A DNA stretch of 64,000 bases, taken from assembly GCA_044892525.1 (NCBI GenBank), contig CM097885.1:3288001-3352000 (forward strand), given 5' to 3'. The notes under the pieces were generated by a model. The model was not told the DNA's origin, did not search any database, and saw nothing but the letters and a program-made list of their open reading frames with translations. Positions 1 to 64,000 of this stretch are shown in pieces. The DNA comes from Schmidtea polychroa (lineage: Eukaryota). Position 1 is the stretch's first letter; every line of letters starts with the position of its first letter. The position numbers and the translations under genes were made by a program.

Positions 1-3000
1 AGATAGGGAGATATAGAGATAGGGAGATATAGAGATAGGGAGATATAGAGATAGGGAGATATAGAGATAGGGAGATATAGAGATAGGGAGATATAAAGAT
101 AGGGAGATATAGAGATAGAGATATAGATATAGAGATAGGGAGATATAGAGATAGAGATATAGATATAGATATAGAGAGATAGAGATAGGGAGATAGAGAT
201 AGGGAGATATAGAGATAGGGAGATATAGAGATAGGGAGATATAGAGATAGGGAGATATAGAGATAGGGAGATATAAAGATAGGGAGATATAGAGATAGAG
301 ATATAGATATAGAGATAGGGAGATATAGAGATAGGGAGATATAGAGATAGGGAGATATAGATAGAGATATAGATATAGAGAGATAGGGAGATAGAGATAG
401 GGAGAGATAGAGATAGGGAGATATAGAGATAGGGAGATATAGAGATAGGGAGATATAGAGATAGGGAGATATAGAGATAGGGAGATATAGAGATAGGGAG
501 ATATAGAGATAGAGATATAGATATAGAGATAGGGAGATATAGAGATAGAGATATAGATATAGATATAGAGAGATAGAGATATAGATATAGAGAGATAGAG
601 ATAGGGAGATAGAGATAGGGAGATATAGAGATAGGGAGATATAGAGATAGGGAGATATAGAGATAGGGAGATATAGAGATAGGGAGATATAAAGATAGGG
701 AGATATAGAGATAGAGATATAGATATAGAGATAGGGAGATATAGAGATAGGGAGATATAGAGATAGGGAGATATAGAGAGAGATAGAGATATAGATATAG
801 AGAGATAGGGAGATAGAGATAGAGATATAGATATAGAGAGATAGGGAGATAGAGATAGGGAGATAGAGATAGGGAGATATAGAGATAGGGAGATAGAGAT
901 AGGGAGATATAGAGATAGGGAGATAGAGATAGAGATATAGATATAGAGATAGGGAGATATAGAGATAGGGAGATATAGAGATAGGGAGATATAGAGATAG
1001 GGAGATATAGAGATAGGGAGATATAGAGATAGGGAGATATAGAGATAGGGAGATATAAAGATAAGGAGATATAGAGATAGAGATATAGATATAGAGATAG
1101 GGAGATATAGAGGTAGAGATATAGATATAGATATAGAGAGATAGAGATAGGGAGATAGAGATAGGGAGATATAGAGATAGGGAGATATAGAGATAGGGAG
1201 ATATAGAGATAGGGAGATATAGAGATAGGGAGATATAAAGATAGGGAGATATAGAGATAGAGATATAGATATAGAGATAGGGAGATATAGAGATAGGGAG
1301 ATATAAAGATAGGGAGATATAGAGATAGAGATATAGATATAGAGATAGGGAGATATAGAGATAGGGAGATATAGAGATAGGGAGATATAGAGATAGGGAG
1401 ATATAGAGAGAGATAGAGATATAGATATAGAGAGATAGGGAGATAGAGATAGGGAGATAGAGATAAAGAGAGATATAGAGATATAGAGAGAAATATAGAT
1501 AGAGAGATATAGATAGAGATATATAGAGATAGAGATAGAGATAGGGAGATATAGAGATAGAGATAGGGAGATAGAGATAGGGAGATAGAGATAGGGAGAT
1601 ATAGAGATAGAGATTGAGATAGAGATAGAGATATAGAGAGATAGAGATAGGGAGATATAGAGATAGAGATAGAGATATAGAGAGATAGAGATAGGGAGAT
1701 ATAGAGATAGAGATAGAGATATAGAGATAGAGATATAGAGATAGAGATATAGATATAGAGAGAGAGATATAGAGATAGAGATATAGAGAGAGAGAGAGAG
1801 AGAGAGAGATAGGGAGATAGAGATAGGGAGATAGAGATAGGGAGATATAGAGATAGGGAGATATAGAGATAGGGAGATATAGAGATAGGGAGATATAGAG
1901 ATAGGGAGATATAGAGATAGGGAGATATAGAGATAGGGAGATATAGAGATAGGGAGATATAGAGATAGGGAGATATAGAGATAGGGAGATAGGGAGATAG
2001 GGAGATATAGAGATAGGGAGATATAGAGATAGGGAGATATAGAGATAGGGAGATATAGAGATAGGGAGATATAGAGATAGGGAGATATAGAGATAGGGAG
2101 ATATAGAGATAGAGATATAGATATAGATATAGAGAGATAGAGATATAGATATAGAGAGATAGAGATAGGGAGATAGAGATAGGGAGATATAGATATAGGG
2201 AGATATAGAGATAGGGAGATATAGAGATAGGGAGATATAGAGATAGGGAGATATAGAGATAGGGAGATATAGAGATAGGGAGATAGAGATAGAGATATAG
2301 ATATAGAGAGATAGGGAGATAGAGATAGGGAGATAGAGATAGGGAGATATAGAGATAGGGAGATATAGAGATAGGGAGATAGAGATAGAGATATAGATAT
2401 AGAGATAGGGAGATATAGAGATAGGGAGATATAGAGATAGGGAGATATAGAGATAGAGAGATATAGAGATAGGGAGATATAGAGATAGGGAGATATAGAG
2501 ATAGGGAGATATAGAGATAGGGAGATATAGAGATAGGGAGATATAGAGATAGGGAGATATAGAGATAGAGATAGGGAGATATAGAGATAGAGATATAGAT
2601 ATAGATATAGAGAGATAGAGATATAGATATAGAGAGATAGAGATAGGGATATAGAGATAGGGAGATAGAGATAGGGAGATAGAGATAGGGAGATAGAGAT
2701 ATAGAGATAGGGAGATATAGAGATAGGGAGATATAGAGATAGGGAGATATAGAGATAAGGAGATATAGAGATAGGGAGATATAAAGATAGGGAGATATAG
2801 AGATAGGGAGATATAGAGATAGGGAGATATAGAGATAGGGAGATATAGAGATAGAGATATAGATATAGAGATAGGGAGATATAGAGATAGGGAGATATAG
2901 AGATAGGGAGATATAGAGAGAGATAGAGATATAGATATAGAGAGATAGGGAGATAGAGATAGGGAGATAGAGATATAGAGAGATAGAGATAGGGAGATAG

Positions 3001-6000
3001 AGATAGGGAGATATAGAGATTGGGAGATATAGAGATAGGGAGATAGAGATAGGGAGATATAGAGATAGGGAGATATAGAGATAGGGAGATATAGAGATAG
3101 GGAGATATAGAGATAGGGAGATATAGAGATAGGGAGATATAGAGATAGAGATAGGGAGATATAGAGATAGAGATATAGATATAGATATAGAGAGATAGAG
3201 ATATAGATATAGAGAGATAGAGATAGGGAGATAGAGATAGGGAGATAGAGATAGGGAGATAGAGATAGGGAGATAGAGATATAGAGATAGGGAGATATAG
3301 AGATAGGGAGATATAGAGATAGGGAGATATAGAGATAAGGAGATATAGAGATAGGGAGATATAAAGATAGGGAGATATAGAGATAGAGATATAGATATAG
3401 AGATAGGGAGATATAGAGATAGGGAGATATAGAGATAGGGAGATATAGAGAGAGATAGAGATATAGATATAGAGAGATAGGGAGATAGGGAGATAGAGAT
3501 ATAGAGAGATAGAGATAGGGAGATAGAGATAGGGAGATATAGATATAGGGAGATATAGAGATAGGGAGATATAGAGATAGGGAGATATAGAGATAGGGAG
3601 ATATAGAGATAGGGAGATATAGAGATAGGGAGATGTAGAGATAGGGAGATATAGAGATAGGGAGATATAGAGATAGGGAGATAGAGATAGAGATATAGAT
3701 ATAGAGAGATAGGGAGATAGAGATAGGGAGATAGAGATAGGGAGATATAGAGATAGGGAGATATAGAGATAGGGAGATAGAGATAGAGATATAGAGATAG
3801 GGAGATATAGAGATAGGGAGATATAGAGATAGGGAGATATAGAGATAGAGATATAGATATAGAGATAGGGAGATATAGAGATAGAGATATAGAGAGATAG
3901 AGATAGGGAGATAGTGATAGGGAGATATAGAGATAGGGAGATATAGAGATAGGGAGATATAAAGATAGGGAGATATAGAGATAGAGATATAGATATAGAG
4001 ATAGGGAGATATAGAGATAGGGAGATAGAGATAGGGAGATATAGAGATAGAGATAGGGAGATAGAGATATAGATATAGAGAGATAGAGATAGGGAGATAT
4101 AGAGATAGGGAGATATAGAGATAGGGAGATATAGAGATAGGGAGATATAGAGATAGGGAGATATAGAGATAGAGATAGGGAGATAGAGATAGGGAGATAT
4201 AGAGATAGAGATAGGGAGATATAGAGATAGGGAGATAGAGATAGGGAGATATAGAGATAGGGAGATATAGAGATAGAGATATAGAGATAGAGATATAGAT
4301 ATAGAGAGATAGAGATAGGGAGATAGATATAGAGATAGAGATAGGGAGATATAGAGATAGAGATAGAGATAGAGATATAGATATAGAGAGATAGAGATAG
4401 GGAAATAGAGATAGGGAGATAGAGATATAGATATAGAGAGATAGAGATAGAGATAGAGATAGAGAGATATAGAGATAGAGATATAGAGATAGAGATAGGG
4501 AGATAGAGATAGGGAGATATAGAGATAGAGATAGGGAGATAAAGATATAGATATAGAGAGATAGAGATAGGGAGATAGAGATAGGGAGATAGAGATAGGG
4601 AGATAGAGATAGGGAGATATAGAGATAGAGATATAGAGATAGAGATATAGAGAGATAGAGATATAGAGATAGGGAGATAGAGATAGAGATAGAGATATAG
4701 ATATAGAGAGATAGAGATAGGGAGATAGAGATAGGGAGATATAGAGATATAGGGAGATAGAGATAGAGATATAGAGATAGAGATAGGGAGATATAGAGAT
4801 AGAGATATAGAGAGATAGAGATATAGGGAGATAGAGATATAGATATAGAGATAGAGATAGGGAGATATAGAGATAGAGAGAGATAGGGAGATAGAGATAT
4901 AGATATAGAGAGATAGAGATAGGGGGATATAGAGATAGAGATAGAGATATAGAGATAGAGATATAGAGATAGGGAGATAGAGATATAGATAGAGGGAGAT
5001 AGAGAGGGAGATATAGAGATAGAGATATAGAGATATAGATAGAGATAGAGAGATAAAGAGAGATATAGAGATATAGAGAAATATAGATAGAGAGATATAG
5101 ATAGAGATATAGAGATAGAGATATAGAGATAGAGATAGGGAGATATAGATAGGGAGATAGAGAGGGAGATATAGAGATAGAGATATAGAGATATAGATAG
5201 AGATAGAGAGATAAAGAGAGATATAGAGATATAGAGAAATATAGATAGAGAGATATAGATAGAGATATAGAGATAGAGATATAGAGATAGAGATAGGGAG
5301 ATAAAGATATAGAGATAGGGAGATATAGATATAGAGAGATAGAGATAGGGAGATAGAGATAGGGAGATATAGAGATAGAGATAGAGATAGAGATAGAGAT
5401 ATAGAGAGATAGAGATAGGGAGATATAGAGATAGAGATAGTGATAGGGAGATAGAGATATAGATATAGAGAGATAGAGATAGGGAGATATAGAGATAGAG
5501 ATAGATATAGATATAGGGAGATAGAGAGGGAGATATAGAGATAGAGATATAGAGATATAGATAGAGATAGAGAGATAGAGATAGGGAGATATAGAGATAG
5601 AGATATAGAGATAGAGATATAGATATAGAGAGATAGGGAGATAGAGATAGGGAGATAGAGATAGGGAGATATAGAGATAGAGAAATAGAGATAGGGAGAT
5701 AGAGATAGGGAGATAGAGATAGGGAGATAGAGATAGGGAGATAGAGATAGGGAGATAGAGATAGGGAGATATAGAGATAGGGAGATATAGAGATAGGGAG
5801 ATATAGAGATAGGGAGATATAGAGATAGGGAGATATAGAGATAGGGAGATATAGAGATAGGGAGATAGAGATAGAGATATAGATATAGAGAGATAGGGAG
5901 ATAGAGATAGGGAGAAAGAGATAGGGAGATAGAGATAGGGAGATAGAGATAGGGAGATATAGAGATAGGGAGATATAGAGATAGGGAGATATAGAGATAG

Positions 6001-8585
6001 GGAGATATAGAGATAGGGAGATATAGAGATAGGGAGATATAGAGATAGGGAGATATAGAGATAGGGAGATATAGAGATAGGGAGATATAGAGATATAGAT
6101 ATAGATATAGACAGATAGAGATATAGATATAGAGAGATAGAGATAGGGAGATAGAGATAGGGAGATAGAGATAGGGAGATATAGAGATAGGGAGATATAG
6201 AGATAGGGAGATATAGAGATAGGGAGATATAGAGATAGGGAGATATAGAGATAGGGAGATATAAAGATAGGGAGATATAGAGATAGAGATATAGATATAG
6301 AGATAGGGAGATATAGAGATAGGGAGATATAGAGATAGGGAGATATAGAGAGAGATAGAGATATAGATATAGAGAGATAGGGAGATAGAGATAGGGAGAT
6401 AGAGATATAGAGAGATAGAGATAGGGAGATAGAGATAGGGAGATATAGAGATAGGGAGATATAGAGATAGGGAGATATAGAGATAGGGAGATATAGAGAT
6501 AGGGAGATATAAAGATAGGGAGATATAGAGATAGAGATATAGATATAGAGATAGGGAGATATAGAGATAGGGAGATATAGAGATAGGGAGATATAGAGAG
6601 AGATAGAGATATAGATATAGAGAGATAGGGAGATAGAGATAGAGATATAGATATAGAGAGATAGGGAGATAGAGATAGGGAGATAGAGATAGGGAGATAT
6701 AGAGATAGGGAGATATAGAGATAGGGAGATAGAGATAGAGATATAGATATAGAGATAGGGAGATATAGAGATAGGGAGATATAGAGATAGGGAGATATAG
6801 AGATAGGGAGACATAGAGATAGGGAGATATAGAGATAGAGATATAGATATAGAGATAGGGAGATATAGAGATAGAGATATAGATATAGATATAGAGAGAT
6901 AGAGATAGGGAGATAGAGATAGGGAGATATAGAGATAGGGAGATATAGAGATAGGGAGATATAGAGATAGGGAGATATAGAGATAGGGAGATATAAAGAT
7001 AGGGAGATATAGAGATAGAGATATAGATATAGAGATAGGGAGATATAGAGATAGGGAGATATAGAGAGAGATAGAGATATAGATATAGAGAGATAGGGAG
7101 ATAGAGATAGGGAGATAGAGATAGGGAGAGATAGAGATAGGGAGATAGAGATAGGGAGATATAGAAATAGGGAGATATAGAGATAGGGAGATATAGAGAT
7201 AGGGAGATATAGAGATAGGGAGATATAGAGATAGGGAGATATAGAGATAGGGAGATATAGAGATAGGGAGATATAGAGATAGGGAGATAGAGATAGGGAG
7301 ATATAGAGATAGAGATAGGGAGATAGAGATATAGATATAGAGAGATAGAGATATAGATATAGAGAGATAGAGATAGGGAGATAGAGATAGGGAGATAGAG
7401 ATAGGGAGATATAGAGATAGGGAGATATAGAGATAGGGAGATATAGAGATAGGGAGATATAGAGATAGGGAAATATAGAGATAGGGACATATAGAGATAG
7501 AGATATAGATATAGAGAGATAGAGATAGGGAGATAGCGATAGAGATAGAGATATAGAGATAGGGAGATAGAGATAGGGAGATATAGAGATAGGGAGATAT
7601 AGAGATAGGGAGATATAGAGATAGGGAGATATAGAGATAGGGAGATATAGAGATAGGGACATATAGAGATATAGATATAGAGAGATAGAGATAGGGAGAT
7701 AGCGATAGAGATAGAGATATAGAGATAGGGAGATAGAGATAGGGAGATATAGAGATAGGGAGATATAGAGATAGGGAGATATAGAGATAGGAACATATAG
7801 AGATATAGATATAGAGAGATAGAGATAGGGAGATAGCGATAGAGATAGAGATATAGAGATAGGGAGATAGAGATATAGATATAGAGAGATAGGGAGATAG
7901 AGATAGGGAGATAGAGATAGGGAGATAGAGATAGAGAGATAGAGATAGGGAGATATAGAGATAGGGAGATATAGAGATAGGGAGATATAGATATAGAGAT
8001 AGGGAGATATAGAGATAGAGATATAGATATAGAGAGATAGAGATAGGGAGATAGCGATAGAGATAGAGATATAGAGATAGGGAGATAGAGATAGGGAGAT
8101 ATAGAGATAGGGAGATATAGAGATAGGGAGATAGAGATAGGGAGATAGAGATAGGGAGATATAGATATAGGGAGATATAGAGATAGGGACATATAGAGAT
8201 AGAGATATAGATATAGAGAGATAGAGATAGGGAGATAGCGATAGAGATAGAGATATAGAGATAGGGAGATAGAGATAGGGAGATATAGAGATAGGGAGAT
8301 ATAGAGATAGGGAGATAGAGATAGGGAGATATAGAGATAGGGAGATATAGAGAGAGATAGAGATATAGATATATAGAGATAGGGAGATATAGAGATAGGG
8401 AGATATAGAGATAGGGAGATATAGAGATAGGGAGATAGAGATAGGGAGATATAGAGATAGGGAGATATAGAGATAGGGAGATATAGAGATAGAGATAGAG
8501 ATATAGATATAGAGAGATAGAGATAGGGAGATAGCGATAGAGATAGAGATATAGAGATAGGGAGATATAAATATAGAATAATAGA
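1..8585. repeat. Purine-rich low-complexity satellite (AGATAGGGAGATAT and AGAT/AG/AT variants) filling a CEP290 intron; truncated by the window edge
   Basis: Continuous 12-14 bp modules of AGAT, AGGG, AT and AG with almost no C on the + strand. It ends a few bases from the minus-strand GT donor at 8591-8592. Confidence 0.97.
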
Positions 8586-8592
8586 CATTTAC

Positions 8593-9809
8593 CCGTCTCA
8601 TTGCCTGCTCCATCTCCTGCATTGCTGAATACCTGCGTATGAGAGCAGTTTCATTCACCTTCAATACTGTGACCTGCCTAGATAAATCAGCCAATCTCCT
8701 CCTCAACTCTGATTCATCCTGATTCAGCGTATCCAATAAGCGATCGAATTCACCGATCCTAGCATTATCCTCCGATCTGATTCCCTCGATATCCTTCAAT
8801 CTCGACTGCAGCGCGTGAATCTCCTGCTCATATTTGTCCTTCTCATCTCCATATTGCCTATATAATAATCCCTGTCTGTGCCTGAGGAATGCAAATTTCC
8901 GCCTGTAATTCTCCATAACTCTGTCAGCCTTATCCAGTGCTTGATCCTTCAATCCGTTCTCGTGTAATATGCCGATCAGGCGGTGATTCAGTGCGGCAAT
9001 TATCTGATTGGCCGATGCAGGCAACCCGTGCCCAGGAGGGAGGAGCCCCTGAATATATGTGGCATGATCTGGATCTGGATCTGCATCATCATAGCCATGA
9101 TCGGGATATGATATCGCCTTCAATCGCTCCCTCGTCCTCTCGTGCTCCAGCTGCAATTGCTGATAATCGATCCGTGAGTTCCTCAGCTCGCTCCGCAGCT
9201 CCTCATTCCGCCCCTCCAGGTTATCGATCCGCGCCTTCACATACACACCAGTGTCAAAGTCCCCCAGCAGCTTCTTGGTCTCCATGGCCACCAGCAACCT
9301 GTCTAGCGCAGGGCACTCGATGAGGGGGTTACCGACAGTGGAGCTGTTCCTGGTTACCAACTCCTCCTTCAATTGCCGCAAGCCTTCAAGCATGGCATCA
9401 TTCTCAGCCAATAACTGCTTGTTCTTAGTCACCAATATCGCTATTTCATCCTCCTTTATTGCCCTGTCCTTCACAGCCTTCACTAGCTCGCCATTCATCT
9501 CCCGCTCCTACACAATGACACCGCACCGATTATCGCATCAATTACTATACCATCATGCGTGCTTACCTTGATTCTCCACATGTTGTTACTCGCCTGTGCT
9601 GGAGCACTCTCGTATCTCCTAGCCACAGATTGAGTCATCACCTCCTCTGACCCAATATTCTGCATCGAGCTCTCCAGTTCCAGCGCTTTGTATTCCTCCA
9701 TCACATCACCAGCTTCCATACCAGCTGATCCAGCACGCAGTCCAGCTTGTCTAGCTAGCATTCGGACTTTCTTTTTCAGCAACAGCCTTTCATCTTCCAA
9801 TTTCTCAAT
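8593..9809 (-). CDS. CEP290: Centrosomal protein CEP290, exons 7-8 (9567-9809, 8593-9507); gene continues beyond window start
   Basis: Manual translation gives IEKLEDERLLLKKKVRMLA..., CPALDRLLVAMETK...KARIDNLEGRNEELRSELR, YRRKFAFLRHRQGLLYRQY and SRQVTVLKVNETALIRRY. These match recalled CEP290 motifs (IESLEEERLDLKKKIR, GRNEELRQELR, KFAVIRHQQSLLY, LQVNEKSLIRQY). GT-AG phase-0 introns. Confidence 0.93.
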
Positions 9810-9829
9810 CTAGGATTATAATTTTATTA

Positions 9830-10905
9830 CAACATCAATGATAATATCAATGATAATATCAATGATAATATCAATGATAATATCAATTATAACATCAATG
9901 ATAATATCAATTATAGCATCAATTATAATATCAATGATTATATCAATTATTAATATCAATTATAATATCAATTATAATATCAATGATAATATCAATTATA
10001 ATATCAATTATAATATCAATTATAATATCAATGATAATATCAATTATAACATCAATGATAATATCAATTATAGCATCAATTATAATATCAATGATTATAT
10101 CAATTATTAATATCAATTATAATATCAATTATAATATCAATGATAATATCAATTATAATATCAATTATAACATCAATGATAATATCAATTATAGCATCAA
10201 TTATAATATCAATGATTATATCAATTATTAATATCAATTATAATATCAATTATAATATCAATGATAATATCAATTATAATATCAATGATAATATCAATGA
10301 TTATATCAATGATAATATCAATTATAATATCAATGATAATATCAATTATAATATCAATTATAACATCAATTATAATATCAATTATAATATCAATTATAAC
10401 ATCAATGATAATATCAATTATAGCATCAATTATAATATCAATGATTATATCAATTATTAATATCAATTATAACATCAATGATAATATTAATTATAATATC
10501 AATGATAATATCAATGATTATATCAATGATAATATCAATTATAATATCAATGATAATATCAATTATAATATCAATTATAATATCAATGATAATATCAATG
10601 ATAATATCAATGATTATATCAATTATAATATCAATTATAATATAAATGATTATATCAATTATAATATCAATGATTATCAATTATAATATCAATTATAATA
10701 TCAATTATAATATCAATTATAATATCAATGATAATATCAATTATAACATCAATTATAATATCAATGATTATATCAATTATAATATCAATGATAATATCAA
10801 TGATAATATCAATGATTATATCAATTATAATATCAATGATAATATCAATGATAATATCAAGTATAACATCAAGTATAATATCAATGATTATATCAATTAT
10901 AATAT
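9830..10905. repeat. 12-bp minisatellite (ATCAATTATAAT / ATCAATGATAAT)
   Basis: Directly visible tandem array; it produces the spurious I/N/Y/D/S ORFs in the track. Confidence 0.97.
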
Positions 10906-12452
10906 TGTTGGGCTGAGTCGAAAACATAATCGCCAAAATTAAGACAGATAGGAGGAGAATAAAATAAAAATAGGACAACAAATTTTAAAATAAACCAATC
11001 AAGATATAAAAGAAACAATAAAGTAAGATATAAAGATTAAAACAAAAAATAAAAAATGAGAAAATTAAAATAAGATAATAAGATAATGAATAAAATGACG
11101 AAAAACGCAACAAATAACGAGGAATTTAAGAAACAAATAAAAAATATTAAAAAAATAAAGGAAAATAAGGAAAACAACCAAAGAAATAAGAAAAACAAAT
11201 TAATTTAAAAATTAAAGCGGTACTCGATTTTGATTGGTCCGCATAAACGAAAAATGCATATATAAGTAAACAGCAAACTTATTATAGTTACTGTTAAACC
11301 AAACCATTTACAGGTAAGAAATAATGACAAATAACGACTGTTAAACCAAACCATTTACAGGTACTCGACTATCCAGACAGTCACCGGACATTCAGAAAAC
11401 AGACGACTACTAGGAACAACTATAACTTCGATCTAACACTATAACCGATTTAATTAGCTTTTCGGCTCAGCCTTTTGGAATCACCGATTTACGAACGATA
11501 AGTAAGAATGTGTTTATATTGTGAAATTGCGTAAATGTTTTTCGAAGTTAAAAATATTTTTAGTATATCAATTTAACAGATTTTAATAAACCTTCTTCAT
11601 TCGATCTCACTTTTTTAATATTAATGCGTGTTTATGATTAAATCCAAAAACTAATGGTAGATGAATATTTATGATATGTTTTTATATTCGAGTTGTATTG
11701 GTCATAAAACAAAATTATATTTGAGAAACGTGGAGTTGAGGAGACCCATACCATGGTGTGAGGAGCCTTCGGGAGCTCAGCCGGTGGGTATGGACCTCTT
11801 CAATCACGCAGCTGACGTGGGCCGGAATGTGGGGGCTTCCTCACGGGTCCGTCGCTGAAGGTAATAAAATTCTGCAAGAAATAGTTGAAAGTGGAGTGGA
11901 GTACATTTCAAAGTTGAAAAGAGGAGGATAATCGTAACTGACAATGACTGAGGTGGCTACGAACTTTTTATTTATCAAAACCTCGTTATTCTTAGATACC
12001 ACACTCTGCAATTCTCGTCTGACATCAGTAATTAGTCTGTATCGTCTATTCGCATCAACCGACACTCCATCATCTAGCTATAAACTACTCTTCTGTCAAG
12101 ACTAACGTCAATTTTCATCTGAAGTAAAAGGAACTGAGTGCTAATATATTCACTCGGACGTTATACAATAGCATAGTGAGTATAAATGAAGTCCCTTCAG
12201 TAAAAGATATCTCCGACCGGTCCGTAATTATAACTTCTTTTCTGTTGAATTATTAGCAATACATTAAAAGTAACGTATAGCTTGCATATAAATTAATAAA
12301 TAAGTATGCCACCATGATGGTTTAGTAGAAATAGCTGACTTTGTTTTTATATATTTTTTTTACTATTCTTTCCTCGTTATAGTTATTGAGAATGTTGCCA
12401 AACACGAAGTCTTCTCTCAAACCTTGCTTCTCCTGCGCCGACAAAAACACCA
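10906..12452 (+). mobile_element. ~1.55-kb non-coding insertion splitting the 12-bp array; possible solo LTR
   Basis: Sharp boundaries TGTTG...ACACCA (TG..CA). ATTGG box ~11233, TATATAA ~11259, AATAAA at ~11585 and ~12295, internal 27-bp direct repeat ACTGTTAAACCAAACCATTTACAGGTA. No clean TSD resolved. Confidence 0.45.
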
Positions 12453-13085
12453 TTATATCAATTATTAATATCAATTATAATATCAATTATAATATCAATG
12501 ATAATATCAATTATAGCATCAATTATAATATCAATGATTATATCAATGATAATATCAATTATAATATCAATTATAATATCAATGATAATATCAATGATTA
12601 TATCAATGATTATATCAATTATAATATCAATTATAATATCAATGATTATATCAATTATAATATCAATGATTATATCAATTATAATATCAATGATAATATC
12701 AATTATAATATCAATTATAATATCAATTATAATATCAATTATAATATCAATGATAATATCAATTATAGCATCAATTATAATATCAATGATTATATCAATG
12801 ATAATATCAATTATAATATCAATGATAATATCAATGATTATATCAATGATTATATCAATTATAATATCAATTATAATATCAATGATTATATCAATTATAA
12901 TATCAATGATTATATCAATTATAATATCAATGATAATATCAATTATAATATCAATTATAATATCAATTATAATATCAATTATAATATCAATGATAATATC
13001 AATGATTATATCAACTATAATATCAATTATAATATCAATTATAATATCAATTATAATATCAATTATAATATCAATTATAGTATAA
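12453..13085. repeat. 12-bp minisatellite, continuation
   Basis: Same unit as 9830-10905. A few more copies reappear at ~30720-30760, beyond the giant element. Confidence 0.97.
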
Positions 13086-13242
13086 AATTATGATTGCTAG
13101 TAGGTAGATAGTGGCCTACGGGAACAATTACCCCCCCCCCGGGGGGGGGGGGGGGGGGTTTGTTCCCAAATTTTTATTACGCAATTGTTCCCAACTCATT
13201 TTTTTGCTTTCAGGAATTTTTGGTCCAAATTTTTTTTTATCA

Positions 13243-14575
13243 CACTATAGTGAGGGGGTCTCGATGGTCCTGGGATTTTCAATGCAAAAAAAATTTTTCT
13301 ATACAAAAACGATGGTCCTGGGATTTTCAATACAAAAAAAATTTTTCTATACAAAAATCCGACTACCACTAAAAAAGCATGGAATTTTCACACTATAGTG
13401 AGGGGGTCTCGATGGTCCTGGGATTTTCAATACAAATAAAATTTTTTCTATACAAAAACGATGGTCCTGGGATTTTCAATACAAATAAAATTTTTTCAAT
13501 ACAAAAAGGCGGTCTCACTAAAAAAGCATGGAATTTTCAGACTATAGTGAGGGGGTCTCGATGGTCCTGGGATTTTCAATACAAAAAAATTTTTCTATAC
13601 AAAAACGATGGTCCTGGGATTTTCAATACAAAAAATTTTTTTCTATACAAAAATCCGACTATCAATAAAAAAGCATGGTAATTTAAGGTCTCAGGATATT
13701 TTCAATACAAAAAGCCGGTCTACACTAAAAAAGCCAAGGATTTTTCAGACTATAGTGAGGTGAGTCTCCTTGGTTCTGAGAAATAGGTGGTCTACACTAA
13801 AAAAAACGTGGTAATTTAAGGTCTCAGGATATTTTCAATACAAAAATCCGACTACCACTAAAAAAGCCAAGGATTTTTCAGACTATAGTGAGGTGAGTCT
13901 TCAATAAAGAAGCATGGTAATTTAAGGTCTCAGGATATTTTCAATACAAAAATCCGACTATCAATAAAAAAGCATAGATTTTTCGAATTAAATTAAGGTG
14001 GGTCTCCTTGGACCTGAGAATTTCAATACAAATAGGTGGTCTTCAATAAAGAAGCATGGTAATTTAAGGTCTCAGGATATTTTCAATACAAAAATCCGAC
14101 TATCAATAAAAAAGCATGGTAATTTAAGGTCTCAGGATATTTTCAATACAAAAAGGCGGTCTTCAATAAAGAAGCACGGTAATTTAAGGTCTCAGGATAT
14201 TTTCAATACAAAAATCCGACTATCAATAAAAAAGCATGGTAATTTAAGGTCTTAGGATATTTTCAATACAAAAAGGTGGTCTTCAATAAAAAAAGCATGG
14301 TAATTTAAGGTCTCAGGATATTTTCAATACAAAAATCCGATTGTCACTAAAAAAGCATGGATTTTTCTAGGTCAATTCAGGTGGGTCTCCTTGGTCCTGA
14401 GAATTTCAATAGAAAAAGGCGGTATTCAATAAAAAAGCATGGTAATTTAAGGTCTCAGGATATTTTCAATACAAATAGGCGGTCTACACTAAAAAAACCA
14501 AGGATTTTTCAGACTATAGTGAGGTGAGTCTCCTTGGACCTGAGAAAAAGGTGGTCTACACTGAAAAACGTGGTA
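13243..14575. repeat. Subterminal ~33-bp and ~60-bp tandem repeats of the left arm (mirrored at ~29765-30462)
   Basis: Repeated units CTATAGTGAGGGGGTCTCGATGGTCCTGGGATTTTCAATACAAAA and AAAGCATGGTAATTTAAGGTCTCAGGATATTTTCAATACAAAA. Confidence 0.9.
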
Positions 14576-15070
14576 AATTTTTCAATTAAAGTAAATTATG
14601 GTTCTAAAAAATTAAATTAAAGTAAATTATGGTTCTAAAAATTTAATTACAGTAAATTATGGCTCAAATTTTTCAATTAAAGTAAATAATGGTTCTAAAA
14701 AATTAAATTACAGTAAATAATGGCTCAAAAATTTAAATTAAAGTAAATTATGGTCCAAATTTTTCAATTAAAGTAAATAATGGTTCTAAAAAATTAAATT
14801 ACAGTAAATGATGGTCCAAATTTTTCAATTAAAGTAAATTATGGTTCAAATTTTTCAAATAAGGTAATTATGGTTCTAAAAAATTAAATTAAAGTAAATT
14901 AAGGTTCTAAAAATTAAATTACAGTAAATAATGGTTCTAAAAAATTAAATTAAAGTAAATTATGGTCCAAATTTTAAAATTAAAGTAAATTATGGTTCTA
15001 AAAAATTAAATTAAAGTAAATTAAGGTTCTTAAAAATTAAATTACAGTAAATAATGGTCCAAATTTTAAA
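14576..15070. repeat. ~30-bp tandem repeat AAATTAAAGTAAATTATGGTTCTAAA (mirrored at ~29290-29765)
   Basis: Directly visible array and its reverse complement. Confidence 0.9.
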
Positions 15071-15499
15071 ATTAAGTAATCAAAGTAAAAAATAAAAATT
15101 AAAGTTAAATAAGTAAATTAAAGTAATAATTTTTTAAATAAGTAAATTAAAGTAATGTAATAAGTAAATTAAAGTAAGATTTTAAAATTTAATTACAAAA
15201 TAATAGAAGGTGTTTGAGAATTGAAATTTTTTAATGAAAATTTTTATGAAATAATTTTTAAGTAATTTTTAATAGAAATTTTAATGAAATATTTTTCAAT
15301 GGTAATTTTTAATGGAAATTTTTATGGAATAATTTTTTAAGTAATTTTTAATGGAAATTTTTATGAAATATTTTTCAATGATAATTTTAGATGGAAATTT
15401 TTATGAAATATTTTTCAATGATAATTTTAGATGGAAATTTTTAAGATAATTTTTAATGAAAATTTTTATGAAATATTTTTCAAAGACAAATTTTAATAA

Positions 15500-16560
15500 T
15501 AATTCAACAACAAACCAACAACTTAGTACCAACAACCAGTAACTTATGAACATGTATTAACAACCAGATACCTACAACTAGTTACTAACAACCAGTTACC
15601 TGATACCAGATACCTACAACTAGTTACCTGATACCAACTACTAACAACCACCTACCCATTAACTAGCTACAACCAGCTAACAACTAGATACCACGTACTA
15701 AATAACTCTCAAACAACCAAGTACTTACAACTAATTACCAGATACCAAGTACTATCAACCAGCTTACAACCTGATACCAACAACTAACAACCAACTACCA
15801 AGTACTTACAACTAGATACTAACAACCAGTTACCTGATACCAAGTACCTACAACTAGATACCACGTACTAAATAACTCTCAAACAACCAAGTACCTACAA
15901 CTAATTACCAGATACCAAGTACTATCAACCAGCTAACAACCTGATACCAACTACTCACAACCAGATAACAACTAACAACCAGATACCAAGTACTTACAAC
16001 TAGTTACTAACAACTAGCTACCAACTACTAAGTACTAACAACCAACATCAACCAGGTACTAAGCATTATCAACCAAGTACTAACAACTAGATACCTAGTT
16101 ACAAACAACCCGCTAACAACTAACAACTAGATACCAAGTACCAGTAAATTACGAACATGTATTAACAACCAGATACCTACAACTAGTTACTAACAACTAG
16201 TTACCTGATAGCAACCAACTAGCTACCAACTACTAAGTACCTACAACCAACATCAACCAGGTACTAAGCATTAATTACCAACTACTAAGTACCTACAACC
16301 AACTAACAACCACCTACCAAGTACTAAGCATTATCAACCAACTACTAAGTACCTACAACCAACTAGCTACCACCTACAACTAGATACTAACAACCAGTTA
16401 CCAACTACTAAGCATTAATTACCTACAACTAGTTACTAACAACTAGCTACCAAGTACATACAACCAGACACTAAGCATTATCAACCAAGTACTAACAACC
16501 AAGTACAAGATACCTAGTACTGTCAACTAGATACCAAACACTTACAACCAGATGACCACA
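15500..16560. repeat. C/A-rich scrambled repeat (ACAACTAGATACCAAGTACT-type modules), mirrored and expanded at ~27245-28935
   Basis: Directly visible; the right-arm copy is the G/T-rich reverse complement and is longer. Confidence 0.9.
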
Positions 16561-16921
16561 TGAAATTATTGGTTAAATATGAAAATAAGGGTTATAATTA
16601 GTTGTTTAGTAAATTATGGTGTAAAATTAAGTAATAAAGCATAAATAGGTAAATTAAGGATAAGTAAATTAAAGTTAAAAAATTAAATTAAAGTTAATTA
16701 AGGTCCAAATTTTAAAAATAAGTAATCAATGTTCTAAAAAATTAAATTAAAGTTAAATAAGTAAATTAAAGTAATAATTTTTAAAGAATTTAATTAAAGT
16801 AATAATTTTTAAATAAGTAATGTAATAAGTAAATTAAAGTAAGATTTTTAATTTTATTATCAAAAGATTGAATAACCACCAACTTTTTTGAGAAATGTAA
16901 TTTATAATGAAAATTTAAATG

Positions 16922-16981
<60 letters not shown>

Positions 16982-17413
16982 TAATAATAATTCAACAGTT
17001 ACCAACAATCGGTTACTGATTATTTTTTAACTAGGTGCTAACAAATACTTACAACTAGATACCACGTACTAACTAACTCTCAAACAACCAGATACTTACA
17101 ACTAACTACTAAATATTCTTCACTGTATTTTATGAAATGCTTTTTAAATTAATATTTTTTATACAGCTTCTATAATAATTTTAATTACAATCAGTAGAAA
17201 AACCTTTTCAAAATGTCTAAATTTAACAAAAATGTTGATTTTCATCAAAAAACCACAACTCAACCACTTTAAAACACCACGTGGAATTCAAAATAATTAC
17301 AATGAAAGACTAATGAATTCTAATTTACAAAACATTCTTCTTTTAAATGATAACTTATTATTGCAAAGTAAAAATCACATTCAATAAATACTTATTATTG
17401 ATCAGTTTTATTA

Positions 17414-20400
17414 TATATACTCTGAGTTTATCCGACAGGATGTTTTGACCCCCTAAGGGTACAGGTCGTAAGGGTATTAGTCGTAAGGGTACTGGTCGTA
17501 AAGGTACTAGTCGTAGGGGTATTGGTAACACTTAACCACAACCTACCCATTAACTAGCTACTAAGTACTAACCACTAGGTTTCAAACAACAACTACTAAC
17601 AACCACCATCAAAACCCATCGAGAAATTAACAAATATCAACCTACAACTATATAACAATCAGTAAACAACACTGTACCAACTACCAAATACAAGATACCA
17701 ACAACTTAGTACCAACAATCAACTAACAACACATAAAAATAATAGCAATTAAATACAAAATATTCTTCATCGCATACACTATTTTCTTATCAAAATCTAA
17801 GAAGTCAATCAGATACCAACTACCAAGTACCAAGTACTAACAACCAACTACCTAGAACCAACAACTATGTACTAACAAATTGATCTTTAAAAGCAAATAC
17901 TCTTCACTTGAAAAATTGGATGAAAAATTATTTGAACTCAAGGCATCAATAACTTGGTAAAAATTGATTAAATAATTGTAAAAATTTAAATTATTCAAAA
18001 TAAATATCATAAAAATTTAATTAATGGACAAGAAAAAATTCTAATCATCCAATAAATAAAAAAAAATGCTGATCATTCAAGTTGAATCAACTAAGATAAT
18101 AAATTAATAAGATAAGATCTAGTAGATAATTGATTAAGATTGAATAAATTAATTTAAATAAAATTAAATTTAATTATTTTTGTAAAAGTAATACATGTAC
18201 TCAAATTGATTGACTGATTTCTCAATATATTCAAAAAAATCAGTATAAATTCATTACAATTATCAAAGTCAGCAATCTACAATAAAAATAATTATCATAA
18301 AATTCCAAAAGAGACTAGATAACTAATGATAACATCTAATAAACCAGTAAATTTATTTAAATGACAATAATTGGTATATCCTAGTGAATTCTCCAATTTC
18401 TCATTTCCTCCCAAATATATCAATATGTAAAGATTAGTATTGTAATGATAAATACTTGTTAAAGATCATATATTCACCTCAAACTAACAAGATTCCTTAA
18501 AATCCCCTTAAATGACTATATTTCTACCCTTAATTCATATTATTACAAATATTTCACTAAAATCATCTAAAAAGCATCAAATTTCCCTGAAATAACTCTA
18601 TCTTTTAAGATTGATATTTTAATGATAAGTACTTGTTAAAGATCATATATTCCCCTCAGACTAATAAGATTGCTCAAACTCCCCTTTAAATGACTATAAT
18701 TCTAACTTTAATTCCTATTATCATACATGTTTCACTATTGATAAAACCGGTTATAATTAACTTTTTGTTAATCACTGTACTCGAAATTTAAAATAAATAT
18801 AACTGACTAGGTCCCATTAAAAGATTAAATTTATCCATTCAATAAAATATATTTCTTCAAATGATCATTTTTACCAATATTCAACCGATTTAATTACTAA
18901 TTAAAATCAAGATTTCTTCCAATAAAGATCAATTTTATTTAGTCGATGTTTTAAGTCCATATTTCTAAACTTTTGTCATTCTCCGCCTAAATAAAGATAA
19001 AAATAAATTAAAGTTGATATCAATCCCAATTATCTGTAAAGATTTCATTGTCAAAACCAAGTAAATCGATCATTATCCCTACTTAATAAAACATTGTTCT
19101 AAATTAATTTACTGTGCATTAATCACAACCTAATAAAACGATATAATTATTATTGATACATAACTGACTAATTGACATTTCCCTTAAAACAATGATATTT
19201 TACCAACATCACCCTTAAAAAATCATATATTCCCATCGAAACCCTTCCCTCATTAAAAGCAACCGACTATATCTCCCTTACAATAATATATTCCCATCTT
19301 AACCCATCTCACATTAAATCTAACCGACTATATCCCCTTAAAAGATCATATTTTCCCCATCTTAACCGATCTCTCATTAAATCTAACCAACAATATCCCA
19401 TCTTAACCGATCTCTCATTAAATCTAACCGACTATATCCCTTTAAAAATCATATATTCCCATCTCTCATTAAATCTAATCGATAATATCCCATCTTATCC
19501 GATCTCTCAGCAAATATTTCTACCCTTTTAAACATCTATCCGATTATATCCCTTAATTTCCCTAAAGATTCCACCCACTTGAACCCTTTAATATATATCA
19601 ATCCTCTTAATATCCTTAGAGAACTTCAAAAAGTATGAATTTTCATAAACTGTTAAAGACACCAGGCATTCTTCCATTGAAATAATTTAGAAGCTAAATA
19701 ATAAGAGCCCACTAAAAGATCAAAATTTACTAAAATTTTCTACAAATATTTACCATCAAATACTGGAGATGATATATATTGATTGATCATAATTCTTCAT
19801 CGATTCAACCAATCATTTTCAAGCAATAACAGCAAACTAAATTTCTGTATATCCTACAATAATTATCAAGTAAATTTAAAGTCATTGATAAATATTCTTA
19901 GAAAATTATTGAAAAAAATTATCTAGTCAAATATATTACAAAGTTATCATCAAAAATTTATTCTATCACTTAATTATTAACCTAATTGTCAATGAAATTA
20001 ATTTTTATTTAAAAACTATTCAATAAAATACAACTAATTATCAAGAAATTAACTAAATTTATCAATTAAATTTATCACCATTAAAACTTTTAATCAGTCA
20101 ACATGAAATTCTTAGAAAATTATTCAATATCCTCATAAAAATTTATCCTACCACTTCATTATTGTAAAATCTCTAATTATTAACCTCATTGAAAATAATT
20201 TTTATTTAAAATTAAAAAAAAAAAAAACAAGTCAATAAAAATACATCCAATTATCAAGAAATTAATTAAATTTATCTTAGAATTAGCATTAAATTATTAA
20301 ATATTCATTCAATAAACATGAAATTTGCAAAAATGTTAGAAATCCATGAAAATGATAGATATCTACAAAAATTACGCATATTCACAAAAAAGTACGGAAA

Positions 20401-20649
20401 TTCATGAAAATAATAGAAAATTACAAAAAATGATAGAAATTCATAAAAATGATAGAAATTTACTTGAATAAAACCATCAACTCTAAAAAATTATCAATAC
20501 CTTAAACAACAAATTTGTCTAAATTCAAATAAAAACATTAAATACCTTTACGACTAATACCCTTGCGACATGTTGAATGTGAGTAGTACCCTTGTGAGCA
20601 ATACCCATGGGGGGACAGAATATTTTGTCGGATAAACTCAGAGTATATA
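17414..20649. mobile_element. Nested ~3.2-kb non-coding TIR element, left-arm copy
   Basis: Ends TATATACTCTGAGTTTATCCGACA ... TGTCGGATAAACTCAGAGTATATA, with subterminal 15-bp repeats (GTCGTAAGGGTACTA) inverted at both ends. Confidence 0.7.
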
Positions 20650-22815
20650 TTAATTAACTCATTTATCATTGAATTAGTCAAATTATCGCAAATTTCGATA
20701 AAAAATCTAAAGTGGTAAGCAATGTAAAGAGAAATATTCTTTAAATTTTGATAAAATTAGCAATGAAGGTGGTAAGAATCTTCATTGAAGTGAGGAAATT
20801 ACTCGATGATAAATTCAAATGGGTGAAAATAATTGGTAGAATAATCCATTAATGGAGGTAGATAATGAGAAGTGGCATAGATAAGAAGAAGGTGGATAAG
20901 AATGGAAGTATATTAATTGAATTTATTTAAAATTATTTCATAAAATTCATAAATTTAATAAAAAAAAACAAATATTTGTGGGGATGTTTTAAGTGAATAA
21001 TTAATAAAAATCGGCGGAATATAATTGATTAAATATCAGGTTAATGGAAATTCGAGGGGATATAAGTGAATAATTAATGGAGAATCGGGGGGAATATAGG
21101 AGATTAAATAGTGGGATAATGGAAAATCGGTGGAAAATATAGGGATTAAATAGTGGAGAATATAAGTGAGGAGGATAGATAATTTAAACTATTTTATTAC
21201 ATAACAAGCCGCGACTAGTTTATTACATAACAAGCCGTGACTAGTTTATTACATAACAAGCTGTGAATGGTATTTTACCAACATTTTACTAAATTTTTAA
21301 AGTATGTAATTTAATTTTAATTATATTTTAAAATTGTATATATTTTGAATATCATTCTATTGTTTAATTTCAATAATAAGTTTAAAAAATCTATAATAAT
21401 TAATAAATTAATATCTTGTTAACATTTATTTGAGAATTTAAAAAACTTTACTTAAAATTAGTGAAGTATTAAATTTTAATTGTATTTTATAAGACATATA
21501 TTTGAGTATTAACTTATTTTGATTGAAGTATCACATTTAATATTGTGATGATTGTTTTCTAAATCGAAATATTTAGTGTAAAATAGTAAATTTAATAATC
21601 AATAGAATACAATATTAAAGGACTTTTTAAAAAGAAAAATTACTTTCTATTACCTAATTCCATCATTAAGTTTAAAAAGTCTATAACTGTTAATAATTCA
21701 ATTTCTTATTCACATTTTCTAATAAAACTTATATTTTTAAATTTAGTGTAAAGAATTTAATTTTAATTGTATTTTATAAGTCATTTATTTGAATATTTAT
21801 CTTATTTTTATTGAAAGGAGTAATATAATTCATATTATGATATTCGTTTCGAAATATTTAGTGTAGAATCGTAAATTTAATAGTATATAGCTATTATTGC
21901 AAGTACTTATACAACAAAAACTTTTTTATTTCTAATGTTTTATTCCATAAATAAGTTTTAAAGTATATAACTGGTAATAAATTAATTTCTTATTTAAATT
22001 TATTTAAAAAAGCTTTACTTATAAAATTTATATTTTCGAAGACTTATATTTGAATATTAACTTATATTGATTGAAAAGGGTAATTGATTTAGAAATTATT
22101 TAGTGTAAATAAAAACATTTAAATTATTAAGGTATTAAAGTACCTATTCAAAAATTAAAAAAAAAAAAGACCTAATAAATAATTTTCAATAAAATACTAT
22201 TCACAGCTTGTTATGTAATAAACTAGTCACGGCTTGTTATGTAATAAACTAGTCGTGGCTTGTTATGTAATAAAATAGTTTAAATTACATATCCTTCTCA
22301 CTTATATTCCACCGATTCTCATTATCCCACTATTTAATCTCCTATATTCCCCCCGATTCTCCATTAATTATTCACTTATATCCCCTTTATTTTCCACTAA
22401 TTATTCACTTATAACCCCCACCCCCCGATATTTAATCAATTATATTCCGCCGATTTTTATTAATTATTCACTTAAAACATCCCCACAAATATTTGTTTTT
22501 TTTTTATTAAATTTATGAATTTTATGAAATAATTTTAAATAAATTCAATTAATATACTTCCATTCTTATCCACCTTCTTCTTATCTATGCCACTTCTCAT
22601 TATCTACCTCCATTAATGGATTATTCTACCAATTATTTTCACCCATTTGAATTTATCATCGAGTAATTTCCTCACTTCAATGAAGATTCTTACCACCTTC
22701 ATTGCTAATTTTATCAAAATTTAAAGAATATTTCTCTTTACATTGCTTACCACTTTAGATTTTTTATCGAAATTTGCGATAATTTGACTAATTCAATGAT
22801 AAATGAGTTAATTAA

Positions 22816-25800
22816 TATATACTCTGAGTTTATCCGACAAAATATTCTGTCCCCCCATGGGTATTGCTCACAAGGGTACTACTCACATTCAACATGTCGC
22901 AAGGGTATTAGTCGTAAAGGTATTTAATGTTTTTATTTGAATTTAGACAAATTTGTTGTTTAAGGTATTGATAATTTTTTAGAGTTGATGGTTTTATTCA
23001 AGTAAATTTCTATCATTTTTATGAATTTCTATCATTTTTTGTAATTTTCTATTATTTTCATGAATTTCCGTACTTTTTTGTGAATATGCGTAATTTTTGT
23101 AGATATCTATCATTTTCATGGATTTCTAACATTTTTGCAAATTTCATGTTTATTGAATGAATATTTAATAATTTAATGCTAATTCTAAGATAAATTTAAT
23201 TAATTTCTTGATAATTGGATGTATTTTTATTGACTTGTTTTTTTTTTTTTAATTTTAAATAAAAATTATTTTCAATGAGGTTAATAATTAGAGATTTTAC
23301 AATAATGAAGTGGTAGGATAAATTTTTATGAGGATATTGAATAATTTTCTAAGAATTTCATGTTGACTGATTAAAAGTTTTAATGGTGATAAATTTAATT
23401 GATAAATTTAGTTAATTTCTTGATAATTAGTTGTATTTTATTGAATAGTTTTTAAATAAAAATTAATTTCATTGACAATTAGGTTAATAATTAAGTGATA
23501 GAATAAATTTTTGATGATAACTTTGTAATATATTTGACTAGATAATTTTTTTCAATAATTTTCTAAGAATATTTATCAATGACTTTAAATTTACTTGATA
23601 ATTATTGTAGGATATACAGAAATTTAGTTTGCTGTTATTGCTTGAAAATGATTGGTTGAATCGATGAAGAATTATGATCAATCAATATATATCATCTCCA
23701 GTATTTGATGGTAAATATTTGTAGAAAATTTTAGTAAATTTTGATCTTTTAGTGGGCTCTTATTATTTAGCTTCTAAATTATTTCAATGGAAGAATGCCT
23801 GGTGTCTTTAACAGTTTATGAAAATTCATACTTTTTGAAGTTCTCTAAGGATATTAAGAGGATTGATATATATTAAAGGGTTCAAGTGGGTGGAATCTTT
23901 AGGGAAATTAAGGGATATAATCGGATAGATGTTTAAAAGGGTAGAAATATTTGCTGAGAGATCGGATAAGATGGGATATTATCGATTAGATTTAATGAGA
24001 GATGGGAATATATGATTTTTAAAGGGATATAGTCGGTTAGATTTAATGAGAGATCGGTTAAGATGGGATATTGTTGGTTAGATTTAATGAGAGATCGGTT
24101 AAGATGGGGAAAATATGATCTTTTAAGGGGATATAGTCGGTTAGATTTAATGTGAGATGGGTTAAGATGGGAATATATTATTGTAAGGGAGATATAGTCG
24201 GTTGCTTTTAATGAGGGAAGGGTTTCGATGGGAATATATGATTTTTTAAGGGTGATGTTGGTAAAATATCATTGTTTTAAGGGAAATGTCAATTAGTCAG
24301 TTATGTATCAATAATAATTATATCGTTTTATTAGGTTGTGATTAATGCACAGTAAATTAATTTAGAACAATGTTTTATTAAGTAGGGATAATGATCGATT
24401 TACTTGGTTTTGACGATGAAAACTTTACAGATAATTGGGATTGATATCAACTTTAATTTATTTTTATCTTTATTTAGACGGACAACGACAAAAGTTTAGA
24501 AATATGGACTTAAAACATCGACTAAATAAAATTGATCTTTATTGGAAGAAATCTTGATTTTAATTAGTAATTAAATCGGTTGAATATCGGTAAAAATGAT
24601 CATTTGAAGAAATATATTTTATTGAATGGATAAATTTAATCTTTTAATGGGACCTAGTCAGTTATATTTATTTTATATTTCGAGTACAGTGATTAACAAA
24701 AATTTTATTATAACCGGTTTTGTCATTAGATTTTATAAATTCTTTAGGGTTAATGATTTTACATGTTTTATAAGGAAATATTCGTGATAATAGGAATTAA
24801 AGTCATTTAAAGGGGATTTTAAGCAATTTTATTAGTCTGAGGTAAATATATAACCTTTTAAGGATATTTATCGATAAAATACTAATCTTTAAAGATAGTT
24901 ATTTCAGGGAAATTTGATGCTTTTTAGATGATTTTAATGAATTATTTGTAATAATATGAATTAAGGGTTGAAATATAGTCATTTAAGGGATTTTAAGGAA
25001 TCTTATTAGTTTGAGGAGAATATATGATCTTTAACAAGTATTTATCATTAAAATACCAATCTTTAAATATTGATATATTTAGGGGGAAAATGATGCTTTT
25101 TAGATGATTTTATTGGAGAATTCACTTGGATATACCAATTATTGTCATTTGAATGAATTTACTGGTTTGTTAGATGTTATCATTAGTTATCTAGTCTCTT
25201 TTGGAATTTAATGATAATTATTTTTATTGTAGATTGCTGACTTTAATAAGTTTAATGAATTCATACAGATTTTTTGAATATATTGAGAAATCAGTCAATC
25301 AATTTGAGTACATGTATTACTTTTAAAAAAAAAATACTTAAAATTAATTTTATTTCAATTAATTTATTCAATCTAAATCAATTATCTACTAGATCTTATT
25401 TCAAAATTCTTATTAATTTACTATCTTAGTTGATTCATATTAACTTGAATGATCAATGACTAGAATTTAAAGTTCTTTCTTGTCCATTAATTACATTTTT
25501 ATGACATTTATTTTGAAAATTTTAAATTTTTACAATTATTTAATCAATTTTTACCAAGTTATTGATGTCTTGAGTTCAATTAATTTTTCATCCAATATTT
25601 GTAATGAATTTATACTGATTTTTTGAATATATTGAGAAATCAGTCAATCAATTTGAGTACATGTATTACTTTTACAAAAAAATGATTAAAATTAATTTTA
25701 TTTCAATTAATTTATTCAATCTAAATAAATTATCTACTAGATCTTATCTTATTAATTTATTATCTTAGTTGATTCAACTTGAATGATCAGTATTTTTTTT

Positions 25801-26386
25801 TATTTACTGGATGATTAGAATTCTTTCTTGTCCATTAATTAAATTTTTATGATATTTATTTTGAATAATTTAAATTTTTACAATAATTTAATCAATTTTT
25901 ACCTAGTTATTGATACCTTGAGTTCAAATATCTTAAAAGTGCCTTGAGTTCAATTAATTTTTCATCTAATTTTTTCAAGTGATGAGTATTTGCTTTTAAA
26001 GATCAATTTGTTAGTACATAGTTGTTGGTTGTAAGTAGTTGGTTGACTTTTTAGATTTTGATAAGAAAATAGTGTATGCGATGAAGAATAATTTTTTTTA
26101 TTTAATTGCTATTATTTTTATGTGTTGTTAGTTGATTGTTGGTACTAAGTTGTTGGTTTCTTGTATTTTGTAGTTGGTACAGTGTTGTTAATTTCTCGAT
26201 GGGTTTTAATGGTGGTTGTTAGTACATGGTATCTAGTTGTTAGCTGATTGATAGTAACTACTTAATGAGTAGGTGGGGATTGAGAGTGATCAATACCTTT
26301 ACGACCAGTACCCTTACGACTAGTACCCTTACGACCTGTACCCTTAGGGGGTCAAAACATCCTGTCGGATAAACTCAGAGTATATA
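22816..26386. mobile_element. Nested TIR element, right-arm mirror copy (~3.6 kb)
   Basis: Same TIRs in mirrored order; longer because of a ~350-bp internal tandem duplication near 25255-25925. Confidence 0.7.
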
Positions 26387-26802
26387 TAATAAAACTGATC
26401 AACAATAAGTATTTATTGAATGCGATTTTTACATTGCAATAATAAGTTATCAATTAAAAGAAGAATGTTTTGTTAATTAGAATTCATTAGTCTTTCATTG
26501 TAATTTAAATTATTTTGAATTTCACGTGGTGATGAGTTGTGGTTTTTTGATGAAAATCAACATTTTTGTAAAATTTGAAAAGGTTTTTCTAATGATTGTA
26601 ATTAAATATATTTTTGTAGATAGATAAAAAATTAATTTAAAAAGCATTTCATAAAATACAGTGAAGAATATTTAGTAGTTAGTTGTAAGTATCTGGTTGT
26701 TTGAGAGTTAGTTAGTACGTGGTATCATGTTGTAAGTATTTGTCAGTACCTAGTTAAAAAATAATCAGTAACCGATTGTTGGTAACTGTTGAATTATTAG
26801 TA

Positions 26803-26898
<96 letters not shown>

Positions 26899-29800
26899 CA
26901 TTTAAATTTCCATTTAAATTTTCATTATAAATTACATTTCTCAAAAAAGTTGGTGGTTATTCAATCTTTTGTTAATAAATTTAAAAATCTTAGTTTAATT
27001 TACTTATTACATTACTTATTTAAAAATTATTACTTTAATTTACTCATTTAGCTTTAATTTAAAATTTAAACCATTGTTTCCTTTAATTTAAAATTTTGAA
27101 CCTTAATTTACTTATTTAAAATTTTTAACTTTAATTTACTTATCCTTATTTTGCCTATTTATCCTTTATTACTTAATTTTACACCATAATTTACTAAACA
27201 ACTAATTATAACCCTTATTTTCATATTTAACCAATAATTTCATGTGGTCATCTGGTTGTAAGTGTTTGGTATCTAGTTGACAGTGCTTAGTACTTGGTAA
27301 GTTACTTGGTTGTTAGTACTTGGTTGATAATACTTAGTACCTGGTTGATGTTGGTTGTATGTACTTGGTAGGTGGTAGTTAGTTGTTAGTACTTAGTAGC
27401 TAGTTAATGGGTAGGTGGTTGTTGGTACTTGGTAGGTGTTAGCTAGTTGGTTGTAGGTACTTAGTAGCAGGTAACTGGTTGTTAGTAACTAGTTGTAGGT
27501 ATCTGGTTGTTGGCGGTTGTTAGTACTTGGTATCTGGTACCTAGTTGGTTGCTATCAGGTAACTAGTTGTTAGTAACTAGTTGTAGGTATCTGGTTGTTA
27601 GTAACTAGTTGTAAGTACTTGGTATCAGGTAACTGGTTGGTTGTTAGTACTTAGTATTTAGTTGGTTGATAATGCTTAGTAACTGGTTGTTGACGGTTGA
27701 GTGCTTGGTAGGTGGTAGCTAGTTGGTTGATTGTTTTTGGTTGTTAGTACTTGGTAGTTGGTTGTAGGTACTTGGTATCTGGTACCTAGTTGGTTGGTGA
27801 TTTTTGGTTGATAGTACTTGGTATCTAGTTGTAAGTATTTGGTATCAGGTAACTGGTTGTTAGTATGTAGGTTGTAGGTACTTAGTAGTTGGTAATTAAT
27901 GCTTAGTACCTGGTTGTTGTTGGTTGTTAGTACTTGGTAGTTAGTTATTAGTACTTGGTACCTAGTTGGTTGCATGTTTTTGGTTGTTGGTACTAGTTAT
28001 CAGCTAACTGGTTGTAGGTATCTGGTTGGTAATACATGTTCGTAAGTTACTGGTTGTTGGTAACTAGTTGTAGGTTGATAAGGCTTAGTACCTGGTTGTT
28101 GACGGTTGTTAGTACGTGGTATCTAGTTGTAAGTACTTGGTAACTAGTTAATGGGTAGGTGGGGGTTGAGAGTTAGTTAGTACGTGGTATCTAGTTGTAA
28201 GTACTTGGTAGCAGGTAATTGGTTGTTAGTAACTAGTTGTAAGTACTTGGTAGCAGGTAATTGGTTGTTAGTAACTAGTTGTAAGTACTTGGTAGGTTGT
28301 AGCTAGTTGTTAGTAATTGGTACCTAGTTGGTTGCTTGTTTTTGGTTGTTAGTACTTGTTAGGTGGTTGTAGGTACTTGGTAGGTACTTAGTAGTTGGTA
28401 ATTAATTGGTAGGTGGTTGTATGTACTTGTTAGTTAGTTGTAAGTACTTGGTAGCAGGTTATTGGTTGTTAGTAACTAGTTGTAAGTACTTGGTAGGTTG
28501 TAGCTAGTTGTTAGTACTTGGTACCTAGTTGGTTGCTTGTTTTTGGTTGTTAGTACTTGTTAGGTGGTTGTAGGTACTTGGTAGGTACTTAGTAGTTGGT
28601 AATTAATTGGTAGGTGGTTGTATGTACTTGGTAGTTAGTTGTAAGTACTTGGTACCTAGTTGGTTGGTTGTTTTGTTGTATGTACTTGGTATCAGGTAAC
28701 TAGTTGTAGGTATCTGGTTGGTAATACATGTTCGTAAGTTACTGGTTGTTGGTACTTAGTAGGTGGTTAATAATGCTTAGTACCTGGTTGTTGTTGGTTG
28801 TATGTACTTGGTAGTTAGTTGTTAGTATTTGGTACCTAGTTGGTTGCATGTTTTTGGTTGTTGGTACTTGGTATCAGGTTGGTAATACATGTTCGTAAGT
28901 TACTGGTTGTTGGTACTAAGTTGTTGATTTGTTGTTGAATTATTATTAAAATTTGTCTTTGAAAAATATTTCATAAAAATTTTCAATAAAAATTATCTTA
29001 AAAATTTCCATCTAAAATTATCATTGAAAAATATTTCTTAAAAATGTCCATTAAAAATTAACTTAAAAAATTATTCCATAAAAATTTCCATAAAAAATTA
29101 CCATTGACAAATATTTCATAAAAATTTTCATTAAAAAATTTCAATTCTCAAACACCTTCATCTTTTTGTTAATAAATTTTAAAATCTTACTTTAATTTAC
29201 TTATTACATTACTTAATTTAAAAATTATTACTTTAATTTACTTATTTAACTTTAATTTAAAATTTTTGACCATTGATTACTTAATTTTAAAATTTGGACC
29301 TTAATTAACTTTAATTTAATTATTTAGAACCTTAATTTAGTTATTTGAGCCCATTCATTACTTTAATTTAAAAATTTGAACCATAATTTACTGTAATTCA
29401 AAAATTTGGACCTTAATTTACTTTAATTTAATTTTTTAGAACCATAATTTACTGTAATTGAAAAATTTGGACCAATACTTACTGTAATTTAATTTTTAAG
29501 AACCATTATTTACTTTAATTTAATTTTTTTAGACCCATAATTTACTTTAATTAAAAAATTTGAGTCATAATTTACTTTAATTGAAAATTTTTTACCATTA
29601 TTTACTGTAATTAAATTTTTTAGAACCATTATTTACTTTAATTGAAAAATTTTGACCATTATTTACTTTAATTGAAAAATTTGAACCATAATTTACTTTA
29701 ATTTTTAGAACCATTATTTACTGTAATTTAATTTTTTAGAACCATTATTTACTTTAATTGAAAAATTTACCACGTTTTTAGTGTAGACCACCTATTTCTC

Positions 29801-30757
29801 AGGACCAAGGAGACTCACCTCACTATAGTGTGATAAATCCTTGGCTTTTTTATTGATAGTAGGATTTTTGTATAGAAAAAAATTTTTTGTATTGAAAATC
29901 CCAGGACCATCGAGACCCCCTCACTATAGTGTGAAAATTCCATGCTTTTTTATTGAGACCGCCTTTTTGTATTGAAAAAATTTTATTTTTATTGAAAATC
30001 CCAGGACCATCGTTTTTGTATTGAAAAATTTTTTTTTGTATTGAAAATCCCAGGACCATCGTTTTTGTATTGAAATTTTTTTTTTGTATTGAAAATCCCA
30101 GGACCATCGAGACCCCCTCACTATAGTCTGAAAATTCTATGCTTTTTTTAGTGGTAGTCGGATTTTTGTATAGAAAAATTTTTTTTGTATTGAAAATCCC
30201 AGGACCATCGTTTTTGTATAGAAAAAAATTTTTTGTATTGAAAATCCCAGGACCATCGAGACCCCCTCACTATAGTCTGAAAATTCTATGCTTTTTAGTG
30301 GTAGTCGGATTTTTGTATAGAAAAAATTTTATTTGTATTGAAAATCCCAGGACCATCGAGACCCCCTCACTATAGTGTGAATAATCCTTGACTTTTTTAT
30401 TGATAGTCGGATTTTTGTATAGAAATTCCCAGGACCATCAAGACCCTCTCACTATAGTGTGATAAAAAAAAATTTGGACCAAAAATCCCTGAAAGCAAAA
30501 AAATGAGTTGGGAACAATTGCGTAATAAAAATTTGGGAACAAACCCCCCCCCCCCCCGGGGGGGGGGGGGGGGTAATTGTTCCCGTAGGCCACTATCTAC
30601 CTACTATTGCTTGGTAGCAGCGTTTATTATTTAAAACAATAAAATGATAATTTAAGCCTTTTGCTGCAAATAATGTATTTAATGAAAATAATTACGACTA
30701 TAGGATAGCCCTTGTTAATCCAATATCAATTATAATATCAATTATAATATCAATGAT

Positions 30758-30820
<63 letters not shown>

Positions 30821-31076
30821 TCAATAATAAAGATAAATCAATAGCAATATCAATAATCAATAACGTAAATATTATCGATATTTTAATAATATCAATATAA
30901 TCCATAATAATAATATCAATAATATAAATTAAATCAATAACAATATCAATATAACCGATAATCAATAATAATAAATATATAATGATAATATCGATCGCAA
31001 TATGATTTGTATCAAATTCATGAAAATCAATAATATCAATAAAATTGTATCATATCCATAAATCGATATTACTCAC

Positions 31077-33816
31077 CTCCTTCTGCAGAACAATATTAAT
31101 CGCCCTCTCCTCCTCGTCCTCGGCTGCCTTCTGCCTCCTGTAGCCCTCTATATCAAGATTTTCATCGCTTGGGATATTCAGCTTGGTCCGAAGATGTCCG
31201 TTCTCGAATTTCAGCTCCTCAACGGCGTAATTGGCCTTGTTGACATTCTGTAGATATTGTTCCTTCTCCCGTTCCTTCACTTGCAACTGAGCCTTGCACG
31301 CCTTAATCTCAGCAACTGCTTCTGCAAGGCCGAATTCTCCTCTCTCGTACATTTTGTTCCTCTCAAGGGCATCTGTCAGCTCCTGCTCCCGATCCGCCAT
31401 CTGATTCTCCACCTGATCCAATCAATACCCATTCAATCGATCAACAGACAGTTATCCATCCACCTTATTCAGTCTCTCCACAGTTTCCTTTAGCATCTTC
31501 TCCTTATCGTCCAGCATCTGCCGCAATTCCTTTATTCGCCTCATTTGATGTCCCGATGATCCTCCTCCAGTTCGTTCTAAATCCTTCTTCAAATTCTCTA
31601 TGAGATCTCCGTTCTCCTCGATCGTGTGGGCCGCGTCCAGCAATTGATGAGTCAAATCCTTGACCTACATGAAATAGTTCTTGTCACATCGCTTCCATCA
31701 CAGCCAATTACAATCCACCTCTTGTTCCCGCTCCTTCACTAGCTTTATCAGTGCTTGAACATTTGCCTTCTCGCTGTTGATGCCAGATTTCTGTAGGTCG
31801 TATCGTAATTTGGCATTCTCCTCGTACAGCCGACAGATCTCAGAATCTCTTTCTTCCATTATCTGTAAATTGTATTAGAGCCCAGTGAGAAATCGATTGA
31901 AATTGATTAAAGGAATAAAGGAAGAAAGAAATAAGAATAAGAGAAAGAGTAACGGAAAAAGAATAAAATAAAGATGTAATAGACAAGCAGATAAGAAAAA
32001 AGCAAGAGAAAAAATGAGTAAAAGAGAAAAATAATAAAAGAAAGATATAATAGACAAGTAGAAAAAAAAAGCAAGTTATAAAAAGAAAAAAAGAAAAAGA
32101 GAAAAAATAAAAAAATAAAAGATATAATAGACAACCAGAAAAGAGAGCAATATAGTAAGAAGGAAAAGCTGAAAAGAAAAGTGGAAGATTAAAGAAAAAG
32201 AAAAGGAAGTAAAATAGAAAAAGAGAAAAAAGAAAAGATGTAATTGACAAGCAGAAAAGAGAGCAATATACAAAAAAAGAAGGAAAAGCTGAAAAGAAAA
32301 GTGGAAGAGTAAAGAAAAAAAAGGAGTAAAAGAGAAAAAGATTAAAAGAAAGAGGTAATAAACAAGCAGAAAAGAAAAAATAGTAAATTATAAAAAGAAA
32401 AAAAAGAGAAAAAAATAAAAAATAAAAGGAGTAAAAAAGAAAAAATAAAAGGAGTAAAAAAGAAAAAATAAAAGATATAATAAACAAGCAGAAAAAAAAG
32501 CAATTTAGAAAAGAAAGAAAGCTGAAAAGAAAAGTGGAAGAGTAAAGAAAAAGAAGTGAAAGAGAAAAAGATTAAGAGGTAATAGACAAGCAGAAAAATA
32601 AAAATAGCAAATTATAAAAAGAAAAAAAGAGAAAAAATAAAAGGAGTAAAAAAAATAAAAGATATAATAAACAAGCAGAAAAGGGAGCAATATAAAAAAG
32701 AAGGAAAGCTGAAAAGAAAAAGAAAAATGAGTAGAAGAGAACAAGAGTAAAAGAAATATGTAATAGACAAGCAGGAAAGAATGCAATAGAAAAAAAAAGA
32801 AGGAAAACTGAAAAGAAAGTGAAAGAGTAAAAAATGAAAAAGGAGTAAAAGAGAAAAAGGATAAAGAATGAATAGTTAAATAAAATTAGAGAAAAACAAG
32901 GTAAATCAGAGGAAAAATAAAACAAGAAAGAAATTCATAATCTAGAATAAATAAATAAATAAATAATAAACAAACTTGTTTCCATTTCTCGACTTGTTCG
33001 TTGACATGAATCATAATTTTGTCATCGGCATCATTCCTGTCATTCATCTGTTCCTGCAAATGTTCAATCTGCATCCTCAGCATCCTGCATTCCGCCTCCC
33101 TGCTCTGAAGATCTCCATCAGTCATCCCGAAATTGCTCTTCATATTCTTATATTCCGATGTTATTCTTTCGATTTCATCGGTTGCCATTTCCAGGTTTTC
33201 CTTCAAATGATCCATTTCCTGATGCAGTTCAAGGATTTTCTCTTGGGCATTCTGATAAGATTTAGGAATTAAATCATTTTAGTGACGAGATTCGACTTAC
33301 ATCGAGATCAATCTTCTTCTGTCTTAATTCTGATCTAGTATAAGCCAACTCGGATTTATTGGAATCCTGATTTTGATCTTTTTGATTTTTAAGTTGATTC
33401 GTTCTCTGTCGAAGAAATTCCACGTTGTCAGAAAATTTTGCATTAGAGTCTTTCAATCCTTCAATTTCCTTTTGCTGTTTATTAATTGTTTCTTCTTTCT
33501 TATCATTTTCCTCAGTCAACGAATTATATTTGCTTTTCAACTCCCGAATTTCTTGGTTCATAGATTCTTTTTCCATTTCCCAGTTTCGTCTCTCTCGAAC
33601 GACATTTATATCTGCCCCGTCACTTCTTTGCAACGCTGCGTTCTCTTTTTCTAATTCTTCCTTGATAATTTTCAATTTTTTTATATCTACATTTGCTTCT
33701 TCCAAATCTTCATCAAGTCCTTTGTTTTCCTCAGCTTTATAACTCATGATAAATTGTGCAATGTTGAAAGCCTTGTGAAGCTTATCAACATCATCGACAT
33801 CGGTGATGTCATTGAT
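31077..33816 (-). CDS. CEP290: CEP290 exons 2-6 (33301-33816, 32976-33251, 31719-31862, 31464-31664, 31077-31412)
   Basis: Coiled-coil translations include DDKIMIHVNEQVEKWK, YERGEFGLAEAVAEIKACK and RAINIVLQKE, matching recalled CEP290 DDPIMVAVNAKVEEWK, YESGVYGLEDAVVEIKNCK and RAENQILLKE. All exon lengths are multiples of 3 with GT-AG borders. Confidence 0.93.
31900..32930. repeat. A/G-rich degenerate tandem repeat in CEP290 intron 3
   Basis: Recurrent TAGACAAGCAGAAAAG and GGAAAGCTGAAAAGAAAAGTGGAAGA motifs among A-runs; source of spurious Phe-rich ORFs. Confidence 0.85.
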
Positions 33817-34689
33817 CTGAAAGTTATTTTTTATTCATTTGAGAACCCATAAAAACATGAAATTCATTTTTATGGACAGTGTGAGAGAAGATTTGGTCAA
33901 GGACCAAGTGTGCCAGTCAAATAGAAGATTAGCGTGAAAATAATTCAAAACACACACAAAATCCTTCGAAAAGTAAAAAAGATATTCAAGATAGTCATTT
34001 ATTTCCGTCAATTATTATAACACTTACAAGAAATATGAGAGCATCAGAATATCTTAATGCAGGTTTTTTTGGGATGGAAAAATCAAACAAAATCAACCTA
34101 GATTGATTACTACATTCGTACAAAATGAATAAAAAATGCTATAATACTGATTGGTGTGTGAGTTTTTGTTATTTTAGCATTTGACATTTCAGAAATGGCT
34201 TGTAAGTAGGTAAAAAAGTAAATTTTAAGGTTTGAATTTTTATTTTATATAGATATGAGATAATTATTCGAGCTCTTAAATATTACTTTGATTCAACATT
34301 TATATTATAACTTATTTCTAATCACATTTTTCAGCACTTTCAAGGAATTTATGTATTATATTTTTGATTTAATTTGATTTAATGTAAATTAGATCAATAT
34401 TAAATTATAAATTATTAACAAAAAATTAATCAGCAAAGATTTCTATTTATTTAAATATATATAAGGGAAATAAACAGCGAATATAATAATATACTAACAA
34501 TTTTATTCCATCGACTATTTCTAAGTATCAAAAGATTACATGCATTTTTTAATATATATGTTGTGCTTGTGTGTTAAATTTATTTTTCTACCACTTTCAC
34601 AATTTCTATATAGAAAGATGCAACAATAAATTTTTACACACAGATAAGTTTCTGTGATTCAAAAATATCGTATTCAATAATATAGCGTA

Positions 34690-35140
34690 TTTTTAATTAA
34701 AATAATTATGGTTCAATAAATAATTGATAATAAATGCAATATGTCAATTACTGATTACATTGTTTGAATCAGTTTATTTTTTTTTGCTTATATAAGTAAA
34801 ATGCGATTTGGGCAATTAAAGAAAAGCGGTCATCATATGATGTTGCCTTTAAACTTCAAATTGTTGGTTTTGCAATATCAATGTTCAGAAGACTCAGAAA
34901 TGGGCATTTACAATGACATTTTACAATAAAATGATTTAAAATATTTTGCTATAATCTTTTAAAAAATATTTTTGTCATGTTAAATTGTAATGGTTCTTAG
35001 TGAATTGTATAAATTGAAATAAATTAAATATTACCCAAAATTTCATTTTTAATAGGTAAGCTTATACGCGTGTCATCTATTTTGGATATTTTTATCAATA
35101 AAATTTGCGTGGGGGGGGGGGCAATTTATCTTTATATACT
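34690..35140 (+). mobile_element. Degraded pogo-type transposon relic
   Basis: Encodes KRSSYDVAFKLQIVGFA (resembles the pogo N-terminal DNA-binding motif) and shares TTTTAATTAAAATAATTATGGTTCAATAA with the MITE at 37470. Confidence 0.45.
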
Positions 35141-37045
35141 GCAAGTTTATTGATTATTTTTATATTATAGAAATTTTTATTCCATGTAAACAAATCGTTG
35201 CAAAAACATTTAGAAATTAATTCAATTAATTGCCCATAATTCCCTCTTTTCAACAGAGAGTTGAATATTTCGAATGATTTATCGGAATAGTTTAAAATGA
35301 TTTTAAGTCAAAAATGATTAAAATTAGAAATAAGTTTTTAATTGTAAAATACGAATTTAAATAAGAAAATTAAATCGCTTGAATATTAATATTGAATTCT
35401 TTTGATAAATTGTTTTGAGATTGTCGGATTTCTTGTTAATACAAAACTAAAACTTTTCATCGATTTCCCCAAAAAATATTAAATGAATTTGTCTGGAAAT
35501 AGTTTCCCCTTAAACTGGCTGTATTTTCTGCAGCAGATAAATAGGAATTGTGTGTTGCGTATTTGTATAATAAATAAGGGTAAGTAAGGGTCCAGGTCAC
35601 ATTCAAAAAGGTCTTATCAATTGCGCTAATTATGAATTTATTTTGACTTAATTTTTAAGTTTACTGATAAATTTTTGTCATGCTTTTGATTTAGTAGGAA
35701 TTTTTCGCAGTACTTGTCAGCAATTTTTGGCAAAAAAAATATCATTTTCTATTTTTAGATTTTTTTTGCTTATTTATTGTCCAACTGTGAATATTTTATT
35801 ATAGGATTTTTTTCTTTACTCCATAAATTTTTCTATCTTTATATATTAAATGCTCCTACTTATTATCAAAGGGCCTCATTTACTGTATTTATTGCCAATT
35901 ACACACACACACTGTTTTATATTATTGATGCTTTTATTTTTTGTCATTTAAACAACTACAATTAATAAAAACCGCGTAATGAATAATTGTTATCCATAAT
36001 ATTTTTTCTCTGTGTCTTTTCTATTATAAAGTTGTGTGTATTTGTATTTTATTTATCTCCCTAAAACTATTTTTTCTGTCTTTTTAGTAAGTGCTCTTAA
36101 TATTTGTCCTTATTCCAAGTAATTGTACGCCAAAGGGCAAGAAGTAAGGGCATTAATGACATTAAATAGGAGCCTATCAATTGTGCTAATGGAAAGGTTT
36201 TATTTATTTAATAATTTTTGTAATAAGAAATTTGATTAATTTTAATTTGCATCGATTTATAATGATCAATATTATGAAATGATATAATTGATATAAAATA
36301 TGTAAAATTAATGTAAATCTCTCAATTCCAATTACACGTAAAATTATTAATATTACTCGATTCCGGATGGATAAATTGGGGGGGGGGTCCCAACTGTCCC
36401 AACCCAACTGTCCCATTGGATACCAGCCTTTATGGATACCTCAGTTCTCATAACATTATTTTATTCATCATTGACCACTGGCGTGAGGTATCCAAATTTT
36501 ATATTCTGTTTCAAGCAATTTGAATACTTTATTTTAGTATTGAAGCGATAGATCGGTTCTATTTGGGCTCTAACCAGATAAAGGGGGTAAGAGAATATTC
36601 GACAGCGTCAATGGCATGATTTGTTTAATTTATTAAATCCTTGCAAGATCAGCGCGTAAAATCGAATAATGTCATGTTTTTCATAAACTCAATAAAGGAG
36701 ATGGGGCCAGGGGGGATAGGCAAGTATTCAAATATAACTGTCAATAGAAGGGTTGGAATCTATTGCAATTTAATGATTTTTTTGGCTTTTAATGAATTTA
36801 TTATATTATTATAATATAACATCAGTAAATATCAATTCAGCTGCTAATTCGAATAGAAAAGCAATTCATTTGTAAAGACAATGATTAAGATAATAATTAT
36901 AATAAATAATTATAATAAATTTACCAGATGAAAATTAATAAATTTTATAATATTTACTTAGTAAATTAATAAATTATTACTAAAAAGCTTCGAATTACTT
37001 TTAGAAATGAAATAATTTTTATTAATTTTTAACAAAATCTCTTAC

Positions 37046-37147
37046 ATTGACCATTAGTTCATAGATTATATCGATATCATCAGGTGTCATAGAATTTAAC
37101 TGATCAATCTTTACTTTCAAAATTCTATCCCAATCTGAAGAACTCAT
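37046..37147 (-). CDS. CEP290: CEP290 first coding exon
   Basis: MSSSDWDRILKVKIDQLNSMTPDDIDIIYELMVN followed by a GTAAGA donor. Resembles the CEP290 N-terminus (WKEIMKVDPDDL) and joins the next exon in phase 0. Confidence 0.8.
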
Positions 37148-37469
37148 TGTTTACTAAAATTTTTAAAAACTTTAATGTAGAATATGCTTAAATATGCTTA
37201 AATTAAATAATTTAAATTAATGATTATAAAATTTCAATAGATGGAAAGTTGAGAAAGAATTGAAATAAAATAAATGATGGAAAATATTTTTTAAAAATGA
37301 ATGGCTATTTTAAATTTCATAAAAGTTATTAGTTTTGTTAAATTATCATAGTGACAATTATTAAAACAAATGTGTTTTATAAATTAATTAGTTTAATAAA
37401 TTTGATGATTGTGCTTAATAAAAATTATTTAAAATTACTAAAATTATTCTGTTAGCAACACAATAAATA

Positions 37470-37678
37470 CCGTATATACTCGCGTATAGGCCAAGTAATT
37501 TTGGATTATTTTTTTTCCCAAATTGATGGTCGGCTTATACACGAACTTACTTTTAATTAAAATAATTATGGTTCAATAATTAATTTATATTAAATGTTAA
37601 ATAATATTTTTTTAATTAATATACAGAATAAATCAAAACCAAATTTGGAGGGGTCGGCTTATATGCGAGTATATACGG
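37470..37678. mobile_element. pogo/Tc1-mariner-type MITE
   Basis: TIRs CCGTATATACTCGCGTATAGGCC / GGCTTATATGCGAGTATATACGG, flanked by TA on both sides. Confidence 0.85.
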
Positions 37679-38619
37679 TATGTGCTAATAAAACAATATT
37701 TATTCAAAACAATACTTAAGATTTCGTTGCTTTCTACCTTGCATCTGTAAATGTTGAGTTTAAAAGTGATCATTTGTGATATGAGAGTTGGACACAAAAT
37801 GATTTTGAATAAAGAATTAAAAGACTCATCTAAATTTAAAAGATAAATTTTAATAAGAGTTTTTGAAATTAATAGGAAAAAGAGTTAAATATAGTGGAAT
37901 TGTTAATAATCCTAATTTATTGTTGGCAAATCAAACTTAAACAAGTTTTATTCAATAATTTTTGATAAGTTTAATTGTAATTTAGGTGATTCTTGAATTA
38001 TTAATTTTTCTCTCTTAACAATTTATCAAAATGTCCTCCAATATCTTTTACAGTATAATTTTTACAAATAATTTCTCTAGATTATATTTATATATTTTTT
38101 GCGATTCGCATTCTATTATTATTTATAACTAATCATTTTCATTGAAATTATATAATTTTAAAATTCTTCATTTGCATCTTTCAACTATATCAAGTTTGTT
38201 TCATAAATAATCGTGGTTTCGAGTTTTACGATAACTTGTAGCAAGTTTGTCAAATTTAAAGCAAAATCTTTGTTTTTTATATCCTATCTTTTGTTGTTAT
38301 ATCCTATCTCTATTAATCCATTAGTAAGGATGTTTTTCTTTTCTACTTTTACAATTAATTAATTTTTCACTAACTTTTTAATTATTCTTGATCTATATTT
38401 TATTTGTTTTTTAAAAGTCAATATTTGTTTCTATTCTGGTGGCAGTAATAAAGATATTTTTGAGGATTTGAAATTGGCCTTAATCAATTAATTGATTATG
38501 AAAATAATATAAAAACAGATATACACACTTAATAAGGTCTGTACCGAAATATGGTGTACCTTACATATTCTTTTGATCTCTAATCTTGAAAACATTAATT
38601 TGAAAATTATTAATCAAAG

Positions 38620-39074
38620 GTGAAACCGAAAATGTGAAAACCCTGGAAATATAAAGTAAAAGAAATGAAGTAATAAAGGTTCATGTTGAACTATGCCATG
38701 CAGTAGGTTTTGTACATTATATTGGATGAGATGGATTTGATAAAAGAACTTTCACCGATTTTTAAGAATTTATTGATTATGATCATGTTCTAAATGAAGA
38801 TGTTCTTCATAATGTTAATAATGAAAATCAAGATTTAGATGATAAGAATGACGATGAGCCAGAATCCGAAATGACGCCATCTTTTATATTAAAGATTTTA
38901 TTAGAAGTAATTGCTATTTCCAATCAAATACAACGGTTTGTTGAACATCCTGATCCAGGTATGGAAATAGACCAAAGGTTTCAATGCCAATTATTAAAAA
39001 TTGAAGAAAGTGTCACAAAACGACAGAAATTAATGAATCATTTCTTTCAGAAAAGTGAAAAATTTTTTATCTAA
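38620..39074 (+). pseudogene. Tigger/pogo-like transposase C-terminal relic
   Basis: Broken frame with an acidic stretch (DLDDKNDDEPESE) ending KRQKLMNHFFQK, the typical KQxxxxxFF tail of these transposases. Confidence 0.45.
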
Positions 39075-39975
39075 CTAAGTTTGAATTGAATGAAACCCTT
39101 TTATTTACAAATAATGGGGGAAATGGCTTATTATTATTACAAATACTTTTCTTGATTATCGAACCTCCTAACCATTTTTTTGTATGAATTCTCAGCCTCG
39201 ATATATGTGGTTTTGAATTGGGCGCCATCATGGCTGCCTGAAACTATTGAATAAATCAAGGGACACTTGCATATATATATTTGGACAATATGCATTGTTA
39301 ACAAGCTTCATTAGAAATCCTTAAGACCTCTACAAGCTCAGATTGAATAAATGAGAATAAAAGAAATTATACCATGAAAAAAATACTGCATTGTTAGTAT
39401 TGTGCATTTGTTTAGGAGTTCTTTTCACTTGTGTATTATATGTTATAGAATTGAATAAAGATATTCTGTAATAGAGGTTGAGGGCTTTGTTATATGATTT
39501 CTGGACTAGAACACAACTTTATGTAAATTATGATGCGCAGTGGTCGATCTTAGCTTGCGTGTCATTTTGTTAGAATGTATCTACCATGAAGGTTGAGGAA
39601 GTACTCAAATGCTTTATTGTTATTATTGTTATAAATATTTTTTATGGTTTATCGGATAAAATTGATGAAGATCATTTATTTTTTGTTTACCTTTGATCGG
39701 CTTTCTTTTTTTGATATTTCATTTATTTTCTTTGTGAAATAGATAAAAATGAATATAAACGAAATACTTTATCAAACATACGGGATATGTATATAATGTT
39801 TACCAATTTGTTTGAATTTCATCACCTTTATCTCATGAGCCATCTGGACTTGTTTACGGAATATTATCAATTTATTCAACAAATAAAATGCACAATTATT
39901 TTCAAATTTCTTTGGGTACCTTATCCAAAACCTTTTCACTAGTCAATGGTGCTGTTGTAGTTTTGTAGTTATGTG

Positions 39976-40111
<136 letters not shown>

Positions 40112-40158
40112 TAAAAACTAACAATAAAACATTTATTAATGAGAAAAAATGTTCATTT

Positions 40159-40388
40159 TCATCTCAAGTTGGCAAAGCCTGACCCAAATGTCATCGGATC
40201 TATCAGTCTCTTCTCCAGCATTCGCTTATACAGATGCATATGTCTGTCGAACCCGAATCCCATAGTCCGTTTCTAAAATCATATAAAAGTGATTGATACA
40301 CCATTAAATAAAAACTAACCTCGACCTCTGCTAAGGTTTCAAAAACACAAATGGCCAAAATAATTGCCAGCAAAATAATAATTTTCAT
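40159..40388 (-). CDS. Secreted peptide prohormone, planarin family (SPP-7/8-like); exons 40320-40388 and 40159-40272; 60 aa
   Basis: Spliced product MKIIILLAIILAICVFETLAEVE-KR-TMGFGFDRHMHLY-KR-MLE-KR-LIDPMTFGSGFANL-R*. It has a signal peptide, dibasic sites, a 47-bp GT-AG intron, TATATAAA ~35 bp upstream and AATAAA downstream. LIDPMTFGSGFANL is recalled from planarian SPP-7/8. Confidence 0.9.
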
Positions 40389-40592
40389 GATAAGTTTGGC
40401 CTGCCTCTCATTATCCAGTCATTTATATATCAAATATAATAATTATAATAATGGCATAAATGCCTGGAGAATTGTCAAAGCTTTTAATTGCCCCAGGTTT
40501 TTTTCTAATTCAATTTTTATATCGATTTCCCAAATGTTCTTTTTGAAAAATTCTTTTTTTTTATAGTTATAAAAATTAAATTTTGTCTTATA

Positions 40593-40710
<118 letters not shown>

Positions 40711-43364
40711 TACTGGTTACAAAAAGAGGAAATCAAAAACATTATAATTCCATATATACAATTTATTCAAACAAACTTAATAAATATCCTTCAGTCTCAA
40801 TCATTTAGCAAAATTTCTTTTTTTGTCCCTTGTAGAAGCGTAGAAGGAATCAAAGACAAAATTTGTAAAAATTCAATAAATTTGTTTGAAGTGCAAAAAA
40901 TTAATTAAAAATTTGCAAAAATGAGAAATCGATATCTCTGGGAGGAAATCAACAGACAAAATAATAAGTACAAATATAATTAATTTTAAATCGATTGAGT
41001 CTCCTAGAATACTAATTAAATTTTAATTAAGTCATAATTATATGAGTTAGAAAAATATAATCTAGCCTGTCAAGATAAAGTAAAATAATTAAATTGTTTT
41101 ATTTAGTTTTCGTCTTCTAGTAACTTGATTAAATTGTCATTACGACTGAAGAAAGTTTTCTGTAGAGAAGATTTAGTGAAGAAGGTTTAGTGAGAAAGTT
41201 CGGTAAGTTTAAAGAAATTCGCTTTGTCAATAAGGTTATTTGTGGGGATTAGATTCATAAAGGTCTGAGGAGTTTACTTATAGGAGCACCTGCTCTTGAA
41301 TTGAGATAAGGTAAAATTGCTGGTATAATGTTGACTAATATTAATTAAAGAATGTATATTTGTTATTTCTTATCATATTGTTATTATATTGTGCTGAATT
41401 ATATTTTTTTTAAAAATTACACGTGGAGTCAGAAGCCATTTTTTCCCTGTTAAAGCTAATTAATAACCCAACAATATATTATGCATTGCACTAATAGTTC
41501 AAGAGCTTTACAATGGTGAAATGTTTTAAGACGCAAAATTTAGAAAAATATCTAGCAGCTTATGTAGTGAGCCATTGGACGGTCTTATCAAAATCTATAT
41601 ACATTTTATAGGGTAACAATTTATTCGCTTAACCAAATCATTGATAATGAGAATGAGGAAGATACATATGACAAATTACATACCCACTTGTACATAAGTA
41701 ATGGTAATGATGAAATAAAAATTGATGTCACTAGCTTGAAAATCGACAATAATTACGCAGCGGTCATAGCTGAGAATGACGCAGTGATCATTGCTGAGAA
41801 TGACGCAGTGGCGATTGCTGAGAATGACGCAGTGGCCATTGGTGAGAATTATATAACCAGAGCTTTTGAAATTTTATCAAATAATTTTACACCAACTATT
41901 CGCGAATATTCAAACATTCTGAGGACTAATGTCAATACTTTTATTCATAAAACTCAATTACTAACAAATGAATCAAATTATTACAGATCTCTCACAAATC
42001 ACTTTTCTGAAAATCGAGCTTGTTATTCAGATTTCAATAATGAAAATAAAGATATAAAAGAACAAGATTATTACGAATTTAGTAATTGACGAACATTCTA
42101 AAGATGAAAATGAAGATTTAATTGTAAATATTCCAAATAAGCAAATCAAAGCTACGATGTTGCAGATCAAAAGAATTTAGCCGTTTAAAAATTATGATTA
42201 CTATATCAAAGGTATTTCGAACTCTTTGATTCAATGGTCCTTGACAATTTTGAAGTACCCAGCTCTTGATTGTTATTTCTGTGTGTGTGCTATTGTTTCC
42301 AATTAGTATTGTGCATGTGTGTGCTATTGTTTGCAATTAGTATTGCGTGTGTGTGCGCGCTATTGTTTGCAATTAGTATTACGTGTGTGTGTTGATTTCT
42401 GTTGCTTTATGACTTTCCCTCATTGTAAATTTCAAAATTTAGAATTTGTTACCTGTTTTATTTCAAATATAAATTACATCCTGAATAGTTTCAAATCAGC
42501 CCACTGCCACAGCTTCTTTCTTATAAATTGTAATAGAGTATTTAGAAGTGTTGCGTGATCCAATTACATAATAAAAAGATAAGAAGTGTTGAATGGATTA
42601 AACATTTAAAAACGACGGATTGTATGAAGACCTTATTACAATATATTTATAAAACTTTACATTTAAAATGTCTTATGTTAAATGTTGCGATGTGAATATC
42701 TCATGTCCAGGTTGAGCCTAAGGTTTATTGGTTATGTAATATATGAATGTATGATTGTATGAATGTAGGTATTTAATCAATTTATATCCTCCATAATGAA
42801 TAATCTTTTGATATAGTTTGATAAATCGGTTAATTATTTTTCCGATTCAACTTCAAATTATTTTTTATTTTATCATAGCCTGGAAATTGATTAGTTTTCT
42901 ATCATTTTTTGGCGGTTTTATTTGAATTTGTTTAAGTTTGAAAAATGCATTGAAACAAATTAAGATTCATTTAAATTTTACTGTTGTATAAATTCAGTTT
43001 ATCTCAATTTAATTTTACATTTATTATATACTGATCATTAAAATAGACAAATTTTTAATATCATTTTTGACTGTTAATAATAAAAATTATAATCACAATA
43101 GTTTAATAATTAACAGCAATCTTTATGAATGCATTTCTTATCAAAATTGAATTTCTAATTTAATTAATTAATTAAGGAACATTCATTAAAAACATTCAAA
43201 TCAAGTATTAAATTAATTGTTTTTTCATAAATACTTTATGGGAAATTTATTAAATATGGGATTTCCGTTAAATTGTTTAAATAAATTATTACTATGCAAC
43301 AGTTATTATAATTTATTCGATTGTTAATATTCAGTGAATCTTAAATATTTTCTATTTTCTAAAC

Positions 43365-46304
43365 ATGGTTTATCAATATACTATTCCTCGAAGGTCGATT
43401 GGAGCGATGCAAAGCAGTCCTGGACCAATTTATGCTTTGCCAAGTATTTTTGATAAAAGTAAAGTACATCATAATTCCAATTACAACAACTCACCGTGTT
43501 GGAAAATGGGATCTTTGATCAACAGGAACAGATTCGTCACTGATGGTCCAGGACCATGTTATAATGTCGATAGCAAATTATTACGAGTAAGTTCAAATAA
43601 TTATTATGTAATTTTAGATTATTTATACTATTGTGATTTTGAGCTATTTTGTGTCTAAATTTAGTAACAAATTTTGAAAGGTTCCCATTGGCTCAAATTA
43701 TAATGAATGAATTATTGTGAATTTATTTAAAATCCAACAAAACTATTTGAAGCTGTAATTTAGTGTTGAAAATGTGATAATTTTTACAATCGGATTCTAT
43801 TTCAGAATGGATTCAGTCGGAGTGAGAAGTTTTCAATTCGTGGTAAATCGAGTGAGCCGGCTAACGCAATCACGCCAGCTCCGGATTTATATTTCACCGA
43901 GAAATCTACCAACAAAATCAGCCATCAGAAATCCGTGCCATCTTATTCGATTTCTGGGCGACCTAATCAAATGAAAATTGATAAAAATCCAGGTTATAAG
44001 TTTGGGAGTACTATTTCTTATATTGGGGAAGGTGGGAAAATGATCAGAAGCCCCAATTGTTTCTGCTTTCCTAACTCATTTACTCATATTAAGCTTAGGC
44101 ATCTTCATCTTGATTAATACTTTAAAGCTAACTATGAATGAAATTACAAAGCACGTTCGCTGATCACTCAACCATAGATTGGTACCCGCCGATGATTCTC
44201 TTCTTCCTATTTTCCTTTTAACTTTATCAAGACCCGTGTTAACCGTCCCATATTATCATGTCCAAATGATTGAACGCCGTGAGATCTGAGAAATCTTTCG
44301 GTTTATCTTAATTTTAATTTTTTTGAATTTTGTTTTAATAAAGTGAAATTTAATTGATGTTATATAAATCCATAATTCTCTTTTTATGTATGTGAATGAG
44401 TGATTATGGAATAACGCTTTATTAAAATCACCAAATGGCAAATTTTATTATAACTTTTAATTTTGATCGACAACATGACATTTTTAATTTTATGTTATCT
44501 GAAAATCGATTTTCCTCTATCGAATGATGCATAATTTGTCCAATTTGGATTATTAATTCTTTCTTAATGAGTTATTGAATTATAATAAATATGAATCAAA
44601 CATACATATCTATGTAGAATAATGTATTTGGATTGATAACATGATTCCGTCATTTGTGATGGGTTATAACTAGTTACAATAATAATTCCATATTATATAT
44701 TTCAAATTTTCGAGAGAATGGAATAGCCCAAAAGAATAATGTAAATTAACCAAAAATTAAAGGGTTACATAAGATATGTCATAAATCAATTAAAATTAAT
44801 TATAAGGTAATTAATTAAATTAAGGATTAAAAAATCGCATATTCTAGAAGGAAAGTCTTGAAGCAGATTAGAGTTGCCACACGTCCTACTTTCGGTAGGA
44901 CGGTCCTACAATTTAGATATTTGTCCTACTTTGAGCCTCTCAACATGTGGCAACCCTATAACAGATAGTTATAATAAATAAATGCATGTAAAATAATTTA
45001 AATTTCAAGGTAGTCACTAATAGTGACTCACTATAAGGTGCAGATATTGAAATGTAAATTAATTAATTATCAATTTCTTTATCTATCTTATCAATTTTCG
45101 TGAAAAAGAAAAAAAATCGATTTTGTGTGGGATTAAGAACGATTAATCAGTAAGATCGATTTGCTTTAATAAAAGAAATCCAGAATAAAAGAAAAAAGTC
45201 CTCAAGACGAGTGAAACTGATTGATTGCGTTAAGATCGTATAGTTCATCTGAACAAAATAATTTTTTAGGTTTGAGAATTGAAGTAATTATTTGCCAGTT
45301 GAATTATTAAGGAGATTTTCCGCATGATGACGTGCCAAATTTGACCAAACACAAATTAATTCAATAACTACGTGAACTGTATTTTGTTGAAAACAAGACA
45401 AATAGGCAGGTGATCTCGCGCCTCTCAGGTAATTTAATATTGAGAAAGCTAATCTATTTATTGATTTTGGAAAAAGGCCTAATCTTATTAATTTTTGATT
45501 AATCCCTCGAATTTCCCACATGGCTCGAGTTTCCTACATAGCTACTAAATTATTTATTTATTATTAATTAATTTGTATTTTTTAAATATCTTTTTCTGAA
45601 GATCCCATTAATTATAATTTTTTAATTTTAATTAATTTTGCACTTGAATTTTTAATTAAATTGATATTCAAATTTTATTTTTGCACTCTTGGAGAATTTT
45701 TGCTCTCCTCTGTTAATTTTCCTATTTTGAAATATCCATGGAAGTAAAGAAGTTTTAATCTTTATGTTGATTTAATTCTCATAATTTGGGGTCCCTTATG
45801 AAATTAACATTTTGTAATATGATTTATCTATTCCCTGATTGGTCAATAATTTAGCTCCGAATTCGTATGACATCAAACCAACTTTAGGCAAGTCCTATGA
45901 GAGTAGAAAGGTATCCGCTCCAGCATATTCTTTATATGGAAGGAAATCTATCGGGAGCTTCAATGAAGATTTACGAGATGTGATTGTGTAATCGAAATAT
46001 TATCACCATTTCATAGATATTTATAGACTCCTGGTCCAAATAACTATGTAATGCCCTCAAGTAACACGTACAAATCAAAGCTACCTGCGTATAGTTTGTA
46101 TGGAAGAACACAACTTCCAAGTGATTCTGTACTGAAACCGGGACCCGGCACTTACAAGCCTGAAAATGTTTTATTTATTAAACTTATATTTTAATAATTT
46201 TTATTCAGGTAGCAATAACTACAAAAAGTGCTCCGACGACTTCCTTTGGAATTAAACACAGTCCTTTTGCTAGTGGTTTCGTTCTTCCACTTGATCTCGG
46301 TTGA
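43365..46304 (+). CDS. ODF3: Outer dense fiber protein 3 / SHIPPO-repeat ciliary protein; exons 43365-43586, 43806-43992, 45855-45979, 46027-46167, 46209-46304; 256 aa
   Basis: Repeated PGPxxY motifs (SSPGPIYALP, GPGPCY, TPGPNNY, KPGPGTY) with PAYSLYGR and SFGIKHSPF. Intron phases are consistent and borders are GT-AG. Confidence 0.9.
44869..44958. mobile_element. 90-bp hAT-type MITE
   Basis: TAGAGTTGCCACACGT ... ACATGTGGCAACCCTA TIRs; degenerate 8-bp TSD AAGCAGAT/TAACAGAT. Confidence 0.7.
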
Positions 46305-47686
46305 AAATTGTTCTTTTATTTATTAATCTTTTTTTTTACATTTCCTTCGTAGAATGCATTTAACTTTTCGCACTGAACACTTTGAAACTGTTTTTCTATT
46401 TATATTAGATTTTCATTGTAACTTTTCTCTTTGTTGGGTCAAAGCTAACTTTAGTCTTGTTTTGTTCATCTAGCGCGGTACTGCAACTGTGGGGAAAGGC
46501 AAAATAATTCAAATAATGCAAAATCGCAGAAGTTATCTAACAGAAACTAAAATAATTGTTAGCAGAGCTCAAAGGAACAATGGGATGTTTGAATGTTATG
46601 CGTCAAAGGAAGAAATACATTGATAGCATTTGACGGGACAATTTAATAATGGCAGATATATACTTCCTGTTGGGCAATAACCAAAAAGAGAGCCTTGTTG
46701 TTTATCAGAAAGTAATACAATGTGAGAAGAAATTTAAATTAGTCCGAAAAATCAGCAAGAAAATCAAGAAAAAAAATTAAATCAATAAAATAAAATTCGA
46801 AAGGTAGAAAATGAAATGAAAAAATATATTAAGAAACAAAAATTATAAAACAAAATAAAAATTAAATTAAAAATAAGAGAAAAAAGAAACTAATTTAAAC
46901 AAGAAATAACCAGTTAACAAAAAGTCAATAAGTTGTTGGGTTATTATTTGGTAATAGGTTCTCTCTCTGACTCCTCGTGTTCTTATTCAACCAAATAAAT
47001 CAAACCCAACACAGAATAATTTTATTCAATCTTTATCATAATTAAACTTTGTCACTATTTGCACCTTTCTCTGATCTCCTAGTTTTCTGCACTTCTCTTT
47101 TCTCCTTTTTTTCCTCTTCAACCAACTGGCCACTTGCTCATTTCTAAGCTCTCTTTTTATAGGGTTCAAATCCCAGCCATTCAACAATATATCTTCCGAT
47201 AATGTTCACTTCCAACGACACATGCTAATATCTGCTGGTCTTTTACTTGTTAATAACTGTGATTAATCTAAATCTTATCAGCAGTTTAGAGGTTTAGATT
47301 GTGTCGAGAGTTTTTAAGTGCTACAGAGGATATAGCATTGAATAAAGTTCTTCCTTTTTATTATAAAATGGGTAGGAAAAATTTACCATGATTTTTTAGT
47401 GTAAACCCTTTTTTTAATTGAAAATCCTGGGACCTTTACTATACTTTACTATTATACATTATTTTTAAAATCTGTACTAATTTTAGTGTATAAATTAAAA
47501 TATTTGAAAACTTTGTTAAATAAGTTAAGATAAGATTTAACTATTTAAAATTAAAGTTAAATTAAATTTTTTTATTTTTAAATTTGTTTAAATATTAATT
47601 GTATGAAAACTAATAAATTATTTCATCATGAATCAAGAAACTAAAAATTTAATTACAGGTGATGCAGCTAAATTTTATAACCCTGG

Positions 47687-48701
47687 ATTACCATTGAAAA
47701 ATATTTCATAAAAATTTTCAATAAAAAATTTACTTAAAAAATTAATCCATTAAAATTTTCATTGAAAATTATCTTTGAAAATTATTCCATAAAAATTACC
47801 ATCTAAAATTACCATTGAAAAATATTTCATTAAAATTTCTATTAAAAATTACTAAAAAAAATTATTTCATAAAAATTTTCATCAAAAATTATCCTAAATA
47901 AATTAATCTATAAAAACTTTCATTAAAAAATTAACTTTAAAATTATTTCATTAAAATTTTCATTAAAAAATTTCAATTCTCAATTACTGACTATTATTTC
48001 AATTTTTATTAATAAATTTTAAAATCTTACTTTAATTTACTTATTACATCACTTATTTAAAAATTATTACTTTAATTTATTTATTTAAAATTTTTGATAA
48101 TTGATTACTTAATTTTAAAATTTGGACCTTAACTTACTTTAATTTAATTTTTAGAGCCCTAATTTACTTTAATTTAAAAAATTTGGACCTTAATTTACTT
48201 TAATTTAATTTTTAGAGCCCTAATTTACTTTAATTTAAAAAATTCGACTTAACTTTAATTTTAAATTTTAGTCCTTAATTAACTTTAATTTTAGACCATA
48301 ATTTGCTTTAATTCAAAAATTTACCATGATTTTTTAGTGTAAATCCTTTTTTCAATTGAAAATCCTAGGACCATCGAGACCCCTTCTGAATAATTCATGC
48401 TTTTTCAGTAAAGACCACCTTTTTTATTGAAAAAATATTTTTGTATTGAAAATCCCAGAGAAAAAACATTGGAGCGTACACAGCAATTATGTATTGAAAA
48501 ATGTCTACTGCAAAGATCAAAAGTTGCAATAATTTTTACCCCCCCCCCCCTCCTATCTGCTGGGAGCTCCTAACTGCCTTCTGGCAAGATATTTATTATT
48601 ACTTAAGAATTATCTTATTACTATTATTATTTATACTTTACTATTATACATTATTTTTAAAATCTTTACTAATTGCTGCCGGGAGATCCTAACTACCTAC
48701 T
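47687..48701. mobile_element. Single-arm relic related to the giant palindromic element
   Basis: Same modules in the same order as 28965-30605 (CCATTGAAAAATATTTCATAAAAATT; TTGGACCTTAATTTACTTTAATT; GAAAATCCTAGGACCATCGAGACCCC; a C-run), ending CTACCTACT at 48693-48701. Confidence 0.75.
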
Positions 48702-49147
48702 GGCTCGATATACTGTGAAAGTTACCAGACAAAATGGACAAGCCAAATCTTTAGTCTGGCGCTGTAAGAAAACGACTCGACCTTGCCAGACCATGTCGAG
48801 AAGCTTCATCAGCAGATAGGACTCCTAGCGAAATCGCAGACCGAAGATAAGAATAACATTCGCAACTTAAAAATGACAATACGAGAACAAGCTGTGAGGA
48901 TAATGGATCTCCGAGCCGGACTCCACATAGATGCAAGAGGTGGAAGAGTATTCATTTATTTTATTATTTTTAAAATCTTTACTAATTTCAGTTATTAAAA
49001 TTAAAATTAAAATTAATATTAAAATTAAAATATTTGAAAACTTTGTTAAATAAGATTTAACTATTTAAAATTAAAGTTAAATTAAATTTTTTTATTTTTA
49101 AATTTGTTTAAATATTAATTGTATGAAAACTAATTAATTATTTCATC

Positions 49148-50818
49148 ATGAATGAAGAAACTAAAAATTTAATTACAGGTGATGCGGCTAAATTTCATAA
49201 CCCTGGAGAAAATTTTAAAACAGAAGGTTATGTGGTTACTCCATTGACTATGTCATTGTTAAAGAAACATCTCGAAGAAACCGGTGGTAAAGTTGTTACA
49301 AGATTTCCACCAGAACCTAACGGTGTCCTTCACATCGGTCATGCCAAAGCAATTCATTTTAATTTTGGATACGCAAAAAAGAATAATGGTATATGCTATC
49401 TTCGATATGATGATACCAATCCTGAAAAAGAAGAAGAAAAATTTTTTCTTGCAATTAAAGATATGGTTGAATGGCTGGGATTTGAACCCTATGCTGTAAC
49501 ATATGCATCAGATAATTTCTATAAGTTATATGAATATGCAAGGAAACTAATCCAGGTAAACCAAGCTTATATATGTCATCAACCTTTAGAAGAAATTAGA
49601 GGATTCAATCCTCCTCTATCGCCTTGGAGAAATCGACCAATTGCAGAATCTTTAAAAATATTTGAAGATATGAAAAATGGAAAAATTGAAGAAGGTAAAG
49701 CAACTTTAAGAATGAAACTCATTATGGAAGATGGTAAACCGGATCCAGTAGCATATCGTATCAAATTTGTTCCTCATCACCGAACTGGCGATGATTGGTG
49801 TATCTATCCCACATATGATTTCACACATTGCATCTGTGATTCAATTGAAAATATCTCACATTCTTTGTGTTCAAAAGAATTCCAGTCTCGTCGATCGGCA
49901 TATTATTGGCTGTGCAATGCATTAGATATTTATTGCCCAGTCCAATGGGAATATGGCCGCTTAAATATGTGGTTTACGGTTATGTCAAAGAGGAAAATTT
50001 TACAATTAGTCGACAAAGGCATCGTTGGAAATTGGGACGATCCGAGATTGTTTACTTTGACTGCACTACGAAGACGGGGCTTTCCCCCAGAGAGCATTGG
50101 AGATTTCTGTGAGAGAATTGGAGTAACTCAAACCCAAACTGTCATTGATCCGGCAATGCTCGAATCCTGCGTCAGGAACACTTTGAATCTGAAAGCTCCT
50201 CGCACGATGGCAGTTTTGGAACCAATTAAAATCGTTATTAGCAATTTCCCGGATTCCATCCCATCTCAGCTCGATGTTTGTGATTTCCCGGGAGAAGAAT
50301 CGCGCGGTTCTCACAAGATATCCACGTCAAATGTTATATATATTGAAAGGAGCGATTTCTCAGAGAGTCCAGTAAAGGGTTACCGGCGATTGACCCCAGA
50401 GCAGCCCGTGGGGCTCCGTTACCTTGGGATCGTCATTACCGTGTCCTCGATCGATCGTGACCAATCTGGGGCTGTCGCGGCGATCAATGCGACTTGTTGC
50501 AGTGTTGATCAATGCAAAAAGCCGAAGGCCTTCATTCATTGGGTGGCCAATCCGATTACGTGTGAAATCCGTAACTATTCGAGATTATTTAGTGAGAAAT
50601 TCCCAGAGGAACACCCCAAGGGATATTTGGCATGCATCAATCGTGACTCGCTCGTCGTCAATGATAGCGCGATGATTGATCGATACATAACCAAGCCGGC
50701 GGTTTACACCCGGTTCCAGTTCGAGAGAATTGGTTATTTTGTTGTTGACCAGGATTCCACTGATGACAAAACCGTGTTCAACAGGACTGTCGATTTGAAG
50801 GAAGATCCACGTAAATAA
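49148..50818 (+). CDS. QARS: Glutaminyl-tRNA synthetase, intronless ORF of 556 aa (catalytic and anticodon-binding domains only)
   Basis: [16 protein letters not shown] (HIGH motif), [26 protein letters not shown] (KMSKS-equivalent), [18 protein letters not shown]. The eukaryote-type [14 protein letters not shown] linker is present. Confidence 0.96.
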
Positions 50819-51672
50819 TCGCTCGATTTTATTGAAATTATTTTTATTGAACCTTTTGCTGTGTTTTATAATAAATTTGGATTTGATTCTTTTGATTATT
50901 CACATTTAGCCGGCAAGTTCCATTAGCAAATGCTGAGCAGATTTTATTGATAATGATAAATTTTGGTATTCCTTACATGTGTTGTTGGCACCCCGTATCT
51001 AACCCAATTTATTTGTTATTATCGAGTTACCCCCAATTATTGATTTTATACCTAGTTTATTTATCAGATTTGTAATCAAATAAATTATTGGTTCATTTAC
51101 GTTATCTTTACTCTTACAAACTTTTCCTTGACTTTCATAATATTTTTCCTGGTAAGTTTTATCCCTTATCGCTCTCTTACTTGTAAGCTACATACTTGGT
51201 CCATTATTAAAATCAATTTCAAAAAAAATTCTATAAAATGAACCATCATATTTTTGTTTTTTGTCATATAATTTTTATGCTCCTCCTTTTTAATCAAAGG
51301 TTATATTAAACTTATTTTTGTTATTCCATATTCTGTTAGTCATAATCCAAACATATAGATAAATCTCCAAAATGTTGATCTAATAATATCTTTCATAAAA
51401 AATCTATCTTACTCATTAAAATAGTGAAACTGACCACATGGTAATAAAATTTCCTAAACAAATTAAAGTCATTGTCTGGAAGTAAAACTTACAAAATTTA
51501 TAAACTATATGAAAAAAAACATTTTAACGTGACAAATAAATAAATAAAGAACATTATTATAATCTTTTAAAAATATGTATTTTTATGTACAAGTAATGCA
51601 CATTTATGTACAGAATTAAATTTTTGGTAATTTGTTTTAATATTCACATAATATTTGAAAATTTAATATAAA

Positions 51673-52134
51673 ATGGAATTTAACGAAGCTGATCAGAAGC
51701 TCATGGATTTGTTTAAAAAGCGAGAAAATCTTGTCGTAAGATTTTGTTGTAAAAATTAAAAAATAATTCCGTAGTCATCTCTTAAAAACTTAGAAAACCA
51801 AATTTACAATTTAGAAGGAAATTATTTAGAAGAGACATCACAATACGGTAATATTATTAAAGGCTGGGATAAAAACAATGTACGATTGTCCTATAAAACC
51901 ACACCAAACAGCCACGGTTATCGAAAATTTAAAGAATCCGACAGATTATTTTCGATGTCCTCAGCAACTTTTAAGAAATCAGTTAATATATTTAATGCAT
52001 TCTGAGTAATTTGGTAATTGCGATTTCAGGTGGAGAATAATGTCGTGGAATCGGCCAAATTGGACAATGAGCCACAGAAAGATCACAAATTTTTGCCACA
52101 TCATAAATTTGAAAAAAATATGCCAAAAAGATGA
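51673..52134 (+). CDS. MEAF6: Chromatin modification protein EAF6/MEAF6 (NuA4 subunit); exons 51673-51735, 51775-51981, 52030-52134; 124 aa
   Basis: [27 protein letters not shown] ... [14 protein letters not shown] is the Eaf6 signature. Introns of 39 and 48 bp are GT-AG; the last exon is less certain. Confidence 0.9.
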
Positions 52135-53544
52135 AACTTATAAATAAATTAGTTTAGATTTTTGTTAAATTACTTTTTTATTATTTTGCAATAAGTTCGT
52201 TTTGGAAATATTCAAATTTTTGTTATTAAAATTGATCTGAAACGGTTAATGTAAAGTTGATTAATTTCTGCTTGACTAAGCGAGGTTTTCCGTATTTAAT
52301 AATGTTATTTGCTCGTCATTCTCTGCCCATGCCATAACCGGAATGCTCAGCAGGCTGCTCATTTATTTATACTGCTCTCTTCATTGATTGACATGGGAAA
52401 TACATTTGAATTTGAAACGATTCATTCAACGGATCGAGAGCCACAATATAACATTATTATGAGTAATGATAGCAAAGATATTAAATAACAGTAAATACAC
52501 CAACCGGCAATTGATTATCATCAAATGGCCATTGATTTGCATATTTAATAATATAAATATTAACCTATAATAAATGTGTGTGTGTGTGTGTCATAGCCAG
52601 AAGGGACATTGAATTAGCTAGGTGGCATTAAATTGGCAATTACACTATAGAAAGATAGAAAAAATCGCTGTTGTAAGAAAAATAAATAAATACATACAAA
52701 CATGGTTCACAAAAATTCTATAATAAAAAATACACACTAGGATTTATCATGCGGACATTCAATTAACAAAAAATTTTCAATTAAATTAATTATAAAAAAA
52801 TATACGAGAATATGTCAGAAACTTCATTAGAATCGACTATTTCATTTCAGGAAATTCATAGATGAATGCTCTTCAATACATGGACGAACAAGAGATTCGG
52901 TAGATCACGAGTAGGCAATAGAATTTATAACAATATGCCAACAAATCGAGGTCTCAATATCCAAAGATGAGCTAATTCATTCACAATAATATATCTTCAT
53001 TGACTATTCAAATAGAAAAGTTGCCATATAATCCATTTTTGAACCCCATCGAAAGTGTTTAGCAAAATTAAAAATGGGGTAAGGACTAAAGTTTCTTCGG
53101 CTGATGGATCTATCAGACAGATTTATCTTCAATGAATGATTTACTGCAATATCCCAAGCAGTTAACGAGGAACTTCGAAAACCAGATCATAGTAATTTCA
53201 AAAATCATATTAAAGTCATATTAGTAATCATATTAAAAATTCTTCCCTAAATACTGGATATTTTAGGTGAACTATGAAAAATTTAATGTATATTTAAATA
53301 AATAAATAAATATCTTACTTCTTTATTCATTATTTTATCAAAAAAACTTAAAATCCAAAACAAAGCTCAATTAACATTTCTAAATGAATGTCTCGTTTAT
53401 TGTAATCAAATGCGCTTTGGTGTAAATATTACAACTTTATTAACGAAAAAATAAAATACTTTGTGATATTGACAGTGATTCAGTTTATTATTTACAATGG
53501 ATGTTGTGCTGGTATTTGGATAAACAATTATCTGAGAAATACCG

Positions 53545-54224
53545 CAGAGCCGTAGCTAGGGAGCGCCGAGTCGAAGGGCGCCAAAACTGTAAAATGATCA
53601 TTTAAATTTTTTTGCTTTTCTTTCTTTTTTTCATATTAAATTTTTATATTCTGCTTTCCATGTTTACTGTTTTCAAAAGTTAAACTAAAACAAAACTGTT
53701 TTGCTGGTCTATCTAAAGGTTTTGCAAACGGGCGACTAAATCCGAAGGTGGTTGATCATGAAAACAGTTTTAAGCATAGAAATGCTACTTAGCCTGGAAA
53801 GATCTTGAAAATCGTTTGAAAGAAGGAAGGACAATTGATGATAATGGTTAAAGATATCGATATGCCAGATACAGTAGTCTATATATAAAAACGAGAAATC
53901 GGAGAATAGCCAATTCAATATTGAGAAAAGAATCAGAATTATTTTTTCATAGTAAGGGAAATTTTGTGAAACATGGCAACTCATTTCTTGGAAACTCGGC
54001 CACCCGCTGATATGGGAGATGAAGCTATATATGTATATACACATGTATAATAAATGTTTATAATTAATTGGTTTTCGTTATAATATAAGTTTGGTTAAGC
54101 ATTGTATAGCTTTGCATCTTAATTTGACTCTTCAAAACCAATTCCATTCCTGTAAGTACATAATTAATGGGAGTGGTGGATTCTTTTGGCACCAGGGGCG
54201 CCATTTTCCCTAGCTACGGCTTTG
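53545..54224. mobile_element. hAT-type non-autonomous element, 680 bp
   Basis: TIRs CAGAGCCGTAGCTAGGG / CCCTAGCTACGGCTTTG; perfect 8-bp TSD AAATACCG. Confidence 0.9.
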
Positions 54225-54833
54225 AAATACCGTAAGTGTTTAGGATTGATCTCGATACAACCCGTTATTAATTGCGATTCAATGAAGGAAAGGATTGTAA
54301 TTTATAAATTTCTCTGAACAATTCTAAGATTGGATTAGTTCTTCTTTAACTTTCAGATTACTAGATCTTTCTGATACCAAATTAATGTAGTAGATATTAC
54401 AACAAATGTAGTTCCTTTCTCTTTTATAATATCTACGGATATTCCTTTAGTAAATATTAATTTTGACTTCGGATTACTTGATCAGCTTAACTACTTTACA
54501 ACTCTTTATTTTTTTAATTCTTTTCATTGATTTTTTTTTAATTTGTAATTTCTCTATAATAAATTATTACTATATAGTTTCTGTTTGTTGGTTTGCAAAG
54601 GAAATGCCCCGAATAAAAATAATGATTGCAATTCGTAATTACATTAAAAAAACTACATTTAATAAATTAAGGTTACACTTCAAACAGTTTGTATATCACA
54701 TCGACAGCTAGCCATAGAATCAGCAGAAATGTTTATTGAATATTATAATAATTACTATTCTCTATCTGATAAACCTTGGCTGTTGTGGGAATGGTATTAC
54801 ATGTTACTTTACATAGCCTATGATAGATTAGAT

Positions 54834-55366
54834 CAGCGTTTCTCAACCTGTGGGTCGCGGGATCCTTCCAGGTGGGTCACCAAATCAGAAAATAAAAAAT
54901 TTTTTAAAGATTTAATTTTCCAAAATATTTATTAAACCCGGACCATCAAGATAATTAAAATGTTATTTAAAATAAAAAATTATTAGCACAAGATTTAAAA
55001 CCCACAATGATAATAATTCTGACGTTTTCGACTTCGGCATACTGTTCATAAAACACCTAATTAATATTTGCGACAACATTGCTAATTTTTTCTGACTGCT
55101 CGCTTTTTGCTTGTCTTATGGGTGTTAAAATTGTTGTTTTGAAGTTGCCAAAAAAACTCCTTTTACACCTAAATACTCCCAAAAGCGTTGATGAATGAAT
55201 CTCTGCCCCAGACTCCGCTAAGCTTACGACGCTTCCCCAGACCCCTTAATCGCCCGTGCCTCGCTTCACTTCGTCCCCCTAGGCGCAAATTTTAATTGCC
55301 AATCGGTCGTCAATGATTTTTATTTTGGCAAATTGGTCCCTGTTAGCCAAAGGTTGGGAAATGCTG
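54834..55366. mobile_element. hAT-Charlie-like MITE
   Basis: Ends CAGCGTTTCTCAACCT ... AGGTTGGGAAATGCTG; degenerate TSD GATTAGAT/GATTACTT. Confidence 0.75.
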
Positions 55367-55786
55367 GATTACTTATACGGTAAATGGATTGATGGGAGGG
55401 CTTACACTCCGCAAGCCCCCTCATTACCTACGCTACTGATGATTACCAATTAATATAGCCCCATGCTTATAAACCCCAGGTGAAGCACTCACCAATCCGC
55501 GTATTAAGCATAACATATTTAATTCATTAAAATCTATTTGGTTGCGTAAGGTCACATTTTTTCTGTTAATGTAAAAAAGAAGTGATCCCATTAATATATT
55601 ACTTACATACTAATGGGAGAGGGTTGAATGAATTATGAGGTTTTTGGAATAGGGAAAAATTGGAGTTTGAACATCCATACGTAAGGAAAATATTAGCATT
55701 AACATACCCCATATTTCTATAGATCTGTCAATGCATAGAACGATTCATTCAAAGCGTACTTGCTAGTAAGTAGAGTAAGTAGAGAG

Positions 55787-56110
55787 TAGCGTTTCCCAAA
55801 GTGGGTTCAGCGGACTGATAGCGGGGGTTCCGCGATTTTTTTGTAAATAAATAATTTATAAAAAAAAGATTTATAAATAAAGATTAATAAATAATTCTCG
55901 ATTTTATTCGATCCAATTTAAAATTCTTTTTCAATTCTTTTTCAAAGGGAAACCACAGTTTTTTAATTATATTGTTTTAAAATACGCATTAAAAGTAATA
56001 ATTTAAAATTATGAATTTAAAAAACTTTGATAAGATTTTTGTAAATAGGGTTCTGTCAAAAATTTGAAATCAAAAAGGGTGCCGCGGTGAAAACACTTTG
56101 AGAAACGCTG
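55787..56110. mobile_element. hAT-Charlie-like MITE
   Basis: Ends TAGCGTTTCCCAAAGTG ... CACTTTGAGAAACGCTG; TSD GTAGAGAG/GTATAGAG (7/8). Confidence 0.8.
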
Positions 56111-58159
56111 GTATAGAGCTACACTGTAAGATAAATTGATAAATGCTAAAAGGAACAAAGGCGGATAATATCGAACTTTAATAAGAACCATAAAAAGTAA
56201 GAGAAAATATAATGTTTATCTAAAATGATGTATAAGTAGGTAGATAATAGGCGTCAGCTCCCTCTAATAATCACGTCCAAGAATATCCAGAATTAGTAAT
56301 TTCTCTTGCTAAATTTCTCCTACACAGAATCATTTCGCAAATTTTCTTGTTCTTACATAATTGCAAAAACTCTTTTATAATGTTTGCTGCTTGAGATGCG
56401 TCAAATTCAGTAGAAAAATTTGAAGTATATACGACAAAAGGTAAATATGCGGGTATAGCTCGTGCGATACCAGCGCTAAAAGTTTCACAATATTTTCACA
56501 ATTTGAAAAAACAAAATTCTGATTAGTAAAACTTTACAACAAAAAATTTCACATCAAATTGCAAAGCAAGTGCAAGGCAAATGCAATAAAATGAATCAAA
56601 ATTGTAAAAAAAGTCAAATAATTAAAACAAACAATTTTATTTAACAAACATCAAATTTCAAAACTTAAAATAGCCTTATCGACTTTATATTTCTCTCACT
56701 TCTATGCTAGAAGTCCTAATACAATAAATTAATATAAATCATATAAAATAAAAAAATTAAAAACTATTCATACCTGGGTCATGCAAGCAAAGCCATTATT
56801 CTATTTTGGGTACCAAAACAATAGCTTCAAAAAAATATATAATTATTCAAATTCAATTCCACAAACATTCCTTTTATCTATTTTACCTACAGCTTTTAAT
56901 GTAAGTCCACTTATGGATGACATTATGACACCTAAATTTACGCCTAACGCCTTTACAATACCTTCTAATTGTTTGGATGACATCAGAAATAAAAAATTTC
57001 ATTCACAAATATCGGATTTTTCCTTTATTAGTGCGACCTTGACAGTTAATATTAATTTACTTTAATTTAATTATGTTAATTTTATATCTTCATTATTATT
57101 AAATATTTAATACAATTATTAATAATTAATAAATTAATAATTAAAATACAAGCAGCGGTTAATTTGCTGCCGGCATGTCAAGACCAATTGCAACGTAAGT
57201 CGGACAAAATTGTAACATTTTTATAATAAAGTTTTGAAAGATTAGTCTATTTGTATAACCTTTGACCAATCAGAATAAAGCATTCGTATTGTAATGTCTT
57301 TGTTAATCAAAAACAAAAATCATATTAATACATTTATTCAAATTATAAATTAATGGAAATTTAAATATTGATGATTTGTTTTAAAGAGTTTGACAATTCT
57401 AATTTCAGTTGTATGGGCTGACGGTTGATTTTTGGAAGTTCTTTCATTATTATATTGAATTGATATTTTGATTTATTTGAGTATGATTTTATGAAATATT
57501 GAAGATTATCTTTTGAATTACCATTGATTTCTATAATGCAAGTATTGCATTTTTAAAATCAGTTTTGATAGTACCAAGGGTTTTATTGAAATACTTAATA
57601 TCTTCATATATTTTGGTACGAACTTTTACCAAAGTTTCTTATGCCAAGGCATTATTTCGCTCTGTGCGGTTCATATATGTGGCGCTCCTAAAACCCGAAT
57701 TCAAAACAGCCTACAATAATAATTATAATGTTCATGTTAAGATTGTTAACTATGTATTCATCTCCAGCTATTATAATAGGTAGTAATGCTCTTAAAATTC
57801 TGTTGCTAATTGTAAAAAATGACAGGAACCCATTTTGTGGACTAATATTTTACAAAATACACACCTACGAAGGCACGCTAATGGACCAGTCAAATCAGCA
57901 ATGTTAAAGATAGGCTAGCTAGGGCGTCGTTTTGCAGGCCATTTGATAATTTCTTTAATTTATATTTTGTTATTTTTTGGTAACATTAAAAATGTTACAT
58001 TCCAATTTTGCGCCCCTTTCAGATGTGCCCCTGTGCGACTGCACCGCTCGCACCACCCTTGTTACGACCTGATAATAATTATTTCAATTTTATTATAATT
58101 TCCATTGTAGATTTTTTTATTACAGACTTATTACGTATTATAAATAAATAAATAATTTA

Positions 58160-59040
58160 AATCTATAAATTATGGATTCGAATAGAAAAGATAAAAAAAG
58201 AAAAACCAGAAAACCAATAACTAAAGAAGTCCTGGGCTTCATCAAGAATCTGAACGATGGCGGTGATCCCCCGATGAAAATCCCTAAAGATTTAAACTTA
58301 TAAATGGTTGAGAATACTTGAAAATGGAACAATTAACTTGCATCATGTTTTAAAAAAAGTCCGGACCCAAAATCAAAGGTATAACTGAAAAGGTTTTGAA
58401 AATAGTAGAATGTTTTCAGAATGATACAACTTATGCTCAAAATAGGGTTGTTGAAGCATTAAATAATGAAAACATATCAATTTGTCCGGCATCTGTTAGT
58501 AATTATGCAAAAAAGTTGGGTTTGACAAGAAAAAGATTGAAAATTGTCAGTGAAAAGGTAATATCTTTAGAAATTACTGCAAAGAGAAAAGTTTTGCCCT
58601 TAATTATCGCAAATTTAACGATTCTAGTTTGCTGTATCTAGATCAGCGGTTCTGAACCTTTTCTTTAGTTGTACCCCCAAGAGAAAAAGTATATTTATGA
58701 AATGAAGAATATTTATTTTAATTGCTAAAGTTCTAAAATTGAAACATGACGTCATACAGAACAAGAAATTCTAATCAACAATAAAAATTAATATTGTAAT
58801 TATTGTGTAACATTGGTAAGATAATGGGGTTGCGCGTACCCCTAGGGGTACGCGTATAACCGTTTGAAAACCTCTGATTTAGATGAAACTGGATTTAACC
58901 TACATACCTATTGGTATGAATATGTGGAACAAGTTATTGATTCAATGAATAATGACGAGAATTTGTCCTTTGGTAACTTTTTTCGAAACACGAGGAGATA
59001 TTTCGATCTTGCAATTAATGGAAATAGGCTCCATGATATT
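58160..59040 (+). pseudogene. IS630/Tc1-like transposase relic, frameshifted and interrupted
   Basis: HTH-like SVSNYAKKLGLTRKRL; removing the MITE restores LLYLDETGFNLH, the first catalytic-D motif. Confidence 0.7.
58644..58876. mobile_element. hAT-Charlie-like MITE inserted in the transposase relic
   Basis: Ends CAGCGGTTCTGAACC ... GTTTGAAAACCTCTG; TSD ATCTAGAT/ATTTAGAT. Confidence 0.8.
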
Positions 59041-59159
59041 TAAATAAAATATATTTTTTAATTTGATAATTTTCTAGAAAATGAATTTACATGTAACTAT
59101 TTAAATTATTTATTTTATAATTAATAATATTTTATTTATAATACGTAATAATATTATAA

Positions 59160-59323
59160 GAACTTTTCTTTCCAATTTCACCACTGATTTCTTTTCCATT
59201 GTATTTATTAAAAAACTTGAAAACTATGAATCAGTAAATATATATTGACTGATTCTTAGTCTTCAAGCTTTTTAATAGATACGATGAAAAAGAAATCAGT
59301 GGTGAAATTGGAAAGAAAAGTTC
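59160..59323. repeat. 164-bp near-perfect hairpin (foldback MITE-like)
   Basis: GAACTTTTCTTTCCAATTTCACCACTGATTTCTTTT pairs with AAAAGAAATCAGTGGTGAAATTGGAAAGAAAAGTTC; imperfect pairing continues to a central ATATAT. Confidence 0.85.
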
Positions 59324-59406
59324 ATAGGAAATTATAATATTCACAAGATAATATCATCATCAAATACTCAGATATAAACATTTATTTATTAAAATAATAT
59401 AATTAC

Positions 59407-62705
<3,299 letters not shown>

Positions 62706-64000
62706 CTAAACGCAAATCAAATATATATTTAGCGCAATTCTATTGGATCAAATTAAAGAAATACCTATTTCATATTTTACCACGTGACAGTCAATAAAAC
62801 CGCATATAATATTACAAAATAATGAATAATTTATATTATAATAATATCTACAACATATCAAAAGCTAATATTTTTATAAATATATATTTTCTTATTGTTA
62901 AAAAAGTATTTTTAAATATTGAAACACGCCATTTTGTATAGAATTTCTCTCTCATGTCAATGGCATACAACTTTACATAGCCAATTGTGTATATGCCGAC
63001 AAAACCGCAGAAAATCGAGAACTGAGAGAAGAGAACCTACTATTGAAATTGAAATCGACAATCTTGAAGGAACCTTGTTCACCCCTCCAGATGAAAGAAT
63101 CGATCTAGCGCGTTCACAGATTGGGACATTGTCGAGACAGCCAGGTTCACTGAAAGTAATAATACAAGAGTAGTCACAGGCATTGTATCAGGTATATACC
63201 AAACGGAGTTGGAAACGCGGGTCACCGGTCTGGTATTAGCAGAAGGAATAATATATTGCATACCCTTCATCTGACATTGACGTCGGAGATTATGTTATCC
63301 GCCTCTTGCGCAGGATGTTCGTCACTGGTAACCACCGCATCGATCCAACCTTTTTCGATCCCTCCAGTTTCTATTCCATTTATTGACCTCAGTAGCTCGA
63401 CCCCAGTTCCTCCAAGCGTCAAGCCCAATAGGCAAAGCCTTTCGCGTTCCGATCTAAATGCAAAGAAGCAAAAAAGGAAGGACATAGCATAGCGCAAGTT
63501 ATTCTCAGATCTTGTTCCACCCGAGTTGGATCTGGAGGTGGCGGAGTTGAGATTTACCCTATCTGCCGGATGTCAACGTCTTTGAATTAGACGACCTATT
63601 GTACAACATAGAAAAAAAGTGACCGTTGACTGGCCTAACTTTGATCAACGAGTGAAGATATTCATTATTTTTGTCTACAATAATAATATGAATTGAATGG
63701 TTTTCAAGTTGTTGTATTTTTTTTGATAGTTAAATATGAGTATAATAATCTCCATCCCTAGATTTCCGTTGTTACTAGTACGTGACAAATACAGAATTTC
63801 ACTTTACGAACGAACCTTCATCAACCAGTGTTGGGATTTGGTAGATAACTGACTCACTTCCAAGGATATCTTTGACGTAAGACTTTCTATTGGCAGTCGC
63901 GAACCCGATTGAGAGTATGGGAGAGAGTAGTTTTAAGGCAGAAGCTCACCTGTCTCCTGACTCTCAACGGCAGTATACATCAATAACATGACAGGTGTCA

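Follow-up and report, generated by a model that had tools for sequence, protein, structure and literature searches.

Mavericks (Polintons) are characterised by a 6-bp target site duplication (TSD) and by inverted termini of the form 5'-AG...CT-3' (Barreat and Katzourakis 2021, PMC8097293). For the Mavericks of vertebrates, a mean length of 16,862 +/- 1,678 bp, described as 'a constrained genome size', and terminal inverted repeats (TIRs) of 46–1,447 bp were reported in the same paper. Mavericks encode capsids, and their particles are described there as unobserved (PMC8097293). In butterflies, Polintons were reported with TIRs of ~2 kb in which the hexon and adenain genes are duplicated (bioRxiv 10.1101/2025.02.07.637071). 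For helper-dependent adenovirus vectors it was reported that a 15-kb vector was packaged in dimeric form, direct or inverted, and that vector genomes of less than 75% or more than 105% of the wild-type length rearrange towards wild-type length (PMC4189039). Full-text searches, outside Repbase and subscription journals, yielded no description of gene-less palindromic Maverick derivatives.

The window, which is the whole stretch of DNA that was analysed, comprises 64,000 nucleotides of Schmidtea polychroa (contig CM097885.1, positions 3,288,001–3,352,000). An insertion of 17,507 bp lies in it, bounded by the inverted termini AGTAGG...CCTACT and flanked by a perfect 6-bp duplication, ATTGCT. At the left junction ATTGCT is followed by AGTAGGTAGATAGTGG, and at the right junction CCACTATCTACCTACT is followed by ATTGCT. 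Reading of both junctions thus gave exactly the termini, TSD and coordinates (13099–30605) claimed in the sequence-only reading, and the mirrored arms of ~8.2 and ~8.4 kb and the ~0.9-kb spacer described there were measured as 8,179, 8,416 and 912 bp, as defined by the innermost inverted pair (Table 1). Alignment of the two arms showed that the mirroring runs over the whole length of the element, of which inverted repeats make up ~95%. The inner arms (18735–20968 versus 22497–24729) are 99% complementary; the full inner left arm (18735–21277) and its mirror (22190–24729), aligned over 2,554 nt, were 97.5% identical, with 98.8–100% in 500-nt windows. The outer arms are 72–95% complementary, with indels of tandem repeats.

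Table 1. Features of the gene-less element and its target site (positions in the window).
Feature	Position	Strand	Remark
Left target site duplication ATTGCT	13093..13098	.	
Entire gene-less palindromic element, 17,507 bp	13099..30605	.	
33-nt terminus (5'-AGTAGG...), same in gene-less and gene-bearing copies	13099..13131	+	pattern counts
Subterminal C-run/G-run hairpin GGGAACAA..Cn Gn..TTGTTCCC	13120..13167	+	mirror at 30537–30584
Left outer arm, homologue of the tandem-repeat TIR in gene-bearing Mavericks	13099..15504	+	149-, 120- and 30-bp arrays
Left arm interior, low-complexity, without Maverick similarity except a ~200-bp TIR-like piece at ~16662–16872	15505..21277	+	
Inner left arm, near-identical mirror of 22190–24729	18735..21277	+	99% complementary
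Asymmetric spacer, 912 bp	21278..22189	.	285-bp unit x2.1
Inner right arm, same lineage as left arm	22190..24729	-	
Outer right arm interior, different family lineage	24730..28937	-	chimera breakpoint near 24.6–24.7 kb
Right outer arm, Maverick TIR homologue, includes terminus ...CCTACT	28938..30605	-	
Right target site duplication ATTGCT	30606..30611	.	

As had been read from the sequence, the element contains no real ORF. Read from stop to stop in the standard code, every ORF of at least 80 aa translates into low-complexity or tandem-repeat sequence, none being non-repetitive, and a Pfam scan of nine ORFs of the element returned no family above cut-off. Searches of the element against Rfam and for tRNAs revealed no hidden RNA genes or tRNAs inside it. 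By ORF, Pfam and translated comparison it lacks a polymerase (pPolB) and an integrase of its own, by which an autonomous Maverick would be recognised. Folded as DNA, the 82-nt terminal stretch 13099–13180, which contains the subterminal hairpin, reached -25.6 kcal/mol (z -4.4), a value equalled by 0 of 200 shuffles. The hairpin is also present in the copy at C1:2254895, with different run lengths.

A genome-wide count of the 33-nt terminus gave 666 occurrences (323 forward and 343 reverse; the reversed control gave 0 + 0), and 1,259 (617 + 642) when the pattern was opened at three positions. A marker in the inner arm of the gene-less element was found 1,979 times (984 + 995), mostly as +/- pairs ~3.1–3.9 kb apart, a marker in the spacer 508 times (279 + 229) and a marker in the capsid gene 226 times. 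With two arm markers per element, this corresponds to ~990 gene-less cores, versus the 226 occurrences of the capsid-gene marker. As the arm marker exceeds both the spacer marker and the termini (at most 1,259), in many cores the ends or spacers are diverged or absent. Extrapolated from the marker counts, gene-less elements may form roughly 1–2% of the 781-Mb genome.

The genome search with the terminal sequence for paired ends, which the sequence-only reading had suggested, yielded pairs with different 6-bp TSDs. Besides the window element, ten paired copies were fetched; six were gene-less palindromes and four were gene-bearing Mavericks, which have the same ends and whose genes include pPolB and integrase. 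A perfect 6-bp TSD was present in 10 of 12 copies, each with a different sequence, and the flanks were distinct at 29 of 30 termini. With hundreds of copies elsewhere, the element belongs to a family and is no local accident, as had been supposed. The two copies that miss a clean TSD are L033, whose repeat is shifted by 3 nt, and L045; the right flank of L045 is that of L043, which suggests that recombination or segmental duplication, rather than integration, placed it there. Terminus pairs were also seen at a spacing of 21–37 kb (one fetched long pair was 26.7 kb), together with one short pair of 1.36 kb.

The proposed assignment to the Polinton/Maverick superfamily was borne out by the gene-bearing copies, which have the identical terminus and 6-bp TSDs and encode the Maverick gene set. 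In the 1,433-aa ORF of copy L031, pPolB (PF03175) was found at 3.1e-33 when the 392-aa core was scanned; a Pfam scan of the entire ORF returned no family, unlike its core, and this was treated as a filter effect. All 91 scored matches of pPolB in the genome were near 1e-30, and pPolB matches sit inside exact-terminus pairs, e.g. at C1:1839425, 202631533 and 143541474. In the one copy scanned, an rve integrase (PF00665) was found at 1.3e-8, next to an ORF with weaker rve_3 and Chromo matches. The integrase is split over these two adjacent ORFs in that copy, possibly by a short intron, and all four other gene-bearing copies have a 207-aa ORF that corresponds to the second of them. An A32-type ATPase (Pox_A32, PF04665, 6.6e-7) and an adenain-like cysteine protease (Peptidase_C5, PF00770, 1.4e-5) were both above cut-off. 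A 408-aa ORF gave an AF2 model (pLDDT 88.5, pTM 0.86) with Foldseek matches to PBCV-1 Vp54 and to the MCPs of iridovirus, Sputnik and mavirus (E about 7e-16 to 7e-13), and in the Atlas clusters nearest to it 14–30% of the members have PF21738 (DJR-like_dom). Judged by this predicted structure, the ORF is a double-jelly-roll (DJR) capsid protein.

Compared with vertebrate Mavericks as reported in PMC8097293, the family has the same 6-bp TSD and a unit length near 17 kb, and the gene-bearing copies, the putative helper, have the same gene set (pPolB, integrase, ATPase, protease and DJR capsid). The ends AGTAGG//CCTACT fit the reported (AGT)2//(ACT)2 at five of six positions per end. However, the window element is gene-less and almost entirely inverted repeat, whereas the reported TIRs do not exceed 1,447 bp, and the gene-bearing copies differ in TIRs of 1.3–2.1 kb that are built of tandem repeats, and in the presence of a TBP match and a RING-finger gene.

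The 33-nt terminus is identical between gene-less and gene-bearing copies, and the first ~200 nt are 94–95% identical in the two gene-bearing copies compared. Homology to Mavericks is confined to the outer ~2.4 kb on the left and ~1.7 kb on the right; L031, L039, L047 and L049 cover the left side at element positions 1–2406 only. Apart from these outer parts, each arm consists of ~5.8 kb of low-complexity DNA unrelated to Mavericks. When the arm interior and spacer were compared with four gene-bearing interiors, sensitive blastn gave one 69-nt match at 77% and tblastx gave none, and a derivation of the arm interior from Maverick genes was rejected on this comparison.

The element thus has its termini, its subterminal repeats and its type of TSD in common with a gene-bearing element and has no coding capacity, as is characteristic of a non-autonomous derivative, which the sequence-only reading had taken it to be. 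We consider it very probable that the element belongs, as a non-autonomous member without genes, to a young Maverick/Polinton family, keeps the cis-acting ends only and is copied and inserted in trans. The retained ends would be the 33-nt terminus, the C/G-run hairpin and ~2 kb of tandem-repeat TIR, enclosing ~5.8 kb of mirror-image low-complexity filler per arm and the 0.9-kb loop. Proteins of gene-bearing copies with the same ends would act on it, the protein-primed polymerase starting at the termini and the rve integrase linking the AG...CT ends to target DNA at positions staggered by 6 bp. The simplest account of the palindrome would be a copy-back or strand-switch event, in which a second functional end was regenerated from a single end. 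Later switches among co-replicating variants may have given rise to chimeric elements with unequal arms, like the window copy.

The palindromic architecture was present in seven of seven gene-less copies examined. L033 and L043 are near-perfect palindromes (1 mismatch in 7,921 and 17 mismatches in 7,563 aligned nt, respectively). Among the gene-less copies the sequence variants differ and the structure is kept; the spacer of the window element matches those of other copies at 91–98% identity, in one orientation. The arm comparisons were based on global alignments of the arms and not on colinear blast, in which overlapping tandem-repeat matches were uninformative. From 1501 to 6000, the left arm of the window element showed 100% identity to that of L035, a copy 5.9 Mb away, in all 500-nt windows. 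The right arm agrees with the left arm over the inner ~2.4 kb only, and beyond ~6 kb from the right terminus the identity to the left arm falls to 84–96%, with many gaps. A left arm that is 100% identical over 4.5 kb, combined with a right arm that matches only in its inner part, indicates that the asymmetry is that of a chimera of two lineages. Decay of the arms in place was ruled out by this identity and by the lineage switch in the right arm. The family has been active recently, and the element moved as an already unequal palindrome, as had been proposed. As this family shows, protein-primed elements repeatedly yield genomes that are palindromic and copy-back-like, and such genomes can be passed on and multiplied.

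Long-read libraries are known to fail on palindromes of this size, which would favour an assembly or foldback-read artefact. However, the architecture is seen again at hundreds of sites that differ in their flanks and TSDs, the inner-arm markers lie mostly in +/- pairs, and the variants differ while the structure persists, which makes an artefact hardly credible. Drosophila FB and its relatives, the classical foldback elements, are likewise abundant and mostly non-coding, with a loop between long inverted arms that consist of tandem subrepeats. A foldback transposon of another superfamily (FB/MuDR-like or P/Galileo-like), with similarity to Mavericks at its tips only, is nevertheless contradicted here and very improbable. 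The ends are those of a pPolB-encoding element, with the 33-nt terminus identical and homology to its TIRs extending over ~2.4 kb on the left and ~1.7 kb on the right, and the TSD is 6 bp, unlike the 7–9 bp of P and FB elements (9 bp for the FB/MuDR type). Length and ends equal to those of gene-bearing copies would also be expected of a decayed autonomous Maverick with genes eroded beyond recognition. This is contradicted by the nearly empty blastn and empty tblastx comparisons with gene-bearing interiors, and the identity of the left arm to that of another copy shows that the element is young and not eroded, so that we give this explanation next to no credence.

A gene-less member mobilised in trans, as we prefer, could in addition be host-coopted or interfering, either as a source of long hairpin RNA or piRNAs or as a competitor that soaks up helper proteins and so slows the spread of the Maverick. 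In line with this, gene-less cores outnumber the capsid-gene marker, an 8-kb perfect hairpin would form if the element were transcribed, and Polintons were reported as piRNA targets in a planarian (PMC8532177). However, the arms have TIR sequence alone in common with the helper and not its genes, and a high copy number would be expected as well of an element that is simply a parasite of a parasite. Such an additional role therefore seems unlikely.

By hand tally, the mean length was 17.0 kb for young gene-less copies and 17.5 kb for gene-bearing copies; pairs with variant termini span 8 to 18 kb. The similar lengths hint at a capsid-size constraint. By analogy we tentatively suggest that the gene-less palindrome might be a satellite (defective-interfering-like) genome that is sized to the capsid of an endogenous Maverick virus, and in which filler and inverted doubling would raise a half-length, one-ended replicon to the ~17 kb needed by the helper capsid, as in undersized helper-dependent adenovirus vectors. 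Such vectors, and copy-back defective genomes, likewise are gene-less, keep terminal cis elements only, carry non-coding filler and depend on a helper, and in the undersized vectors inverted duplication likewise gives roughly unit genome length. The vectors differ in being laboratory constructs of a non-integrating virus, whereas the family described here is integrated in the germline in hundreds of copies and its Maverick is known from sequence alone. A gene-free element conserves only what replication, integration or packaging demands, yet the length and ends of the helper are kept; if length is under selection, a size-selective capsid is indicated. If the suggestion is true, the conserved length of the gene-free copies, hundreds in number, would be the first trace in a genome of an animal Maverick spreading through size-selective virions, and such viruses would have parasites of their own, which by the marker counts outnumber the helper several-fold here. 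The family is a natural test bearing on whether Mavericks move as viruses or as transposons.

Among the 91 scored genome matches of pPolB, five head-to-head pairs were found. The pair at C1:235.38 Mb was predicted to be a unit-length palindrome with normal termini, and this prediction failed; the two 1.3-kb stretches at its predicted ends showed no terminus motif and no similarity to a gene-bearing copy. Another family member, of 16.4 kb, has gene-bearing inverted arms of ~6 kb and no ORF longer than 408 aa. The enlarged, gene-bearing TIRs reported for butterfly Polintons are comparable to these arms; however, the butterfly elements are still gene-bearing and their TIRs form a small fraction of their length.

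The junctions of the window element could be placed precisely (left, ...ATGATTGCT/AGTAGGTAGATAGTGGCCTACGGG; right, ...CCCGTAGGCCACTATCTACCTACT/ATTGCTTGG), with a perfect 6-bp target-site duplication (TSD) on both sides; the predicted pre-insertion site reads ...AAATTATG-ATTGCT-TGGTAGCAG... An inverted-repeat search and self-blast showed that the element is mirror-symmetric from end to end, with arms of 8,179 and 8,416 bp and a spacer of 912 bp. By these methods the inner parts of the arms (18735-20968 vs 22497-24729) were 99% complementary; the outer parts were 72-95% complementary, with indels within tandem arrays. Tandem Repeats Finder returned 132 rows of such arrays, the two arms mirroring each other. 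All ORFs of at least 80 aa were translated repeats or low-complexity DNA, no Pfam family above cut-off was found in the nine ORFs scanned, and Rfam and tRNA scans of the element gave no matches. The palindrome, its ATTGCT duplication and inverted termini, and the absence of real ORFs, all claimed in the sequence-only reading, were thus confirmed.

The 33-nt terminus, counted with at most 2 mismatches in the 781-Mb assembly, was found 323 times in forward and 343 times in reverse orientation (reversed-pattern control, 0 + 0), mostly as +/- pairs spaced 16-18 kb apart. Integration is staggered by 6 bp: a perfect TSD was present in 10 of the 12 copies for which both ends were available, and every TSD sequence was different. 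These counts bear out the claim of a family rather than a local accident. In the gene-less copy L033 the TSD repeat was displaced by 3 nt. Among 30 termini there were 29 distinct flanks, and no target motif was evident. At each end, the termini AGTAGG//CCTACT share 5 of 6 positions with the (AGT)2//(ACT)2 motif, which is described together with 6-bp TSDs for vertebrate Mavericks (PMC8097293).

Some flanks were shared. The gene-less copies at 29.62 and 30.05 Mb of contig C1 (L043/L044 and L045/L046), 430 kb apart, have the same right flank, which indicates recombination or segmental duplication; L045 is, besides L033, the other copy that departs from a perfect TSD. One arm is 99.9% identical between them and the left flanks differ, which points to ectopic recombination, or to a segmental duplication ending within the element. 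Two termini on different contigs (L014 on C22, L015 on C7) have identical flanks, probably a haplotig or duplicated segment.

Ten terminus pairs, all on the first contig, were fetched. Six were without an ORF of at least 200 aa and could be aligned to the window element over nearly its full length. The search for pPolB/integrase elements with the same ends, which the sequence-only reading had suggested, was answered by the other four: these contained large ORFs and had only positions 1-2406 and 15840-17507 and a piece of about 200 bp in common with the window element. They were 95-99.8% identical to each other over the longest alignments, and their terminal inverted repeats (TIRs; 1.3-2.1 kb) consist of the same tandem arrays as the window element ends. 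Gene content was read from these copies and from a 26.7-kb terminus pair. The protein-primed polymerase (pPolB; PF03175, 3.1e-33) lies within a 1,433-aa ORF; all 91 scored genome matches to it were near 1e-30, several of them inside listed terminus pairs. A rve integrase with a chromodomain-like tail, a Pox_A32-type ATPase and a Peptidase_C5-like protease were also present, as were paralogous ORFs of 344, 338 and 312 aa for which no family was found. The AlphaFold model of a 408-aa protein (pLDDT 88.5) resembled the double-jelly-roll capsid proteins of PBCV-1, iridovirus, Sputnik and mavirus (E 7e-16 to 7e-13). The gene-less elements and these helpers thus have cis ends in common, and the assignment to Polintons/Mavericks holds. 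Further genes are included in the table.

Positions of the window element, its surroundings and selected helper Maverick genes
Feature	Position	Strand	Remarks
Satellite, ~8 kb	1-8000	+	purines only; units such as AGATAGGGAGATATAGAG
Microsatellite, 12-bp unit	12455-13083		ATATCAATTATA, about 52 copies
Window element	13099-30605		17,507 bp
Host coding exons (listed)	31050-33834	-	
Older Maverick remnant	47193-48458		
Host coding exons (listed)	49127-50815	+	
TBP-domain protein	L052 (gene-bearing sequence):3579-4091	-	PF00352, 5e-16
Adeno_PX (adenovirus mu/pX)-like motif protein	L052:4868-5251	+	PF05829, 2.7e-6
RING-finger protein	L047 (gene-bearing copy):7455-8600	+	in some copies

Relatives of the capsid protein with 51-60% identity (P0017, P0019, P0028, P0037, P0040 and others) came from metagenome or Logan contigs. 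The longest of these contigs are 15-28 kb, near the size of a whole Maverick; they could represent entire related elements or free genomes. The older remnant within the window contains two pieces: one of 187 bp, which matches the gene-bearing copies in their polymerase gene region at about 90% identity, and one of about 390 bp, which matches the TIR repeats of these copies at 76-78%.

Maverick-derived sequence is confined to the outer ~2.4 kb (left) and ~1.7 kb (right) of the window element. These parts contain the 33-nt terminus, arrays with 149-, 120- and 30-bp units, and a C-run/G-run hairpin between GGGAACAA and TTGTTCCC; folded as DNA, the 82-nt terminal stretch with this hairpin gave -25.6 kcal/mol (z -4.4; 0 of 200 shuffles as stable). 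Neither the other ~5.8 kb of each arm nor the spacer showed nucleotide or translated similarity to the four gene-bearing interiors, except for one match of 69 nt at 77% identity, which rules out that the window element is an eroded Maverick. With no genes and an unrelated interior, it is non-autonomous, as had been proposed. The spacer itself is non-palindromic; spacers of different copies were 91-98% identical in one orientation and 73-78% in the other.

All seven gene-less copies examined were palindromic, and global alignments of 12 arms showed how their arms are related. The arms of L033 were 99.99% identical (1 mismatch and 1 gap in 7,921 nt) and those of L043 differed by 17 mismatches in 7,563 nt, both near-perfect throughout; arms from different copies were 92-97% identical over aligned columns. 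Compared with the left arm of L035, a gene-less copy 5.9 Mb away, that of the window element was 99.4% identical overall and 100.0% identical in each 500-nt window from 1501 to 6000; the gene-less family has multiplied recently. The right arm of the window element matched the element's own left arm at 98.8-100% only within the inner ~2.4 kb. Outside a breakpoint at window ~24.6-24.7 kb, which lies ~6 kb inward of the right terminus, identity dropped to 84-96% with many gaps, and no close match to this part was found among the other 11 arms. Chimerism rather than decay explains the unequal arms. The intact TSD leaves two histories for the element: integration as a ready-made hetero-palindrome, in line with the earlier claim that it probably moved already as a diverged palindrome, or later conversion from another copy. 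In the unequal-armed copies (the window element, L035, L037 and L041) similarity was highest in the inner, loop-proximal part, and the arms of L045 were ~93% identical throughout. To judge from the alignments, such patterns are what single crossovers or template switches in one arm of perfect palindromes would give.

Such palindromes could have arisen by replication from a single Maverick end through adjoining non-Maverick DNA, followed by copy-back, which would supply the second end of the element. The helper pPolB would prime at the termini and the helper integrase would insert the duplex. If a single strand were displaced, it would form a hairpin of 8 kb, resembling the 'racket' intermediate reportedly proposed for Polintons. 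Repair inside the hairpin could hold the arms identical within a lineage, and template switches among co-replicating variants could make them unequal. Palindromic rearrangements were also found in gene-bearing sequence. The 26.7-kb terminus pair contains a partial tandem duplication and a 16.4-kb element whose ~6-kb arms carry inverted duplicates of the ATPase, the integrase and three further ORFs; none of the ORFs in this element exceeds 408 aa, so that a polymerase ORF is missing. Among the 91 scored pPolB matches there were five head-to-head pairs, separated by 1.6-10 kb, whose two members had the same or nearly the same score and frame length; for one of these pairs, termini predicted at the usual distance were not found.

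Lengths were tallied by hand for the first contig, where 40 adjacent +/- pairs of exact termini were listed; classes were assigned by listed marker positions. Gene-less pairs (n = 15) measured 15.85-18.07 kb (mean 17.04 kb), gene-bearing pairs (n = 10) 16.59-18.12 kb (mean 17.50 kb) and four unclassified pairs of unit length 16.87-17.72 kb, so that 29 of the 40 fell within 15.85-18.12 kb; five were shorter (1.4-14.7 kb) and six longer (21-37 kb). The gene-free element and its helper are strikingly similar in length. Mavericks are described as having 'a constrained genome size' of about 17 kb +/- 10% (PMC8097293), and for adenovirus it is reported that undersized helper-dependent genomes rearrange towards wild-type length and that a 15-kb vector was packaged as direct and inverted dimers (PMC4189039). 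Selection for a packageable size would fit these precedents. However, young copies have a recent common ancestor, so the uniformity could largely reflect descent, and lengths in the older subfamily are broader: the 14 variant-terminus pairs were more scattered (six at 15.2-18.0 kb, six at 8-14.8 kb and two above 30 kb). For these reasons we regard packaging as a possible, if doubtful, explanation of the common length.

Marker counts (at most 2 mismatches; every reversed control 0) were 984 + 995 (forward + reverse) for an inner-arm marker present in 7 of 7 gene-less and 0 of 4 gene-bearing copies, 279 + 229 for the spacer, 114 + 112 for the capsid gene, and 617 + 642 for a terminus pattern in which three variable positions were left free. 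These counts point to roughly 500-1,000 palindromic cores, ~200 capsid-gene copies and ~630 recognisable end pairs. The numbers do not reconcile exactly, so many copies must have diverged or lost ends or spacers. The one core examined among those lacking an exact terminus turned out to belong to an element of 15.4 kb that has a terminus variant of 2-3 mismatches and the TSD ACCGAA; at least one gene-bearing copy has a variant-type terminus (C1:31791033, with the capsid marker and a pPolB match behind it). Extrapolated from the marker counts, gene-less copies account for about 1-2% of the assembly. The assembly size, the AT-rich sequence and the number of chromosome-scale contigs (four) would suit a freshwater planarian. 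For planarian genomes, Maverick expansions have been described, as have piRNA-repressed Polintons in a planarian (PMC8532177).

The satellite at the start of the window has a GC skew of 1.00 at about 35% GC, and the microsatellite ends 15 bp from the insertion site. Host coding exons lie next to the window element; those of a coiled-coil protein start 445 bp from the right end of the window element, and farther along a 563-aa ORF carries a putative class I aminoacyl-tRNA synthetase HIGH-type motif, recognised by eye.
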